A model generated the notes under the pieces. It was not told the DNA's origin, searched no databases, and saw nothing but the letters and a program-made list of their open reading frames with translations. The position numbers and the translations under genes were made by a program. Positions 1 through 64,000 of a DNA stretch of 64,000 nt are shown here, one piece after another. Origin of the DNA: Giardia intestinalis (taxonomy: Eukaryota); assembly GCA_000002435.2 (NCBI GenBank), contig CM018791.1. The stretch is one strand, 5' to 3'. Every line of letters begins with the position of its first letter. Positions within the stretch are counted from its first letter, which is position 1.

Positions 1-290
1 AGGCTCTGTGATTTATAGTAAGGCATAACAGCAAAATAGCCAGCCCACTGCTTTTCGAAAAATGTATCCAAATAGGGCACGAGATACTTATTCCTGAGGC
101 TGCGGGCCATGAGAAGTTCCGCTTGAAAGGCTCGAGCCAACTCCTCTGTGGGTAAAGGAAGAACAAACTTCTTGACAACCACGGGCCCCGCTTCCTCCTG
201 CGTACTATCCACTGCAAGCATGATGACAGAACAGCGAGACCGCGCAATTTGCCCGAGAATCTCATAGCGATTGGAAAGGACGGGGTGCAT
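1..290 (-). CDS. Protein kinase (Nek-like), 5' part only. The ATG is at 290..288 and the gene runs off the window's left edge.
   Basis: Translating the minus strand by hand gives MHPVLSNRYEILGQIARSRCSVIMLAVDSTQEEAGPVVVKKF...ELLMARSLRNKYLVPYLDTF..., which matches kinase subdomains I-V (VAIK-like VVVKKF, C-helix E, HPN-like region). The upstream sequence is AT-rich (TTAAATTTTAAAAACAAATG). It was missing from the ORF track because it is truncated. Confidence 0.5.
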   Translation of the reverse strand, partial: MHPVLSNRYEILGQIARSRCSVIMLAVDSTQEEAGPVVVKKFVLPLPTEELARAFQAELLMARSLRNKYLVPYLDTFFEKQWAGYFAVMPYYKSQS

Positions 291-312
291 TTGTTTTTAA
301 AATTTAACAGTG

Positions 313-1782
313 CTATTTATCCAACCAACGTTTATAATGGCGTACCCCGTCGCACCCAACACGGTCCAGATACCACTCCCCACAAGAAAAATGCTCTCTA
401 TCACCCGTTATGTATTCATCCGTCTCTGGCTTTACCTGTTGGCGAAACCTGTCTTGAAGAAATTCTTGCACGAGCGGATCCTGGGATAGTCTGTGCATCA
501 GCAAGCGCTTGTTAGATTGTAACGACAGCCGAAGCATACCTTCTGATGGAGGGGCTGCAACGCGTTTGATTTTGAGGACACACGGCATCTGGTTGGGGTA
601 CACAGAGAACTTGAAAGCCAGAGATCCCATTCCTGATCCATATCCTGATGCATATATTAGATACTCGTCTTTGAGAGGCGTACGATAGTGTGTAGGGGAA
701 GCAGTTGCAACCTGACTGGCGGCAATGGCTTCTATGTGCTCCAGGATAGAGACGAGGGCCAAGAAAATGCTCCCCGTATATATGTTGCCTGTTTGACTCG
801 AAAGTTTGAGAGACGGCACACACCTCCGTTCACAGTCCTCTGATATAGAAGGATCGGCAAGACAGTTCTTACTGAGCACACTGAGCACGTTGCTATCTCT
901 TGATTGTATTGCTGCAAAGAGTTCATCTTCCTTATCAGACTCCAGATGCAGCGCGTGATAGAGCAGTGCGTGCATTTTCTTTGGAAGGGTGCAATATGGA
1001 GTATGAAAACATGCGAAGTCTGCGTCTAGAAAGAGTCTACGCTGCTGCTCATTACTCATTGCTGCTAGTAAATTGGCACGTAAGTAACACTCAATAGACG
1101 TTGCCCCGTGGACTACTGGAACTGGCGAGGCTATATGTGGCTTATAGAAGTCTGTGGTGTTTTCCCAATAACTATTGAATGATGCATCACACACTATACC
1201 ACTAGGATAATCCTTTACCAACAGCAGAGCGACAGCACCAGCCCCACCTGTAGGAATTGAAGCAATATCATTGTAAATTGAGATATCCGTTGTGACAACA
1301 ATTGCAGCCGGGTACTTGTTTGTTTCGTCGTCATACTTAGCTGCGGATAGCCATAAAGCAGCGTTTTCCAGAGCTAGGACACCGCCTAGACAAGCATTGA
1401 TTATATCGGCGCCTGTGGTTCTAACGGCACCCAGCATGTCCGCAAGGACCGACTTAATAGATTTAGCCTTGTCAACAGATGACTCGGTACCCACCTCAAG
1501 TCTACCTATAGTGACCTTTGAAAGAATATCTTGAGTAGCCTTATCATCAATCAAAAGTTGCAACGAATTCAGAGCTAAGGATACAGAGTCTTCGGAGTCG
1601 ACAGTAACTGCCATCTGATGCTGCCCAAGGCCTTTAGTTATCTTCTCTAAGGGAATCTTGCAAAGAGAAGAAACCTCCTCCTGAGACACTACTATTGGTG
1701 GGATGTACACGGCTATTGCAGCTATTCTTACTTCAGCCGGCGGTTGCAAAGGTGCATGTTCCACATGTGTATCCCTTGACAT
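313..1782 (-). CDS. Hydroxymethylglutaryl-CoA synthase (mevalonate pathway).
   Basis: Motifs IGRLEVGTESSVDKAKSIKS, NACLGGVLAL and GNIYTGSIFLAL match the HMG-CoA synthase catalytic-region signatures. The track ORF begins at a TTG (1824); the first ATG is at 1782 (MSRDTHVEH...). Confidence 0.8.
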   Translation of the reverse strand: MSRDTHVEHAPLQPPAEVRIAAIAVYIPPIVVSQEEVSSLCKIPLEKITKGLGQHQMAVTVDSEDSVSLALNSLQLLIDDKATQDILSKVTIGRLEVGTESSVDKAKSIKSVLADMLGAVRTTGADIINACLGGVLALENAALWLSAAKYDDETNKYPAAIVVTTDISIYNDIASIPTGGAGAVALLLVKDYPSGIVCDASFNSYWENTTDFYKPHIASPVPVVHGATSIECYLRANLLAAMSNEQQRRLFLDADFACFHTPYCTLPKKMHALLYHALHLESDKEDELFAAIQSRDSNVLSVLSKNCLADPSISEDCERRCVPSLKLSSQTGNIYTGSIFLALVSILEHIEAIAASQVATASPTHYRTPLKDEYLIYASGYGSGMGSLAFKFSVYPNQMPCVLKIKRVAAPPSEGMLRLSLQSNKRLLMHRLSQDPLVQEFLQDRFRQQVKPETDEYITGDREHFSCGEWYLDRVGCDGVRHYKRWLDK

Positions 1783-1870
1783 GACCTTGCTCCAAAAGCA
1801 ACAATTATTTACCCTACCGCGCAAACTTTAAGTGTGCGCACATTAATTGCTATTGCTCATCAGAGCTGTG

Positions 1871-4540
1871 CTACGAGACATCGCACAGACAGATGCTATT
1901 TTCCGCTATTGGCTCGGCGTATTCCATTACCTCAGACTCTATATATACCGCAAATGGTATTTTCAGGGAGCCTTCATCGATGGGTAAATCGTAGTCTGCG
2001 CCATTAGGTTCTACATCATAGCTTAAGTCCTTAATATAGTACGGAGGCATTGGTAGTGGTTGTTGACAAGTTGATGATAAGTTGTCCAGGGGAGCGGGGG
2101 CAGCAAGGGGCTCCTCCGCGCTCTCCTCGCACTCCGGGGTGGCGGCCCTCTGGTAGCTCTCGTCCTTCGCCGGGTCCAGGGGAGCGGGGGCAGCAAGGGG
2201 CTCCTCCGCGCTCTCCTCGCACTCCGGGGTGGCGGCCCTCTGGTAGCTCTCGTCCTTCGCCGGGTCCAGGGGAGCGGGGGCAGCAAGGGGCTCCTCCGCG
2301 CTCTCCTCGCACTCCGGGGTGGCGGCCCTCTGGTAGCTCTCGTCCTTCGCCGGGTCCAGGGGAGCGGGGGCAGCAAGGGGCTCCTCCGCGCTCTCCTCGC
2401 ACTCCGGGGTGGCGGCCCTCTGGTAGCTCTCGTCCTTCGCCGGGTCCAGGGGAGCGGGGGCAGCAAGGGGCTCCTCCGCGCTCTCCTCGCACTCCGGGGT
2501 GGCGGCCCTCTGGTAGCTATCTTCGCAGTATTTTGCAGCTAAGACAGAAGGCTCATCTCTGACCTGTTCAACTGTAGTAACAGTTTCTATAACCTCATAG
2601 CGGTTATAAATGTATTTATCATCAGTCTTTTCAGAAGGTGTTCCAGCCTGTCCTTCTGCTTCATACAAATCTCCCTCAGTAATAGGCGTTGGTTCCACCT
2701 TTGATGTAGCAGGCATGTGGTATGTGGTGTTTAATACTTGTCCATTCTCATCATAAATGGCTTTATCGCTAGCATTACTGTTCATCAATTCTGCTTCTTC
2801 TTCTCTTGAAATAATCTTTTTAAGAGGCATCGGCAAACTGCTTTCCCTGGTGGTCACTGGCTCTTCCTCACGCGCGAATAGAACAGGCTTTGTATTCGGT
2901 CGAGTATTAGTGGAATATCCAACTATACTCTTAGAAACATAGTTGGGTTCAATAATCGGATGTATGCTCTTGTCTGAATCTCCACAATAAAATTCTGGCA
3001 AGGGCTGGCAATAGGATTTGAAGCATGTCATAGAGCGTTTTTGGGTCATGCTGTCCCGATCATCTACCTGGTACGCTTCCCAGTCATCAGATGTAGGATA
3101 GACAGGCACTATCACCAAAGTTTTTCGTTGCTCGTTGACAAACTTTAAAATAGTGCCAAAGTCCAAAAGAGTGTCTTGCTCTGCTGTTATGGCATCCAAC
3201 AGCTGCTGAGGAGTCAGAAGAGGGACGGGAAGATCAGTAATATTAGTGTAACAGCCCTTTAGAGCATGAAGATGGGCATCCCAGCAGATTGGCAAATCAT
3301 CTCCAGCAAACACGGCATCAGCTTGTAACCCCAAAAGAAAGTAAAGGGATACGTCCTCATCGGACAAAGAGGACGTACGTGCTACACTGCTACATACCAG
3401 GTCACTGTCTAGAGGGCCTTGATCAACTCCATTCCGTGGGTGCTTCTGGTCGTACAGATCAAACAAGTCGCCAGTCTCATCACAGTTTATACATTGATCA
3501 TAGAAGATGTTAACAACTTCTTGTATCTCCGGAAGAGTCATCTCAGGCATAAACTTGAGAATCGCAAACACAAGTGCCGTTGTTTCCCGTGTATAGAAGC
3601 ACTCTTGTTTTAGATACATAAACCACGAATCCTCTGCCTTGTCTGATATTTTGATATTCGGGAGGCAGACAGGCTTGTCACAAAGAAACCTGCACGCGTT
3701 GGCAAGAGATGATAACTGAATGGTCAGCACTTTAAACTTAGTAAGAAGCTCAGTCAAGGCCTTTCTGCTGCCTTTCCCCGAACTCAGAAGAGCAGCCGTC
3801 TCATTCTTACAGATAATCCGCTCTTGAAGTAGCGTCCTAAAGAGTTTGCGGTATTCTAAAAGCGTATGCATCCTCTTTTGATACTCAACCGTGAGCGTAG
3901 AGCTTCTGTTGAGCTGAGAATACGCATAATCACGCTCTGAATAGGGGATTTCAAGAGCCTCCCACATACGAGTGAGTGATGCAACAGCATTGTGCGCCCT
4001 CAGAGCCATGGATGCCCCTTGGCCCGTCCTTGGCAAGAATTGGTTCCCACTTCGGGAGACAAGAGAGGTAGAGCCCCGATCCTTTGTCATGAACTTCTCT
4101 GACTTGTTGAGATTGTCTGTATCGTTATAGTATCGTGTCTGTGGGGAACAAATGCGTTCCAAATAAGGAGAATATTCCACCTGCTGCTCGGTAACAGACG
4201 CTTTTGGACTCCCGTGGCCATGCTTTGTAGATTTACGATAAGATTTGATGTCTGTATTTGGAGACTTTTGTAGTGGGCGGGTAATGGAGCGTGAGCGGAC
4301 ATTTGCCATGGTTGCCCCTTCTAGGTGCTTGCTCTGAATGCGGAGCATCTCTGCTTGCGACACACCTCGCTCCGTAGTCTTGGCCATCTCGACAATCCGG
4401 GCATTGTTCGGATTTGAAAAGAATGCCTTGAGGTGGGGGTCGCTTTCTGCATGGTATGACGGTGGTCTGTCACCAATTCTAGTGGTAAACTCTGGCTGCA
4501 ATCTTTCGCGTCGCGGTGCGCGGTGGTCAACAAAGCTCAT
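1871..4540 (-). CDS. Member A of a window-local paralogous family (uncharacterised conserved ~350-aa core), with five C-terminal 30-aa acidic/Pro-rich repeats.
   Basis: 889-aa ORF with a true ATG at 4540. Shared motifs with 26227-27714, 31739-34621 and 34606-36525: WEALEIPYSERDYAY, SSGKGSRKALTELLTKFKVLTIQLSSLANACRFLCDKPV, FLLGLQADAVFAGDDLPICWDAHLH, LPVPLLTPQQLLDAI, LVIVPVYP. Confidence 0.65.
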   Translation of the reverse strand: MSFVDHRAPRRERLQPEFTTRIGDRPPSYHAESDPHLKAFFSNPNNARIVEMAKTTERGVSQAEMLRIQSKHLEGATMANVRSRSITRPLQKSPNTDIKSYRKSTKHGHGSPKASVTEQQVEYSPYLERICSPQTRYYNDTDNLNKSEKFMTKDRGSTSLVSRSGNQFLPRTGQGASMALRAHNAVASLTRMWEALEIPYSERDYAYSQLNRSSTLTVEYQKRMHTLLEYRKLFRTLLQERIICKNETAALLSSGKGSRKALTELLTKFKVLTIQLSSLANACRFLCDKPVCLPNIKISDKAEDSWFMYLKQECFYTRETTALVFAILKFMPEMTLPEIQEVVNIFYDQCINCDETGDLFDLYDQKHPRNGVDQGPLDSDLVCSSVARTSSLSDEDVSLYFLLGLQADAVFAGDDLPICWDAHLHALKGCYTNITDLPVPLLTPQQLLDAITAEQDTLLDFGTILKFVNEQRKTLVIVPVYPTSDDWEAYQVDDRDSMTQKRSMTCFKSYCQPLPEFYCGDSDKSIHPIIEPNYVSKSIVGYSTNTRPNTKPVLFAREEEPVTTRESSLPMPLKKIISREEEAELMNSNASDKAIYDENGQVLNTTYHMPATSKVEPTPITEGDLYEAEGQAGTPSEKTDDKYIYNRYEVIETVTTVEQVRDEPSVLAAKYCEDSYQRAATPECEESAEEPLAAPAPLDPAKDESYQRAATPECEESAEEPLAAPAPLDPAKDESYQRAATPECEESAEEPLAAPAPLDPAKDESYQRAATPECEESAEEPLAAPAPLDPAKDESYQRAATPECEESAEEPLAAPAPLDNLSSTCQQPLPMPPYYIKDLSYDVEPNGADYDLPIDEGSLKIPFAVYIESEVMEYAEPIAENSICLCDVS
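2086..2517. repeat. Perfect tandem repeat, 90 bp x about 4.8 copies, in-frame inside CDS 1871..4540. It encodes ESYQRAATPECEESAEEPLAAPAPLDPAKD x5.
   Basis: CCAGG unit starts at 2086, 2176, 2266, 2356 and 2446. The copies are identical at the nucleotide level and diverge only at 2518. Confidence 0.95.
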
Positions 4541-4596
4541 GAATCTTAAAATCCTTATTGCAAAGCATTCTAAAAAGAATAATTATAGACAAATTA

Positions 4597-5235
4597 ATGG
4601 ATACTGCAAGAAAATTGCAAGAAAAGGTTGCTGAGCACGAACAAAAAGTCTTGATGATGAGTGGTTTCATGGGGTCTATTAATGCAGGCGATCTCTTCAC
4701 TAATGAGGAGATCGATACCATGGAGCCAAAGATGGCCCGACGCATTGTACGCCACATGTCTGCTTCTAATAAGACAGTCAGGCTTTGGTTCAAGCTGATT
4801 TTTACCGGACTGGAGCTCCTTCTCGCCTCTAATTATATTACTCTTTGCTCTTCTGCTCCAATATTTTCTAATCCCTCGCGCGTAACTCTTAAACTCTTTG
4901 GGGTTCACATACCTTCGTTTTTTATCTCAACAATCCCCTGGTTCACGCTTGCTGCTCAGCTGCTGGTTGCATTCTTTCTCATCTTTAACTCCCACAAACG
5001 CCAGCTGTTCTTCCTCCTCTATTTCACAACCGTCTTCTACGTATTGGCGGGTGTGCCTCTCCTCCTTCTTCATCTTCAAACTGATGAGCACGTCAGTCAA
5101 GTCTTCTTCTACGTCTGTGTCGCCGGGACTGTCATTAGCATACTCACTGAGAGGGCTTCATACAGAGCCGATCAGGGACTCTACGAACTTAAGCGAACAG
5201 TTATGGAAAGCAACAAGACGCGCTCTGAGAAGTGA
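4597..5235 (+). CDS. Hypothetical multi-pass membrane protein.
   Basis: ORF with hydrophobic helices (LWFKLIFTGLELLLAS, WFTLAAQLLVAFFLIF, FFLLYFTTVFYVLAGVPLLLL). The track start at 4558 is a TTG. The first ATG is at 4597 (AATTATAGACAAATTAATG, AT-rich). Confidence 0.4.
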   Translation: MDTARKLQEKVAEHEQKVLMMSGFMGSINAGDLFTNEEIDTMEPKMARRIVRHMSASNKTVRLWFKLIFTGLELLLASNYITLCSSAPIFSNPSRVTLKLFGVHIPSFFISTIPWFTLAAQLLVAFFLIFNSHKRQLFFLLYFTTVFYVLAGVPLLLLHLQTDEHVSQVFFYVCVAGTVISILTERASYRADQGLYELKRTVMESNKTRSEK

Positions 5236-5331
5236 TCTAATCCATATTCACTTCTATCTGTGTAAATGAGCTTTGCAACATGCACACTTTGATGCGACTT
5301 CGTGGCAACAGCAGAGGCGTGGCGCGTATCT

Positions 5332-6057
5332 TCAAGGATAGTCACCCGACTCGAGCGTGGTCACGCCTTCGTGAGCTATTTGTCGGGCACGGACCATGTC
5401 TACGCTCTCCGGCTGAGACGTCATGACAAGGAGCATGTCGGGATATTTGCGGACACAACTAAAGAGATCCTTGCAGGTATCTTCGTCCGCTATAACGGCG
5501 AAGTGAAGAGAGGTGTTTCCATTGATGCAGTAACGTGACAAATCTCTATGTAGATCGTCCAGGAGCTTATGCATACAGTACCCCAAATCAGTATACTTCC
5601 CTGATCGCTGGAGCCTAAGGTCCCGAGATGGTACCCAAACAGCGATGGCTAACTTCGCAGCGGATGGCTCTAGGCAACGGTAGAGATATGCGAGGACCAC
5701 TTCAAATGCTGTAGAGACCGTGGATAAAGCTCGCAGCGCCCTACAAAGCTCTGGTTTGTTCAATGCATGCTTGAAATCAGAAATCTTTCCTTCTTTTCCC
5801 TGGCAGCAATTGCAGCTTTTGTAAACGCCTATGGCATCATCAGTTATGCTTGCACTGTAGAAAACATCGCTCCGGCAGGAGATGCACTTAGCCAATTCAG
5901 GAACCATAGAAAGCATAAGCGGAGAGAAGGTGTACATAAGGTCGATGACGGTTTCTGCCTCTACAGTCTCTCCAACATAGACAGAGAGGTGCCAGGGCTC
6001 AGTGATCTTCCTGAGAAAAGCGTCGGAAGCCACCTCAGGTGCGTTGTCCCCCGACAT
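5332..6057 (-). CDS. Hypothetical Cys-containing protein (CISCRSD...KSCNCC), lying immediately downstream of the CenH3-like gene on the same strand.
   Basis: 241-aa ORF. The ATG is at 6057 (the track start 6060 is a TTG). No recognisable domain. Confidence 0.35.
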   Translation of the reverse strand: MSGDNAPEVASDAFLRKITEPWHLSVYVGETVEAETVIDLMYTFSPLMLSMVPELAKCISCRSDVFYSASITDDAIGVYKSCNCCQGKEGKISDFKHALNKPELCRALRALSTVSTAFEVVLAYLYRCLEPSAAKLAIAVWVPSRDLRLQRSGKYTDLGYCMHKLLDDLHRDLSRYCINGNTSLHFAVIADEDTCKDLFSCVRKYPDMLLVMTSQPESVDMVRARQIAHEGVTTLESGDYP

Positions 6058-6108
6058 CAATCGTTCAAATTTACAGGTCGAGTCAAAAGGTGGCAGAGGG
6101 GTGAGCAG

Positions 6109-6588
6109 CTACAGCATACTTCCATGAATGCCGTTCATCCATGGAGGACGCACTATTCTCATGTATATCTGTATATCTTTATCCATGATCGTGACGCGGT
6201 GGGCGTGGTTTGCCAGTATTTGGCAGTCTCCAAGCACCTGGGAAAGCATGGCTTCGGATGCTTCCTGCAATGCGCCGATTGCCTGGGCTTGGAAGCGAAT
6301 TTCGTTTCCTCCTGAGGGAAGTGAACACGTTATGTCACGTACAAGGCGTTGAAAGCAGGCGATGGGGATGACGCTAGTGACTCTGCGCTGCATGTTAGTG
6401 ATCTCTTTGCGAACCTGGGAGCCGGGTCGGGCACGTCTGGTGACGGCCTTTTCAGATTTCGATATAGCCTTGCGTGCGACGGTCTTCTTGGAAAGAATCG
6501 TCTTTCGAGGTGCATGTTGTCCTTTGCGTGCTGTATTGACGTGCACGCTCTTGCTGCGGTCCATAGCTGTGTTTTTGGTGCGAGCCAT
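6109..6588 (-). CDS. Divergent histone H3 variant, probably the centromeric histone CenH3.
   Basis: MARTK N-terminus. The histone fold [10 protein letters not shown]...[12 protein letters not shown]...[49 protein letters not shown] aligns with canonical H3 (RPGTVALREI...LPFQRLVREI...[49 protein letters not shown]). It has a longer, divergent N-tail and a 3-aa insertion in loop 1 ([12 protein letters not shown]), both CenH3 hallmarks. ATG at 6588. Confidence 0.7.
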   Translation of the reverse strand: [159 protein letters not shown]

Positions 6589-7078
6589 ATTTTTAAACCT
6601 TGATCATCCTAGGATGGTTAGTGTAACGTCTTGCTGATAGGGTATTCAGTGAAAATGGTGAAAGTAGATAGCAATCTTGCTTGTTCAGAGAAGATTGTGT
6701 TGAACTGTGGCCTAAGTAAGGGATGGACACGCCCTAGGAGGAAAAACAGCAGCTTTGGAAATTCTAAAATACCAAGGGAATCCTTTTCCATCGCAGGGCA
6801 GTAAGATTCTCTTCCTGTCGATCAGCAACGGATACACAAAGAGCGCAGAAGAATGGATTGATAGGAGTCGCCAGATTGTCTTAGCAAGCAGCTTTTGAGA
6901 AGCACTCAATGTAAATCATATGTTCAAAAAAGCAAATTAATTCCGCTTCTGATTTCATATAAATTTCAAGTCCACTGGCCTCTCCTGAGGCAGATGATGA
7001 CTTTGCGACGGGCGGACGGAGGGACGCGTGACGAAGTTTGTCGTATTCTGAATTCCTTCATTTAAAATTGGGCTTAAA

Positions 7079-7651
7079 ATGCATCATCTCCGCTTTTACC
7101 TGCCGCTCCAGCGTGTGGACGGCGGGTTCGCGTTCTTTGCTCCTGGCGGGGTCGGTCCAGTTCCTGCAGAGTTGCAGCATTACCCAACAGTCGTGGTATC
7201 AACGGATCCTTCAAATGAAAACCAACTGATACCCGTTGATAAAAAGGGCGTAAAGCTCACTTCTCAGGGCAAGAAGGAGACGGGCCGACGAAGGCGCTCA
7301 GGAAAGCCAGCTACAGATACCATCGAGCAACCTGTGCCAGCTACCGGCAACAGTGATGCGCACAGCACCATTGATGAATCCGAAGATGAAGTCTACATGG
7401 GAGACAACGCGAAAAGCAACAGAGCCCTTCTCGAAGCCCAGGCAGTCGCTCGTAGGCTGATAACGTTGACTAAAGAGATAGACGGCGGCCTTGTACAAGG
7501 AGAAGAGGCCACTGGACAGCGAAATGATCCAAAGGAGGGTCTTGTCATAACGGAGGCAGGGGCTGTCTATCTACCAAGTACTCAAGCATCGGCAGTAAGG
7601 GCTTGTACTCATACATACGGGCCCATGCTGTCTCGGGTCCTCATGTCTTAG
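7079..7651 (+). CDS. Hypothetical protein.
   Basis: 190-aa ORF with an ATG at 7079 after AT-rich TTAAAATG. No recognisable domain. Confidence 0.3.
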   Translation: MHHLRFYLPLQRVDGGFAFFAPGGVGPVPAELQHYPTVVVSTDPSNENQLIPVDKKGVKLTSQGKKETGRRRRSGKPATDTIEQPVPATGNSDAHSTIDESEDEVYMGDNAKSNRALLEAQAVARRLITLTKEIDGGLVQGEEATGQRNDPKEGLVITEAGAVYLPSTQASAVRACTHTYGPMLSRVLMS

Positions 7652-7679
7652 GCAGATCACAGTCTAACGAAGCATTGCC

Positions 7680-8996
7680 TTATGAATAGGAGCATGCAAG
7701 GCAAACGGTGTCATACCCTCCTCCCTTTAGGATTTTTGCACACCCACTACCAAACTGAGCTGCCTGTTTAGGTCGGGCGACCAACTCTGGTGGGACTCCC
7801 AATAGCCAGGCAGCATCCCTTAATATCTTTTTATTTCTGAGATACTCATATCTCTCTGACTCCATCAGATAGTTGAAGAAGGCAGCGACCATCGGCTCTA
7901 GGTACGGGTAAACTACTCGGGAGAATACCCCAGAATCCCTAGTGATATTCCTCTCAAATAGGTTTTGGCAGGCATGCTTGACTGAGAGTTTCCACGTGCA
8001 CGTGTCACCGTCCCGTAATGCTGCATACGCACCGCAATACTCGTCCGGGCCCAATCCGGACATGACAGGAACGTCGATCTCTGACCCATCGGCCCTCCTC
8101 GTCGAGTGAAATAGTATTGATCCTAAGTTTAGCATCATCACAGTTGGCGGGCAGGGGGCTATTAAGTCCCTTACTTGCTGTAGACTGCTTCTAAACTTTA
8201 CTTCAGGGATTGACATGCTCGTGATTTTTATGCGATCCGGACATGACTCGACAATCCTCTGTAGCCGCGGAGAGTCACATAGGGACCTAAATGCAACTGC
8301 ATCCTTAGCAAATTCAAAAAAGTTTATATTAAAAAGTTCTATTCTAGATTGACTTTTTTCTAAAATATGAGTTGCACAAATATATACTAGTAAGGTGGAG
8401 TCGATGCCGCCAGAAGCCAGTATACGGATCTCGGGATGTCTGCTCAGCTGATTAGATATGAGCTCCTTTAGAATTTCTAGGAACTTCATTACAAGGTTAT
8501 CACTGGGCTCAAAGTGCATCTCCATGGCTTGTGATAAGGACGGAACAACTTCAGTAAATGGTATGTACTTTTCTAGCGAAAGGTAGTGCTCAGTGCTCGT
8601 TAACACACTAAAGAATGTGTGCCCTGGAAGGATAAAAGCCAAATCCTTGAGCCCCACACATTTCTCTCGAAGATATATCCCAGATTTATTGTAACAGAGG
8701 ACTACTCTGGAATGATGGTCAGTCATAACTTCTATTCTTTGTTTCTCTCTGTCTAAAATGAGTATAAACATGGAAATACGTTCTACATTATATATAGGTT
8801 CATGACCAGGGCACAGTAGCATCTGCAGAGTCGGACTATCCGGTGCCTGTGCGAAAGTGGATATGCACTCACATCCAGCATAAGGCCCGACTGTAAGTGT
8901 ATGTGTGAATAATGTGAACGAGAGATTGTCAGCAATTTCAACAAGAAACTTTGGCTGAGCTTCCGGCGCGATTGGGGCCGCAAGGGTCACACTCAT
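7680..8996 (-). CDS. PP-loop ATP pyrophosphatase family protein (asparagine-synthase-like C-terminal domain). No glutamine amidotransferase domain is evident.
   Basis: The SGGxDS PP-loop motif is present (ILASGGIDSTLLVY) at about aa 190 of 438. ATG at 8996. Confidence 0.45.
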   Translation of the reverse strand: MSVTLAAPIAPEAQPKFLVEIADNLSFTLFTHTLTVGPYAGCECISTFAQAPDSPTLQMLLCPGHEPIYNVERISMFILILDREKQRIEVMTDHHSRVVLCYNKSGIYLREKCVGLKDLAFILPGHTFFSVLTSTEHYLSLEKYIPFTEVVPSLSQAMEMHFEPSDNLVMKFLEILKELISNQLSRHPEIRILASGGIDSTLLVYICATHILEKSQSRIELFNINFFEFAKDAVAFRSLCDSPRLQRIVESCPDRIKITSMSIPEVKFRSSLQQVRDLIAPCPPTVMMLNLGSILFHSTRRADGSEIDVPVMSGLGPDEYCGAYAALRDGDTCTWKLSVKHACQNLFERNITRDSGVFSRVVYPYLEPMVAAFFNYLMESERYEYLRNKKILRDAAWLLGVPPELVARPKQAAQFGSGCAKILKGGGYDTVCLACSYS

Positions 8997-9075
8997 TGGT
9001 CAGCACAATTTTAGCTTTAGTCCTTTCAGAGTTTTGGTTTTAAAGAAGCGTGCTTCGCTTGCTCTGATTTACTCA

Positions 9076-9954
9076 ATGGAGATCACAGTGTCCCCTGGAT
9101 GTGCATTTCCGGAGAAGACGCGGCTTGCTAGGGAAATGGATGCACGAAGAAGGTGGATGGAAGAGAGAGCCCTTGTCCAGTCTGGGGTCACCTCGGGGAA
9201 TCCTGAGTTAGCAGAGAGCATCATGGATATCCGAAACCTATCTGCTTCAACTAGTCTTTCGTCTTCTCTTGCTCTCAGCAAGCTTCACCAGTCTTCAATG
9301 TCCGCAAGCAACACTGCTTTGGAGGACCACCTCACCTGTGCTATCTGTTATGGACTCTTCAGCCATCCTGTTGTTCTTACATGTGGCCATGTTTTCTGCG
9401 AGGGCTGTGTTCAAGCAATCTATGAGGGACAGCCAGAAAAGTACAGACTACACTGTCCTCTGTGTCGAAAACGATGTGACAAGCTGAACAGAGTCTACGT
9501 TCTTGACTCTGTTACGGAGAGTGTACGGCTTGCTCGCTCAGGCCTTCGTGAACATGAGGGTACAATTAATCCGCACTCTGAAGAGGGCGTAGAGCTCCCC
9601 AAACAGCTTGAAGTTGATATCCTTTTAAAGCGTATCTCAATAGCCACAGACGCCATGGAAAAGTGCTCAAGGCAAGTTCATGGATTCAATAAGTTGACCC
9701 AAAGCTACTATTCGTCGATTCGGAAGATAGACGACAAAATCAGTCAGCTGAAAGAGCAAAAGGAGCTCATGACCGTGGAATACAAGAAGACTTCAGCGAA
9801 TCTGGAGCGCATCATTGAGAAGGAGAAAGTCTTGCGAGGATTGATCGAAAGCTTAGAGTCAGAGCTGCGTGTAAAACAAATTATGATCGCTAAGCTATCT
9901 CCGTCTAATGAGAATGAGCAGCAAGTGCTGCCAGAAGACAGATTAAAGATTTAG
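9076..9954 (+). CDS. RING-finger (C3HC4) protein with a C-terminal coiled coil; a putative E3 ubiquitin ligase.
   Basis: CAICYGLFSHPVVLTCGHVFCEGCVQ...HCPLCR RING signature, then a heptad-rich tail (KISQLKEQKELMTVEYKK...). The track start 9034 is a TTG; the first ATG is at 9076. Confidence 0.6.
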   Translation: MEITVSPGCAFPEKTRLAREMDARRRWMEERALVQSGVTSGNPELAESIMDIRNLSASTSLSSSLALSKLHQSSMSASNTALEDHLTCAICYGLFSHPVVLTCGHVFCEGCVQAIYEGQPEKYRLHCPLCRKRCDKLNRVYVLDSVTESVRLARSGLREHEGTINPHSEEGVELPKQLEVDILLKRISIATDAMEKCSRQVHGFNKLTQSYYSSIRKIDDKISQLKEQKELMTVEYKKTSANLERIIEKEKVLRGLIESLESELRVKQIMIAKLSPSNENEQQVLPEDRLKI

Positions 9955-9962
9955 GCCGCCAG

Positions 9963-9969
9963 AGTAAAC
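9963..9969 (+). promoter_or_regulatory. Polyadenylation signal AGTAAAC (Giardia consensus AGTRAAY) for the RING gene, 9 nt after its stop. It is the first of four 11-bp tandem copies (9962..10003).
   Basis: Read directly: TAG gccgccag AGTAAAC g. Confidence 0.6.
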
Positions 9970-10003
9970 GATGAGTGAACGGTGAGTAAACAGAGAGTAA
10001 ACG

Positions 10004-10903
10004 ATGAAAAATTCTCGAGAAGCTGTCTTCATGGAGGCAGAGCCGAACTTACAGCATCTGGTTCTGGAGTTGGTTGAACCGCACAGAGAGACAGAGCCGG
10101 TAGAAGTCTTAGTTACAAGTGTCGATTTGCGCCTCCTCGGTCCAATTATTTCTAGGCTCAAGACCTGCAGCATGTGTCAGCTCCCCTTCAGCTGCGGCAG
10201 AGTGTGTAAGAGGAGGTTGGCGCCAGGTGAGCAAGTGGCTGAGTTATGCATCTGTGCAGGCCAAGGGCTCGTAGATACGGTTCTAAAGGAAATGACGTCT
10301 GAAGCCAATTCAGTGGGATCTTCAAGAGTCACAGATGTCACGACGATCCTCCGTGAGGTACAGGCTGTGCATAGCATTCAGCTCTCATTGTTTAAGAGGA
10401 CGCTAGGGGATACGTGGCCCATAACGCGATACCCGAAGAGGACTACTATTGAGGACGTTGTTTCTTCAGGTGAGAAAGAGTATCTTGAGCGATGCATAGC
10501 CCTGTTGACCAGCCACTCGACTGTGGTTGTGGCCTCGCCCAGCACGTCTTTCATCGCAGTCATAAAAGGGGACACTCCAACAGAATGTGCTGAAAGTATC
10601 CAGCCCCAAGGAAAGATATCAGACATGCTCCGCCATCCCGTATATACTGCCATTGAACAGGCTATGAAGCAGGCGGCTGAGGACGATAAGGCATACTTGC
10701 TAACAGGTTACGATGTCTTTGCACTGGAGGAGCCGTGCATCTTTTGCAGCATGTGTCTTCTGCATGCCCGCGTCAAACGTGTCTTTTACTCTGCATTCAT
10801 GGGGCACAATGGTGGGCTAAATGAAAGCCTAATGGTTCCGTCTTTACCAGGAGTCAACCATAGATTTCCTGTCATTAAGTTCAGATGGTCTGAAGTCTGC
10901 TGA
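10004..10903 (+). CDS. Cytidine/adenosine-deaminase-fold protein, ADAT3/Tad3-like (tRNA A34 deaminase non-catalytic subunit?).
   Basis: C-terminal zinc-binding deaminase motifs HPVYTAIEQA ...(about 30 aa)... PCIFCSMCLLHARVKRVFYS (H..., PCxxC). The catalytic Glu of HAE is absent, as in Tad3. ATG at 10004. Confidence 0.5.
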   Translation: MKNSREAVFMEAEPNLQHLVLELVEPHRETEPVEVLVTSVDLRLLGPIISRLKTCSMCQLPFSCGRVCKRRLAPGEQVAELCICAGQGLVDTVLKEMTSEANSVGSSRVTDVTTILREVQAVHSIQLSLFKRTLGDTWPITRYPKRTTIEDVVSSGEKEYLERCIALLTSHSTVVVASPSTSFIAVIKGDTPTECAESIQPQGKISDMLRHPVYTAIEQAMKQAAEDDKAYLLTGYDVFALEEPCIFCSMCLLHARVKRVFYSAFMGHNGGLNESLMVPSLPGVNHRFPVIKFRWSEVC

Positions 10904-10972
10904 GCATCGACAAGTGCTGCTGAGCGCCTAGAGCTTAACACCTAAGAATAACTAAAGAATAACATTAATAAA

Positions 10973-11770
10973 ATGGGTGGACATGTAGTCGATGTTTATC
11001 GCTTTAACCTTTCGCAAGTATGTAGAGAGATCACTAGCCTAATTGGACGCTACCCGATCGTGGCCATTGACACCGAATTCCCGGGCTACTTCGAAGACCT
11101 CAATCAACTTGTTCAATTGAGTAATGCCTCTGTTTCGTCCGATATCCTTGCCTCTCCAACCAACTATCAGAAGCTCAAGATCAACGTAGACGCTCTCAAC
11201 CTAATACAACTCGGGATTTCTCTATCAGATTTCGAAGGAAATAGTCCATACCCCCACTCAACTTGGCAGTTTAACCTGGCCTTCGATGAAGCCACATCTA
11301 TAGTTAATAATGAGTCGCTAGAACTTCTACGTGGACAAGGAATTGATTTTTCCAAGCTTCGGCGAGACGGCATCCATCCATTAATGCTATCATATGAGCT
11401 CCAGGTAAGTGGCCTTCTTTACAATAGAAATTTGATTTATCTCTGCTTTCACGGCTTTTATGATTTCGGCTATTTAGTGAAGGCCGTCACAATGCACGAT
11501 CTTCCCGACTCTAACAGAGAATTCAACACCCTTCTCAAGGTCCTGTTTCCGGGGAGATTATATGATCTCAAGCAGTGTTGCTCGTGGATCGGTTCCTTGG
11601 AGAGCCTGGCCGACATGCAGGGTGTCCAGTACCTCGGTGTTCAGCACCAAGCAGGAAGCGACGCCTGGGTAACATCTTCGATCTTCCGGTCGATGATTCG
11701 CACCACTGGGCTTCCGCCGCATTGTATGAACAGATGCATTTATGGACTTACGCAGATTGATGAGGACTGA
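10973..11770 (+). CDS. CAF1: CAF1/POP2-family deadenylase (CCR4-NOT complex ribonuclease subunit).
   Basis: The N-terminus VYRFNLSQVCREITSLIGRYPIVAIDTEFPGY is the CAF1 DEDD motif I (DTEFPG). Full length is about 265 aa. ATG at 10973 after an AT-rich leader. Confidence 0.8.
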   Translation: MGGHVVDVYRFNLSQVCREITSLIGRYPIVAIDTEFPGYFEDLNQLVQLSNASVSSDILASPTNYQKLKINVDALNLIQLGISLSDFEGNSPYPHSTWQFNLAFDEATSIVNNESLELLRGQGIDFSKLRRDGIHPLMLSYELQVSGLLYNRNLIYLCFHGFYDFGYLVKAVTMHDLPDSNREFNTLLKVLFPGRLYDLKQCCSWIGSLESLADMQGVQYLGVQHQAGSDAWVTSSIFRSMIRTTGLPPHCMNRCIYGLTQIDED

Positions 11771-12103
11771 TTACCCGTGATTGATCACCCGGTGGATTGA
11801 GAGGCTCTGATGCTTATCACTTATCACTTATTACTTGCTTCTATAACCATATTCATGGGAAAAATATTGCACGGAGTAGCTAAGCAACGCGCCCTTGTTC
11901 TCAAAAGTCTATTAGCAACTAGAGTAGCGGATAGAAGATCGAGGCGTGACTGCTCTTCTCATCAGGAAGTATCTGTTTTACAATTGTAGATAGCTGTAGG
12001 CTGAGGCTTTAAGGAAATTGTTAGCAATCGCATTAAAGTAAATTATATTCTAAGATCTTAAAACTTAAGAGTCTCCATAGAGAGTTGACTTTCCGATCTA
12101 TCG

Positions 12104-14356
12104 ATGGTGCTTCTTGACGGGGAATTTATCGTCTTTCAACCGTTCTTAGCTGCTACATCCATACCATCTTACACAGAAGGAAATCTATGGCTTGATCCTT
12201 CCGAATACGCAACTGCCACAACCAACTTGCCTCCTTCAAACGGGCACCTTCTGGTTGCAGGACAGCTGTATCTGAATATTGTGCTGACGAACTACCGCAT
12301 GTTGCTCTTTAGAGCAATTAGTCCAACGGAATTTACTCCCTTTGCAAGTATACCCCATTTTATGGTCGTTTCTATTTCTAAGATTGGAGGAAAGAAGTCA
12401 CGCGACGCCTATGGTGTGCTAATTAGCCTCATTACACCTCTACAGTTTGCCGTCTTTTTGCCTCGACATAACAAACAGCGCACTATCTTTATCGGTACGC
12501 TACTAAAGTACGCATCACCCAGGCTCACTCTGACACACCTGTTTCCTTGCTTTTCTCTTTTCACGTCTCCTAAGGCAGAGAAAGGCTGGTTTATATACGA
12601 TCCATTTGCAGAGTACTGTAGGCAAGGCGTGGGGACGCCGCGTTTAGATCTAGAGAAATTCATGAAGCCCTTTGATCTATCGGTGGTCAAGCGGCCACTA
12701 GGGACGCTTGGAATCAAGGCCTCAGATGTCAAAGACGGCATGTACCGCATTGTGACCGGAAACCCAAAGCTCATGGTGTGTATTCACGAGTATGAAGAAA
12801 TGAGAAAGGAAAAGGAGCGGGCGCTCCCTTGTAATCCTGGACACGTTCCCTTTTGGTCGCTCACCGACGCAAACTTTGATTACTCAGTTTGTAACACTTA
12901 TCCTTTCTTACTAGCAGTTCCTAGTCGTTACTCAGGAGAGAACAATCTTGACGCACTTCAGCTCGTTGCTGGGAATCGTTCTCATAGGAGACTCCCAGTG
13001 TTGGCGTGGAAGGACAAGGATGACCGCTACGGGGTCATTCTGCGTTCCTCTCAACCCTATAACCCAACAAAGAAAAGCGATAGCAAATTTGTGGCTGATA
13101 GAGCATACCTGCAACACATATGGCAACACTACGGCGCCCTGCATAAGAAGGAGAAGCTCTTAGTGATTGATGCTCGGACAAGAGCTAACATGCAGATGAA
13201 CCAGTTTGTTGGTAGGGGAACGGAGGGGTATCCCTTTGTGCATGTGGAGTTTCTTGATATACCAGGATGTCAATACATTCAACAGAGGCATATTGCAGAC
13301 TGTGCATTGTTTGCCTCCACACAAGATAATTTTCAATATCATCGCTTGGGGCGCGTCGGTGGCATTACTGAGGTACTCGGAGTTGATCCGCGTAACTACA
13401 TATTGCAGGACACAGAGTGGATGAAGGTAGATGAAGTACAGACGACAAGGAGTCAGCAAGATTTCGTGGCAGATAATCAGCCACCTGCTGAACTTGTTAG
13501 TAGGGATAGAATCAGGGAGGATGGCGTTGATCATGAAAGCTCCGAATGTGATATCTCAGGGGTAGAGCAGCTATCTCCAAGTATAGACTTTAACACGATT
13601 GCAGTACCGCAATATGTCGGTAATGAAAATGTTGACCATAGCTGTCAGGCGGGCTCCTCCGTTGTTATGATTAGGACAAAATGGACTAGCACACGTCAGC
13701 TTGAAGAAGTACACAGACTTGTCATTGCAGGAGCCGTTTCTATATGCGAAAACATCATTCGAGGAACTGTGGTTCTTGTTCACTGTTCGGATGGCTGGGA
13801 CAGGACCGCCCAGTTAGTCGCTCTTGCGATGCTTATGCTTGACCCCTATTATCGATCTATGAATGGCTTCTTTGTCTTAATAGAAAAGGAGTGGTGCTCG
13901 TTTGGACACAGGTTTTCTTCACGGTGCGGAATTCTACAAGTTAGCAATCAGGACCAGGAATCTCTTGAAGACGCTGATAGAGGAGACCTCTCATCGAGTC
14001 TATGCAGCCCTGTCTTCCTCCAATTTCTGGAGCTCGTCTACTACCTTTTGAGCGCATATCCGTCAGAGTTTGAGTTCACCGAAGAGGTTCTCAAGTACCT
14101 TGCCTATCACACCTATAGTGCTCGATTTGGGACCTTTATCGGCGACTGTGAGCTAGATAGGCTCTTGTGCCAGCTTCCTATACGGACCGCCAGCATATGG
14201 GATCATCTGTTGGCATGTAAAGATCACTATACAAACAAAGGGTACTCGCCAGAGTCTATTCTGAAGAAAAATGGATGGGTGTATCTCAAGCTCAATTGCA
14301 ACAGACAGCTTCCTGCTTGGCCAGGCTATTGGGAGCAGCACATACCTAAGCCTTAA
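12104..14356 (+). CDS. Myotubularin-family phosphoinositide 3-phosphatase, predicted active.
   Basis: CX5R active site VHCSDGWDRTAQLVALAMLMLDPYYR with myotubularin-type flanks. The N-terminal region is GRAM/PH-like. 750 aa, ATG at 12104. Confidence 0.8.
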   Translation: MVLLDGEFIVFQPFLAATSIPSYTEGNLWLDPSEYATATTNLPPSNGHLLVAGQLYLNIVLTNYRMLLFRAISPTEFTPFASIPHFMVVSISKIGGKKSRDAYGVLISLITPLQFAVFLPRHNKQRTIFIGTLLKYASPRLTLTHLFPCFSLFTSPKAEKGWFIYDPFAEYCRQGVGTPRLDLEKFMKPFDLSVVKRPLGTLGIKASDVKDGMYRIVTGNPKLMVCIHEYEEMRKEKERALPCNPGHVPFWSLTDANFDYSVCNTYPFLLAVPSRYSGENNLDALQLVAGNRSHRRLPVLAWKDKDDRYGVILRSSQPYNPTKKSDSKFVADRAYLQHIWQHYGALHKKEKLLVIDARTRANMQMNQFVGRGTEGYPFVHVEFLDIPGCQYIQQRHIADCALFASTQDNFQYHRLGRVGGITEVLGVDPRNYILQDTEWMKVDEVQTTRSQQDFVADNQPPAELVSRDRIREDGVDHESSECDISGVEQLSPSIDFNTIAVPQYVGNENVDHSCQAGSSVVMIRTKWTSTRQLEEVHRLVIAGAVSICENIIRGTVVLVHCSDGWDRTAQLVALAMLMLDPYYRSMNGFFVLIEKEWCSFGHRFSSRCGILQVSNQDQESLEDADRGDLSSSLCSPVFLQFLELVYYLLSAYPSEFEFTEEVLKYLAYHTYSARFGTFIGDCELDRLLCQLPIRTASIWDHLLACKDHYTNKGYSPESILKKNGWVYLKLNCNRQLPAWPGYWEQHIPKP

Positions 14357-14569
14357 CTATTTGAAAACACAAGTATGACACTTCGCAAATATGAGCACAG
14401 CCCTTGTTTGATAGTTGAATGAAGGTCTTTATCTTTTGATTTTGTAGTTTTAGGACTTTAAGATTACAGCAAACGCTTCTACCACAGACGAAATGATAAA
14501 AGATAATTATAAGTCTAATATCTTAATGATTTTGTCAAGATTTAGGGATGTATCCCTGCCATTTCATCT

Positions 14570-15991
14570 ATGTCCAGTGCAGAGTTTAGTGTCACGAGTA
14601 CCACTTCAGGCAGCGCCTTTCAGTACTCGGCAGTCGTCCCTACCATCATTGTCTCTAGATTCGATTACAATAACTGCTGGGCCGAAATAGACATCCTGCA
14701 AAGCGTTTATGAAGATGATGGCGCCATGGACATTAATGTCAAGCCGCTGTATTGTGATATTCCAGCAGAAGCCAAGCTCTATGCCATTTTCCGTATCTCC
14801 GAAGTCGAAACAGCCACATTTCCATTGGAGCCTCAGAGCACGAGGGCAGGTGGATATGCTCCTCTAGCCTCAGAATACATACACACCAAGGCACAAACTT
14901 TTAAGATAAATTGCAGCACCATCTCTTCGTCCCCTGCGTCTAAGCAGAAAATGACAACTGCTGAATGCACTCGGATCTTCCGCACCTTTATTAGCTATCC
15001 CTATCACCTGGCACGCCTGGGCGCCTCCTTCAGCTTCACCAATTCAAGCTCCACGGGCGGTGTTGTGGTGATGCAACCCTCCACAAATCTGCGCGACAAC
15101 TCAACAGCTCTTTGTTTCAGCACCGCATCTGTGCGGCTTTACAGAGACAAGATCTGCATGGAACTTAGAGCGCCCACCGCGGAGTCCTCAGCGTGCACGT
15201 TGGCTGGAGACGTAAAAAGCACCTACTTTTACTTTAGCTTATCAAACAATGTTGATCCGTTCTACGCTAGCGTGAAGTGCTACTATACACGACTGGATCC
15301 TGATTTCACGTTTAACACATCCGTTAGGAGCCGGTACTGGTATACTTGTAAAGATAAGACGTGCAAGGATACGTTCGCGTCCATAATCGACCACCGCAAC
15401 ACCTCTGTCGCCAAGTACGGCGTCTACATGACAAACTTGGCTGGTCAGGAAGTGAAGCGCTTGCTCTTCACCGCTCATCCCCCCAATGTTACTTGCTTTG
15501 CCGACATGTATGCCGAGGTGATGGATGACACCCTCTGCATACATGCTACCTTGCCGCCGAACGAAGACTATTGCAATATCCTGGAACTCCCATCCACCAC
15601 AACGTTCAGAGTCAAGCTCTGGTACACTGCCGGTTCCGGAATAGAGTCTGCCAGTGTCAGTTTAGCCGGTGAATTCAAATATACCGGTGTCTTCGCAAAC
15701 TTACTATGCTTTACATGCTCCAACAATTGGGTTCCAAACGACAAGTATTTCAATGGCAAGTACTGCAGCTCGCAGCTCTCCTTTATCAAGTCACAATATA
15801 AGAAGCTGCACTCCTACATCACCGTCGAGATAGACGATATTGTAGAGGTCCCCGACAATGTCTATTTTCTTGATAACAGGGGCCTTCTCATAACTTCTTT
15901 GGTTTTGGCGTTGATTAGTGTAATTGTAACCGTAACAATTGTTACGTTGGAGTTCTTGCAGATTTGTAAAAAGAAGGGGCGCGGAAAATGA
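14570..15991 (+). CDS. Hypothetical single-pass membrane protein: a large ectodomain with about 18 Cys, a C-terminal TM helix and a short basic tail ...CKKKGRGK.
   Basis: ORF with an ATG at 14570. C-terminal LITSLVLALISVIVTVTIVTLEFLQICKKKGRGK*. It is not CXXC-rich, so not a VSP. It lies directly adjacent to the VSP gene. Confidence 0.5.
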   Translation: MSSAEFSVTSTTSGSAFQYSAVVPTIIVSRFDYNNCWAEIDILQSVYEDDGAMDINVKPLYCDIPAEAKLYAIFRISEVETATFPLEPQSTRAGGYAPLASEYIHTKAQTFKINCSTISSSPASKQKMTTAECTRIFRTFISYPYHLARLGASFSFTNSSSTGGVVVMQPSTNLRDNSTALCFSTASVRLYRDKICMELRAPTAESSACTLAGDVKSTYFYFSLSNNVDPFYASVKCYYTRLDPDFTFNTSVRSRYWYTCKDKTCKDTFASIIDHRNTSVAKYGVYMTNLAGQEVKRLLFTAHPPNVTCFADMYAEVMDDTLCIHATLPPNEDYCNILELPSTTTFRVKLWYTAGSGIESASVSLAGEFKYTGVFANLLCFTCSNNWVPNDKYFNGKYCSSQLSFIKSQYKKLHSYITVEIDDIVEVPDNVYFLDNRGLLITSLVLALISVIVTVTIVTLEFLQICKKKGRGK

Positions 15992-16565
15992 TCTCTGTCT
16001 TGTGAGTGGCAATTCCATTAAGAAAGCTTACCCTTTACTTGTGGTTGACCCCGGAAGCTCCGCGCTATCACAGTAGTGGTCAATATATAATTGTAGACAC
16101 TCACTGCTCCATGATGGAGAGCACTGTATCGGTAGGGTTGCCGGTTCTTGCACAATCGGCAACCACATCTTTGAGGCACCGATCCCAGCAGTCCATAACG
16201 ATGACGATGGAGTGGGCGTCTCTGAGCACCTGGTAGTGCCTAATGACGCCTGGGTGTGAGCGTCTGGAAATGGTGACCAGCGCGACCCAGTGGCCTCCGT
16301 GGGCTTCCCACTCTGAGCTTTGGATAGCTACCTATCACATGGACAGTACCAAAGCTGCCCACATCAAGCACCCCTCCTCGCATCGATGCAGCTCGTCGGC
16401 GGGCACAGGATATCGAGTGCACCGTCCCCGGCCATGACGGTATCAACGGCACTGTGCAGAGCACGCTCGGGGGCAGGGGAGCGGCCACCCCTGCTCCCGG
16501 TTGCAGGCTGGCTGGCGAAGTATACGAGGCGCACCCGCTTGTCGGCAGCTGCACCACTAGTGACG

Positions 16566-16581
16566 CGTTTACTACCTAAGT
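16566..16581 (-). promoter_or_regulatory. Conserved VSP 3' element GACTTAGGTAGTAAAC containing the polyadenylation signal AGTAAAC, immediately after the TAG stop.
   Basis: The minus strand reads TGCAGGGGCAAGGCGTAG ACTTAGGTAGTAAAC, that is CRGKA* followed by the extended polyadenylation signal reported for Giardia vsp genes. Confidence 0.85.
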
Positions 16582-18489
16582 CTACGCCTTGCCCCTGCAG
16601 ATGAACCACCAGCAGAGGAACCCTACAAGGCCAGCCACGACAACCACCACAGCAACGGAGATCCCCGCTATGGCGCCAGTGGAGAGGCCGCTCTTGTTCG
16701 TGCTTCCGCCATTGTTATCGTTATCGCCGTTGTTAGTGCCGTCTGTCTTAACATAGCAGGTAACAGGAGTCGGCGCATTAGGAGACGAAGGAGCTTTACA
16801 GCTCACGCAATTAGGTACGCCTTGGATGTTACCACTTGTTTCAGAACACTTTTTACACTCTTTTCCAGTGTCAAGATAGTATCCAGAATAGCACTCAGTA
16901 CACGTCTTCACACCGCTATCGCCGCTGCACTTTGAGCAGTTGGCTGGACACGGAGGACACGCGCCTGTTTGAGGATCTGCATTCTGTCCATTGGCGCAGT
17001 TTGCACACTTTCCATTGGCCCCTGCGGCTATGCACAAAGTGTTACCTGGGAATGCCCCGGTTTTATAGCATCCGCCAGATTCTAAGAAGTATGCGCCCGT
17101 GCAACTAGTGCAGACTCCTTCTCCGGCCACACACTCCGCGGCTGCGCGGGCTGTTGTAGAGACGCACATGTCGTTTATCGGAACGAACCCTGTCTTGCAC
17201 CTGCTGCAATACTTGGAGCCCCCAACGACGGCCGTGCACTGACCAGCTTCGCAGTTCTCTGCGTACCTTCCCGTGCACTCCTGGATGCATTTGCCAGTAG
17301 TCGGATCGCCATCATGCTCAAGTACAGACCCGGGGTAGCAGGCTGTACAGGAGGCTTCTGCGTTGTCACTACAGTTTGCACATGACTCGTGGCAGCGGGT
17401 GCACACCTTGCTATTGGCATATGTGCCAGCAGGACAATCGAGCATGCACTCGTCCTTCAGGGGGCTCAGATTATTATTAGTACACTCAGAGCACGTAACT
17501 ATTGGACCTGCTCTTGCAGATGTTGCTTTGAGGGAGCACTTCTTGCAGTTGGCTATGCCACCCTTATCGGCTTCACTACACAGAGCACATACCTTCCTGT
17601 TACTATTCTGTGCATCGGTCATGGGGAAGAATCCATCCTTACACTCCTCTGCACTGGCACAAGAGGCTGTCCCCGATTCTGTCTTCAGATACTTATCTGC
17701 CTGGCACTCAGTGCACGTTGCAGGGCCGGCACTCTGTGGCTTAGTGCACTTGGCACATCCAGCGACGCCCTTCCAAGCACCAGATCCCTGAGTAGCATCT
17801 CCGCACGATATGCAAGGGCCCTCGCTCCCCTCTGTTGCTAAGAAGTACGTCTCTGCCGTGCACGACTTGCACTTGCTGACTGTCCCGTCGGTGCAGGTCA
17901 GGCAGTTATCTGCACATGCTGTACATGTCTTTCCTTTACTATTATCTACAAAGTATCCGCTCTCGCATGCTGTGCACGTGGCAGCCTTGGGAGTAGTAGT
18001 ATCACTTGCTTCTGTGGGCTCCTCACACTGAGTGCAATGCAATACGCCCTTGTACTTTTTATCGTTCTTAACTGTTATTTCCTCTTCGTCTCCACATGGT
18101 ATGACCGACTGGTGAGAGGCGTCTGCGCCCGGCGGCACGAAGTACCCAGCCTTAGCCTGCGTGCACACTCCATCAGTTGCTGTTTCACACATCGTGTTGC
18201 CAGGTGCCTGGCTATCCTTGTAGCATCCGCCCTTGTACATGAAGGACTTATTAGCGCACTGTGTACATACTCCATCTTGTTTTTGGCTACATTCGTTGTT
18301 GTCTGCTGAGCACACTCCGTCCGTTGGGGCAGATTGAGACCCACCGCCGTTGCACTGGGAGCAGTACTTCTTGCCGTTGATGACGGCGCTACAGGCCTTG
18401 CAAGTGTCGGGCTGATCACCAGAGACGGTTGTGCACTCCTCTGTCGCCAGTTGGAGCGCAAGGCCGATCAGCAAAAACGCGTAGAACAT
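16582..18489 (-). CDS. vsp: Variant-specific surface protein (VSP).
   Basis: Signal peptide MFYAFLLIGLALQLATEEC. Dozens of CXXC motifs and two GGCY motifs. C-terminal TM helix plus the invariant ...FLCWWFICRGKA* tail. The true ATG is at 18489 (the track ORF extends to an upstream TTG at 18717). The stop is followed by the conserved VSP 3' motif. Confidence 0.9.
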   Translation of the reverse strand: MFYAFLLIGLALQLATEECTTVSGDQPDTCKACSAVINGKKYCSQCNGGGSQSAPTDGVCSADNNECSQKQDGVCTQCANKSFMYKGGCYKDSQAPGNTMCETATDGVCTQAKAGYFVPPGADASHQSVIPCGDEEEITVKNDKKYKGVLHCTQCEEPTEASDTTTPKAATCTACESGYFVDNSKGKTCTACADNCLTCTDGTVSKCKSCTAETYFLATEGSEGPCISCGDATQGSGAWKGVAGCAKCTKPQSAGPATCTECQADKYLKTESGTASCASAEECKDGFFPMTDAQNSNRKVCALCSEADKGGIANCKKCSLKATSARAGPIVTCSECTNNNLSPLKDECMLDCPAGTYANSKVCTRCHESCANCSDNAEASCTACYPGSVLEHDGDPTTGKCIQECTGRYAENCEAGQCTAVVGGSKYCSRCKTGFVPINDMCVSTTARAAAECVAGEGVCTSCTGAYFLESGGCYKTGAFPGNTLCIAAGANGKCANCANGQNADPQTGACPPCPANCSKCSGDSGVKTCTECYSGYYLDTGKECKKCSETSGNIQGVPNCVSCKAPSSPNAPTPVTCYVKTDGTNNGDNDNNGGSTNKSGLSTGAIAGISVAVVVVVAGLVGFLCWWFICRGKA

Positions 18490-19149
18490 TGTGGCTCGAC
18501 GCTCTGTCACACAGAGATATAGCAGCTCCGTTCGCCAGTCCACCCCTTCATGGCATCTGCCTGTGCTGCATGACGCACTGGCAGGGAAGGCCCTCCACAG
18601 GCCTGCGGAGAAGCGGAGTCGTATCGATTCCACTCTTATGACCTGCCGCTCCGAGCTTCTGTGACTGGCCGGCTGTGAGATGGATTGATCAGTATAGGTC
18701 TCCCCCTTATGCTGCAAGGCGTACCATAGTAGTGGCTACACGGCGGCCATGCTTCGCTCTTCGCTGTGATGTGAGGGCTTCCATTGGCGTCAGCGACAGG
18801 CGGAGCTGGCTCGTCCTATCCCAGTCCTGTAGTGTCACGTAATCCCTAATCCGTCGGAACTTTCGGCACCATACGGCATATGGCTGCCCAGCCACAGAAA
18901 GGGTCGTCTTAGCGGTAGGCCGTAGGTAGGATGCACAGGAGCAGGCCTACACTCGCCCCAGAATCTATGTGCTAGCTTCGGTGGCCTCGCACTCTGCACA
19001 CCAGGCCGCTCCCGTCTAAGCGCGGCCAAAGTGAAAGCTGGGTCGAGAGGGGTCTATTCGCTGACCGCTGGACCGCGCCATCCGGTGGGCCCAGTAGTAC
19101 AACACACCGTGACAAAGTGAATCCAGCCCACCGGACCATTTAAAAAACT

Positions 19150-20898
19150 ATGAGTGGTACATACAGCCTGGAGGATATGGCGGGGTACCATTCGATCTAT
19201 GATGATGTTACTCTCCCACCAATCACCCTCACATACTTGCCCACTGGTCAGCAAATCACAACTAAGTCTGAAATACCTGTGGGCCAGGCATTGAAGGTGT
19301 TTGATCCCGAAATCAACGCCATAGCCGCTCTCGTTAACAATGAGATCTTAAGCCTCAATGAAAAGTTGGACATAAGCAGCACAATAGAGCCTATATTCTT
19401 CAAAGGCGAGTATGCGCGCCAGATCTTTTGTGACTCTTTCACGGTGGCACTGCAGGCTGCTGCAACTAAGCTCTTTCGCGGGCAGGCTCTTGAATGTTGC
19501 TACATCATGCAGAATGCTAGGTTTTTCAAGTTCACCGACATGGCCCTTACTCGTGACGATCTAGACGCTCTAAAGGCTTTATTGATCGACATCTCAGACG
19601 CTGACCTCAAAATCTCGCGTACTACTGTTTCGTTTAACGACGCACTTCACTACCTAAAGGAAATTCATCATAAGGGCTCTTGTAACCTGCTTACGTCTAT
19701 CAACACGTCAAAGGTTTCTATGGCAAGAATATACTCCAAAGAGCTTAGTATTGATTTCAGAACCCTCTGGATTTCTACGCTCGCACCTTCTACCGGCGTC
19801 TTAGGAAAGAATCTATGGACGATGAAGCTTCACGATGCAGGGATACTTGTTCATCTCACCGATGACTTTGTCAATGTTAAGCCTCCCAATGCTAAGCTTG
19901 AGAGCCAACTTGCTCCAATCATGATGGCCTATAAAAACTGGTCATCTGTCCTTCGGGTGCCGAATGTAGCGGCTTTGAATGAACTAATTCCTAACAGGAC
20001 AAGAATTCGTGAGTTCATCAACACGTGCGAGTTCAGACACGAGAAGCACATTTCTGAAGTAGCTAAATCTATCCCAGATGATGTCCGCTGCATCTTTGTA
20101 GCTGGCCCCAGCTCGTCATCTAAAACCACGTTCAGCAACAGGCTCTCTGTGCATCTCCGTACTCGCAACTTCCAGCCCATCCGCGTCAGCCTAGATGACT
20201 ATTATATGAATCCGGATAATATCCCCCGTCTAGAGAACGACCCAACAAAGCCAGATTTTGAACATATAGAAGCGCTGGATCTTAAGAGGCTGAGCGAAAA
20301 CCTTCACGGATTACTTAATGGAGAAGAGGTGACCATGGCCCATTATGACTTCAGGACGAAGACTGCAGGAGACGGCAAGAAGCTGAAGCTTCCGTCGGGC
20401 GGGGTCCTCATAATTGAGGGCATCCACGCTCTGAATGACCGCATAACCTCTGCTGTTCCTGCTGATAAGAGGTGTAGAATCTTTATACAGCCAGTGGGAA
20501 ACTTGATCTGGGACGAGCTGCGTCTGTTTGAAAGCGTGGATACACGCCTACTTCGCAGAATGTGTCGTGACTTTGTTTTCAGGAACCGCAGCGCAGATGG
20601 CACATTGGACTTTTGGCCAAGCGTCAGAGCTGGCGAAGAACGCTGGATATTGTCGAACCAGAGTAAGTGTGAGATATACTTCAACTCTTCAGTGCTGTAC
20701 GAGCTCTTCACGCTCAAGGTCTTTGCAATTCCACTTCTCAAGTCAGTGCCACAATCTAGCCGCAACTTCCCATCGGCCCGTCGTCTCCTGCGCCTTCTGG
20801 AGCCATTTCTCCCCATACCCGTTGAGCTAACTCCAGAGATTTCCCTTAGTCGCGAGTTTCTTCCATCTGGAAGCATCTTCGAAGACTTCTTCTTCTAG
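19150..20898 (+). CDS. Uridine kinase/phosphoribulokinase-family P-loop kinase with a ~300-aa N-terminal extension (fused architecture).
   Basis: C-terminal half: Walker A IFVAGPSSSSKTTFSNRL, then VLIIEGIHAL and a PRK/UK-type fold. N-terminal domain unassigned. ATG at 19150 after CATTTAAAAAACTATG. Confidence 0.55.
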   Translation: MSGTYSLEDMAGYHSIYDDVTLPPITLTYLPTGQQITTKSEIPVGQALKVFDPEINAIAALVNNEILSLNEKLDISSTIEPIFFKGEYARQIFCDSFTVALQAAATKLFRGQALECCYIMQNARFFKFTDMALTRDDLDALKALLIDISDADLKISRTTVSFNDALHYLKEIHHKGSCNLLTSINTSKVSMARIYSKELSIDFRTLWISTLAPSTGVLGKNLWTMKLHDAGILVHLTDDFVNVKPPNAKLESQLAPIMMAYKNWSSVLRVPNVAALNELIPNRTRIREFINTCEFRHEKHISEVAKSIPDDVRCIFVAGPSSSSKTTFSNRLSVHLRTRNFQPIRVSLDDYYMNPDNIPRLENDPTKPDFEHIEALDLKRLSENLHGLLNGEEVTMAHYDFRTKTAGDGKKLKLPSGGVLIIEGIHALNDRITSAVPADKRCRIFIQPVGNLIWDELRLFESVDTRLLRRMCRDFVFRNRSADGTLDFWPSVRAGEERWILSNQSKCEIYFNSSVLYELFTLKVFAIPLLKSVPQSSRNFPSARRLLRLLEPFLPIPVELTPEISLSREFLPSGSIFEDFFF

Positions 20899-20979
20899 CC
20901 CCGCGTGTGGTGGTCTTACTTGTTTACATTCAATCCTTGAGTGAATTTGGGTGGTTGAGGTCTGATTAAAGATTCAAAA

Positions 20980-23898
20980 ATGACGCGGTTAGCGACTCTC
21001 ATGTCTCGGTATCAGCTTCTAAGCAAGCTGGGCAAAGGATCCAGGAGCACGATATACCTGGCTCAAGACAATGAAACAGGCAATTATTTGGCATGTAAAG
21101 AACTTTGTTATCGCGACTGGGATTCGTCGGAACTGAGCCTTCTAGAACATGAGATAATGGTAAATAGGGCGCTAGTTCATCCTAACATTATGCGGTATCA
21201 ATATATTCTTAACGATAAGGAGAACTGTCGCTATTACCTCTTGATGAGTTACTTTTCTAAATCAGATTTGGGGTACCAGCTCGTCAAGCGTAAGGAAACA
21301 CATGCACGATTCAAGGAGGCAACCATATGGACTCTCATGGCGCAGTTGTATGATGTGCTTCTTTATTTGCACTCTGTTGATAAGCGCCACAGTACTGATA
21401 TCTCCATTGCTCTATTAAGGGATTTCAGACCATCCAATTTCTTTCTGTCTAGTCGCGGTATTATTCAAATTAAATCTTTGCAGCACCTCAAGCTTCTCGA
21501 ATTTGGCTCTGTAGAGGCCGAGCCGTTTGCAAGCAAGCTTCCTCCACTGCTCGTACCATATTTGGCACCCGATGTTTTGCAAGGAAACTATTACAGCGCA
21601 TCATCTGATATCTGGTCTCTAGGATGCCTTCTCTATGAGTTGTGTACATTTCAGGCCTTTGTTACAGGGCGTACACCCAACGATGTCCTCCAGGCGCTAG
21701 CAGGCGCTAGACACCCCATTGTTTTGGACCATTATTCACAAAGCTTATCACACGTTCTCAGCCTTATGCTCCAGCCCAATTCCCGAGATCGCATTACCCT
21801 GAAGCAGTTGGGGTCGTTTCCACAGCTAAAGTCGGCCTGGGAGCAATATAAGGCATACATCACCCACACAAGGAAACCTGTGGGTGATCCTATACCCTTA
21901 CTGTTCCATTGCAAGTGCGGTGGGGATGGCCATAGTTGCTGCCTGGATGCTCGCCGCAAGAATGGCCTTCCAGATACATATATTTCGCGGAGAGACCTCC
22001 AGAGTGATGCAGTGACTCCGGCTAACCTCTGGCAACAAAGCACCTCTTCTCGCTTACTAGCTTCCAAGCGCCACAAGTCTAACGGCGAATTCGAGGTTGT
22101 CCACGTGAATCAGCGTGCAGAAGACGAGGATGGAATTAAATATGAACGCTTGGAATCAGATGCTCTTGCGCTGGAAGATAGATTGGGTTACACACCGAAT
22201 GCAACGGGTGTTGTATTTACACAACCGGCCATACAGGCAATCGATCTGAACAGTACACGCCAATCTCCATCGAATACCACCAAGGAGTCATACTTTGCAA
22301 CTCATGGGCGCTACCCCAAAGGGGTTGTGAACCGCCTAGTCTATAGCAATGAAAATAGCCGTATGGAGGGCGGCGGGGCGCTGCAAACTCAATTTGAATT
22401 GGTAGAAAAAGTCATTGAAGACTCTCCTTCTATTAGAAATCCGTCCAGCGCGAAATATATAGAATATGGCAATTTTGCAGGCCGCACTATGCTCAACACA
22501 ACCATCGGTGGTCAAGGAAACATGACAATGATGGGAGGAGTTCTTGGCCCTGTGAATGTAGATGAGATTTTCAAGGGCGAGGAGGTTGAGACACAGGATA
22601 GGGCATGCAGTCCGATTATCGTTAGTGTGCATTCTCCCAACTACACTAGAACAGAGCTTGACAGCCTGATGACAAACGATGGTGTCACACGCCATACTAG
22701 AAAGCATAGAAACGAGTTCGGTGATACAATCAGCACCTGCTGGCAGCCTTCTCTAAAGAGCAATATTTCTTCTGTAAGGACTCTTGACTTGGATGAAAAG
22801 GTTGCTTCAATTAACATGCCTTCGACACCAAATCACCGTCTAAGGGACAGTAGCTATGATATTTATCCCACATTAAATTCTAGCGGAGGTATGGCAGAAT
22901 CTCTATATGCCAATTCTCTTTCTCCGCCGAAGAAAAACAAAACCTCTATCAATGATAGCCATGACTCTAAGATCACTAGCCATATTTTCTCGCCGTCCTA
23001 CAAGGCATCCTTTTATGATCCAAAAATGCTATCCACACCGAAGGCTTTCGAGGCATTTAGCTCTGATGAAGAAGGACAGCATAGTGATGTGCCGCAAGAG
23101 GTAATTAACTACCGTCGAAGCCCCCCTGCATCCTTATATGAAGAGCCTTTACGCTTGGATTACCACAGGCACCCAGTACAGGTGCCTATTGTTTATACTA
23201 CTGATGATACGGTTTCATACATTGATATTCTTAAAAGCACACAATCCACAACCAGAGCAGTTGGTCCTAATAAACCGGAAAAGCTGAAGAAACAGAAGAA
23301 GTCCAAAGAACCTACCCAGCCCCCTGTAATATCATTTGAGGACGATTGCTCTGTTGGTAGACTACCTACGCCTGATAGGACAATGATAAAGGTAAGCCAC
23401 CGGGATTCTATCAGAGAGCCAGGAAACGATGATCATCTTATTTCTGCGTATTCTCGATGGTCGTCGCCTTCAATTACTCCACAACCTCCTGCAGCACCCT
23501 GCACATATGAACATTATCATGCATCGTATGTCCCACGTAATAAGCTAACGCCGCCGAAGACAATACAGGTTCCGCTCCCAGGCGACTACACTCACTATGC
23601 CTTTTCATCAAATAAGATTGAAAAATCATCAGCATTAGCCAAAGACATACATGGTGCGCATGAGCCTACGTCTACCAACAATCTAGCACTGTCCAGGAAC
23701 AGCATTGCACATGTTTATGAGACGCATTTTCTGCCCCATGAAAGGTATGTTTCTAAGCATGAGTTACAAAGAACACACCCTGTCACGTTTTCTATGTTAA
23801 ACACTACCACTAACGGGACAAGAAGCGGAGCAGAGGGGTTGAGAAATACGCTATCCACTGACAGAGGTGTTGGAAGCTCAAGTCAAGTCACTTTGTAA
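20980..23898 (+). CDS. Nek-like protein kinase-fold protein with degenerate catalytic motifs (pseudokinase) and a long low-complexity C-terminal region.
   Basis: Kinase-like N-terminus (YQLLSKLGKGSRSTIYLAQD, ACKELCY, HPNIMRY, IWSLGCLLYELC). HRD is replaced by HSVDKRH, DFG by EFG and APE by APD. A Cys motif HCKCGGDGHSCC follows the domain. ATG at 20980. Confidence 0.6.
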   Translation: MTRLATLMSRYQLLSKLGKGSRSTIYLAQDNETGNYLACKELCYRDWDSSELSLLEHEIMVNRALVHPNIMRYQYILNDKENCRYYLLMSYFSKSDLGYQLVKRKETHARFKEATIWTLMAQLYDVLLYLHSVDKRHSTDISIALLRDFRPSNFFLSSRGIIQIKSLQHLKLLEFGSVEAEPFASKLPPLLVPYLAPDVLQGNYYSASSDIWSLGCLLYELCTFQAFVTGRTPNDVLQALAGARHPIVLDHYSQSLSHVLSLMLQPNSRDRITLKQLGSFPQLKSAWEQYKAYITHTRKPVGDPIPLLFHCKCGGDGHSCCLDARRKNGLPDTYISRRDLQSDAVTPANLWQQSTSSRLLASKRHKSNGEFEVVHVNQRAEDEDGIKYERLESDALALEDRLGYTPNATGVVFTQPAIQAIDLNSTRQSPSNTTKESYFATHGRYPKGVVNRLVYSNENSRMEGGGALQTQFELVEKVIEDSPSIRNPSSAKYIEYGNFAGRTMLNTTIGGQGNMTMMGGVLGPVNVDEIFKGEEVETQDRACSPIIVSVHSPNYTRTELDSLMTNDGVTRHTRKHRNEFGDTISTCWQPSLKSNISSVRTLDLDEKVASINMPSTPNHRLRDSSYDIYPTLNSSGGMAESLYANSLSPPKKNKTSINDSHDSKITSHIFSPSYKASFYDPKMLSTPKAFEAFSSDEEGQHSDVPQEVINYRRSPPASLYEEPLRLDYHRHPVQVPIVYTTDDTVSYIDILKSTQSTTRAVGPNKPEKLKKQKKSKEPTQPPVISFEDDCSVGRLPTPDRTMIKVSHRDSIREPGNDDHLISAYSRWSSPSITPQPPAAPCTYEHYHASYVPRNKLTPPKTIQVPLPGDYTHYAFSSNKIEKSSALAKDIHGAHEPTSTNNLALSRNSIAHVYETHFLPHERYVSKHELQRTHPVTFSMLNTTTNGTRSGAEGLRNTLSTDRGVGSSSQVTL

Positions 23899-23954
23899 GC
23901 CACACCATATGTCAATAAGTGAATGGCTGCTTGGAAATCATTTCTGTTATAAAA

Positions 23955-26075
23955 ATGGCAAATCAGATTCTGGCCGGTGTCCTTCAATTAGAGCAGGTCC
24001 TGGCCACCGGAGAACACAGTGTCATATATCAGTGCGCTGACTTACGGACTGGGAGTACATACGCATGTAAGAAGATCTGTTATTCACGATTTGATCAGCT
24101 TAAAGAAGACGCTCTTAACCACGAACTTGCTGTCGTGCATAGAGCTAATCATGGAAATGTGGTTGCATACTTAGATGTTATACATGATAAACCATGCCAA
24201 ACATATTACATTATTATGCCTTTTTACAGATTTTACGATCTAGGAACGCAAATTTGTAAGAAAATTGAAGAGGGCGGTCGTTTTGAAGAGGCATGCGTTT
24301 GGCTAATATTAGTGCAGTGTCTTCTTGCTCTAGACTACCTTGACACGGAGCTCTCTGACGTCGACGCAGATGCACGTCCCACAAATAAGCTTGTCTTCGG
24401 AAACATTCGGCCCACCAGTATCTATGTTGATTTGCAAGGGAATACGTACATAAATACATTTAGATTGTCAAAGTATCCTTCGCTTTTGAATGGCACTGCA
24501 GCTCCCAAGTTAGCACCATACTGGGCTCCAGAGCAGCTCATGAACTATTCACATAGTAGTAAGATAGAGATTTGGTCGCTAGGTTGCATAGTTTACGAAA
24601 TGTGTCTCTTGCACAGTTTGTTCAGAGGCACATGCGAAGACGTATTAGAGCAAATACAGAAGCTAAGGCGACCTGTCAAGCTGCCTAATTACTCAGCACA
24701 GTTGGAGGAGGTAGTTAACAGCCTTCTAGAGCCGTCTCCAGACAAACGTCTCTCTGCAGCAGAGCTCCTCAAGCATCCGACAATCTTGGAGTACAAGCGC
24801 TTTTATGATGAGCAGATAGTTTCTAGGAAGCTTGCCTTAGGGCACCAGCTTCCACGGATGGGTCTTTGCAAAATCTGCGGCGGGAATGGATTAGATTGTT
24901 GCGAAATAGTTCGACTTGCAGTTGCCAACAGCAAAAGGCTATCTTATATAGATGAGCATGGGAATCTTGTTTACGTAGATACTCTTGCAGAGCAAAAGGC
25001 AGGGATCGCCCGTGTAGCCAATCAGCGAACTATGGACCGCATTTATTCTGTGATTAATCCAGATTCTCGGAAGGCAAATTACTTCAATATTCAGCCAGTG
25101 ACGAAGGATATGATTCGAGCTAAGCAACAAGCCAGCTATGCATGGAAATCTGCACAAGATGAAGGTAGAACTAAAGGTGAAAACGCCCACTCTATTGTAA
25201 TGAATTCAATAAAAGATGGATACAAGTACAACGAGCAGCGCAACTATTTCCCCAAAGAAAGATATCGAGACCCAAACACATATCCGCTTACTAATCTAGT
25301 TCCAGTAACGCTGATCCAATCTGCAGAGCATAAGCAAGGAACGAGATTGCAGTTAGCTTCTAGACAACGGAACGAGCTGGATCAATGGAGCTATGAGGGA
25401 CTAGACACAATAAACTTCAAGACGCAATACTCAGAGCAGCCGTCATGGGCATACTCCGGCAACACAGATATGAAGGATGTACCCAGTATCGTCTCTAATG
25501 CAGAGGAGCGAGCAGTTAGGCAAGATAATAATGATGCACCTTCTTATAAAGTAGGGCATAGTAGCGGCTTTTCCAGCACTATCGGCAATTCGTCTTTTAT
25601 CGACGAGCTTCTCTTCCAGGTAAGGTCCGTATCTCCACCTAAGCCGGTCTGTAAGGACTTCGTTCCGCTAGTGTATGCGAATTCTTCGACGCCTCCTCCC
25701 AGCTATCAGTCGATGAACAGTGTCCCAGTAACAAAGGTAACTACAGAGTACGAGCTCTTCCAACCGTCTATTCATACACTACTAAATCCGTCAGTGAACC
25801 ATGCCAGTCCAGCAGACACATCGGTACAGAGCGTAGCGCCTGTGAACATTTCGGGGCCCAGCGCCCACAGAGATGGGCCACAAGCGTTGCAGGCATCAGG
25901 ACTAGAGCCTAAGTCGTCTCTACTCGTGTCCAGCGCTGTACCATCTAAGGCATCCACAATCTACAAGAAGGAACCGCTCTCCACTTCAGTCACTTCAGTA
26001 TACAAAGACTCTGCGCTCTATGTCTCATCTGTTAACCCAGCTAGCGAGTATATGCCAGAACAAAAGCAAAAGTAG
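23955..26075 (+). CDS. Nek-like pseudokinase, tandem paralogue of 20980..23898.
   Basis: Same layout and shared motifs (ACKKICY, HGNVVAY, IWSLGCIVYEMC, CKICGGNGLDCC). HRD/DFG are lacking. The track start 23919 is a GTG; the first ATG is at 23955 (ATAAAAATG). Confidence 0.6.
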   Translation: MANQILAGVLQLEQVLATGEHSVIYQCADLRTGSTYACKKICYSRFDQLKEDALNHELAVVHRANHGNVVAYLDVIHDKPCQTYYIIMPFYRFYDLGTQICKKIEEGGRFEEACVWLILVQCLLALDYLDTELSDVDADARPTNKLVFGNIRPTSIYVDLQGNTYINTFRLSKYPSLLNGTAAPKLAPYWAPEQLMNYSHSSKIEIWSLGCIVYEMCLLHSLFRGTCEDVLEQIQKLRRPVKLPNYSAQLEEVVNSLLEPSPDKRLSAAELLKHPTILEYKRFYDEQIVSRKLALGHQLPRMGLCKICGGNGLDCCEIVRLAVANSKRLSYIDEHGNLVYVDTLAEQKAGIARVANQRTMDRIYSVINPDSRKANYFNIQPVTKDMIRAKQQASYAWKSAQDEGRTKGENAHSIVMNSIKDGYKYNEQRNYFPKERYRDPNTYPLTNLVPVTLIQSAEHKQGTRLQLASRQRNELDQWSYEGLDTINFKTQYSEQPSWAYSGNTDMKDVPSIVSNAEERAVRQDNNDAPSYKVGHSSGFSSTIGNSSFIDELLFQVRSVSPPKPVCKDFVPLVYANSSTPPPSYQSMNSVPVTKVTTEYELFQPSIHTLLNPSVNHASPADTSVQSVAPVNISGPSAHRDGPQALQASGLEPKSSLLVSSAVPSKASTIYKKEPLSTSVTSVYKDSALYVSSVNPASEYMPEQKQK

Positions 26076-26226
26076 CTGGCTCTGATGACCGGCCTTATAT
26101 TTTAAGTAAGTTCAGGACTTAAGATGTGTTAGTTCAAAAATAACAGACAAGTAATTCCACTAGTGTTTAAGTTGCATATCTTAATGTGTTATATGTGAGG
26201 GCTGGCCGACTGAAAGTATGCTTTGA

Positions 26227-27714
26227 TTAATTTGTGCTTGAGTCTAGGGTAAGAGTTGTTTCTCGCTCTGTCATTTCCAGAGCCGTTACTAGCGTTGTAA
26301 GGGTTGACTGATCAGCAAATGTTTGCCCCATATGGTCAGCTGCTTCATTTTCTTCTTTATCTTTATCCATACTTACATCTTTTGATTCTCTTATGGAGCA
26401 CGGGGGGACCGCAAGTCTTGCAGTCGGCTCTAGACCTGTTGCACTTAAGGAGATTATGCGTGGGGCACTCACTTTAGCCTGGCGTGCAGTAGCTTCAGCT
26501 AGCAGGATATTATCGTCTTCAATGTTAGTAGATTTATCGACATAAATCTCGATATTTGAGTCGTTAGGAATGACCGGAACAAGTACCACATTGCATCCTG
26601 AAAGCCGAATATCAGACAGAACGCTACTGAACTCTATGAGTGTCTGTTCTTCACTCTTTACGGCATCTAAGATCTGTTCTGGTGACAGCAGTGTATATGG
26701 TAAGGAGCGGTTTCCGTAGAACTCTCCTTGTTTTGTGTGCAAGAACATGTCCCAGTTGACTGCAAGACAGTCGTGCTCAAATAGTGTTTCGGCCTGTAGG
26801 CCTAAGAGGAAATTTAAAGCAGCCTCGCCGAATTCTTCGCTACTGTAGTTTGATAACTGGATGTTTTGGCTAACATCTTCAACGCTTTCAACAATCTGAT
26901 TGTCGTCTTTAATCACAAATTGGTCGTCAGAATCTTTGTGTATTGTTTCATGGAAGTACTCTTTAACCAACTGAATATGCTCCTTATATGTGTACCCGGG
27001 CTTAAAGCAAAAGATAGTGAACAAGAGTGCAGTGTTCTCGACACTGTAAAGTCCTTCTAGTCTAAGGTAAAGCAGCCAATTGTACTTAGGAGACCTAGAC
27101 GAAATTCCAAAGGGCTGCAGATTGACAGGCTTCTTGCAAATAAGTCTTGCTAAATTAACTAGAGTGCTGATGAAAATGGTAAGCCGTTTGAGCTTCGTCA
27201 GGGAGCATATGAGAACAGACTTGGATCCCTTACCAGCAGCCATTATCTGCCTGACTAATTGTACAGTCTTCTGTCTGTCTTGAGATAATTCAACATAGGC
27301 ACGCTGGAGCTCAACAAGAGTCTTTAGCTTCGCCGTGTACACTTCTAAATACTCCGAATGAGACGAAAGAATAATGCTTGCATAGTTTCGTTCCAGTGGC
27401 GGTATATCTAAGGCTTTCCAAAGAGGTATGAGCGACCCAAATGGCTTACGTAGCCAAGCTGAAGACTCGGATGGTGACTTCAGTGGGCGCCTTTCACGAT
27501 GAGCTAGGTTTATAGACGAGTATATCTGCCTGTCTACCAGTCTATTAGCTTTGAGGGAGCCTGTGTGTAGTGATACGTTATCGGGAGAAAGCAATCGCGT
27601 CTCTCTTCTACTTCTGCCTCTTCCAAGCACTCTTTCTAGACTGCTGTTTTTTCCTGGAGAGGAAGAAATCCGATATATGTCCTGGTACGAACACCCGGTG
27701 GTGTGGGAAGACAT
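26227..27714 (-). CDS. Member B of the paralogous family (core domain only, no repeats).
   Basis: Motifs WKALDIPPLERNYASIIL, AAGKGSKSVLICSLTKLKRLTIFISTLVNLARLICKKPV, FLLGLQAETLFEHDCLAVNWDMFLH, LPYTLLSPEQILDAV, VVLVPVIP. The track start 27783 is a TTG; the ATG is at 27714 after an AT-rich leader. Confidence 0.6.
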   Translation of the reverse strand: MSSHTTGCSYQDIYRISSSPGKNSSLERVLGRGRSRRETRLLSPDNVSLHTGSLKANRLVDRQIYSSINLAHRERRPLKSPSESSAWLRKPFGSLIPLWKALDIPPLERNYASIILSSHSEYLEVYTAKLKTLVELQRAYVELSQDRQKTVQLVRQIMAAGKGSKSVLICSLTKLKRLTIFISTLVNLARLICKKPVNLQPFGISSRSPKYNWLLYLRLEGLYSVENTALLFTIFCFKPGYTYKEHIQLVKEYFHETIHKDSDDQFVIKDDNQIVESVEDVSQNIQLSNYSSEEFGEAALNFLLGLQAETLFEHDCLAVNWDMFLHTKQGEFYGNRSLPYTLLSPEQILDAVKSEEQTLIEFSSVLSDIRLSGCNVVLVPVIPNDSNIEIYVDKSTNIEDDNILLAEATARQAKVSAPRIISLSATGLEPTARLAVPPCSIRESKDVSMDKDKEENEAADHMGQTFADQSTLTTLVTALEMTERETTLTLDSSTN

Positions 27715-27911
27715 TAAAAAGTTTTTGAGGACAGGTTTTAAAGGATAGTTTGGGCAGTTATAGCTGGAGCTGATGCGTGGCAACCTACCCTTGTCAACCC
27801 TTTCATTACTAAAATGTGTTTGCCATTCTCCATATTATCAATTTTAAAGTATTGATACAATGCGCAGATAAGACCCAAATTCACTTCTGAGTATAGAGGG
27901 GGGTTACGTTG

Positions 27912-30900
27912 TTATCTTCGCTGTTTTCTGCCAGTCACTGGGAGATCCGTTGCTTCGCTTTGCGGCTGCGGATTAGCTGCTTCAGCACACTCTATTTCAC
28001 CGTCCTCATTATAAAACGAGGTTTTCTTGGTATCGCTTTGATAGACACTCTGCTTCTTAACTTGGCGCGGTCCTGTTCTGCGTTGATTGATGGACACAGT
28101 TATAGTGTCGCTTTCAGAAGGAATACAAGCGATGTTTTGGAGCACAGACGATGCTATGCGATTTGTACCTGAATTACTGTTGTCCTTATGGGACGATTCT
28201 TTAGTTCCTACGTGAAGTACTTGTGGGTCATTGCTGCTATTGTAGTGGGGATCAAGTGAGATCTGCTTGTCCCTGCGGACTACTGAAGACGCCAACTGAT
28301 CATTCCATTGACGACTATTAGATCCAACGGATGCACTCCCAGCTGGTCGATCTTTGGAAACCGACGGCTCTTGCCTGGAAGCCACTTTGGCTGCAGAGGC
28401 ATGAATAGCCGACTGTTCACCAGATCGGGCGCTGAAAACATCATCAGGGGCTGTGTGAACACTAATCTGTTCTGGGTCGCGGAATCGCGAGGGGTGATCA
28501 CTTGTAGGTTGATGTGCTTCGCTGAACAATCCCATATCCAGTTTAGATTCGGCTTCCGTTGGAGCAGACGTCCTGTGAGTCGAATAATCTGTGTGATACG
28601 ACGATATTGGACCGATCGTAAGATCTTGTGGCAAAGGATCATTGAGGGCTATTCGATGATTAATTTGTGGAGCAATCGATTCATGTGTAGTCGATGATTC
28701 AATGGAGGGTGTTCTAATAGGTCTATAGGACGTTTCAGAGGCAGGTTCAGAGGATGGCTTCTCTCTTTCCAAGCTTTTGACGCGCGGAGGCAATCGGGCG
28801 TGCTGAACCTTAGCAGGGGAATGATGCTCCTGAGTAGCCACAGCAGTCTTATGCTGTTCAGAGTTTTTGGTCCATGACATGTTTAACTCCTGAACCTGTA
28901 CATCTATCTCTTCCAATTGTAGGCTTCGCTTAGACGAACTACTAGGCTCCTTAGAGAAGTGCTTAATAAGGGAAGCCGGCTCCATTGAGATTGATGGAGA
29001 CCTGGTTTGATGTTGCTGGCTTGGCAATACTGTTGATGAACTAGATAATGCCGTTGAATGTTCTGTCGCCTGTGTGGACGAGTTCAGCTCTACCACAGGG
29101 ATGGAACCTCGTGCAACTGTTGCACTTTGAACGGTAGTGGCAGTGCATGCAAAAAAGTCTTGAGCAACATAAGGGTCAGAGGGATCCATCTTAGATCCCT
29201 CAGTAGGCAGATAAGAACTTGTATCATGAGATACATCATCTGGAGCAGGAGTCTTCTCTAAAGATGCCGCAGGGTTTGCAATACGTTTGGGAGAACAGAG
29301 AGTTCGGGAAGGCATAGTCTCAACGGGTGGGAGGGTAGTTAGAGAAGAAAGAGCTGGCTCAGTGAAGGTAGGCAGGGGAAGCTCTATAGTTGATACAACA
29401 ACTGGGCTGTTAGGAATCAAAATTGTATCAATATTTGTGGTCGTTTCATATAATGCAGCCGAGAACGAATCCTGCCGCTCATGTTTAGAAACATCAATAC
29501 TTCCAGGAATTATTTGAACGATAGATTGCTCTGCAAGGAAGTTGGAAATAAGATCGTCCTTGTGTTGTGGCTGAATGTTAGCAGGAAGGCTGGCATGGTT
29601 TAGTATTAAAGCTGGCTGTTCAAGGCTTGTAGTTATTGATAGATTATTAGTGGAATAGAGCTCGTCGATAATGGATGTTTCCAGTGGCGCTGTAGCCATG
29701 GCCTGCGAGTCCTGATCAGCATACATCTCTTCGATGATAGACTTTGTCACAGATGCGGAACGCAATGGTAGTGTAGGTGCACTGCTATGCATTTGCTGCA
29801 CATAATTGGACAGGCGCGGCCCTTCGGTAAATTGTGCCGGTATTGGGGCTTCCAAGTCTTCTAGTTGCAGACGAGATTCTTCTGCAAGCAGAGAGGAGCG
29901 TTGTGTTGGAAGTGTAGAGGTTGCCACCTCAGCCGTAGCGTTAGGAATTTGCAATGAACTTGAAGCCTGCGAGGAGGCGTGAAATTCGGCGAGGGAACGC
30001 GGAAATCCTTCTAGTTCGCTAGATGCATCCCTTGCATGTGACACCCGCACAGAGGGCAGCGCTTTCACAATTGATTTTTCAAGGGTAGTCGGAATTGTGC
30101 TTATATGGTGGACAAGTCCAGTAACGTCTTCTCCGATGACATCTACGGGAGTGAAGGCACGAGACAAGAGATACTCATTACTGTGTTGCGGAATAGTTGA
30201 ATGAGATCTGGAGATAGAAACGGCCGGAAGGGCTTTAGAGCTAATGGGGCCATCAGCCATGCTCATCTCTTCCAAGATAGAAAGATTGTTTTCGCGTACC
30301 TGACTATAGTTTGAAAATTGAGGTGGCGGGAGGTCTGGGAATACCAAATTGGTGCTGGCACCTGGAACTGTTCCCAGAATAGACGCATTAGCAGCAAACG
30401 GAACTGTTTCAATAAATGTATGTGCTGCTGTACAGTCAGTCATTATGTAAGGAGTGGATGGAGCTGAGCGCCTAGAAATAGACGGCTCCTTGGACCACAC
30501 GGTGGGCTTTGGTTTGCGGATTACAGTTGCTCGATACTCCTTTGTGGGAGGAATCGAAGGACTGGTGACCTGCTTGACCTCATTTGTAACAGAAATAATC
30601 GGCGGTGTCTGTTTGATTAATTCGTTAGCAGAGGTAGACACATGTGGAGCAGGTTGGTGAGGAGCCAGTTCCTTGAGAGTCTGTTCTGGTCGAGGTTGTT
30701 CGCAAGAAGGAGTTCTAGACCTCTTAGAAGAGTGCATAACTAAAGAGTCCGATGGGCTATGGGTTTCCTCATAGGTCTCCTCCGGCTGCTCCGCCAGTAA
30801 GTCGCACGTTTCAAATTCGTCTAGCTGACCTTCGCAACCAGGCTCATCCGGAAAATCTAACGGTTTATGTGCCCGTTTAATCGTGGATCGCGACAGGGTA

Positions 30901-31493
30901 ATAACGTGAGCTGGACTGGCGGGCTGAGGACAGAAACCTTTCGAGGAATCGCTAGATAGTAAACCCGGCTCTCTGGCAGTAGCGAATGTCATAGTGACCT
31001 CTGGAACCATAGTGCTCTGAGCTGAATTTGGTCTGGAGAGCTGAGTAGTAGAAGATACTGCTGGTGTTTCAGAGATGTCCATCAAGCTGCTGAGTACTGT
31101 TGTATGGTCCTGGAGTGGTTTATCAAACGACTTGCTTTCTAAATTAATAGTATTAATAGTTGATGGGTCAGCAAGAAAGTTTCGATGATGTGGATTTTCA
31201 ACCACGTGAGAATCAGCTGCAAATGTCAAAATCATCTGAGTTACAGTTACATCTTCGTCTAGTGTACTTTCAGTAGAGCTTCTTGATTGGACAGAAGAGC
31301 TTTCCTTAGAACCTAAAGTAGTAGAGGATAGAACTTGAGGATGCTCACCAGCGTTTTCCTGGGCAATTGATGAATACTGATCTTGAGAATTTTGTTTAGG
31401 CACTTCATTGGAAGAATGCTTGATTAAAAATGAAGACTCGTGAGTTAAGGGCCTAGATAACGAATTTTCTTCTGCCTTATTTTGTGAATGCAT
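27912..31493 (-). CDS. Giant Ser/Thr/Pro-rich low-complexity ORF (1,224 aa in the track; about 1,193 aa from the first ATG at 31493). Possibly the frameshifted C-terminal continuation of gene 31739..34621 (see findings).
   Basis: Uninterrupted 3.6-kb ORF. The track start 31586 is a TTG. The same frame stays open with no start codon from the repeat array (about 31836) down to 31586. Confidence 0.5.
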   Translation of the reverse strand: MHSQNKAEENSLSRPLTHESSFLIKHSSNEVPKQNSQDQYSSIAQENAGEHPQVLSSTTLGSKESSSVQSRSSTESTLDEDVTVTQMILTFAADSHVVENPHHRNFLADPSTINTINLESKSFDKPLQDHTTVLSSLMDISETPAVSSTTQLSRPNSAQSTMVPEVTMTFATAREPGLLSSDSSKGFCPQPASPAHVITLSRSTIKRAHKPLDFPDEPGCEGQLDEFETCDLLAEQPEETYEETHSPSDSLVMHSSKRSRTPSCEQPRPEQTLKELAPHQPAPHVSTSANELIKQTPPIISVTNEVKQVTSPSIPPTKEYRATVIRKPKPTVWSKEPSISRRSAPSTPYIMTDCTAAHTFIETVPFAANASILGTVPGASTNLVFPDLPPPQFSNYSQVRENNLSILEEMSMADGPISSKALPAVSISRSHSTIPQHSNEYLLSRAFTPVDVIGEDVTGLVHHISTIPTTLEKSIVKALPSVRVSHARDASSELEGFPRSLAEFHASSQASSSLQIPNATAEVATSTLPTQRSSLLAEESRLQLEDLEAPIPAQFTEGPRLSNYVQQMHSSAPTLPLRSASVTKSIIEEMYADQDSQAMATAPLETSIIDELYSTNNLSITTSLEQPALILNHASLPANIQPQHKDDLISNFLAEQSIVQIIPGSIDVSKHERQDSFSAALYETTTNIDTILIPNSPVVVSTIELPLPTFTEPALSSLTTLPPVETMPSRTLCSPKRIANPAASLEKTPAPDDVSHDTSSYLPTEGSKMDPSDPYVAQDFFACTATTVQSATVARGSIPVVELNSSTQATEHSTALSSSSTVLPSQQHQTRSPSISMEPASLIKHFSKEPSSSSKRSLQLEEIDVQVQELNMSWTKNSEQHKTAVATQEHHSPAKVQHARLPPRVKSLEREKPSSEPASETSYRPIRTPSIESSTTHESIAPQINHRIALNDPLPQDLTIGPISSYHTDYSTHRTSAPTEAESKLDMGLFSEAHQPTSDHPSRFRDPEQISVHTAPDDVFSARSGEQSAIHASAAKVASRQEPSVSKDRPAGSASVGSNSRQWNDQLASSVVRRDKQISLDPHYNSSNDPQVLHVGTKESSHKDNSNSGTNRIASSVLQNIACIPSESDTITVSINQRRTGPRQVKKQSVYQSDTKKTSFYNEDGEIECAEAANPQPQSEATDLPVTGRKQRR

Positions 31494-31738
31494 AAAGTTC
31501 TCAATCAAAATATCGTAAGAAGTATCTCCATTACCATAAACATCTGTATTTAGCAAAGTATCCTCACACACCGTGTCTTCTGCCAAGGGCTTCTTTTGGT
31601 TTGTTCTCGATGCATCGGTAGGTTTTAATTTCCGTAAAGGTGGAAGGGATGATAAGGAATACGTTAGAACAAGCTCACTAACAGGTACATCTTCATTATC
31701 ACAAGCTGGAGTAAGTACTCCCTCATGTATATCGTTAA

Positions 31739-34621
31739 CTACAAGAAGGTCTTCGACGGGCTCCGCGGGCTCTGCAAGGCGTGCCTCCTCGGGCTCCTCA
31801 ACGGGCGCTTCAGGTTCTTCGACGGGCTCCGCGGGTCTGCAAGGCGTGCCTCCTCGGGCTCCTCAACGGGCGCTTCAGGTTCTTCGACGGGCTCCGCGGG
31901 GTCTGCAAGGCGTGCCTCCTCGGGCTCCTCAACGGGCGCTTCAGGTTCTTCGACGGGCTCCGCGGGCTCTGCAAGGCGTGCCTCCTCGGGCTCCTCAACG
32001 GGCGCTTCAGGTTCTTCGACGGGCTCCGCGGGGTCTGCAAGGCGTGCCTCCTCGGGCTCCTCAACGGGCGCTTCAGGTTCTTCGACGGGCGCCTCTTGCT
32101 GCTCGGGCTGTTTCTTTGCAGGAAGAGAAGAGTAACTCTTACTAGCAGTAAGCTGCTGTAAACCAACAGACTCAGGTTCCTTTCTACTTCGAGATTGTAA
32201 TAGCGGGGTCCCATCTGGTCGAGTAAAATCTGTTAGAGGAGTACTACATGGTTCGTCCAAGATGTCTTCGCGAATCCTAGATAAAAGGATGATATTATCA
32301 CAGACGTGCTCGTCGTCAACTTCATATACTTGAAAGTGTTTGGCTGTACTAGAATCCTCATAGTCTGTAGAGTCTAGACAGGCGTATCGCCCAGTACTAC
32401 TACTTCGTACTTGTGAAGTAGTGATCCTATCAAAATGACTAGAAGTGATCACCACACATGGAATGTATTCATCGTTGATATTAACTTGACTCTCAGGATG
32501 CTCGTTGTGTAGTAGATCAATTTCCCTTAGCAAGGATCCACCTGTCGAAAGAATATTTCTGGGTGAAGATATAGTTACAATAGTTGCGCTCATTACATCG
32601 TCTCGAGAGGCGATTTCCGTGGCAGTTGACGGCGGAAGCAACGTACACTCACTTATTTTGGGAATAAGGGCAGTAGCAGGAGAAATAATATTTAGATCTT
32701 TAGCATTGGTCGAGGAGCTTGGGGGCTGCGCAGTAAACTCAGCATATGGGTCCTCTGATGGTATGTCCAAACCTCCACTACTAGCTGCAAATGAAGGACC
32801 AACCACTTCTGGTTCAATAATATCTGGATCCTCATGATAACTTTGTTCATCATAGGTGCTTAAATTCTGAGTTGATGATATGGATGAGTGAGCTAGTGCT
32901 TGCATCTCTAGCGACTCCTCGTCCTTTGGAGGAGAAAGATTAACTATGGGAGCATCTTCGCGTAGATCATTGCCATCCATCTCAATAGTTGGTAGATCGG
33001 CTATCACTTCAGGTTGCGATGCAATCACAGCGGGAGATATTGACCCCGATGGCTCAAGCTGCACCTCGTGCTCATCAGGTTGTGGAAGTATAATATCCAG
33101 CGACGCCTTTAATGGTGGTAGAATAGTGGGCGCGCCTGATGAACCACTTAACGGTCTACTAGAGACATGAGTTGAAAGATGCTCATTAGATGCAAAATTC
33201 GCCTGTTCAGATTGACAAGCTTCGTTAGATACAGATGCATCTAAAGAAGAACGGTGGTCATCATCGGTAGAGCGTTCAATGTGAGCAATAGCAGAAGACT
33301 GTCTATGAGGAACAACACTTTCATCATCACCATCCGTTAGACGTCGTAGCAAGACTATTTTATTTGACCCTTCATCCTCCTGCGTAAAGATCCTGTCATA
33401 AACATCCAACGTATCCGAAGCTGAGAGCGGAGGAACAGCAACAATCCCACAATCACTTTTGTTTGCCTGCCTCATAAGATCGGTTAATTGGTTAATGGTT
33501 GTTCGCTCGACTGCAAATGCTGTGAACACTTCCTCTGGAGTCAGCTCCAGACAAGGAAGAGGAGCCTTGCCCATAGATGGCCCCCGCACCTGCTCTAAGT
33601 GTTCTACCCATCGCACCCCTAAATCATCTCCCTCAAAAGCAAACGTCATTGGAGGAGCAACCCCCAGTAGAAGAGCCAAGGATGCAAAATCATTGATAGG
33701 CGAGGCTGTGTCTACACCAGGGAGCATAACACATGCAGCTGGGGTATGAATGTTGTCATTTTGGTTTGAAAATTCTTCGTCTTTGACGCTATCCCACATA
33801 CCGTAGAAGGAAGATAACAGGGCTTTATGGTCAGATAAAGCTTGACTCTTGCTATACTTTAAAACAGTAAACATAACTGCAAAATCGACTTGATTGAAAC
33901 CTCTTTTCTTCATCCTCACGATGTAGTTTGGAGACTTCTGGGAAAATCCTGTTCTGAGAGGATTAAATGAAACTGGCTTTTCACAGATTACTCGTGATGC
34001 ATTGACGACAGAAACTATGGAAATTATAGATGACCGAAGAAGGAGGAGATCGTTTGCAAGGGACTTCCTGCTCCCCTTTCCTCCTTTCAAAGCGCTTTCA
34101 ATATTGCCAAAGGCGCTCTCATATTCCTGAATGCTTGTCAGGTATGCTTCTCTGAGATCTAAAAGAGCTTTTAACTTATTTATGTAGGTGGGGATCTCAG
34201 CCCTGTTTGCATCCAGTCGCTCATAAGCAAGATTGCGCTCTTCAATGCATACATCGAGGCTGTCCCACAGTGGTATAATATCTGTAAGAATATTCTTAGC
34301 CGTCTCAGTACGTCGCAACGGTGCTGGATTGTATGTGCGCGCAGTCTTGTAAGAAACGTCTTTTCTCGGCTTGTGCATTTGTTTTCTTGAGAGATCCGCG
34401 CTCATAAGCAAAGGATTTGCTTGCAAGTAGGGACTCTTGTAGGTGAACTTAGTGCCAGTCTGGGCAGACATGGCAGATGTATTAGTGACCAGACGCCCGC
34501 CAGAGGTAGGTCCACTATCACGACGAGACGTTCTCATTGCGTCAGTTTTTGGTGTGGATGATCGTAACACTGCCTGAGGTCTTGATCGGCCTCCAGTCCT
34601 CATAGATGAATCCGGAAACAT
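31739..34621 (-). CDS. Member C of the paralogous family, with C-terminal 22-aa acidic repeats (EPEAPVEEPEEARLADPAEPVE). The reading frame is disrupted inside the repeat array.
   Basis: Motifs WDSLDVCIEERNLAYERL, LKGGKGSRKSLANDLLLLRSSIISIVSVVNASRVICEKPV, LLLGVAPPMTFAFEGDDLGVRWVEHLE, VAVPPL. The track start 34702 is a GTG. Candidate ATGs are at 34621 and 34603. The tail ...ADPRSPSKNLKRPLRSPRRHALQSPRSPSKTFL* is the repeat read in the wrong frame after a 1-bp deletion. Confidence 0.6.
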   Translation of the reverse strand: MFPDSSMRTGGRSRPQAVLRSSTPKTDAMRTSRRDSGPTSGGRLVTNTSAMSAQTGTKFTYKSPYLQANPLLMSADLSRKQMHKPRKDVSYKTARTYNPAPLRRTETAKNILTDIIPLWDSLDVCIEERNLAYERLDANRAEIPTYINKLKALLDLREAYLTSIQEYESAFGNIESALKGGKGSRKSLANDLLLLRSSIISIVSVVNASRVICEKPVSFNPLRTGFSQKSPNYIVRMKKRGFNQVDFAVMFTVLKYSKSQALSDHKALLSSFYGMWDSVKDEEFSNQNDNIHTPAACVMLPGVDTASPINDFASLALLLGVAPPMTFAFEGDDLGVRWVEHLEQVRGPSMGKAPLPCLELTPEEVFTAFAVERTTINQLTDLMRQANKSDCGIVAVPPLSASDTLDVYDRIFTQEDEGSNKIVLLRRLTDGDDESVVPHRQSSAIAHIERSTDDDHRSSLDASVSNEACQSEQANFASNEHLSTHVSSRPLSGSSGAPTILPPLKASLDIILPQPDEHEVQLEPSGSISPAVIASQPEVIADLPTIEMDGNDLREDAPIVNLSPPKDEESLEMQALAHSSISSTQNLSTYDEQSYHEDPDIIEPEVVGPSFAASSGGLDIPSEDPYAEFTAQPPSSSTNAKDLNIISPATALIPKISECTLLPPSTATEIASRDDVMSATIVTISSPRNILSTGGSLLREIDLLHNEHPESQVNINDEYIPCVVITSSHFDRITTSQVRSSSTGRYACLDSTDYEDSSTAKHFQVYEVDDEHVCDNIILLSRIREDILDEPCSTPLTDFTRPDGTPLLQSRSRKEPESVGLQQLTASKSYSSLPAKKQPEQQEAPVEEPEAPVEEPEEARLADPAEPVEEPEAPVEEPEEARLAEPAEPVEEPEAPVEEPEEARLADPAEPVEEPEAPVEEPEEARLADPRSPSKNLKRPLRSPRRHALQSPRSPSKTFL
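31751..32079. repeat. Tandem repeat, 66 bp x 5 copies, inside CDS 31739..34621. Copy 2 (31817..31881) is 65 bp because it has GGGT instead of GGGGT/GGGCT.
   Basis: Unit CTTCGACGGGCTCCGCGGG[G/C]TCTGCAAGGCGTGCCTCCTCGGGCTCCTCAACGGGCGCTTCAGGTT. Copies at 31751, 31817, 31882, 31948 and 32014. Confidence 0.95.
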
Positions 34622-36525
34622 TTGGTCCGCGATTTTTAAAATCCGGTTATAAATACGCCGACTGTCTTGGGAGCTTAAAGGAGGTCCAAAGGCTGCGTTC
34701 ACTCACATCCGTCTCTCCTGCTTCAGGCTTGAGTTCACATTCTCTGCGACAAAACATGGCTACTCCTTCTCCTATTCGTAAGCATTCACAAAAGCAGGAA
34801 GAACGCCACGCCTTTTGGCGTTCACTTCTGCTAAAGTGTCCTGTGTTTGTTCCTGTTCAAGGGTCGACACACAAACTGCAAAAGATCACCGCTTACAGTA
34901 TCTCCAAGCATGTGAATCGTACACGAGCAAACAGTCAATTAAACCCAGTTAGAACCCCTCCCCTTTCCAGGTCATTAACCAAAGCTGTCCCTGGATCACT
35001 TCAAAATACCCGAACGCCGCGTGGCTCTGCTGTCAGCTCAACCATCCGGAACACACCTCCCATAAGAAAACCCGGCCTCACCACGTCTGTTCTTTCTAAT
35101 GACTCACTACTCTCACCATCCGGCACTACATCATTTGCAGTCTTCAAGCACCTCCCTAAGGGCTCTATAAATGGAAGTCTCTCTACGAGAAAGTCAACTG
35201 CAGAGCTGACTCTCTCAGAATGGACCCATCTCGAAGAAATGCAGACAGACTTAGGGCTTTGCGAGGCGGAAATTGCGTATTCAAAAGTTACGATCAAAAA
35301 CAACCCGGCATTGGGTAAAGCATACTTCCGTAGAACAAAAAACCTTACTGAGTACAATTCTGCGTATCGAATAGCATATAAGGAGCGTGCAATCGTCTTA
35401 GCTCGTGTCCAGAAAAATATAAAAGAGCTTCGTGGTTCACGCATCGCTCTGCTACGTTCTCTTGAGCGGCTTCGCGCTCTGACTATCTACATGTGCTCAT
35501 TGATTAATGCTGCTCGCTTGATCTGTGGGAAACCAGTAGTTCTGCCAGGGCTCAATTTATACAGTGAGCAAAACTGGCTCTATGACCTACGGCGTGAGCT
35601 CTTTATGAGCAGGAAAACCACCGCGATACTGCTTACGGTGTTCAAGCTCTTTGGTAGAAAAACATATGAGGATGTGCGCTCTGTTGTTGATGCGTATTTT
35701 ACATCGTGTATTACCGATTTTCCCCCTACTCTGTCACTGTCCGAGCAAGAGCTAAGCCGAACGCTTGGCATGCCACCTAATGAAGATGCTTCACTTAAGA
35801 GCACTATGTCAGCTTCTAGCGCCCCTGCGATCAACGGTAAGACAGCTAGTGATGATGGATCGTCGCAACCTACTCTTGAGGCAGCGTACATTCCCGACGA
35901 TAGCATGAATAACATGGGCTATTTCTCCAGAATGGACGGGCTATCTATGACCGATACCATCTATGATGAAGATGCAGATCTTGACAGAGTTACTGCGGGA
36001 GACGTGGCTCTCTACCTTTTGTTGGGTGTTAGCGCAGAAGAAATCTTCGACGGAGATGATTTGGCAGTGGCATGGAATACTCATATAGATAAAATCATAA
36101 ATACATATCAACGCCTATCAAATGTGGAATTAGAGGAGGTCCCGTCATTACAGGACCTGCCAATTGTAGACATTCCCTTGTTGACAGGGCTCCAAATTGT
36201 GGAGATGGCTCGAACAGAAACTTTTATTGTGTCTGATTACATAAACCTCCTCAAGGACTTCGATAACGTTGGCTTGGACGTTGTCAGAATACCAGTTGAT
36301 CCATCCGACCCCTTTGAGACGTATAGAGTTAACTTTGATCTATCTCTACTACGCGACAGTGCAGATCTAGCAGCATTTGAGTTAGATGGAAAATGTATTG
36401 GGTGCTCTTCTCTGTCCTCGAAAACTGCTCCTAGTTGCCCCGATGAAACAGCACATAGACCCAATAATTCTTCTCGCTCATCTGTATTTTCATTAACCAA
36501 GAGCATCTCAGTGGAGGAGAATTGA
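34606..36525 (+). CDS. Member D of the paralogous family. It is divergently oriented and its 5' end abuts or overlaps member C.
   Basis: Motifs KELRGSRIALLRSLERLRALTIYMCSLINAARLICGKPVVLPG, EQNWLYDLRRELFMSRKTTAILLTVFKLF, YLLLGVSAEEIFDGDDLAVAWNTHID, VVRIPVDP. ATG at 34606; an alternative ATG is at 34756 (MATPSPIRK). Confidence 0.6.
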   Translation: MNPETFGPRFLKSGYKYADCLGSLKEVQRLRSLTSVSPASGLSSHSLRQNMATPSPIRKHSQKQEERHAFWRSLLLKCPVFVPVQGSTHKLQKITAYSISKHVNRTRANSQLNPVRTPPLSRSLTKAVPGSLQNTRTPRGSAVSSTIRNTPPIRKPGLTTSVLSNDSLLSPSGTTSFAVFKHLPKGSINGSLSTRKSTAELTLSEWTHLEEMQTDLGLCEAEIAYSKVTIKNNPALGKAYFRRTKNLTEYNSAYRIAYKERAIVLARVQKNIKELRGSRIALLRSLERLRALTIYMCSLINAARLICGKPVVLPGLNLYSEQNWLYDLRRELFMSRKTTAILLTVFKLFGRKTYEDVRSVVDAYFTSCITDFPPTLSLSEQELSRTLGMPPNEDASLKSTMSASSAPAINGKTASDDGSSQPTLEAAYIPDDSMNNMGYFSRMDGLSMTDTIYDEDADLDRVTAGDVALYLLLGVSAEEIFDGDDLAVAWNTHIDKIINTYQRLSNVELEEVPSLQDLPIVDIPLLTGLQIVEMARTETFIVSDYINLLKDFDNVGLDVVRIPVDPSDPFETYRVNFDLSLLRDSADLAAFELDGKCIGCSSLSSKTAPSCPDETAHRPNNSSRSSVFSLTKSISVEEN

Positions 36526-36582
36526 CCCCTCTTTTCTGAGAGCCGCGGAAATTTAAAAAGCTTCGTCCTTTGCTTTTACCCC

Positions 36583-37104
36583 ATGTCGCTTTCGCCCATC
36601 AGCATGAAGACAAGCCATTGGCAATATAGGAGGCCCACAAAGCAGCACATGAGCTGGGACTACTTTGAGTTGCTGAATCTTTACCGCGCAATAACTTTCG
36701 CAGGACTGAGTTACCTCAGCGGTGACGGTTTGCCAGAGGATGACTTGGTGATTGAGCAGTTTTATACTCTGAAAAAGGACTATATAAAGAAGTTTGAGCC
36801 TCTGGCCGTTTATCAAATGTATAGGGCACAAGTTCAGCGTACTCTGTTGCTAGGGGTAAATCATGATTGGATGACCTCCTTGCTGAGCATAGTTTTCCGG
36901 CTGTTGCGCGCAGAGGCGTGTATTCCTCATGAGAAGATAATGGCAGTCATAAATAACTTAACAAACCACGTCCACGAATACATCAAGGAAAATGCAGAAC
37001 ACAGGATATCTGGCTTTCTTGAGCGGTGGTCCCTTTCTAATAATGTTTTGCCTTCTCGCTGTCCGTCGGCCCACTTCAAACGCACCACAAGGGAACGAAT
37101 TTAA
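36583..37104 (+). CDS. Hypothetical protein (173 aa).
   Basis: ORF with an ATG at 36583, 57 bp after the stop of member D. No recognisable domain. Confidence 0.4.
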   Translation: MSLSPISMKTSHWQYRRPTKQHMSWDYFELLNLYRAITFAGLSYLSGDGLPEDDLVIEQFYTLKKDYIKKFEPLAVYQMYRAQVQRTLLLGVNHDWMTSLLSIVFRLLRAEACIPHEKIMAVINNLTNHVHEYIKENAEHRISGFLERWSLSNNVLPSRCPSAHFKRTTRERI

Positions 37105-37109
37105 TAAAT

Positions 37110-38312
37110 ATGCCTTCTATTATTGACGCGAAGTCTTTTATAGAGGCACCCTCAAGGCATGGCCGTGCCTCTCCGCTCGATGCTGATCCTTGGGAAGATC
37201 TACCGACTATGAAGGTGGCCGTCGGAGCTGCACAACTGGTGTTACAAAAGTGCGGGGAGAGCAGTATGTTCTTGAACATGCACTACTCAACGAGCGTTAC
37301 TTCCCGCAAGATTGCAATCAGGACATCTCCCTTTTTAAACGAAAAGCGTGTCAGCCGAGGGGCTTTAGCTGGAGACCAAGGAATCCCTAGTCATGTCAAG
37401 CCCGCTGTTTCTGTTATATTACTTGTCTCTTCCGCGTGCGCTAAAGCAGCCTCAGAGATTAGGAAGCAGATTTATGAGAGGTTCTATTGTAAGGAGGCCC
37501 AGCATCCAATCACTGATCCCGGAGATGACTTCAATGTCGTCCTCATAATCACAAGAAAACATCTAGAAGCCATGTTTAACAAGCACACAGGCTCGTTTGT
37601 GCGCACGTACTATTACGATAAACTTACAGAACTGCGCCGTGGTACGCGGCTCATGTGCTTAATGGACATTAGATTGCAGAAAGACCCTGTTGAGGGTAAA
37701 GTAATGACAACGCTGATGCAAGCTTTCACTGCTCCGCCATATGTTTTGGACATTAACTGCAAGGATTTTACTTTTAAGGTCATCGCGGGCTGCTTGGGCC
37801 ATGATCTATGGCTCTACCCGTGGAGAGAGGCCTCTCTCAATTCTACCGAAATTTCCTTGATGAACTCCCATGCACGAACAGAGTACTTGCACATCCGTGA
37901 CTTCATCACAACCTATGACGCCCGAAAGGCACGGACAGCAGCTGTGGACTCAGATGGTAACTGCTATCTCTTAGAAAGTAGGAAAGTCCTTCCATCTGAG
38001 TTTTCCATAACCATGCTGCATTTGAGTGGCGGGAAAGTGGAGAATTGTTTCGTTGGATCCACAAAAGAGCCACCCGATATGATAGCAAAGCGCATTTTCC
38101 TAGTTGGGAAAGTCCTTAGACTGGCATGTCCTGATCTTACGGTCTCTGCTTTTACTGTAGGGGGGATTTCTGCTCCACAAGTGCCTCTCTCGCAAGAGGG
38201 GCTGGGGTCATTGAGAACCTCCACTTTAGAGCTACCTAAATTGGATGGGCGGACGCACCCTATGAGTTCTAGAGATACCAAGCACAACAAAAGAAGTAAA
38301 GTGAAACTTTGA
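37110..38312 (+). CDS. Hypothetical protein (400 aa).
   Basis: ATG at 37110, only 5 bp after the upstream TAA. The leader GAATTTAATAAATATG is AT-rich. No recognisable domain. Confidence 0.45.
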   Translation: MPSIIDAKSFIEAPSRHGRASPLDADPWEDLPTMKVAVGAAQLVLQKCGESSMFLNMHYSTSVTSRKIAIRTSPFLNEKRVSRGALAGDQGIPSHVKPAVSVILLVSSACAKAASEIRKQIYERFYCKEAQHPITDPGDDFNVVLIITRKHLEAMFNKHTGSFVRTYYYDKLTELRRGTRLMCLMDIRLQKDPVEGKVMTTLMQAFTAPPYVLDINCKDFTFKVIAGCLGHDLWLYPWREASLNSTEISLMNSHARTEYLHIRDFITTYDARKARTAAVDSDGNCYLLESRKVLPSEFSITMLHLSGGKVENCFVGSTKEPPDMIAKRIFLVGKVLRLACPDLTVSAFTVGGISAPQVPLSQEGLGSLRTSTLELPKLDGRTHPMSSRDTKHNKRSKVKL

Positions 38313-38477
38313 ATGTGTTTGTGCATTTTATGCGTAACGACTCGACCTGGTACTGAGGTGGAATACAGAGTCGAATTCTCGGATACACAACTTTGTTCTA
38401 GTTATGTTCTGGTTGCCTTGGTATCTCTACAGCTGGTAAGACACATACAGATTGATTTTAAAAAGTCCAAAATTCCG

Positions 38478-40907
38478 ATGGATCTTTCTGTTAAGCAACG
38501 CCTGAAGCTCTGCAAGGCAGAATTCGATGCTTGCTTTAGGCAGCTGCAATATGATAAGGCGTTACGCGCCATATGTCATGCAATAGAGATTACTCCAGAT
38601 GATGTAAGCTTATATCTTAATAGAGCACAGTGTTACACCCAAATGGGCTTAACCCAAAAGGCCACCGAAGATGCACTCTATGTAATTGCAGCAGAACCAA
38701 ACGATCACAGAGGATACCGCAGTAGAGCAGACGCACTCCTTTATCAGGGTGAATTTGAATTTTCACTCATTGACTATTATCATTGTATTGAAATGCGGCC
38801 TGATCTGGTAGACCACGAGACGGGCGTCAAGCGTTGCGAAGATGCAGTGAAAAAGGCAATTTTATATGATGACAAAGATATAGAACTCATTCTAGAACTG
38901 TTGGAGCTTGGGGTAATTGTTGAGGGCACCGTCTCTCATTCTTCGACTAAGGGGTTTTCCTTATGGACCCCGCCAGAACTTCCTGAAGAAGAGGATGTCG
39001 AGGGTTCACAATCTCTTGGCAATTTTCTGGCTCCATTAACCGACGAGAACCTTTCGAAAGATCTGCGGATACAGCAAAAACGCAAACCCGTAGACAACAT
39101 TATAGTGCAAAGGCCTAAAACAACTCGACCGAAGAGCAGCCGTCTGCCCTTCTTTGATTTAGGAGCAGATAAGGACTTTCTTCGCGAATTACAATCGTTT
39201 CCGTTAGTCAAGGATCTTGCCGCGATGGGTACTGAATACATTGACCAACGAGAGCAATACTGGGGTCAATTGGCCAAGAAGGGGTATAGCTCCGATCACA
39301 ACTCGCGCCGGCCTAACTCTGTCAAAGCACGGCCAAAGAAGGAATCAATTCCAACCTCATCTGAGCGCTCTCACTCAGCAAAAGTGCCTGATACACTTTC
39401 ATACAATCGGCGAAGACTCTTGGAAGCGACAAAGTCCGGATCTAACATCAAGAAATTAGTCCCCTACACCTCTAAAGCGGTCGAAATGGCGCATGGTTCC
39501 CCTGCTGCTTCTCCAAAGCGATCACGTAGTCCAGTGGCGAGTCAGGCACCTGAGTCATCATCAGGGGCGTCAGGATTACATTCACAGATTGCTGCAGCTG
39601 TTGCCATGAGTGCACGACTCCAAATGCTCCAGAATGCTCAGGGCCTTTCATTGGAAGAAGCGCCTCCCACAGATACCCGTGTCTCAGACTCTATTTCAAA
39701 CACAGATACCGATCAGTGTTTGTTTGACGAGCATATCGTACGAGCAGGAGCACACATTAAGCAGCGGAGTTCGTCTGAATCTACAAGGTCGACTTTAGAC
39801 ACAAAACCCCCCATCGATCCATATCTTCAGGTGACAAAGAAGGTTAACAAAAACACTCACCTCATGCATAATACGCCCAACCACAGACCTTCTACCTCTA
39901 AGGCCGCATCTGTAACGAAAAAGCCTTCGTCTGCATCGCGTCCACCCAAAACACGGAATAGAACAATAGAGCTGTCTGTTACCGACAAGCGTGATTACAT
40001 TGGAGGAGTCGCTGGATTGGCTGCAGAAACACGGTCTAGCAGCATCCGGTCCCAGGCCTTTTCAAGGTACATCCTCAACACCGTGACTGCCGAGGCCCTT
40101 GCCAGCAAGCGCTCAAAGGTCAACCCGGTGACCTTGGCCCAGGAGGCCCGTACCTTAGAGACTTGGATAGACGGAAAGCAGAGAGATGTCCTTGATGCGG
40201 TTCAAAACGGGCTTCTCTGCGACTCTATCAAGCTCTGTAAAGAGGTTTTGGAGCGTATATGCAAGGGAGACCGGGTGTCGAAGGCTCTTCAAGATCTTCC
40301 ACGTCGAAAAGCACAGTTTTACCTTTATATCGGGTGTACCTATTTTCTCTTAGACCAACGTCAGACTGACCACTCGCGGTCATGCCTTGCGAGTTTAAAG
40401 AACGCAGTCGACTATGCCAATCTGACGAAGGATTCGGTTCTGATACTGCAGTCTGTTCGTGAGCTTTCCAAGGCCATGCTTAATATGGGACAGGCCTTCA
40501 AGGCGATCGTGCCTCTTAAGAGCATTCTGCGACATTTTGAAGACATTCCACTGCTGGAGGCAGATACACTACTGTGCATTGGGAGGGCATACCATGACGG
40601 GGGTGACTATCTGAATGGGCTCACATACACCCACGAAGCTCTCGCTATCTATCAACGCCTCTACGTTAATGAAGACGAGCTCCCGATAGATTTTCCTGGC
40701 AAGCGGTGCAAGTATACTGTCTTCACAGAGCTGTCTCCGCGTCACAACTACTGCTTCTGCCTCTGTCTCATCGGCCGGTGCCACTTAGCCCAAAATGACA
40801 AAGCCCTAGCAAAGCAGTATCTTGAGCATTGCAAGAGCCTCGGAAAATTATGGAAAGACAGCACGGCATGGCACACGGCCACGGAGCTGCTCAGATTCAT
40901 TTATTAG
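38478..40907 (+). CDS. TPR-repeat protein.
   Basis: N-terminal TPR-like helices (AICHAIEITPDDVSLYLNRAQCYTQMGLTQKATEDALYVIAAEPNDHRGYRSRADALLYQGEFEFSLIDYYHCIEMRPD) and further TPR-like units at the C-terminus. The track start 38313 is an ATG directly after the upstream TGA. A strongly AT-rich initiator (GATTTTAAAAAGTCCAAAATTCCGATG) favours a start at 38478. Confidence 0.6.
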   Translation: MDLSVKQRLKLCKAEFDACFRQLQYDKALRAICHAIEITPDDVSLYLNRAQCYTQMGLTQKATEDALYVIAAEPNDHRGYRSRADALLYQGEFEFSLIDYYHCIEMRPDLVDHETGVKRCEDAVKKAILYDDKDIELILELLELGVIVEGTVSHSSTKGFSLWTPPELPEEEDVEGSQSLGNFLAPLTDENLSKDLRIQQKRKPVDNIIVQRPKTTRPKSSRLPFFDLGADKDFLRELQSFPLVKDLAAMGTEYIDQREQYWGQLAKKGYSSDHNSRRPNSVKARPKKESIPTSSERSHSAKVPDTLSYNRRRLLEATKSGSNIKKLVPYTSKAVEMAHGSPAASPKRSRSPVASQAPESSSGASGLHSQIAAAVAMSARLQMLQNAQGLSLEEAPPTDTRVSDSISNTDTDQCLFDEHIVRAGAHIKQRSSSESTRSTLDTKPPIDPYLQVTKKVNKNTHLMHNTPNHRPSTSKAASVTKKPSSASRPPKTRNRTIELSVTDKRDYIGGVAGLAAETRSSSIRSQAFSRYILNTVTAEALASKRSKVNPVTLAQEARTLETWIDGKQRDVLDAVQNGLLCDSIKLCKEVLERICKGDRVSKALQDLPRRKAQFYLYIGCTYFLLDQRQTDHSRSCLASLKNAVDYANLTKDSVLILQSVRELSKAMLNMGQAFKAIVPLKSILRHFEDIPLLEADTLLCIGRAYHDGGDYLNGLTYTHEALAIYQRLYVNEDELPIDFPGKRCKYTVFTELSPRHNYCFCLCLIGRCHLAQNDKALAKQYLEHCKSLGKLWKDSTAWHTATELLRFIY

Positions 40908-41045
40908 TTAAACTTCCTCTGCCTGTAAGATATACCAATTACCAAAGGCCACTTAAATTCCTATCTTAATATCTGTAGTTATAAAATTTTAACAGACTTC
41001 TGTAAGATTTAGCACGTTGCATGAACAGAAATCCCAAAAAAGTAA

Positions 41046-44000
41046 ATGAAGCGAGACAAGCTTCTTTTAAATGGCAAGTATAGCATCAATGTTAAAACTA
41101 ACGGGGAGCGGACGTACAAAGCGCTATGTAATATTGATGGCATAGTACCTGCAATAAAGATTTACCGGCTTTCGGACGTCTCGAAGAGCTCAGTCGACTT
41201 TGACCAAAAGGAGATAGACACTGCTGCACGGAGCCTCCTACAACCAAACTTAGTTAAATATATCGAAGCATTTGCGGACAAGGAGTATTTCTACGTTGTT
41301 ATGGAATTTGTGCCTAACAGCTTAGACCAGATTATTGCTCACCAGCGAAGTACAGAACATCTTGCTGCGCTCTATGTGACCCAGATTGTCAAGGGCTTAA
41401 TTTTCATTCACTATAACGGCTATACTCATAAGCGAATCACACCAGAACATATATTAATCACAAATGACGGATTTGTCAAAATTAGTGACTTTGTCCTCCA
41501 AAACGCATACTTTGCAGATGGTGACAAGGATGTTCGTGACATGGCACCAGAGGAAATACTGCTTCTAGGCAGGACAACGGCCGTTGACATCTGGAACCTT
41601 GGACTCCTCCTGTTCAACTGTCTAGCACGGGAACACTTTTTCAAGAATATGGCAGATCAAGAAATAATAAGATTGTTCCAGTCTACTAATGCACAGAACA
41701 CGATCAATGAGCTTGTCACTTTTCGCCTTGCCGAATGCAATTTAAACGTGTCCCAAGCGTGCAAAGAATTCATACTTGCTTGCTTATCCATAGATTACAC
41801 CTTCAGACCATCTGCACAGAGCCTTCTGCAGGCTTCATTCTTAAAGCAAACTAACACTGAGATTGTGTGTGGGAAAACAGGTGCGTCTACGTTGAATCAA
41901 AACCAAATAGATGAGATACAAGCTCTTAATGACGTGAGTGCAGGACTAACAACGTTGACAAGCCAGATTCCAGACAAAGGACACGCAGCCACTAACATCC
42001 AATCCACACTGAATCATGTAGTCACTAAATCAGCAAAGCAATTAACCACTATACCTCCCCCTACTCCTCCATATTCTAATTTTTCGCGGGCTCAAGAGAC
42101 TGAGGGGGACTCGAAGACGATTAGCAGTGGCTTTAATAAACAAGACCAAGAGATTCTTCGTCGTGCCATCCTAAATATCCCATCTGCTTCAGAAGAGTGT
42201 AGAAATTCCTATGCCATCTCTGCAGGAGACGCCGCCACACTTGCAGCTATGCGAAGTCCTGAAAAGGCCATCAATACGTTTACCTGCATTCCTGCAACTG
42301 CAAACTTCCCCATGCCTGATGATGCTCCGAATAATAAGCAAAAGTTAAGAGCAAAAAGCATCGAGGCAGGAGCTAAGCAAGGGAAGAAGCTGAAACACCG
42401 TGTGGAAAATAAGCTGGAGTGTGTAGACAATCAGCTGGACGATTCATCATTTGATCTTCAGGACGTGAAGATCATAGGAAAATTAGAAGTCAAAAGATAT
42501 GAGGACAGCACCACCGGCGACAACTTTAGTGACGTGATTGAAAATGATCCCGCTGTCGATAAAGGGCACCACCTGGGAGGTTCTGTTGCTGATCATATTC
42601 AGAGCAAACCCCGCCTCATTCAAACAAATTCAGCAGTATCTTCATCTAACTTAAACCCACAAAAGAAAAATCAGACAAAAACTCAACGAACAGCATCAAA
42701 GCCGGCAAGAAACCATGCGCTCAGTGCAGGGGATGACTTAATTTATGATGCAGCGGCAGCAGATAAGCATTCTGAGAAAATACATCCTAAAACTCGGAAG
42801 ACGCAGCGCGCCATGTCTACCGTAACAACTAGAGCAATAGCAAAGCAGCCGACATACCAGAATGCATATTCGCGAAATGCAGGAGCAGCCGCCGGTACTG
42901 CTCGACAAGATCCCTGTTACACCACCCTTGCCACTGGATGGGCAAAGAGAGAGATGAATACCAAATCCAAGAGGAACTTCCCTGAGCAGAGTTTGTTGAC
43001 CACTACAAAGGATCCCGTGTTCCCCATAGCTCAGACAGCTCTCAAAAGAACTACCTGTCCGCTATCACTAGATACACTAGACGATCACTGGAACTCTAAC
43101 TCCTATTCTTCCGACGACAACATTTTGAAAAATAGTTCGCTTAAGCACACAAATTGCCCCTATCGAGCTCCAGATGGGAACAACTCCTGTTCAGAAATAA
43201 GTTGTACCGACATGGTTAATCCTCTTTCTTCGAAGTCTCACCATAAGTCCATCTTTGGTGACGAACGTTCAAAGGATCATTCAGATAAGCTCATAGCTAG
43301 CTTAAGTATTGAGAATAATGCACAAGGACCTGAAAATCTGGATATGTTTGTAGATAAATCCCAGAAATCTGGCACTAAAAAGGTTTCACTAACTCGGTCG
43401 GATTTTCCTAAGGACTCTCTTCATACCGCACCTATTTCTCCAGAGTCCCCTCAAGAAATAAAGACCTATGTGGACAATGATATTAATGAAGCGTACACTT
43501 TCTCCACTGTGTCTGCAGAACCCGTCCAGCCATTTGTCTTGCACTTTGGAGGCTCTCCAGCTGCTACATCTAGATTATGTACTGTGACTAATCTCGACAA
43601 AAGGTCCTCGAGGCAGGAGAATTGCCAAAACGATGACCCTTCTATCAACCTTGATACCATTGCACTTCCACAGGATCAGGATATTATGTCATTGATGCAT
43701 AAGCGCCAGCTTATGTTGCAGCAGATGGATCCTCACATGGACGATACTAGCAGCGCATTTAGTAGTGGAACTAGCATGGCAAATTTAGAGAAGAAGGCTG
43801 CTGTCATAGAATCTGGCAAAGACACGCCTAAATCTGGTGCAGCATCGCCGTCCCGTCTAGTGTATCAGCAAAAGAATTCCTCAGCCGACAATATCGCCAA
43901 TAATCATCTCGGTTTGGCTAAGGATGTACTTGCAAATCAGCAGAAGCGTCAGTGCACGGACCCCTCCAGCCTATCTGCTAGCACTGATATGCTTACCCAG

Positions 44001-46172
44001 AAATCGCACAATGGCTTCTACGAAGAAAACTCTGCACTGAACAGGTTTGAAGAGAAGATGACGGACACCAGCTCCACATATGATGAGTACGACGACTATG
44101 AAGGGCTGGAAAACCATGAGGCCGCGCTCTTCATCATGACAACCGACAAGACAGATGTGGAAGAGCTACGTGAGATCCTGACAAACTACAAGATCAACAA
44201 TAAGATATCTGTCTCTTCAGTTGAACAGGTTAGAAAGTTGATTTGTTCTTCTAAGCGGTGCTTGGCGTACGTCAGGGACAACTTTTCCGTTAACTTTTGG
44301 TTTGTCAAGTTTAAGCAGTTAGTGGACACGGGAAAGGAGGAAGCCATTTTGGTCCTTATCCTCATCTCCACTATTGCCAGGCTTGACTTTCCATTCTGTA
44401 GAGATATCTTTTTGATGGGCCTCATTCCACTTGCTAATAGATTGTACAGTACGTATAGCACAATCAATGAGTTCCTAGATAGATGGATACTCCCGCTTTT
44501 AGTGAAGCTTATCTCAGAATATGAAGAGGACAGTGCTATTCTTCAACAGCGCGCTAATCACAAAACTGACATGCCAACTGACATGGCTCCTTTAACTGGC
44601 AAGCAGCAAACCTGTGGCTCACAGCCTTCTGAAGTAAAAAGTAAAGAAGCAGGGAGAAGGAGCACAACCACCAAAGGAAACAGCTATGCTGTGATGCGGA
44701 TTTTTGAATCCATGATCGTCACCCACACTATGTCGTTCATTTTACGATTTTTATTTTCTCCTATTCAGACTGGACACCAGAGCAAGAATTCTTTCATTCC
44801 TACTTCTACAGCATGTGACTCTCTCTCGCTAATAATGGGCAAAATATCTGACCCTTCACATAAGGCCATCGAGCCGCATGAGCTTGCATACAATATTCTT
44901 CTCATTCTGTTTCAGAGCAAAACCATTTTCAAGTCGGAAATCCTCTGTGAGATAACTAGTCCGGACTCTCCTTTATTACATACCTTGATGGAGCACGTTG
45001 ACAAGTCCATTGTGTATGTTTTTCTGCTACAAGACCTTCTATTCATAGAAGCAATGCGAGAGACCGTCTTAGCGCTTCTTCCGAGACTATTTAAGAAGCT
45101 CCAAAAGATGATGGATGCATATGAACTCATGTACACCGCCGCTTCACATGACGAGGATGACTACGATCTATCTGCATCCTTGCATATTGACTTCTCGACC
45201 TTTGCTGCTGGGATACGTACGCATAACACCAATGTTGCCAACATCATAGCTATCGGGTCTATCACAACATTAGAACCCGATAGCCTGCGCTACAATCTTA
45301 CCATTCTGTTGACCGCGATCACCAACTTGCTAATTAGTCTTAGCAAGCTTGTAGCCGAGCCCTACTTTTCAGAACCTTTTAAGGATCACATAGACGTATT
45401 TGTTCAGGTCCTTAGCAAGAGTTCAGACTATGGAAATGCTGTTCCTTATGCCCTTTCATCTTTGCACTCGCTTTTCCGGCTCAATCTGGACTATATCGTC
45501 AACTTTCCAAGAATAAAGCACATCATGACCAACATAGGAACAATCCTCAACTGTAAAGAAGCAGCAAATATATATTCACTTCAGTTTGCAATACCATTGG
45601 CATTAACAATCACTAGAACAATCAACCCAAATAAATTCGCAGACAAGGAAATTAAGCATGTTTTAATAAAGGAGATCAAGGAAAACTTCTTGCTAGCATT
45701 TCTAGACTTGATTGAGAATAGCTCCGTGTGGAGAAAGCAGTGCCTAGATGCCCTGGCCCACATTTTATCCTACACAAATGAACTAGAGTCCACAATATGC
45801 CGCGATTTCAGACTCTCGTTAAGCAGTTCTGATTATAAGGAGACCCTTCCTTCAATCCTGACCTCCCTTCTATCGCTAAGCGAGAATAGCTCCACGATTC
45901 GCTCTTACCTGGCTAATCATAAAGAACTCGCAGCAGGGGTCACCTATGTACTCAAGCATACTTCTAAGGATAACGTGAACTCCAAGGTTGTTGCACTCAA
46001 GCTCTGCCTAAAGTTCAGCTTAAATTGCAAGGAGTACTTCGTAAATACCTACAAGAGCGTTCTCTCCATGCTGCCACAGTTCTGCGACATGAACACAGAT
46101 CAGTTCGTTATCGGAGCCAGCATCAGTAAGCAGATTCTGGATGCTCTAAAGCTAAACAGCAGTAACAATTAG
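41046..46172 (+). CDS. Large kinase-fold protein (1,708 aa): an N-terminal degenerate Nek-like kinase domain plus a ~1,400-aa C-terminal region with helical-repeat (ARM/HEAT-like) character.
   Basis: Kinase subdomains are recognisable (PAIKIYRL, YVVMEFVPN, HKRITPEHILI, KISDFV, MAPEE, DIWNLGLLLFN). The catalytic HRD Asp is replaced (HKR) and DFG becomes DFV. ATG at 41046 after AAAAAAGTAAATG. Confidence 0.65.
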   Translation: MKRDKLLLNGKYSINVKTNGERTYKALCNIDGIVPAIKIYRLSDVSKSSVDFDQKEIDTAARSLLQPNLVKYIEAFADKEYFYVVMEFVPNSLDQIIAHQRSTEHLAALYVTQIVKGLIFIHYNGYTHKRITPEHILITNDGFVKISDFVLQNAYFADGDKDVRDMAPEEILLLGRTTAVDIWNLGLLLFNCLAREHFFKNMADQEIIRLFQSTNAQNTINELVTFRLAECNLNVSQACKEFILACLSIDYTFRPSAQSLLQASFLKQTNTEIVCGKTGASTLNQNQIDEIQALNDVSAGLTTLTSQIPDKGHAATNIQSTLNHVVTKSAKQLTTIPPPTPPYSNFSRAQETEGDSKTISSGFNKQDQEILRRAILNIPSASEECRNSYAISAGDAATLAAMRSPEKAINTFTCIPATANFPMPDDAPNNKQKLRAKSIEAGAKQGKKLKHRVENKLECVDNQLDDSSFDLQDVKIIGKLEVKRYEDSTTGDNFSDVIENDPAVDKGHHLGGSVADHIQSKPRLIQTNSAVSSSNLNPQKKNQTKTQRTASKPARNHALSAGDDLIYDAAAADKHSEKIHPKTRKTQRAMSTVTTRAIAKQPTYQNAYSRNAGAAAGTARQDPCYTTLATGWAKREMNTKSKRNFPEQSLLTTTKDPVFPIAQTALKRTTCPLSLDTLDDHWNSNSYSSDDNILKNSSLKHTNCPYRAPDGNNSCSEISCTDMVNPLSSKSHHKSIFGDERSKDHSDKLIASLSIENNAQGPENLDMFVDKSQKSGTKKVSLTRSDFPKDSLHTAPISPESPQEIKTYVDNDINEAYTFSTVSAEPVQPFVLHFGGSPAATSRLCTVTNLDKRSSRQENCQNDDPSINLDTIALPQDQDIMSLMHKRQLMLQQMDPHMDDTSSAFSSGTSMANLEKKAAVIESGKDTPKSGAASPSRLVYQQKNSSADNIANNHLGLAKDVLANQQKRQCTDPSSLSASTDMLTQKSHNGFYEENSALNRFEEKMTDTSSTYDEYDDYEGLENHEAALFIMTTDKTDVEELREILTNYKINNKISVSSVEQVRKLICSSKRCLAYVRDNFSVNFWFVKFKQLVDTGKEEAILVLILISTIARLDFPFCRDIFLMGLIPLANRLYSTYSTINEFLDRWILPLLVKLISEYEEDSAILQQRANHKTDMPTDMAPLTGKQQTCGSQPSEVKSKEAGRRSTTTKGNSYAVMRIFESMIVTHTMSFILRFLFSPIQTGHQSKNSFIPTSTACDSLSLIMGKISDPSHKAIEPHELAYNILLILFQSKTIFKSEILCEITSPDSPLLHTLMEHVDKSIVYVFLLQDLLFIEAMRETVLALLPRLFKKLQKMMDAYELMYTAASHDEDDYDLSASLHIDFSTFAAGIRTHNTNVANIIAIGSITTLEPDSLRYNLTILLTAITNLLISLSKLVAEPYFSEPFKDHIDVFVQVLSKSSDYGNAVPYALSSLHSLFRLNLDYIVNFPRIKHIMTNIGTILNCKEAANIYSLQFAIPLALTITRTINPNKFADKEIKHVLIKEIKENFLLAFLDLIENSSVWRKQCLDALAHILSYTNELESTICRDFRLSLSSSDYKETLPSILTSLLSLSENSSTIRSYLANHKELAAGVTYVLKHTSKDNVNSKVVALKLCLKFSLNCKEYFVNTYKSVLSMLPQFCDMNTDQFVIGASISKQILDALKLNSSNN

Positions 46173-46297
46173 TTTATTGTTCGCTCGGCATTGGAGTCTT
46201 GAAGGAATACGGGGCTTACCACCGAAAGCCGAGACTAGAGAGATTAAAATGTCCAGAGGGCTTTTAGGTGAGTAGCGTGATCATAGAGCGTAGACAC

Positions 46298-47461
46298 TTA
46301 TCTTTTCCCAGCTGAAGGCATAATCCTAAACCAGAAATCTGCATGGAGCTCTGCTTCCTCTGGCAGATCAGTAACAAAGACACAGTTATTGATAGCATCT
46401 GTACCATACACGGCACGAACGCTCTCTGGAGCAAGATATGTGGCAATCTTAGGTTCAAACGGTCCTGCAAACGCACGAAGCGTCTCCACCATGTTGACTT
46501 CTTCTGGGGGTCTATGGGTAGCTACCTCGAGCGCAATGCAGGGGCCTGTACTGAATACGTCTATGTACTCGCTCCATCGCGGTATAACCCCTTGGTATGC
46601 TGCCATCACCTCGGCAAGATCGTTTGCTGTAGGGATGCACGTGTTGATGCCGGTAATATAAATGTCCGGCGATATCTTGCTGATGTAATTAACCAAGCCA
46701 ACAAGGATATGACCAACATAGTCCTTGAACTTGGGTTGGATTAGCATGACCGAGTTATTTCTGCAGCCAATTGCGGCGACAGGACATAGCCTGAATACAA
46801 TGCCTAGCTCTCTGTCTGCGTCTCCCTTGCTTGCACTCCCGTGGAACGCGTTGCTGGTAACGTCAACACCATATTTTGCGCGCAAGTGCTTCGATGGATC
46901 GCACTTGGATGGATCCGTGGGCCCTATTATATCTCTCCAGGCCAATATAGCGTTTGGGCCTATCAGCTCAATCACACATGCAGGTCCCGCCATGACCATC
47001 GCAGCTAAGTTAGGGAAAAAGGCCTTTCCTATATGTTCTTCGTAAAACGCGTTCACATCGTTCTCCGAGAAGCGTACCATACGTATTCTGCTGATCCTGA
47101 GATTGCGTTGCATTGCTGAGATGATCGCGTCAGCAATAATGATCGGGCTCTCAGCCACCGCGTGAGGCTTCACGATCGCACACGTGGCTTCCTTTTCTGC
47201 GGAGAGGGCATTGCACGTAAAGTCATTTGCATAGCCCACAATCTTGAGCTGGCGTGAGTAGATGGTAACCGTACCACCTACGTGACAGTCTGCGAAGTTG
47301 AACTCCGGATACTGACATTTCTTAAGAAACACCCTCTTGGTAGCGACCTCGTACATGTCTATCTCCCTCGTGTCTGGGTAGTATGAGAGGATATAAGGCC
47401 TGTCTTGGTCAGCAATACGGTCGTACCATAGCACGTTGAAGCTGTAACGAGTGGTATCCAT
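46298..47461 (-). CDS. NME7-like nucleoside diphosphate kinase: DM10 domain plus two NDK domains (axoneme/basal-body type).
   Basis: DM10 region YSFNVLWYDRIADQDRPYILSYYPDTREIDMYEV...IYSRQLKIVGYANDFT. NDK-A has AIVKPHAV and NAFHGSAS (catalytic His). NDK-B has NCVFVTDLPEE, with Phe in place of the catalytic His. ATG at 47461 (the track 47464 is a TTG). Confidence 0.8.
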   Translation of the reverse strand: MDTTRYSFNVLWYDRIADQDRPYILSYYPDTREIDMYEVATKRVFLKKCQYPEFNFADCHVGGTVTIYSRQLKIVGYANDFTCNALSAEKEATCAIVKPHAVAESPIIIADAIISAMQRNLRISRIRMVRFSENDVNAFYEEHIGKAFFPNLAAMVMAGPACVIELIGPNAILAWRDIIGPTDPSKCDPSKHLRAKYGVDVTSNAFHGSASKGDADRELGIVFRLCPVAAIGCRNNSVMLIQPKFKDYVGHILVGLVNYISKISPDIYITGINTCIPTANDLAEVMAAYQGVIPRWSEYIDVFSTGPCIALEVATHRPPEEVNMVETLRAFAGPFEPKIATYLAPESVRAVYGTDAINNCVFVTDLPEEAELHADFWFRIMPSAGKR

Positions 47462-47570
47462 CAAATTTTAGGATAAATTTATTAACACAAAATGTCACCA
47501 TTACCTATGGCCTCCGCGATTGCCAGCCCGATAGACTGTTATATAAAACTGAGGTAGTACATCCTTGTGC

Positions 47571-47870
47571 TTATATTTTAAAAGGTGAGGAGGCCGTTGA
47601 TGCTGCAGCTGAGTGTTTAGATACCACTGAAGCGAAAACAGATCTATCACCTAGGGTCCACTGGCCCATGTGCACACTCCTTGGGCTGGGGACCCAAGGC
47701 TTTGTTGCTTGCTTTGCTCTGTGGGCATTTTTGAGTGCCTGGTTAACTTTATGGTACTCTGCGGAGGATCGCATTTCAGTTATCGTATCGAGATCTGAAA
47801 GGTGAAGAAGGTTTAATGGATAGGAGATGTTTGGCAGAGCCTTTTGACGAATGGTAGCAGAGGAATCCAT
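47571..47870 (-). CDS. Possible small protein (99 aa), unassigned.
   Basis: True ATG at 47870 with an AT-rich leader (CATAAAATTATCTCTG...). No similarity recognised. It sits inside an otherwise ORF-poor region. Confidence 0.2.
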   Translation of the reverse strand: MDSSATIRQKALPNISYPLNLLHLSDLDTITEMRSSAEYHKVNQALKNAHRAKQATKPWVPSPRSVHMGQWTLGDRSVFASVVSKHSAAASTASSPFKI

Positions 47871-49789
47871 TAGTGGTCCACAGAGATAATTTTATGCACG
47901 AATCTCGTCCTACCACCTTTATCTCCTTTCAATAATGTACTAATCGTGTCATTGTTTAGACGCTGCTAAGACGCTACACAGATAAATTCGGTAACGGAAT
48001 ATCTCCGTAAGGAAAGCGTGTAAGAGTGTGTTTAATTTAAAGCTGAATAGCAACGATTGCACTATGCCCATGTAGGTATTAAGAGGCTTATAATTACAAT
48101 TCGGTCTCTGTCTTTTGTGGTATACTTGTGATGGTCAAGGATTTAAATCCTTGGCTGTTAGCAAAGTAGACCAATGATAAAGTTGAGGATTGTCTGAGAG
48201 GAGGCAGTAAGTATGTATTTTGTGGAATAATCATAGCAACACTGCTCTTACGATAATCAGCTGGGGTATGCAAGATCCTGTAGAAGGGAATGTGAGGAAA
48301 ACTAAGAAATGGTACAATACTATGCTTAGCAAGACATTCTTTGGTTAATGAAAAAATATAGGTTGTTGATGGCCAATGCACCCTAGCAGTAGATTGCTAA
48401 GAAGCCTTGTGTATGATTAGGCACAAGGTATCCGTGTCTACGATTAGCTGCAGCATCCATGGTTGCATGCACCACAACGAGGTTGCTCCACCAAACCGAG
48501 TGCAAGACACCACCACACAGGCCGATCTGGTATAGACGATGCCATGCTACCGGGTGTGGAGCGGTACTTCCGAACAGTACGCGGTGTCTGTTGTGCATAT
48601 TTAGAGGACCTGGTTTGGTGTATATCGGTGACACACCACAGTTATGCTGAATAACGCCGAGATATCGATGAGTGGACGCACAAGTATTGAAGGCGATGAG
48701 CCACAGGGGCTTCTATGAACTGCTCACGGTGAGTGGAAGTACCGTAGATACCTTCACTACCAGGCACGCTTAACCCAATCTAGAATTAGTATAAAGCATA
48801 GAGTTGGACGGACCTAGACTGCGTCTAGTAAAGCGCAGGACACTTCTAAGAGCTCAACTTAAGGATGGCGAGGCGGCCCTGTAACCCTGCATAGCTGGCC
48901 TTGCATCCAATAAAGACTAGGGGCTGAGTGGCACATATGTTCGTCATCCAGGGTAGCAAATAGCCCGTGAAGCGGCAAGATTAATCTCTCCTGGACGAGC
49001 AACACGTAGTGAGTGTTCGACCAGTACCAATGGGCAAGAGTCAGTTCTCGCCATAACTGGCGCCCGGACGGCGGAAGCCAATAGGAAAGACAGCTCTTAC
49101 CGGAGCGGTACTGGGATGCTCTGCAAGTCAAAGCCAGAAGGGCCTGGTAGCCACACCGGTGTCTGCTGTCGTCAGGCAACCCTGTTAAAGAAGCAGCGGC
49201 TCCTCGAGCGGGGCAGCTTAGAGACCCACTACGTTCTCCTATTCTGCAGCGCATATTGTCTACTGGCAGGGAGCTGATGTCTTTCGTGGTTGCATGGTCC
49301 TGCTCACACCAGAGGCAGAGCCAGACGACGGAGAGTAGGAGACTGACTCCCAGCTGAGATCTGCTTATTCCAGGCCCAACCACACCGCAGTATGCATCCA
49401 CATCGATCTACGGTAGGTGGGCGGGCAGCTGGCTTGCGAGAGGGGAGCGGTGGCTGTGGCCAATCCACTACTAAACAGAATAAATTCATTAATAGAGCCC
49501 CCGAAAATCGCACAATGAAATCTTAGTAATATATAACAGAACGCTTAGCAGTGTTTACAGATGCACGACTACAAGAACTCACTCTTAGATATTCTCATGA
49601 AGATACGTCTTGTCTTGCCTAACAGAACCATTAGTACCCTATCATATTGCACTGCCGTTGCCCTTTCTTCTTCCACTTATGAATTGGATGCATCCATGAT
49701 GAACCATTTACACGTAGATTTACACGTAGAAAGAATCTAGGCAGTGTTTAAGTTTTCCTTAACAGTCATCAATACCCAAAGTCCTGAAA

Positions 49790-51856
49790 TTAGTCTAGCT
49801 TCCCGATGAAGTCCATTACATTGATGAAAATTCCCTCCACGCATATTAGACCGAATAAAGCTATAACGCTCCATGCGAGCATATGACGACGAGGAGTCAT
49901 TTTCGCACGCTCCAGGTCTGGATCAATGGTCCCGCAGATATTTCCTATTTCCATTATGCGTGTCATAGGAACTGCTGGAAGGACATTTGTAACGTCTTCT
50001 GTAATGCACGTTGTCTGCTCTGTAGATTCTGTAGAGTCTATCTTATTAGCCTCAGAGATTCGAATGCTGTTCTGGGTTAGACTGAGCGTTTCAGACTGCT
50101 GGTTGACGCCTTCTTTCTTTGAGAGTGCACGCGTCAGGGTGGGTCTGCTATTAAAAATGGATGTTGTGCGTGGCCGCGAATATTCCACATTAACTGTGAA
50201 TGGTGGTGGCTTGGATGCTTTAGAAATTGGCGACGCCGACGATGTTTGTGATGCAGAAAAGCTGGGGACTGCGGTAGAAAACGACCTTCCACGTATGACT
50301 CCAATAACGGACCGGATGCTCAGCACGGGGTCCTCCATGGATTTGCCGCGGACTTTAGCGGAAGTTACGTTGATAGGATCGGTGTTACTTAGTGCCCTGG
50401 CTCTAGAAAGAACCTCGTTAGCACTGCCGGGGAGCATTAGTGCCAGCACAGAGGTCCCAATAGCCTCTGTGCGTACAACTCCTAGATGATCTGCAGCCTC
50501 CTTGAATTCTTCATTGATGTCATGCGGATACTCGGCTCGGAGAAATGGTAGCTTATAGTGTACCCAAATTGGGACTCCAAAGTAGATCACCCCACCGCAC
50601 AGTGACCCCACAAGTCCAAAAATGGCAGCTATGTTTTCGTAGACAAGGGCTATACCTACACCAGGAATCAAAAACACAAAGCTAAACGCTACAAAGAGCC
50701 CGTACCACCGTCGTGGATTGTTCTCACAATCTACCTTTGTATACGCAATTAAGGAAAGCTTAAGCGGAAACAGAGCAATGGGATACGTAACACAAACAAC
50801 CAGGCCATACATTGCTTTTATCGATGTGATCCAGTAGTCCACACAGATATCGAACGACGATAATAGATTAGGAAGGATTGACTTGCCAAACAAGAGGGCG
50901 CCAAATATGCCTGTTAACACGTATAACATTGTGCAGAAAATGAACGCAATTGTAATTGATATCTTAAGAATACGCATTCGAAGATACATGGGACCACTGA
51001 TGAGTTCGAGCATCGCCGGGACGGCCAACTGAGAGGTATAGTTTCCTTGAAGCAAGGGTATGTAGCTGAAGAAGAACAGGAACCCCATGGGCAGGGACCC
51101 GAGCCCCAACCCCTTGCTCGGGGACGGCCACCAGGGGATCGCAGGGCGGAAGAAGCCCCCTGCCGTGCTGCCGTTGGTCGGCTTTGCTGAAGGAAAGCGA
51201 GGGCAGACCTGCCCGTTGCGTCCGAGGGAGATGAAGTAGTATACAGGGATGGTGACGGCCATGCCCATCGCAAAGAAGATGGAGACAGACGCTATGGCAG
51301 AAAGCACCTTCGTGGACTTGAGGAGAGAAAGAGGAAGGATGATGAGGAAGGAGACGCCGGCTTTTATCACGTATGGTATCCACTTGTGTGAGTCGAACGA
51401 AGGAAGGAATGACTGTAGAATCCCAATAACTGATTGGCTAGCAATGATGATGTAGCTCGTAAGAAAGCCAAAGTAGAGAACTATAAGCATTGCGTCCATG
51501 ACGTATGCAAACTTTGGCCCAATGACCTTTTGGGCTAATGCCCGATACGAGTAAGACCGCGTAAGGTAACAACCTTCAATAACGGGGAAAATAAGAACCA
51601 GCGCTATGGCGAAGGATAATGGTAAAACAAAGAACATTAAACCTAAGCCAACTCGTGAGAAAATGTATGCAATGGATAACAAAGCAGATCCCACGATTTG
51701 GGAAATAAGCATAAAGGAAGCAGAGACTGATGAGACATTCCCCCTAGGGAAGCCTTCGTTTTGTTTGTTATTGAGGTGCTTCTCGCCGAACAAACCGTCC
51801 TTTCCACTCATTTGAATTTTAGTGTTACAGGTGCTTGCTTTCACGTCTATCAACAT
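49790..51856 (-). CDS. Amino acid transporter (Aa_trans/AAAP-type, about 11 TM helices) with a long hydrophilic C-terminal tail.
   Basis: Many hydrophobic helices. The N-terminal transporter signature is SASFMLISQIVGSALLSIAYIFSRVGLGLMFF. The track start 51970 is a TTG. Candidate ATGs are at 51856 and 51811. Confidence 0.7.
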   Translation of the reverse strand: MLIDVKASTCNTKIQMSGKDGLFGEKHLNNKQNEGFPRGNVSSVSASFMLISQIVGSALLSIAYIFSRVGLGLMFFVLPLSFAIALVLIFPVIEGCYLTRSYSYRALAQKVIGPKFAYVMDAMLIVLYFGFLTSYIIIASQSVIGILQSFLPSFDSHKWIPYVIKAGVSFLIILPLSLLKSTKVLSAIASVSIFFAMGMAVTIPVYYFISLGRNGQVCPRFPSAKPTNGSTAGGFFRPAIPWWPSPSKGLGLGSLPMGFLFFFSYIPLLQGNYTSQLAVPAMLELISGPMYLRMRILKISITIAFIFCTMLYVLTGIFGALLFGKSILPNLLSSFDICVDYWITSIKAMYGLVVCVTYPIALFPLKLSLIAYTKVDCENNPRRWYGLFVAFSFVFLIPGVGIALVYENIAAIFGLVGSLCGGVIYFGVPIWVHYKLPFLRAEYPHDINEEFKEAADHLGVVRTEAIGTSVLALMLPGSANEVLSRARALSNTDPINVTSAKVRGKSMEDPVLSIRSVIGVIRGRSFSTAVPSFSASQTSSASPISKASKPPPFTVNVEYSRPRTTSIFNSRPTLTRALSKKEGVNQQSETLSLTQNSIRISEANKIDSTESTEQTTCITEDVTNVLPAVPMTRIMEIGNICGTIDPDLERAKMTPRRHMLAWSVIALFGLICVEGIFINVMDFIGKLD

Positions 51857-52067
51857 GTATTTATGAAGATAATCGCATGCTTCTTTGGTGTTACATATGT
51901 CACTTAAACTAGCATTTTGCTTTTCTTTTGTTGTTTTTAAGCCCGCAACATAATGCTTAAAACACGACAAGAATCATATCTTTGTTGAGTAGTACATCTT
52001 TCTAGTCTTAAGTAAAGGGAGGCAAAGGTAGAATCCACTGGGAAATGCATCCAAATAAAAAGCCATT

Positions 52068-52859
52068 ATGACCCGAGACGAGGAGATGATGTTTACGCTT
52101 CGCACCGGGGCAATTCCCCAGCTTCCCAGTCCAGAAGTTGTTCCATCCACCACTGGGGCCGAGGAGTTACATCAGATGATCATCCTGAAGGAGTGGAAGC
52201 GGGTCTGGTATCTTGGCGGTCATGGGGGCGTGCTCATTGAGATAGCTACACCATACGACGACGTTCGCAGAGGTAAGATGAACTGTCTACACTATGCGGC
52301 TCTAACGGGATCTACTGAGGCTGTGCGCTTACTCATGCAATCTGCGGGTAGGAAGGCGGCAAAGATCTTTATTATCAATGGCCCCAAGTACCATAATCCA
52401 TCTGCCTTGATGTTGGCTGCAGCTGGGGGACACACAGAGGTTGTGCAGCTCCTTATGAACGCGGAAGCACGCATGACAGAGGATTGGGGTGGCAAGACTG
52501 CGCTCATGATTGCCGCTTGGAATGGACATTGCGATGCTGTGCTCCTTTTGGCCGATGCTGAAGCCCGAATGCAGGATAACGCTGGGATGACTGCTCTGAT
52601 GCTTTCGGTGTGGACGGAGATGCCGGGGTGCACCTCTGTCCTGGCTCCTCTAGAGGCCGGTCTGATGGATGCATCTGGTCATACTGCGCTGTGCCACGCG
52701 TGCATGCACGGCTCGGTTGACTGTGCTAGACTTCTTGCTCCTCACGAAGCGGGTCTCCGCCTTCCCAGTGGGCAAACAGTTGCAGAGGCTGCCCTCTCCA
52801 AGACTCCTAGCCAGTACAAAGATGCTGTTGCTAACGTTCTAGCATCGTTCTTGCAGTAG
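52068..52859 (+). CDS. Ankyrin-repeat protein (Giardia 'protein 21.1' type).
   Basis: Repeated G.TALM.AA..GH...V.LL...EARM.D units, for example GKTALMIAAWNGHCDAVLLLADAEARMQDNAGMTALMLSVW. ATG at 52068. Confidence 0.75.
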   Translation: MTRDEEMMFTLRTGAIPQLPSPEVVPSTTGAEELHQMIILKEWKRVWYLGGHGGVLIEIATPYDDVRRGKMNCLHYAALTGSTEAVRLLMQSAGRKAAKIFIINGPKYHNPSALMLAAAGGHTEVVQLLMNAEARMTEDWGGKTALMIAAWNGHCDAVLLLADAEARMQDNAGMTALMLSVWTEMPGCTSVLAPLEAGLMDASGHTALCHACMHGSVDCARLLAPHEAGLRLPSGQTVAEAALSKTPSQYKDAVANVLASFLQ

Positions 52860-52912
52860 AGAACAATTGTTCCCTTCGTAGTGTGAATGCTTGCGCGCAA
52901 GCGCAGTAGATT

Positions 52913-53554
52913 ATGATTAATACTTTAGACATATTCCGCGGAAGTCAGTTTTCAAAAATAATGAGAGTCATTTGCATCGACGGGTGTCACGGCGTTGGCA
53001 AGACGGCTATCATTTCAGACATTGCGAAGCGAGGGTACCATGTGCTTGATGAGCTCTTCTTCGAGATGCCGAAGTTTCTAGTCCCTTCCCAGTCTCTCAC
53101 TGTAGAGTTTATTTGGATCTCAAACTGGTTCAAGCGCATTCTCGACATGCAGAAGTCCGGCATGGCGGATGACGCGGTCGTCTTTGCCGATAGATCACCC
53201 TTCTCTGCCGTTTTCTACTCGCGGGCATCTCCCGAGGACCGGCTGGCTCTAGAGCAGGTTATCCGCGGCATGATTGCAGAACTCTCCAAATACAACATTA
53301 CCATCCACACCGTAGGGCTGTTGGTCGAGCGCGAGGAGCTATGGAAGCGTGTCCAGCGGCGACTGGAGGCTGAGCCCTTCAGGCGGGAGTTCAACGAGGA
53401 TAAGCGCTGGTGGCTTGACCAAACTGCAGACTGGTACGAGAGTTTTAGATGGGATACTGTGATAGACAACAGCTCCCAGCGATCGTCCGTGACTGGCCTC
53501 TCGGCGTTGATCAGCCCGTTCATACGAGACGTATGCGGCATCAACTGGGACTAG
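52913..53554 (+). CDS. Deoxynucleoside kinase (dNK/dCK/dGK family P-loop kinase).
   Basis: P-loop ICIDGCHGVGKTAIISDIAK at the N-terminus. About 213 aa with a dNK-like layout (ERS.FSA motif: FADRSPFSAVFY; LID region RRLEAEPFRREF). ATG at 52913. Confidence 0.7.
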   Translation: MINTLDIFRGSQFSKIMRVICIDGCHGVGKTAIISDIAKRGYHVLDELFFEMPKFLVPSQSLTVEFIWISNWFKRILDMQKSGMADDAVVFADRSPFSAVFYSRASPEDRLALEQVIRGMIAELSKYNITIHTVGLLVEREELWKRVQRRLEAEPFRREFNEDKRWWLDQTADWYESFRWDTVIDNSSQRSSVTGLSALISPFIRDVCGINWD

Positions 53555-53595
53555 TTCCCCCAAGTGAATCCAGATCTCTGCCTTGTTGCTGGAGT

Positions 53596-54663
53596 TTACA
53601 CGTCAATGTAGTGGTTCCAGTTGAATCTGTCTGGGATCACCCCGTACTGTATGCCCTGGACAGTTTCATATAGTAGCTTGGTAACTTCGCCAACCTGATC
53701 GTCAGATTGCAGGAAGTCGATAACAGTGGAACCGCGGGTGATGGAAGCAATGGGCGTCACAACGACGGCCGTGCCTGTGGCTCCGCATTCTTGGAATGTC
53801 TTAACCTCTGTGAACGGGACCTCGCGCACATCAACCTTCCAGCCGAAGTACTGGGAAATAAGCTCGCGGAGAGTCTTGTTCGTGATCGAGGGCAAAATAG
53901 AAGGAGACTTAGGAGTAACGTAAGTGCACGAAACGATCTTGCCCGCCCCATCTCTCTGGATGTCCTTAATCCCAAAGAAGTTGCTGGTGGAGAACTCCTC
54001 AACAAACGTGTGCGTAGCAGCGTCGAGGTACAGCTGAATGGGGAAGCTCTTTTTCAGAGCAACGCTCTGGGCCTTAAGAGATGCGGCGTAGTTTCCGGCA
54101 CACTTCTTGCTGCCGACGCCATAGGGTGCTGCCCTGTCGAATTCGTCCATAACGATTGCGTTCACGCTCTTGAGGCCTCCCCGGTAATAAGGACCAACAG
54201 GCGCGACCATCATGAGGAACATGTATTCGGACGACGGTGCAACTCCAAGCTGGGCTCCGGTACCGATAACCAGGGGACGGACATAGAGGGAGCCCCCTGT
54301 ACCATATGGCGGGATATAGTCAACGTTATCCCTGACAACCATCGCAAGAGCATTGAGGAAGAGCTGCTCTGACGGGGACTCCATGCAGAGACCGTCGCAC
54401 GAGCTGATGAGCCTGCGGGCATTCTCAACTGGTCTGAAGGCAGCGACTCTGCCGTCAACAGTGCGGAAGACCTTGAGACCCTCGAAGACTGCCTGGCCGT
54501 AGTGAAGCGCAGAGGCCGCAATCGAAATATTGAATGTCGGCTCGTTTACCAGCTCAAGAGGGCTCCACTCGCCGTTTCTCCAGACACTGCGAACGTGGGA
54601 GCGCGTTTGCAGCCACGAAAACTTCAGCGCAGACCAGTCTATCGTGGAGGGATCGACAGCCAT
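53596..54663 (-). CDS. Branched-chain amino acid aminotransferase (PLP fold type IV).
   Basis: YGQAVFEGLKVFRTVDGRVAAFRPVENARRL, GTGGSLYVRPLVIGTG and C-terminal TGTAVVVTPI are typical BCAT motifs. 355 aa, ATG at 54663. Confidence 0.85.
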   Translation of the reverse strand: MAVDPSTIDWSALKFSWLQTRSHVRSVWRNGEWSPLELVNEPTFNISIAASALHYGQAVFEGLKVFRTVDGRVAAFRPVENARRLISSCDGLCMESPSEQLFLNALAMVVRDNVDYIPPYGTGGSLYVRPLVIGTGAQLGVAPSSEYMFLMMVAPVGPYYRGGLKSVNAIVMDEFDRAAPYGVGSKKCAGNYAASLKAQSVALKKSFPIQLYLDAATHTFVEEFSTSNFFGIKDIQRDGAGKIVSCTYVTPKSPSILPSITNKTLRELISQYFGWKVDVREVPFTEVKTFQECGATGTAVVVTPIASITRGSTVIDFLQSDDQVGEVTKLLYETVQGIQYGVIPDRFNWNHYIDV

Positions 54664-54970
54664 TTTTCATTCTCCTTTGCTTAAGAAAAATGCTGACCAT
54701 TTTAACGGACGGCCCCCAAGATTGCTACGTTAAAAGAATGGAGCCCCGGGCGTAGCCACAAAACTCATAGAATTTACAAAGCTGTAGGCCAAAAGAAGCT
54801 TGAAACCAAGTAACAAATGTAATTATTACCTACTAAAAGCAAGTTGCCACACATACTGTTATGTGCGCACCTATAGTCGCGAAACCTGCACCGCATTTTC
54901 GTGCCTCTGTGTCCTGAAACGTACGTAGCTCATAGCTCACGATAACTTTTAAATCCATAAGCTGCAAAAT

Positions 54971-57900
54971 ATGACAGTGCTACTGCCTCCGATCATCCTC
55001 ATTCCTGGGGTTGGTGGATCAAAATTGGACGCAGTAAATAAGAAGAATGACAAAGTAGAGCGGGTCTGGATCTCGAAAGATGTCCTGCCTGTGCCTCAGC
55101 TGGGGAAAAAATTTGTGCATTATCTGTGGGGCCGGCCGGATCCCGAGACGCAACTATACACCAGTTATACTGAAGAGTATGCCGAAACGCGAATAGTTGA
55201 TGGCCTAGAGGGATGCTGGAGGCTTCTCGACCATTGGGTTATAAACACAGTCGAGCAACTTTTTAAGAACACAACTCTTGGGAAGTACTTCGTCACAATT
55301 ATTGGACGACTTATGCAGGACTATGGGTACCAACCGAACAAGAATCTTTTCGGCTTTTCCTACGACTGGCGCCAGCCTTTGTATGCGGAGTGTATCAAAG
55401 GAGAGCTGCACAAACTGATTATTCGTGTACGTGAGCTTAACAATGGCATGCCTGTTAACATCATTGCCCATTCCCTTGGAGGACTGGTCGGCCGAACTTA
55501 CTGCCAACTAACGCCGGATTGGATGACACACATCAGGCGCTTTATTACCATCGCGACCCCTTTTGATGGCAGTAGTAGCATGACGCTGAACAGCTTCATC
55601 AATGGGTATGCGCTCGACGTCCCAGGCATGAAGCTTGTGGCAGCTAGAGGAATTCAGGCATCCTCTTCCGTGACCATTTACCTATCGAACTTGCCCCCTC
55701 AGTATGAAGGAAATGATGTATCTCATAATAGGCGTAAACCTTTGGCCTACCTTTCCAATGGCTTGCCATACTGTACTTATTACTACAACAGCTGCATATA
55801 TCTCAAGAAAGTACACAAAGGCCTTAAACGGGCTAAACCCACCCACTACCGCCAAAGAACCTATCTTGAGAAACCGCCGGGATACCCTATTGACGGCCAC
55901 GAGCCCCTACACTCGCTCCTCTTTAACCCCCTACCGGCTTCCCTTAATGAGGAAGGGCAGTACAAGTCGTCTCAGTTTGATACGGATACCTTAGTTCACG
56001 ACGCAGAGAAAGACTCCAGACTACCCTGTAGTCTCAGGTCGCATTCTACTTCTCCGATCTCGACTAAGAGAAGCTCTAAGGTACTCAGCTCGTATCGCCC
56101 CTCGTCCTCCGTAACCAAAGCAGGAATCCAGCACAGGCGAATGCACTCTGACACCGTAGAGAAGCTCAAGATCACCCACCAAGAATTGACGCCCAAGCGC
56201 TACTCTGAGATCGTGCAATCAGGATTCGATGACACTGAGGATAAATCCTATCAAGCCAAGCTCTCTATAGGGCGAGCAATCCACTCTCGGAATGGATCTT
56301 TTATCACGCTAAAACAAAACCTTGATGTTCCAGAGCAGACCCCGAGCCACAGAAGGTCAGGCTCTTCAGCGTCGTCCGTTAGCCCAGGACCTAGTCACAT
56401 TGTGAATTATCACGAGCACAGCCATCGAGCAGTATCGCAAAGACAGTCGCGGATGCTTAATTTATCAAATATCTATATCACATTGGACTTTTCCAGATAT
56501 GGAAACAACGTCCCTGATATAGGTGCCATTCTATTGGGTCGATTCTTGAGCGACCCTACTCTTATTGCCAACGATAAGAAAAAGGAAGTGTATCAGCTCC
56601 TTATGAAGAACATAGAACGCAAGGTAATTGTCAAGACAGTAGGCATTAAGAAGCCGCGTGCAAGTGGGAAGAGTCTAGACACCCTGCTTGTACCGAACTA
56701 TAAGAGCAAGAAGTCGATGGCCGCTATTGAGGAGATTGTGAACACGAAGGGTACATGGAGATGGGAAGCCTACTCAATGTGGCCGCACCTAGGACGGACA
56801 AATGCGACGAGCATGGCCGCACATCCTTATTTTACGTTTAACAGCGTTGGATTCCCAGTGTTGAGGGAGGATTGCCCCTACCGCAATGAAGTCATCTCTG
56901 GAGTCATGCCCCACGGAAGCTCTTTCTCGCAGAACAGGGACCTGTATCTGATCGCGTCTGCCCAGGCCATATACATATCCACGAGGCACCTGACCGAGCC
57001 TCTGTACAGGATGGTCCTCGTTGGAGACGAGGAAAAGATGGTTAAAGGAAAGCAGTTAAACCTAGAATATGTCCCTCCGGACGATCTACATCTAATCACT
57101 GACACGACCATCTACAAGGCAGATGCCAGCGGTGTGTATAGCGCGCAAAACAAGGTCGCCGACAAGACAGACTCAAGTAACCGCGAAAAGACTTTGAAGA
57201 AAGGCATCAAGAAGCACTCCCATGGCAAGAAGATGCGCACTGTTGTGTGCCAAACCCCTGCTCCGTGGGTTTTTCTGCTGGACATTCTTGAGCAACCCTT
57301 GTACAATTTGCTGCGGCAGGTAACCAAGGTGGGAACCCTAGAGGCATATCTCTTTCAGCCATTCAAAGAATACTGGAAGTCAGTTGCTCGGGCCAGAGTG
57401 AAGGCGCTTGAGTACAATCTCCAAGAAGACATCGGATCATCTCAGATAATGACCAGGAGCGAGTCCGTCTTTCCTATGTTCACCAGTGTCTCCCTCCAGG
57501 ACCATAGTGCTCTCGAGCGATCACTGACAGCCAGCATACCCAGCAATGCCCTCACGGGGGATGCAGCCTATAAGTTGGACCTTGTACCAGAGGCGCCAAA
57601 CGGGGGCCTCACCAATGCACCAAGTCCCGAATCAACCACTCTGAGTATTCCTAGAAGGCCTAAGCAAGCTTCTCCAGTTCGGCCAGAAAAGTATCTCCGG
57701 AAAAGAAACGGCGACCCTCGGTGCATCCCCAAGGAGCTCATCGCCCAGTACCCCATCCTGTCCTCGATGAAGCCATGCACAACGGACGACTTTAGATTTA
57801 TCAGCATAAATGGGGGAAATGTGCCTACACCCATACACACGATCTATCCCAAGCCGATAAGCACATACGACGAGCTCCAGAGCCAGCTTCCTGTCTTCAT

Positions 57901-58147
57901 AATGGGCAGAGGAGACGGGACGGTCCTTCTCTCGGGAGCGCTGAGCGACAACTTTGACGACGCGCTCGTCCACGACAGAGTGGTGATCCCGGATGCCACG
58001 CACGGCGGGCTGCTCCACGACGAGGCCGTCTTCTACCTGATCTACATGGGGCTCGGGCTCCCCCTGCAGCTCCCGCACACCCACGGCGAGCCGGAGCCGG
58101 AAGAGCGGGGCGCCGGGCCGGCGAACGGCCGAGCAGAGGTTGAGTGA
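54971..58147 (+). CDS. LCAT/PDAT-family phospholipase/acyltransferase domain protein with a ~600-aa C-terminal extension.
   Basis: N-terminal PILIPGVGGSKLDAV, lipase nucleophile motif IIAHSLGGLVGRTY, FITIATPFDGS. ATG at 54971. Confidence 0.75.
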   Translation: MTVLLPPIILIPGVGGSKLDAVNKKNDKVERVWISKDVLPVPQLGKKFVHYLWGRPDPETQLYTSYTEEYAETRIVDGLEGCWRLLDHWVINTVEQLFKNTTLGKYFVTIIGRLMQDYGYQPNKNLFGFSYDWRQPLYAECIKGELHKLIIRVRELNNGMPVNIIAHSLGGLVGRTYCQLTPDWMTHIRRFITIATPFDGSSSMTLNSFINGYALDVPGMKLVAARGIQASSSVTIYLSNLPPQYEGNDVSHNRRKPLAYLSNGLPYCTYYYNSCIYLKKVHKGLKRAKPTHYRQRTYLEKPPGYPIDGHEPLHSLLFNPLPASLNEEGQYKSSQFDTDTLVHDAEKDSRLPCSLRSHSTSPISTKRSSKVLSSYRPSSSVTKAGIQHRRMHSDTVEKLKITHQELTPKRYSEIVQSGFDDTEDKSYQAKLSIGRAIHSRNGSFITLKQNLDVPEQTPSHRRSGSSASSVSPGPSHIVNYHEHSHRAVSQRQSRMLNLSNIYITLDFSRYGNNVPDIGAILLGRFLSDPTLIANDKKKEVYQLLMKNIERKVIVKTVGIKKPRASGKSLDTLLVPNYKSKKSMAAIEEIVNTKGTWRWEAYSMWPHLGRTNATSMAAHPYFTFNSVGFPVLREDCPYRNEVISGVMPHGSSFSQNRDLYLIASAQAIYISTRHLTEPLYRMVLVGDEEKMVKGKQLNLEYVPPDDLHLITDTTIYKADASGVYSAQNKVADKTDSSNREKTLKKGIKKHSHGKKMRTVVCQTPAPWVFLLDILEQPLYNLLRQVTKVGTLEAYLFQPFKEYWKSVARARVKALEYNLQEDIGSSQIMTRSESVFPMFTSVSLQDHSALERSLTASIPSNALTGDAAYKLDLVPEAPNGGLTNAPSPESTTLSIPRRPKQASPVRPEKYLRKRNGDPRCIPKELIAQYPILSSMKPCTTDDFRFISINGGNVPTPIHTIYPKPISTYDELQSQLPVFIMGRGDGTVLLSGALSDNFDDALVHDRVVIPDATHGGLLHDEAVFYLIYMGLGLPLQLPHTHGEPEPEERGAGPANGRAEVE

Positions 58148-58291
58148 AGGGATCCTACGTGATGGCTTCGTCGTCATGACCGCCTCCGCCAGGACAGCTA
58201 TTCGTCATCGGGTTGGGGTTCTTTTTCTCGGGGGATCAAAATTCAAATTAAAATACATTTAATGTGATTTATTCTGGATGCTAAGAAGAGA

Positions 58292-59854
58292 CTAAGAAGA
58301 AGAGGTGCTGGATATATCGATCGCGTCCTCGCCAAGGTCCTCCTCAAAGTCGACCTCGTTCATGTTCACTGAGTGAAAGCTATAGTCATTTGGTGTGGAA
58401 GACGCCCGCGTAACTATCAGAGCTTCTAATTGTGCGGCCCAGTCCTGGGCTGCGGTGTCACTCTTGGCATCGTACCACTCCTTACACTTTTCTCTAGTGT
58501 GCATTGAAGTAAAGTCGACCTCGACAAGAAAGCTGAGGATGCTCCCGCTGTGGTTGCGGAGGAGGTAGAAGTAAGCCAGTTCGAAGGATGATCTAATGTA
58601 CTTGTATCTAGTCACCCCGCCCGCGCAGTCGCTGGTTGGATCATGAGAGTTCAATATGCTTAGAAAGGGGGCGGACCCCCCTTTAATGCTCTGGTGATAG
58701 TAGCCGGACGTCCTCCGAGATGAAACAAAGGACTCGTTCCCCCGAGGATTGGTGTATATGGTCAAGTCTTCTGCGTTGTAAATAGTCCCAAACAGCTCGA
58801 AAAACTCTATGAGAGACGCGGCGTGGAACCTATTGGTCAGAAGTTCGAACTCCATGGATGTCTGGCCTTGATCCTTCTTCCTTACATGCGTCCGCTTCTC
58901 TCTAATTAGCAAGTTTGAGTTGGATTCGTCCATGCTACTTATGGCGGGCTGATCGGGGTCTACTTCACCTGACTCCAGTAGAGCGAGGTTTTCGCCGGTT
59001 ATGGAATATGGGAACACGTTGTGTCTCTCTGAGATATACACGACTATAAGCTGCAAGAGAATATAGGAGCTCATTCCACCAGTATAGGGTTGATTTAAGC
59101 CTCGCTTCTTAAGGAATGACTTGACCACCATGATAAGGATGCGCGCCAAGGGGTGCTTTTCTATATATCCTAGTATAGTTTCCCTATGGGCCGCGCCATG
59201 AGGGGAGTTAAACGATATGTCATACTCCAAAGACAGCTCACTGTGGACACCCTTAATTATAGGCACCCGTGCATGACTTCTCACATCAACATAGTTGGTT
59301 GAGATGGAGCGCCGCAAGAGAGTTGCGATGTCATGCATATGGCACTGCATCATAGCAGCACTATTCACAGGCACGTTAACACAGATGTCCAAGTCGGAAG
59401 AATAGCTGGACATACCCGTCGAGTAACTTCCGAACACATCGACGGTGGCATCTGGAAGTACAAGCTGAATTATATCTCTCAGCTGGCCAAGGACATACTC
59501 CCTTGCAGCCTTTTCTGCCTCTGTCAGTGTGCAGTATGCAACGTACTGGAGAATCTCCAGGTTGAGCCTGGTCAAGTAGGGAAGATTGGCCAGCTTCAGC
59601 AACTGCTCTTGAGGAAGCCATGGAACATCAACCCCATCAACCCCGTCCTTGAGCTTAGCGACAGACGGGGCGGTCTTCTTTTGCCCCCGTGGGAGGGACC
59701 GCAAGTTTATCTGTTGTATGTGCTGTTTCTTAAGCCCTGGCTCTGCATGCTCTGAAGCCTCGAATATGATATCCTCAAACTCTATGTTTGCCGCGGCACG
59801 CTCTTCCGGGGCCTTTCCGCGGGCTTCACTGATGACTTTAAGCAGATCATTCAT
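58292..59854 (-). CDS. Non-canonical poly(A) polymerase / terminal nucleotidyltransferase (Cid1/Trf4/GLD2 family).
   Basis: Pol-beta NTase signature VFGSYSTGMSSYSSDLDICV. PAP-associated domain LGYIEKHPLARILIMVVKSFLKKRGLNQPYTGGMSSYILLQLIVVYI. ATG at 59854. Confidence 0.7.
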   Translation of the reverse strand: MNDLLKVISEARGKAPEERAAANIEFEDIIFEASEHAEPGLKKQHIQQINLRSLPRGQKKTAPSVAKLKDGVDGVDVPWLPQEQLLKLANLPYLTRLNLEILQYVAYCTLTEAEKAAREYVLGQLRDIIQLVLPDATVDVFGSYSTGMSSYSSDLDICVNVPVNSAAMMQCHMHDIATLLRRSISTNYVDVRSHARVPIIKGVHSELSLEYDISFNSPHGAAHRETILGYIEKHPLARILIMVVKSFLKKRGLNQPYTGGMSSYILLQLIVVYISERHNVFPYSITGENLALLESGEVDPDQPAISSMDESNSNLLIREKRTHVRKKDQGQTSMEFELLTNRFHAASLIEFFELFGTIYNAEDLTIYTNPRGNESFVSSRRTSGYYHQSIKGGSAPFLSILNSHDPTSDCAGGVTRYKYIRSSFELAYFYLLRNHSGSILSFLVEVDFTSMHTREKCKEWYDAKSDTAAQDWAAQLEALIVTRASSTPNDYSFHSVNMNEVDFEEDLGEDAIDISSTSSS

Positions 59855-59974
59855 CCGGGATTTCGCCTTGCCAGACGTGCAAATAAATCACTTGGAATTT
59901 AATATATTTTGTCCATTTTGCAGTTACCTATACGCAAAATAGTACACTAAACGCTTTTAAAAGGCTGTAGGCGC

Positions 59975-61927
59975 ATGGGCGGAGAAACCTTCGAAGATCA
60001 GTTTGAACCCATAGAGTTATTGGGCAGTGGTTCTTTTGGGAAGGTGCACAAGGTCCGCTCGCGCAAGGATGGACGTATCTACGCCTGCAAGGAGATAGAG
60101 TACACCAAGATGAGCTCCAAGGAGGTATCCCTTCTCCAGTCCGAGGTTATTAATCTTCGACGCATGAGCCACCCACACATTATCGCCTATTACTCCACGA
60201 TTCACGATCAGGATGCGTCCGTGGTCTTCATCATCAATGAGTACTGTGGGAAAGGCGATCTGACAAAATACATTCGGACTTATCGCCAGAAGAAGGAGAA
60301 CATTCCTGAGGCCACTATATGGAGTATGTTCCATCAGATGGCCCTTGCCTTGGAGTATTGCCACTCTCCGAACAAACCTGGTTTCAAGCCAGGGGAGATT
60401 GTCATTCACAGGGACATCAAGCCTGCAAACGTCCTCATCACAGATGACGACCAGCTGAAGCTGGCAGACTTTGGTTTTTGCCGCACGATTGGGCTTGACA
60501 CCATGGCACAGACCAAGGCAGGTTCTCCTGTTTACTGTGCGCCGGAGGTACTGCGCGAGGAGGACTACAACGAGAAGGCAGACATATGGTCTCTCGGCTG
60601 TGTCATCTATGAGCTCTGCTGCGTCGAATACGCGTACAGCAGCATCAATGAGAAGTTTCTATTGATATCTATGATGCAGCAGAAGCGAAAACCCATTCCT
60701 TCTTGCTACAGCCGTGACTTGGCGGAGGTGATTGAGCGGATGCTGCAGGTTGATTTCAAGAAGCGTCCGAGTGCCACAGAGCTCCTAGCCCATCCCAAAT
60801 TCAAAGAGTATAACCTTACCCGAGCCAGTAACAAGAGTCCTGCCCTTGCTGCTGCTCGCATCTCTGGGCCTTCTAGCAAGCCCCCGGCCTCTGGCAACAC
60901 TCCTTCCCAGACACCTCAACCGGGTACTGCTGCTGCCAAGAATGCTGCGTCCCTCGGTCGTGTTTCTGGCTCACCGGAGCGGGCACTCCCAGCGTCAACA
61001 GGACAGTATGGCTCCAATCTAGTTGCACCGCCCTCGCGCGGAGCTATCGCTACCACACCTACCGTTCCTACCAATGCCAGCAAGGGCGCCCCTAAGGATT
61101 CTGGACAGCTTCATGACGTGATTGTGAGACAGAAGAAGGAGATTGATGAGCTAAAAGCGAGAGTGTCGTCAGGGTCGACGTCCCATGGTATTTCCGAGAA
61201 CGCCAGGAACACAATAGTCAAGGCAAGTGATGAGATTAAGAAGAAGGACGACGAGATTATTCGCTTGTCCGACACTGTCTTTAATAAGGAGGAGGAGAAT
61301 GCCGCTCTGCGCCGCGAAATAGCTGCCTACGAGAAGTTCACAACTACCGTTCTGATGCCCAGACCGGGCGAGAACCCACTCGCCGATGGTGTGACAAGGC
61401 TTATGCTTGCTGCGCAGAAGGGCCTTACTGCGGTTGTACAGCACCTTCTTTCTCAGGAAATTGGGCTTCGAAGTGCCTCTGGGAAGACTGCCCTCATGTA
61501 TGCTGCTGAGAATGGACAGAACGCGTGTGTCCGTCTGCTAATGGACAAAGAAGGAGGGATGCAAGACAACAAGGGGACCACTGCCCTTATGCGTGCAAGC
61601 ATTGGCGGACGCTTTGAGACGTGCAAGATTCTCTTCGCTAGGGAGTCCGGCATGCAGTCTCAGGAAGGCGATACGGCGCTGACCTACGCCACGATACGTG
61701 GGAACACAGAGATTATACGACTGCTTGCTCCGCGCGAGGCAGGCCTCCAGTTGAAGGACGGAAAGACAGCCCTTATGAGTGCAGCGTCTCGTGGCTTCCT
61801 GGAGGCGGTCAAGATACTCTACGATCGGGAAGGGAAACTCGTTGATAAGAATGGGCGCGACGCTCTCTACTACGCCCAGCAGAAAAATCTAGGAGATATA
61901 ATCGCCTTCTTGCAGTCTAAGAGGTAG
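59975..61927 (+). CDS. Active Nek-family Ser/Thr kinase with C-terminal ankyrin repeats.
   Basis: GSGSFGKVHKV, YACKEI, HRDIKPANVLI, LADFGFCR and GSPVYCAPEV are all intact. The C-terminus has four or more ankyrin units (TALMYAAENGQNACVRLLMDKEGGMQDNKGTTALM...). ATG at 59975. Confidence 0.8.
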   Translation: MGGETFEDQFEPIELLGSGSFGKVHKVRSRKDGRIYACKEIEYTKMSSKEVSLLQSEVINLRRMSHPHIIAYYSTIHDQDASVVFIINEYCGKGDLTKYIRTYRQKKENIPEATIWSMFHQMALALEYCHSPNKPGFKPGEIVIHRDIKPANVLITDDDQLKLADFGFCRTIGLDTMAQTKAGSPVYCAPEVLREEDYNEKADIWSLGCVIYELCCVEYAYSSINEKFLLISMMQQKRKPIPSCYSRDLAEVIERMLQVDFKKRPSATELLAHPKFKEYNLTRASNKSPALAAARISGPSSKPPASGNTPSQTPQPGTAAAKNAASLGRVSGSPERALPASTGQYGSNLVAPPSRGAIATTPTVPTNASKGAPKDSGQLHDVIVRQKKEIDELKARVSSGSTSHGISENARNTIVKASDEIKKKDDEIIRLSDTVFNKEEENAALRREIAAYEKFTTTVLMPRPGENPLADGVTRLMLAAQKGLTAVVQHLLSQEIGLRSASGKTALMYAAENGQNACVRLLMDKEGGMQDNKGTTALMRASIGGRFETCKILFARESGMQSQEGDTALTYATIRGNTEIIRLLAPREAGLQLKDGKTALMSAASRGFLEAVKILYDREGKLVDKNGRDALYYAQQKNLGDIIAFLQSKR

Positions 61928-62147
61928 CTGGAGAGATGGTCTGAGTAAATACTTGACTTCATTTGGGGTCTTTGCGTATAGTTTGGACTCGATTTTAGCC
62001 GGTCTTAGACATAGAGTTTGTCCAGACTCACGGGGCATCATTTCCGGTGTCCCAATGAGCAAAATGGGTCCATTAGAGGACCGTCTGTTACACGCCGTTG
62101 AAACCGAAATTCTCTCGGCTTTCAAAAAATTATAGACTAAAGGTAAC

Positions 62148-62648
62148 ATGAGTCTAATAGAGGTTATGCGAAAGAAGCGGATGTCAGAAGCAGTGGCCAA
62201 GTACTTGACCACACTTGTTAAGGATAAGAGGATTCAAGACAAACTCGCGAAGTTTTTTGTCGTCATCTTTAGACGTCTCAAGGTTGATCCGCACGTCGTA
62301 GCCTATGCTCTGTGCCTCCTGGCACGAATACAATACAACAAGACCAATTCCCTCTCGTCACAGAATGTAAAGCGGTACTTTTTCACCGCAATGCTTCTCG
62401 CTTATAATATGCTAACAGATACTCCATATGACCTCCCGTCGTGGAGCATAATCGTCGAGGAATCGTATTCTGTAGATGAAATACAGCTTATGGAGACAAC
62501 CTATCTGGACATAATACAATGGAATACGCACGTTTACAATGTCGATGTTTCGAGAATGCTTTACACGTTGATTGGCCTCTACAATCAAGACATACAATTG
62601 GGTGATCAGGTTCCCGTTCCAGCTGAGGTCACGCAGGCTTTGCAATAG
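62148..62648 (+). CDS. Small cyclin-fold protein, PHO80-like (PCL) type.
   Basis: VAYALCLLARIQ...RYFFTAMLLAYNMLTDTPYDLPSWSII...SVDEIQLMETTYLDIIQWNTHV matches the PHO80-like cyclin box pattern (LASKF.DD.Y.N..W..V.G.S..EL..LE..FL..L.W.L.V). ATG at 62148. Confidence 0.55.
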   Translation: MSLIEVMRKKRMSEAVAKYLTTLVKDKRIQDKLAKFFVVIFRRLKVDPHVVAYALCLLARIQYNKTNSLSSQNVKRYFFTAMLLAYNMLTDTPYDLPSWSIIVEESYSVDEIQLMETTYLDIIQWNTHVYNVDVSRMLYTLIGLYNQDIQLGDQVPVPAEVTQALQ

Positions 62649-62843
62649 TACAGGACACACCAGCGAAGGATGCTTAGCCTAGAACTGAAGAGTTACATAG
62701 CTTACCGGATGATCACGTGAACGTCCTCTGGAGCATGCGTCTCCACAAGGAGTGAGAAGAGTAAACATCTCTGCTGAGTGCCACTGGCCGGCCTCGAGGG
62801 TGCTATGGCATGGAGTGGGGGATAGGCAAGAAAGACAGACCCC

Positions 62844-64000
62844 TCATGTGTACAGGTCTCCAACCTCCTGGATCTTCTTGTACAGAACTTTATCGCGGGC
62901 CTTTCTGAAGTCACTCATGCACACGCGGATGCGTCGGTCTCGAAGTGCAAGAAGTCCTGCTTCCAAAGTGATAGCCTTGATGTCTGCACCAGAAAGGTCG
63001 TCTTTACAATTAAGGATCTCATCTTCAACGATGTCCTTATCCAGCATCATCCTGCGTGTGTGTATTTTAAAGATCTGCCTGCGTGCAGTGAGGTCTGGGA
63101 GCCCGACATAAATCTTACGATCGATACGGCCCGCGCGTATAAGCGCCGAGTCCAGGCTCTCAATAAGATTGGTGGCCATGATGACCTTGACACCTTCCGT
63201 TCTGTCAAACCCATCGAGCTGATTCAAAAGCTCAAGCATTGTACGCTGTATCTCTCTAGCACCTCCTGAATCTGCATCATACCTCTTTCTTCCTACGGCA
63301 TCAACCTCGTCGATGAAGATGATGGTCGGTTGGTTGGCCTTTGCAGCCTTGAAAAGTTCTCGTACAAGGCGGGGGCCTTCTCCAGAGTACTTTTGGATAA
63401 GCTCTGACCCAGCCATTTTCATGTAGCACGCGCTCGTCTCATTAGCGCATGCCCGGGCAAGGAGAGACTTGCCCGTTCCGGACGGGCCGTGGAGAATGCA
63501 GCTGCGTGGGGGCTCAATCCCCAGGTCCACAAAATACTCAGGGTTCGTTAGGGGCAGCTGTATCGTCTCCTGTAGCTCCTTGATGGCCTCGTCCTGGCCT
63601 CCAATATCCGCGTAGGTGTCTTTCGGCCTTTCAATCACTTTCATCATCGTCACGTTAGGGTCTTCGTCGTGAGAAAGAACGCCAACTACAATATCTCTGT
63701 GTGCATCTTCCATTAAATGCACGAGGGCGTTAGGCTGCAAAAGCTCTCGGTCGACAAAAGAAAGTGCCTTTGTATAAATGCTCGAATATTCTGTCTTCTT
63801 TACAACCAGAAACTCTTCGTCAATGATTTCCTGAACAACAGCTATCGTTTGTGTCGTCCCCCGAAGCTTCGCTATTGTCTGCTCCTGCTCCTTGTTGACT
63901 TGCTTGTAAAAGGTCGACTGAGAAAAATTGGAAATGAAGTCGTTTTCAACGGCCAAGAGGGCATTGATACGCTGTTGCTTCAAGAGCTTAAGGTAGCATG
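62844..64000 (-). CDS. 26S proteasome regulatory AAA-ATPase subunit (Rpt family). The 5' end lies beyond the window.
   Basis: Walker A GPSGTGKSLLARACA, Walker B IIFIDEVDAVG, second region of homology, N-terminal coiled coil and OB region. The track start at 63983 is a TTG and the frame stays open to the window edge, so the N-terminus is truncated. Confidence 0.85.
   Translation of the reverse strand, partial: CYLKLLKQQRINALLAVENDFISNFSQSTFYKQVNKEQEQTIAKLRGTTQTIAVVQEIIDEEFLVVKKTEYSSIYTKALSFVDRELLQPNALVHLMEDAHRDIVVGVLSHDEDPNVTMMKVIERPKDTYADIGGQDEAIKELQETIQLPLTNPEYFVDLGIEPPRSCILHGPSGTGKSLLARACANETSACYMKMAGSELIQKYSGEGPRLVRELFKAAKANQPTIIFIDEVDAVGRKRYDADSGGAREIQRTMLELLNQLDGFDRTEGVKVIMATNLIESLDSALIRAGRIDRKIYVGLPDLTARRQIFKIHTRRMMLDKDIVEDEILNCKDDLSGADIKAITLEAGLLALRDRRIRVCMSDFRKARDKVLYKKIQEVGDLYT

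What the first reader, a model, noticed from the sequence alone, without database searches (positions are those of the whole stretch)
27912..34621. A 1-bp indel in a 66-bp repeat array splits what reads as one ~2,260-aa gene into two ORFs.
Seen directly: copies 1, 3, 4 and 5 of the 66-bp unit (31751-32079) are 66 bp long. Copy 2 (31817-31881) is 65 bp because a G/C is missing from the run CCGCGGG[G/C]TCTG.

Upstream of that point the minus-strand ORF encodes acidic repeats EAPVEEPEEARLADPAEPVE. Downstream it slips into the basic frame (RSPSKNLKRPLRSPRRHALQ) and stops at 31739.

Hand translation of the frame that would be restored by adding one base gives ...ARLAEPAEPVEDLLVVNDIHEGVLTPACDNEDVPVSELVLTYSLSSLPPLRKLKPTDASRTNQKKPL-AEDTVCEDTLLNTDVYG.... 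This runs with no stop and no start codon straight into ORF 27912..31586, whose track 'M' is a TTG. The first ATG there is 31 codons further in.

About 97 stop-free codons upstream of the first ATG have a chance probability of roughly 0.01. The family-C protein and the S/T/P-rich 1,224-aa ORF are therefore probably a single gene, interrupted by a genuine frameshift, by a homopolymer sequencing or assembly error, or by strain-variable repeat slippage.
Basis: seen in the sequence. Interest (0 to 1): 0.78.

Follow-up and report, generated by a model that had tools for sequence, protein, structure and literature searches.

The report
One Giardia gene split by one base
Two neighbouring 'mucin-like protein' genes in the Giardia WB reference genome are the two halves of one ~2,240-residue gene, separated by one missing C in a 66-bp coding repeat; this corrects a gene model and is not new biology.

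Summary
On the minus strand, 32083-31755 holds five copies of a 66-bp unit. Copy 4 (31885-31821) is 65 bp because GACCCCGCGG reads GACCCGCGG. Adding one C gives a single 2,236-aa ORF.

The window is Giardia intestinalis WB-C6. The two ORFs are annotated separately as 'Mucin-like protein': KAE8302723.1 (932 aa) and XP_001704184.1 (1,193 aa).

Orthologues settle the ancestry. Assemblage E isolate P15 and an A2-like metagenome contig each carry one uninterrupted ORF (2,207 and 2,178 aa) in the same gene neighbourhood. The 86-codon segment between the WB ORFs is conserved as protein (dN/dS 0.37). Every other indel across 6.6 kb is a multiple of three.

Whether the missing base is in WB's DNA or only in the assembly could not be decided. 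I lean to a real WB frameshift (about 0.5), because the 2007 gene model already started at the same ATG. A PacBio consensus error is about 0.4, because the site sits where 75-bp polishing reads probably cannot be placed (my inference). The 454 assembly of isolate DH shows a +1 C at the same site.

Three RNA-seq contigs start exactly at the downstream ATG (31493), so the C-terminal half may have its own mRNA.

This is ordinary and useful for curation.

The parts
27912..34621 (-). Whole ancestral gene. It gives 2,236 aa once one C is restored. It has an N-terminal family domain and about 1,800 aa of S/P/T/E-rich sequence.
   Evidence: Repaired translation has no internal stop. It is colinear with the single ORFs of P15 (L001 10001-16624) and the A2-like contig (L005 10001-16537).
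31739..34621 (-). Upstream ORF as it stands: 960 aa from the first ATG. WB annotates it from ATG 34537 as KAE8302723.1 / XP_037901788.1 (932 aa), 'Mucin-like protein'.
33398..34300 (-). Conserved N-terminal domain of about 300 aa, belonging to a family found so far only in Giardia and in unnamed contigs. Motifs include LW..L.IP..ER.YAY, GKGSR, LVNAAR..C.KPV, SLYFLLG and PLLTP.
   Evidence: HMMER hits P0010-P0024, E-values down to 7e-27. Alignment. tblastn against the window. No Pfam, PDB or fold match.
31755..32083 (-). Coding minisatellite: five copies of a 66-bp unit, encoding 22 aa (EEPEAPVEEPEEARLA[D/E]PAEPV).
31821..31885 (-). The 65-bp unit, fourth on the minus strand.
31833..31835 (-). 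C-run of three where the other units have GAC-CCC or GAG-CCC. This is the site of the missing base and the only frame-breaking difference from the orthologues.
31739..31741 (-). Premature TAG that ends the shifted reading frame after 30 out-of-frame residues.
31494..31754 (-). Junction segment, unannotated in WB. In the restored frame it encodes DLLVVNDIHEGVL...DILIENF, which is conserved in P15, the A2-like contig and DH.
   Evidence: Alignment and dN/dS of 0.37 against P15. DH protein P0003.
27912..31493 (-). Downstream ORF from its first ATG: XP_001704184.1 / KAE8302722.1 / A8BYJ8, 1,193 aa, 'Mucin-like protein'.
   Evidence: Exact-sequence look-up.
31493..31493 (-). Shared first base of three RNA-seq-derived Logan contigs (SRR2642195, SRR2642197, SRR2642199). 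Candidate internal mRNA 5' end.
27880..27885 (-). AGTGAA, the only AGTRAA polyadenylation-type signal on the minus strand between 27800 and 34700. It lies 27 nt after the true stop.
34632..34642 (-). AT-rich initiator-like element ATTTTAAAAAT, 11-21 nt upstream of ATG 34621.

Best explanation
The locus 27912-34621 (minus strand) is one ancestral Giardia gene.

What the gene encodes. It has a roughly 300-aa conserved helical N-terminal domain, shared with at least three paralogues in this window, followed by about 1,800 aa of S/P/T/E-rich sequence. That tail contains an acidic 22-aa (66-bp) minisatellite. The protein has no signal peptide, so 'mucin-like' describes its composition only.

What broke it. 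In isolate WB-C6 one C is missing from the C4 run of repeat unit 4, giving a -1 frameshift.

Shown: the sequence as it stands yields two ORFs.
1. An N-terminal product of 932-960 aa that ends in 30 out-of-frame basic residues.
2. An intact 1,193-codon ORF.

My commitment (inferred). The deletion is real in the WB-C6 lineage and recent, and is not an assembly error. The 2007 Sanger-era gene model already began at the same internal ATG, and the independent 2020 PacBio assembly has the same break.

Also inferred. The C-terminal half can still be made from its own mRNA, whose 5' end lies at or next to ATG 31493. Giardia mRNAs have very short leaders.

Confidence by step: one ancestral gene, about 0.97; the deletion is real, about 0.5; a separate C-terminal mRNA, about 0.5.
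For: One gene:
- P15 has a single 2,207-aa ORF with 82% identity over 100% of the repaired protein.
- The A2-like ENA contig has a single 2,178-aa ORF.
- Flanking genes are the same in all three.
- The junction is conserved as protein, with dN/dS 0.37 against 0.09-0.27 in flanking coding parts.
- Every WB-versus-A2 and WB-versus-P15 indel is a multiple of 3 except the one over the 65-bp unit.
- The downstream frame is open for 123 codons upstream of its first ATG.
- The locus has one initiator-like element at its 5' end and one AGTRAA signal, which follows the final stop. None follows the premature stop.

Deletion real:
- The downstream protein carries 2007-era accessions with an unchanged sequence (XP_001704184.1, A8BYJ8). 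I infer from this that the 11x Sanger assembly was also interrupted upstream of that ATG.
- The 2020 assembly was made independently by PacBio.

Separate mRNA:
- Three RNA-seq contigs from WB-1B trophozoites start exactly at 31493. They have no mismatches and end at three different 3' positions.
- Another contig shows that the tool does return upstream flank when it exists.
- 5' UTRs in Giardia are 1-14 nt (PMC3610916).
Against: Against a real deletion:
- No independent read across the repeat could be obtained.
- The authors of the 2020 assembly report genes truncated by PacBio homopolymer frameshifts. They corrected only the indels supported by at least 50% of at least 10 mapped 75-bp Illumina reads. 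By my inference, reads that short cannot be placed uniquely inside five near-identical 66-bp units.
- The 454 assembly of isolate DH has a +1 C at exactly the same site, which suggests the site is prone to consensus errors.
- The 2007 state of the repeat is inferred, not seen. The upstream protein has only 2020-era accessions, and no guessed 2007 version is in the collection.
- The downstream ORF shows no decay.

Against a separate mRNA:
- The strand of the Logan contigs is unknown.
- They run on into neighbouring genes.
- A break in the assembly graph, or an antisense poly(A) site, could also give a sharp end.
Confidence: 0.5

Rival explanations
1. Assembly artefact. WB-C6 really has five 66-bp units and one intact 2,236-aa gene. 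The missing C is a residual consensus error of the PacBio RS II (HGAP/Quiver) assembly, lying where short-read polishing could not reach. The two-gene annotation is then simply wrong.
For: - The assembly paper states that PacBio homopolymer errors truncated full-length genes, and that 85 indels were fixed with 75-bp paired reads.
- By my inference, a 75-bp read from a true GACCCC unit matches units 1 or 3 perfectly and still forms a proper pair, so it would never vote at unit 4.
- The indel lies in the longest homopolymer of the unit, next to the only position that differs between units.
- The DH 454 assembly has the opposite error (+1 C) at the same site.
- 454 assemblies of Giardia carry dozens of such errors: 48 of 61 frameshifted genes in P15.
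- The Illumina-based contig L005 is in frame.
- The downstream 1,193 codons are fully intact.
Against: The 2007 Sanger-era annotation already called the downstream ORF from ATG 31493. That requires a second, independent break or gap in the same gene in that assembly. A 330-bp array should be spanned by Sanger reads (established knowledge). A C4 run is short for a PacBio consensus error at 200x coverage.
Confidence: 0.4
2. Hypermutable switch. This is a special case of the real-frameshift reading. The C-run in the minisatellite would be a genuine hot spot that gains and loses a base in assemblage A isolates (WB -1, DH +1). Slippage would toggle between the full-length protein and an N-terminal fragment plus a separately transcribed C-terminal protein.
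For: Indels of opposite sign sit at the same site in two isolates. Repeat number and unit type differ among WB, DH, the A2-like contig and P15. There is a candidate internal 5' end at the first ATG after the break.
Against: Both frameshifted assemblies come from technologies prone to homopolymer errors. A run of 3-4 C is far shorter than known contingency tracts (established knowledge). No population data are available.
Confidence: 0.1
3. The two ORFs were separate genes ancestrally and fused in the P15 and A2 lineages.
For: Other members of the family are 455-1,294 aa long, about the size of the upstream ORF alone.
Against: Assemblage E is the outgroup to A1 plus A2 (established knowledge), and both E and A2 have the single ORF. 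The WB break is one base inside an otherwise perfect 66-bp unit. The WB upstream ORF ends in out-of-frame repeat sequence with no poly(A) signal after it.
Confidence: 0.02
4. Programmed recoding, by ribosomal -1 frameshifting or transcriptional slippage, restores the frame in vivo.
For: None beyond the intact downstream frame.
Against: In the zero frame the site reads GCA GAC CCG CGG AGC. That is not an X XXY YYZ slippery heptamer, and it contains no long homopolymer. The orthologues need no recoding.
Confidence: 0.01

Closest known systems
Giardia lamblia P15 'Mucin-like protein' (P0001, 2,207 aa; contig ACVC01000093.1)
   Same: It is the orthologue. It shows 82% protein identity over the whole repaired WB sequence. 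It has the same flanking genes, the same N-terminal domain, an acidic repeat block in the same place, and the same junction and C-terminus.
   Different: It is a single uninterrupted ORF. Its repeat units are of a different type (EEQPAEQPEAPIEEPV) and lack the CCCCGCGG context.
Homopolymer frameshift errors in long-read and 454 Giardia assemblies (Xu et al. 2020, PMC7000408; Jerlstrom-Hultqvist et al. 2010, PMC3091692)
   Same: A single-base length change in a homopolymer truncates a gene that is full-length in relatives.
   Different: Here the older Sanger-era gene model appears to share the break. The site also lies inside a tandem repeat, where the published correction step probably could not act (my inference).
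Lineage-specific pseudogenes or truncated genes caused by a frameshift
   Same: One frame-breaking indel against intact orthologues.
   Different: The downstream half shows no decay and may be transcribed on its own. The locus may therefore be a split gene and not a dead one.
Simple-sequence contingency loci (phase variation by slipped-strand mispairing)
   Same: An indel in a nucleotide run inside a coding repeat switches the reading frame. A second isolate shows the opposite indel at the same site.
   Different: The run is only 3-4 nt long. No within-population variation has been shown, and both cases may be sequencing artefacts.
Giardia paralogues GL50803_0016230, GL50803_0061043 and GL50803_0016504, and G. 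muris GMRT_13072, GMRT_10388 and GMRT_12751
   Same: They share the roughly 300-aa N-terminal domain followed by a low-complexity tail.
   Different: They are 455-973 aa long. The gene studied here is by far the longest and is the only one seen with the 66-bp acidic array.

Membership tests
Split or frameshifted version of a single gene | A colinear orthologue with one uninterrupted ORF covering both parts | tested here: met
   P0001 (P15) and P0009 (A2-like contig) cover both parts, with the same neighbouring genes.
Split or frameshifted version of a single gene | The segment between the ORFs is conserved as protein in the restored frame | tested here: met
   86 codons have dN/dS 0.37 against P15 and align without gaps.
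Split or frameshifted version of a single gene | A single indel whose length is not a multiple of three accounts for the split | tested here: met
   It is the only indel not divisible by 3 across 6.6 kb, against both A2 and P15. Adding one C gives one ORF.
Real mutation, as opposed to an assembly error | Independent reads from the same isolate show the 65-bp unit | not testable with these tools
   Logan contigs (k=31) stop at the array. Two metagenome scans were empty. Exact look-ups of possible 2007 proteins were negative.
Mucin (secreted or surface O-glycosylated protein) | N-terminal signal peptide or membrane anchor | tested here: not met
   The N-terminus MFPDSSMRTGGRSRPQAV... is hydrophilic. 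The most hydrophobic 19-residue window (Kyte-Doolittle 1.69) lies inside the conserved helical domain.
Mucin (secreted or surface O-glycosylated protein) | Pro/Thr/Ser-rich tandem repeats | tested here: inconclusive
   The tail has 14-16% S, 9% P and 8% T. The only tandem repeat is acidic, rich in E, P and A.
   phmmer E-values of 7e-27 to 1e-9 to Giardia and G. muris proteins. There are 24 invariant columns in 9 sequences. Four copies lie in the window.
PRC1/Ase1/MAP65 (a lead from memory, prompted by the LWD.L....ER motif) | A match to Pfam MAP65_ASE1 or to a solved PRC1 structure | tested here: not met
   No Pfam hit at E<=1. No relevant PDB sequence hit. No Foldseek hit, although the model is weak (pLDDT 54).
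Programmed -1 ribosomal frameshift | A slippery X XXY YYZ heptamer at the shift site | tested here: not met
   The site reads GCA GAC CCG CGG AGC.
Phase-variable contingency locus | Length variation of the tract within or between populations of one lineage | tested here: inconclusive
   WB shows -1 and DH shows +1 at the same site. Both come from platforms prone to homopolymer errors.

The most novel reading that the evidence does not exclude
The C-run next to the only variable position of the 66-bp unit may be a genuine slippage hot spot. Assemblage A isolates would then repeatedly switch this gene between two states. One state makes a 2,236-aa protein. The other makes a truncated N-terminal protein plus a C-terminal protein translated from an internal, nearly leaderless mRNA that starts at 31493. 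That would be a phase-variation-like switch in a eukaryotic parasite, outside the VSP system.
Probability: 0.08. Interest if true: 0.55.

Novelty: new member of a known kind. Interest (0 to 1): 0.25.

Why it matters
WB-C6 is the reference strain for Giardia research. Here two annotated 'Mucin-like protein' genes and an unannotated 260-nt gap are really one gene.

- If the missing base is an assembly error, the reference and GiardiaDB models should be merged. Knock-down, tagging and proteomics work on either half would otherwise be misdesigned.
- If the missing base is real, WB lacks the full-length protein that P15 and A2 isolates make. It may express the disordered C-terminal half alone, which would be a strain difference worth knowing about.

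The case also shows a blind spot of short-read polishing inside coding minisatellites. It defines a small, uncharacterised Giardia protein family clustered in this region.

Tried and rejected
Independent reads across the repeat:
- Exact-product look-ups of the upstream ORF from three start codons found nothing on record.
- The 1,224-aa ORF from the TTG start was not on record either. The first-residue L/M convention may explain this.
- Contigs carrying the neighbouring 495-aa gene reach at most 1.3 kb upstream, too short to help.
- A DNA pattern scan and a protein-guided scan of JGI metagenomes were both empty.

The 2007 protein model:
- Guessed versions with different start codons and collapsed repeat arrays are not in the collection.

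Homologue searches:
- The word-index search found only P15 and one Logan fragment, and found nothing with the junction as query.
- The internal-ATG product of P15 could not be looked up.

Function of the N-terminal domain:
- No Pfam hit and no PDB sequence hit.
- The AlphaFold model is poor, with pLDDT 54, and Foldseek against the PDB gave nothing below E=1.
- The afdb50 library was unavailable.
- The PRC1/Ase1 idea was dropped.

Literature:
- No paper or held supplement mentions this gene.

Readings rejected:
- An intron between the ORFs. There is no AG before 31493 and no Giardia intron consensus.
- Programmed frameshifting. There is no slippery site.
- Ancestrally separate genes, on phylogenetic parsimony.
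Full report
**Observation.** Tandem Repeats Finder reports a 66-bp period with 5.2 copies and 98% matches at 31750-32090. Read on the minus strand, the five units are 32083-32018, 32017-31952, 31951-31886, 31885-31821 and 31820-31755. All are 66 bp except the fourth, which is 65 bp. The units are identical except at one position, where they read GAC-CCC (Asp-Pro) or GAG-CCC (Glu-Pro). The short unit reads GACCCGCGG, with its C-run at 31833-31835.

The upstream ORF (31739-34702 from a GTG; first ATG at 34621) reads the acidic repeats. After the short unit it reads 30 basic out-of-frame residues and stops at the TAG at 31741-31739. The downstream ORF (27912-31586) starts at a TTG, and its first ATG is at 31493. 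Inserting one C produces a single stop-free reading frame of 2,236 aa from ATG 34621.

The downstream frame is open for 123 codons upstream of its first ATG. The chance probability is about 0.002.

**Source and annotation.** An exact-sequence look-up identifies the downstream ORF, read from ATG 31493, as 'Mucin-like protein' of Giardia intestinalis WB clone C6 (XP_001704184.1, KAE8302722.1, UniProt A8BYJ8; 1,193 aa). The upstream ORF, read from ATG 34537, is KAE8302723.1 / XP_037901788.1 (932 aa), also named 'Mucin-like protein'. Both lie on a 1.97-Mb chromosome. The reference therefore annotates two genes and leaves 31494-31738 unannotated.

**One gene.**
- A search with the repaired protein returned a 2,207-aa 'Mucin-like protein' of isolate P15 (assemblage E). 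It is 82% identical over 100% of the query. It is encoded as one ORF on contig ACVC01000093.1 (L001), between the same neighbours as in the window.
- The 90% cluster of the WB protein also holds a 2,178-aa single ORF from an Illumina metagenome contig (ERZ27317378, L005). That contig is 98.8% identical to WB in DNA and has the same synteny.
- For those 86 codons, WB against P15 gives dS 0.34 and dN/dS 0.37. The flanking coding parts give 0.09-0.27.
- In whole-gene DNA alignments every indel is a multiple of three except the one that overlaps the 65-bp unit: 101 nt against A2 and 29 nt against P15.
- The locus has an AT-rich initiator-like element 11-21 nt upstream of ATG 34621. It has a single AGTRAA-type signal, 27 nt after the final stop, and none after the premature stop.
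- Assemblage E is the outgroup of A1 plus A2 (established knowledge). The single ORF is therefore ancestral and the WB split is derived. I put this at about 0.97.

**What the protein is.**
- Pfam finds nothing in the full-length orthologues.
- An exhaustive HMMER search with residues 1-480 found 15 relatives, with E-values down to 7e-27, all matching residues ~100-417.
- Those that carry names are hypothetical proteins of Giardia: GL50803_0061043, GL50803_0016230 and GL50803_0016504, plus G. muris GMRT_13072, GMRT_10388 and GMRT_12751. The rest are unnamed Logan or JGI contigs.
- Four copies of the domain lie in this window: 1874-4540 (-), 26230-27714 (-), 33398-34300 (-, this gene) and 35104-36333 (+). 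The gene therefore sits between two paralogues.
- The domain has 24 invariant positions in nine sequences. It has no PDB sequence relative.
- The AlphaFold model is weak, with pLDDT 54. Only the first ~105 residues, a helical hairpin, reach 70-86. Foldseek against the PDB gave nothing below E=1.
- The rest of the protein has 14-16% Ser, 9% Pro and 8% Thr. There is no signal peptide or convincing membrane segment. 'Mucin-like' therefore describes composition only, and the domain's function remains unknown.

**Real or artefact: evidence for an artefact.**
- The 2020 WB assembly was built from PacBio RS II reads with HGAP and Quiver. Its authors saw full-length genes truncated by PacBio homopolymer frameshifts. 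They corrected 85 indels using 75-bp paired Illumina reads, and only where at least 50% of at least 10 mapped reads supported the change.
- By my inference, a 75-bp read from a true GACCCC unit would align perfectly to units 1 or 3, only 66 or 198 bp away, and would still form a proper pair. An error inside the array would then escape correction.
- The 454 assembly of isolate DH (A2; contig AHGT01000123.1, L006) starts inside the array. In its last unit it reads GAGCCCCGCGG, one C too many, at exactly the same site.
- 454 assemblies of Giardia are known to carry dozens of such errors. In P15, 48 of 61 frameshifted genes were attributed to them.
- Both anomalies sit at the only position that differs between units. 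A consensus drawn from mixed GAC-CCC and GAG-CCC reads could produce either one (inference).

**Real or artefact: evidence for a real deletion.**
- The downstream protein carries 2007-era accessions with an unchanged sequence. I infer that the 11x Sanger assembly was already interrupted upstream of ATG 31493. An intact frame would have been called as a 2,236-aa ORF.
- Sanger reads should span a 330-bp array.
- Two independent assemblies sharing the break is most simply explained by a real deletion.

**Real or artefact: what remains unknown.** I could not see the 2007 sequence. The upstream protein has only 2020-era accessions. The paper reports 626 adjusted start codons and 6 genes changed by frameshifts. 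None of my guessed 2007 versions exists in the collection. I settle on about 0.5 for a real deletion, which includes about 0.1 for a recurrent hot spot, and about 0.4 for an artefact.

**Expression.**
- The only contigs on record that encode the exact 1,193-aa product are three Logan assemblies of runs SRR2642195, SRR2642197 and SRR2642199. These are RNA-seq libraries of WB-1B trophozoites from Ansell et al. 2015 (PMC5224939).
- All three begin at window position 31493, the A of the ATG. They have no mismatches and end at 27473, 27202 and at or beyond 24912.
- Another RNA-derived contig (L007) shows 13 nt of flank before its called gene. The look-up tool therefore does not clip flanks.
- No 20-mer around 31493 recurs elsewhere in the window.
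- Giardia 5' UTRs are 1-14 nt (PMC3610916).
- The simplest reading is an mRNA 5' end at or next to this ATG. In that case the C-terminal half can be translated on its own whether or not the frameshift is real.
- The ATG and the sequence before it are conserved as coding sequence in P15 and A2. Such a start would therefore predate the split.
- The caveats are that the strand is unknown, the contigs run into neighbouring genes, and a graph break or an antisense poly(A) site could give the same edge.

**Comparison and novelty.** The closest known things are:
- the P15 orthologue;
- the documented class of homopolymer frameshift errors in Giardia assemblies;
- ordinary lineage-specific frameshift truncations.

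A contingency-locus reading is not excluded, but it rests on two assemblies from error-prone platforms. I found no paper that discusses this gene.

**Verdict.** The finding is ordinary: a gene model that should be merged or flagged, with a cheap and decisive test available by counting k-mers in existing Illumina reads.

Noticed in passing
window 1874-4540 (-), 26230-27714 (-), 33398-34300 (-), 35104-36333 (+): The window holds four paralogues of an uncharacterised ~300-aa domain, found so far only in Giardia and in unnamed contigs. They include GL50803_0016230 and GL50803_0061043. The split gene lies between two of them, one tandem and one divergent. G. muris has at least three members. No Pfam, PDB or fold match was found.
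   Followed up: partly
window 31493 (L002, L003, L004): Three RNA-seq-derived Logan contigs (SRR2642199, SRR2642197, SRR2642195) all begin at the A of the first ATG of the downstream ORF, and they end at different 3' positions. This is a candidate internal transcription start with essentially no leader.
   Followed up: partly
L006 about 190-200 (DH contig AHGT01000123.1): The 454 assembly of isolate DH begins inside the repeat array and reads GCAGAGCCCCGCGG in its last unit. That is +1 C at the very site where WB shows -1. As a result, its annotated partial protein ESU34880.1 starts in the basic frame (RSPSKNPKRPL...).
   Followed up: partly
window about 32934-32937 (L008 about 5230): A Logan contig from SRR17450159 has one extra T in a T-run (CTTT to CTTTT) inside the upstream ORF. 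In that data set the called product is truncated (P0005, 584 aa). The nature of the run is unknown.
   Followed up: no
window 34537-34621 (-) and 34606 (+): The longest minus-strand ORF (ATG 34621, preceded by ATTTTAAAAAT) and the divergent 639-aa plus-strand ORF (ATG 34606) overlap by 16 nt at their 5' ends. WB annotates the minus-strand gene from 34537. P15 uses the equivalent of 34621, and the gene call on the ENA contig uses the equivalent of 34603. At least one of these start codons is probably wrong.
   Followed up: partly
window 26227-27783 (-): The neighbouring paralogue is 495 aa in WB (a new gene in the 2020 annotation), 518 aa in DH, and 455 aa (TTG start) in most automatic calls on Logan and ENA contigs. 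Its start codon is unsettled.
   Followed up: no
window 31790-32095: The 66-bp unit has an internal 33-bp sub-period (9.3 copies, 62% matches). The 22-aa repeat therefore looks like an old duplication of an 11-aa acidic motif.
   Followed up: no

Follow-up and report, generated by a model that had tools for sequence, protein, structure and literature searches.

Well-separated translation starts in a conserved head-to-head pair of Giardia paralogues whose start codons appear to abut

Two divergent paralogous genes of Giardia intestinalis, here called C (minus strand) and D (plus strand), form a conserved head-to-head pair whose coding sequences neither touch nor overlap. Very probably, C is translated from the ATG at 34621 and D from the ATG at 34756, leaving 134 bp between the coding sequences, with an initiator for D that we infer to be shared with C or adjacent to that of C (Table 1; positions refer to the window, the whole 64,000-nt stretch of contig CM018791.1, assembly GCA_000002435.2, that was analysed). 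The initial annotation, made from the letters of this stretch, had proposed that the two start codons abut or overlap. We instead arrive at the arrangement that it had itself named as counting against the proposal, D at 34756 and C at 34621, on the basis of orthologue conservation and annotation rather than of transcription start site (TSS) data. For GL50803_0016289 the 589-aa reference model of WB is correct, the apparent overlap of starts is a longest-ORF artefact, and the 639-aa model found in the GenBank record of DH (assemblage A2) and in prokaryote-style gene calls is over-extended. A scoring matrix derived from the published TSS consensus, combined with a cross-assemblage alignment, settles the start codons here without expression data.

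Table 1. Features of the C-D region, in window coordinates.
Feature	Position	Strand	Basis or remark
Gene C open frame in the window, 960 aa	31739..34621	-	ORF and third-position-biased substitutions
C Met7, second in-frame ATG, internal methionine	34601..34603	-	confined to assemblages A and E
Chance in-frame ATG, antisense to C codons 5-6, not the D start	34606..34608	+	lineage comparison
Gene C start codon (ATG, first base 34621)	34619..34621	-	conservation, G. muris alignment, initiator, P15 annotation
C-D intergenic region, 134 bp; probable D 5' leader on the plus strand	34622..34755	.	non-coding pattern
Near-palindromic AT-rich initiator, ATTTTTAAAAT on plus, ATTTTAAAAAT on minus	34632..34642	.	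predicted C TSS, candidate D TSS
Second AT-rich element TTATAAATA, may be TATA-like or an alternative D initiator	34647..34655	.	identical in WB, P15 and L002
Relic of the ancestral D start (TTG in WB)	34729..34731	+	ATG in L002, L003 and L004
Gene D start codon in assemblages A and E	34756..34758	+	NCBI annotation, P15, third-position bias
Gene D CDS, 589 aa and stop	34756..36525	+	= GL50803_0016289

All four ATGs considered by the initial annotation stand in the sequence where it had placed them. The minus-strand ATGs with first bases 34621 and 34603 share a frame, the plus-strand ATGs at 34606 and 34756 lie 150 nt apart in one frame, and the junction at 34601-34608 reads CAT-AG-ATG. The upstream closure of the D frame is a TAG at 34603, and that of the C frame a TGA at 34703-34705. 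The paralogy of the two genes that it had claimed is likewise upheld by BLASTP (24% identity over 217 aa, E = 1e-12), and C and D also share a second block, LLLGV...F.GDDL.V.W. Both carry the family core of about 300 aa with the motifs GKGSR/ELRGSR...N.AR.IC.KPV and LLLG...F.GDDL..W; the window holds four paralogues, and family alignments show invariant columns. The family consists of Giardia-restricted hypothetical proteins and is small, as a search of 1.84 billion proteins gave only 25 representatives (E <= 1e-3). Searches against Pfam and the PDB sequences returned no match, Foldseek returned no match with E below 4, and an AlphaFold model has a mean pLDDT of 48.9.

The check that the initial annotation had proposed, whether orthologues keep each candidate N-terminus, proved decisive. 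We compared five G. duodenalis lineages, namely assemblage A (WB and DH), assemblage E (P15, the closest relative) and three more distant lineages (L002, L003 and L004). Because a protein database search with the N-terminus of C gave a single match, a 296-aa fragment, the C orthologues were taken directly from the loci found through D. Exact look-up of the 960-aa C models (from 34621 and from 34603) found neither in the protein collection; ancestrally, C forms the 5' portion of a longer gene, about 2,200 aa in all, that extends to about 27912, and a frameshift-corrected 2,236-aa model likewise has no exact entry there. The split of C comes from an apparent CCC/CCCC difference in 31750-32100. 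The CAT at 34619-34621 that encodes the C start is invariant in WB, DH, P15, L002, L003 and L004, it aligns with an ATG of the G. muris orthologue, and the P15 annotation of the C orthologue begins at the equivalent base, 135 bp from D. Substitutions between C and its orthologues cluster at third codon positions: counts at first, second and third positions run from 0/1/8 to 9/5/33 in the comparison of coding with non-coding signal, and 6/5/35 is a further example from gene C.

For D, translation from 34756 reproduces exactly the protein that the current NCBI reference annotation starts there (GL50803_0016289, KAE8302724.1, 589 aa), and the P15 orthologue GLP15_2009 (590 aa) begins at the equivalent ATG. 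The third-position substitution bias in the D frame sets in at 34756 (2/0/6 to 4/3/20). The three more distant lineages open the D frame 27 nt further upstream, with an ATG at the equivalent of 34729 (TTG in both WB and DH, ATA in P15), and they have ATT or GTT at the equivalent of 34756. The start codon of D has thus shifted 27 nt downstream in the lineage of assemblages A and E.

Between the two starts the sequence behaves as a non-coding spacer. Substitutions in 34622-34728 are spread evenly over codon positions (7/9/4, 13/14/14, 17/18/14 and 17/21/15), indels between lineages are not multiples of three, and identity in 34658-34728 is down to 39-73%, whereas the coding sequence on either side keeps 77-96%. 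On its plus strand the spacer holds no ATG in any of the five lineages, where 1.1-2.0 would be expected, and CAT occurs in 1-3 copies per lineage; as an argument this absence is weak, with P(0) = 0.12-0.30 per lineage among related lineages, and partly circular, since any in-frame ATG would itself have been read as the start codon. An Rfam search of the spacer gave no match, and the putative D leader folds no better than shuffled sequences (z = +1.0).

The initial annotation had also judged neither upstream region to be as AT-rich as a typical Giardia initiator. For C this was mistaken: a perfect 11-nt match consisting only of A and T lies 10-20 nt upstream of 34621. Its minus-strand reading, ATTTTAAAAAT (34632-34642), exactly matches the TSS variant that ranks second by frequency in Table 3 of PMC3792122, and it scores 16.2 bits, where 16.8 is the maximum, in a matrix that we built from that paper's TSS variant table. 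No more than four sites in the window score 15 bits or above, this one among them, and three of the four precede the first ATG of a long ORF by 16-28 nt. The site is conserved, with scores of 15.6-16.2 bits in P15, L002 and L003 and of 11.8-12.4 bits in L004. Its central A (34637), the predicted C TSS, precedes ATG 34621 by 16 nt, within the usual range of about 40 nt, and 34621 is the first minus-strand ATG downstream of it. Transcription of C would begin in ATTTTAAAAAT (minus strand, 34642 down to 34632) and would give a leader of about 16 nt, typical of Giardia.

The same element is the sole site above 3 bits in a search of both strands across 34560-34800, so that 34643-34756 in WB holds no other plus-strand initiator-like site above that score. 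The P15, L002 and L003 spacers likewise each have a single initiator-like site, while that of L004 shows a further, weak match on the plus strand (6.1 bits), 36 nt upstream of D. Read on the plus strand, the 34632-34642 element scores 9.4 bits, and the first plus-strand ATG downstream of it is 34756. The pair thus has the layout of a shared bidirectional promoter, with genes head to head, one symmetrical initiator and no second one in the spacer. D most likely uses this near-palindromic element or the adjacent TTATAAATA, to judge from the sequence; transcription from either would produce an ATG-free leader of about 104-119 nt, with translation then beginning at the first AUG, 34756. Because the ancestral start lay at the equivalent of 34729, the TSS of D should lie upstream of that position. 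The distance from the initiator to the D start, 118-119 nt, exceeds the usual range of about 40 nt and, at 119 nt, is the largest initiator-to-ATG distance among long ORFs in the window, where 7-33 nt is typical. A leader of about 104-119 nt would be long by Giardia standards. The compact shared promoter that the initial annotation had suggested therefore survives in part: one initiator-like region does lie between the genes, but it sits between the real starts and not at the CAT-AG-ATG junction.

We tentatively propose, as a reading that falls somewhat short of probable, that a single initiator region (34632-34642 together with TTATAAATA) drives both paralogues, and that the long, ATG-free leader of D has been maintained across G. 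duodenalis assemblages despite the 27-nt shift of the D start in the lineage of A and E. If this is true, the locus would offer a clean, natural and conserved shared bidirectional core promoter that possibly co-regulates two ancient paralogues, a 134-bp test locus for whether Giardia initiators fire both ways, which is disputed, and an example of a long ATG-free leader. Such a locus would be of modest interest, to specialists in Giardia transcription only. The G. muris orthologue of D has an initiator of its own, AAGATAAAAATG, abutting its ATG, so a shared promoter is not an ancestral necessity.

A possible but more doubtful arrangement is that D has its own, non-consensus TSS near its ATG, at about 34690-34750, so that two separate unidirectional core promoters serve the pair while the start codons stay as given. 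General features of Giardia transcription speak for it, in that 5' leaders are mostly under 40 nt, the AT-rich consensus is missing from 565 of 8,000 transcription regions, and much apparent bidirectional transcription has been argued to come from two nearby unidirectional initiators (PMC3792122). Comparable loci do so too: two distinct AT-rich elements serve as candidates in the other head-to-head pair of the window (ATGs 4540 and 4597), G. muris D bears its initiator at the ATG, and L004 retains the weak plus-strand match mentioned above. Against these stand the sequences of the spacers themselves, for WB 34643-34756 has no plus-strand match above 3 bits, no conserved block lies near the D start outside coding sequence (spacer identity 39-73%), an ancestral ATG at the equivalent of 34729 needs a TSS further upstream, and the plus strand of the spacer is free of ATGs in all five lineages.

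The supplements of PMC3792122, PMC3610916 and PMC9014877 (Tolba 2013, Franzén 2013 and Bilodeau 2022) contain no entry for 16289; a full-text literature search for GL50803_16289 returned no papers, and one for "16289" returned irrelevant matches only. In one public contig (L006), an Illumina adapter is joined to the genome at 34652 and the sequence then runs through D. We regard this junction as only a weak hint of the D TSS, because another contig ends in adapter inside D and because retrieval favoured contigs starting at 34607-34755. The other 24 public contigs are genomic and end in the repeat of C, and contig L010 simply spans the region.

An overlap of coding sequences would call for N-terminal segments that are both conserved as coding sequence and for a promoter upstream of each start. 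Here the segment of C is conserved but that of D, 34606-34755, is not, and the plus strand upstream of 34606, which is GC-richer coding sequence of C, contains no initiator-like sequence. It is accordingly very improbable that assemblage A translates D from 34606, with a lineage-specific 50-aa extension and an mRNA whose 5' end runs antisense across the first codons of C. The frame is open in WB and DH, GenBank DHA2_152514 (DH, assemblage A2) is annotated as 639 aa, prokaryote-style gene calls on public assemblies yield the abutting model, and antisense transcription is abundant in Giardia (PMC1885649). Yet the extension is interrupted by an in-frame stop ahead of the conserved sequence of D in P15, L002 and L003, the 34606 codon itself is ACG in L002, and L004 carries unrelated sequence across the extension. 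The substitution pattern is non-coding and the indels (+1, +1 and -8 nt in P15, L002 and L003) are not multiples of three, with distances from the C ATG to the conserved ACTCCTTCTCC of D of 141, 142, 142, 133 and 132 nt in the five lineages. In WB, moreover, the current reference annotation starts D at 34756, and chance readily supplies such a frame: when the 134-nt intergenic stretch was shuffled, the D frame stayed open over 34606-34755 in 10% of shuffles, and 23% of all 150-nt frames in the window are stop-free. The touching-starts arrangement is not beyond chance. The ATG at 34606 passes for a start only because the spacer happens to be stop-free in the D frame in assemblage A. Antisense 5' ends overlapping within the neighbouring coding sequence, also raised in the initial annotation, would need a D TSS upstream of 34606, where there is no initiator-like sequence.

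That C is translated from Met7 (34603), which would make CAT-AG-ATG the edge of its coding sequence, is just as hard to credit: although the in-frame ATG is present in assemblages A and E and is chosen by gene callers on some assemblies, the codon reads Ser, Ser and Leu in the three lineages outside A and E, Met1 is invariant, residues 1-6 (MFPD[SP]S) show the conservation of coding sequence, the initiator 16 nt upstream makes 34621 the first AUG of the predicted mRNA, and the G. muris methionine aligns with 34621.

Set against known Giardia systems, the predicted promoter of C is an ordinary one. The AT-rich initiator and TSS consensus was established by TSS-seq in WB (Tolba et al., 2013; PMC3792122), following the earlier forms AATTAAAAA (Holberton & Marshall) and ATTTTAAAAT (Yee et al.) cited there, and ATTTTAAAAAT is an exact variant of it, conserved across assemblages and 16 nt from the first ATG of the long ORF. 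It marks the predicted TSS of C, whereas for D the element is 118-119 nt away, far over the usual <= 40 nt. Two-way transcription from one symmetrical initiator between neighbouring Giardia genes has been documented (PMC3792122; PMC1885649). Like the bidirectional promoters of Teodorovic et al. (2007; PMC1885649), C and D stand head to head around a single, nearly palindromic AT-rich element, but the score of that element is asymmetric, 16.2 bits toward C and 9.4 toward D, and its two-way firing is something that we only infer. The symmetry of an initiator does not predict bidirectionality (Tolba et al., PMC3792122).

D also resembles other cases of start-codon turnover between closely related lineages: assemblages A and E have ATG 34756, and each lost the upstream ATG through a different single change (TTG in A, ATA in E). 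The change affects only nine poorly conserved residues, with no functional consequence evident. Finally, the 639-aa model of D belongs with other longest-ORF Giardia models that are over-extended. In the data of Tolba et al. (PMC3792122), 536 transcription regions fall within the initial 100 nt of annotated ORFs, which implies that translation there begins at the second ATG or later. The window contains a second over-extension, in ORF 38313-40907, where the initiator and the P15 orthologue both indicate ATG 38478. Like these, the D model reaches an upstream in-frame ATG through a stop-free spacer; unlike them, its extension spans all of the spacer and enters the divergent gene, which is what gives the start codons the appearance of abutting. 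The CAT-AG-ATG junction is thus an ordinary annotation ambiguity, of a kind already known.

The candidate start codons of the divergent paralogues C and D lie where the initial annotation had placed them, with minus-strand ATGs at 34621 and 34603 (in frame, 18 nt apart), plus-strand ATGs at 34606 and 34756 (in frame, 150 nt apart) and the sequence CAT-AG-ATG at the junction, and the paralogy of C and D is real (BLASTP E = 1e-12, with LLLGV...F.GDDL.V.W as a second conserved block). A TAG at 34603 closes the D frame just upstream and a TGA at 34703-34705 closes that of C. The observation was correct, but the main inference drawn from it, that the start codons abut or overlap, is not: we reject a genuine coding-sequence overlap because orthologues do not conserve the D extension as coding sequence and no promoter lies 5' of it. 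The locus is unexceptional, and the reference annotation already resolves it.

Features of the C/D locus and the loci compared with it (positions in the window unless a locus is named)
Feature	Position	Strand	Remark
C ORF	31739-34702	minus	
D ORF	34606-36525	plus	
D start turnover	34729-34758; L002 2645; L003 2535; L004 2666-2669; L001 6001		
Split C ORFs	31739-34621; 27912-31586	minus	
C/D family members	1871-4540 (-), 26227-27783 (-), 31739-34621 (-), 34756-36525 (+)		four paralogues within 35 kb
Long ORFs with initiator of at least 15 bits			C; 173-aa gene at 36583; 809-aa start at 38478
L001			P15, assemblage E
L002-L004			three more distant G. duodenalis lineages; 79, 77, 74% protein identity
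L005			G. muris
L007			DH

Seven loci were fetched via homologues of D, and every one keeps the head-to-head order of C and D. Even in G. muris, a minus-strand ORF that exceeds 1,300 aa and shares the core and the acidic repeats begins 95-113 bp away from D. In the DNA alignment, the CAT at 34619-34621 is invariant across lineages and the CAT at 34601-34603 is found only in assemblages A and E. Comparison of the predicted C N-termini (MFPDSSMRTGGRSRPQ in WB, DH and P15; MFQDPSSRTGG, MFPDPSSRTGG and MFPDPSLRTGA in the other lineages) shows that Met1 is conserved and Met7 is not; the G. muris Met aligns with 34621, and the annotated P15 orthologue begins at the equivalent base.

The start codon at 34621 is accompanied by a strong candidate promoter element, contrary to the earlier view that neither upstream region was AT-rich enough. 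The initiation consensus obtained by transcription start site (TSS) sequencing in WB is 11 nt long, AT-rich and centered on an A; ATTTTAAAAAT ranks second among its variants by frequency (PMC3792122), and this variant is the exact minus-strand reading of 34632-34642. Scored with a weight matrix derived from the published TSS variant table (PMC3792122), the element reaches 16.2 of 16.8 possible bits, with its central A (34637) 16 nt from the C ATG. Only four sites on both strands of the 64-kb window score at least 15 bits; in three cases a long ORF has its first ATG 16-28 nt downstream of the site. The element is kept in P15 and L002 (16.2 bits), L003 (15.6) and L004 (11.8), always 16-26 nt from the C ATG. 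Elsewhere, two strong initiator-like matches at 8311-8336 on the plus strand, AATTCAAAAAA (13.0 bits) and ATATTAAAAAG (15.5 bits), are followed by only a 7-codon ORF and may mark a sterile transcript, an ncRNA promoter or an unannotated gene start.

Several lines of evidence indicate that the 50-codon extension of D is non-coding. The distance from the C ATG to the conserved ACTCCTTCTCC of D varies (141 nt in WB and DH, 142 in P15, 142 in L002, 133 in L003 and 132 in L004), intergenic stops interrupt the D frame in P15, L002 and L003, and identity falls to 39-73% across 34658-34728. Substitutions relative to WB, counted by codon position, show a third-position excess in C (0/1/8, 6/5/35, 9/5/24, 9/5/33) and in D from 34756 (2/0/6, 2/1/15, 4/0/15, 4/3/20) and a flat pattern across 34622-34728 (7/9/4, 13/14/14, 17/18/14, 17/21/15). 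L002 has ACG in place of the ATG at 34606, and the frame of L004, open by chance, encodes spacer residues unrelated to those of WB. The open extension in assemblage A is unremarkable, because the D frame stays open in 10% of shuffles of the 134-bp spacer (34622-34755). The spacer matched no Rfam family and is not unusually structured.

Translation from 34756 yields 589 aa identical to KAE8302724.1/XP_037901789.1 (NCBI), the hypothetical protein GL50803_0016289 of Giardia intestinalis WB C6, so the current reference annotation already uses this start. The 639-aa translation from 34606 matches only DHA2_152514 (DH, assemblage A2) and unnamed gene calls on public assemblies, where prokaryote-style callers arrive at the same abutting model and leave two bases between C and D. 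The D start has itself shifted: in L002-L004 the ATG that opens D corresponds to 34729 (M-S/N-S-...), and the codon corresponding to 34756 is ATT or GTT; assemblages A and E have ATG at 34756, 27 nt downstream, with the upstream codon TTG in WB and DH and ATA in P15, each a different single change from ATG. In the simplest history, the downstream ATG would have been gained in the A/E ancestor while the upstream ATG was present, and the latter then lost twice. An ancestral start at 34729 places the ancestral TSS upstream of that position.

The mode of D transcription proposed here and the transcript ends of both genes are predictions from sequence. In Giardia, a single symmetrical initiator between adjacent genes can initiate bidirectionally, although symmetry is no guarantee (PMC3792122; PMC1885649). 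The near-palindrome at 34632-34642 scores 9.4 bits on the plus strand and is followed on its 3' side by a conserved TTATAAATA (34647-34655); up to 34756, a plus-strand scan found nothing else above 3 bits. None of the five G. duodenalis lineages has a plus-strand ATG in the spacer (1.1-2.0 expected, P(0) = 0.12-0.30 each) and each has one to three CATs; the lack of ATGs is a weak and partly circular argument. Taken together with the documented bidirectionality, these features lead us to favor, as somewhat the likelier reading, a shared initiator region that would serve both genes and give D an ATG-free leader of 104-119 nt. D may instead use a separate, non-consensus TSS close to its own ATG, a less probable but plausible arrangement: with a shared initiator, the distance from initiator to ATG would be greater for D than for any other long ORF of the window, in G. 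muris D carries a AAGATAAAAATG of its own at its ATG, and the window's other head-to-head pair contains two distinct AT-rich elements. The public Logan contig SRR10368393_4142 (L006) joins a 17-nt Illumina adapter remnant (GTGTGCTCTTCCGATCT, L006 1-17) to window 34652-37996, and this junction inside TTATAAATA would fit a transcript end at 34652, a hint only, since adapter-ended contigs also occur inside D and retrieval was biased to contigs starting at 34607-34755. Adapter contamination at Logan contig ends can create false protein termini; product P0015 of another public contig ends in translated adapter (KIGRAHV).

The function of the C/D family has no bearing on the start-codon finding. The family is restricted to Giardia (a search of 1.84 billion clustered proteins gave 25 representatives with E <= 1e-3) and matched nothing in Pfam, PDB sequences or a fold search. 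In its AlphaFold model, confidence is confined to a small unit at the N-terminus and a helical core (~residues 150-260). Acidic C-terminal tandem repeats occur in two paralogues, 1871-4540 and C. In the window, C is split within 31750-32095 by one missing C in a CCCC run (~31833-31836), within the fifth copy of the 66-bp acidic repeat PVEEPEAPVEEPEEARLADPAE; restoring the base yields one 2,236-aa ORF. In P15 the orthologue is uninterrupted (2,207 aa), and the repeats of the G. muris ORF likewise leave its frame open; the split is either a real WB truncation or an error at the homopolymer or in the assembly. The protein collection contained neither the split nor the restored version.

The strongest initiator match of the whole window, AATTTAAAAAG (36550-36560, plus strand, 16.8 bits), precedes ATG 36583 by 28 nt. 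This position favors the 173-aa model, which P15 also has, rather than the 151 aa called in several public assemblies. A second over-extended ORF (38313-40907, plus strand, 864 aa) has an internal ATG at 38478, which gives a product as long as the P15 orthologue (809 aa), with a 16.4-bit initiator match (38455-38465) 18 nt upstream. The D extension to 34606 is an instance of the longest-ORF over-extension known in Giardia from TSS sequencing, which placed 536 transcription regions within the first 100 nt of annotated ORFs (PMC3792122). The head-to-head pair at 4538-4599, with ATGs at 4540 (minus) and 4597 (plus), a 56-bp spacer and one AT-rich element adjoining each ATG, represents the more usual Giardia layout, with which the C/D pair contrasts. 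The C/D locus joins three known things: the AT-rich initiator, its possible bidirectional use and longest-ORF over-extension.
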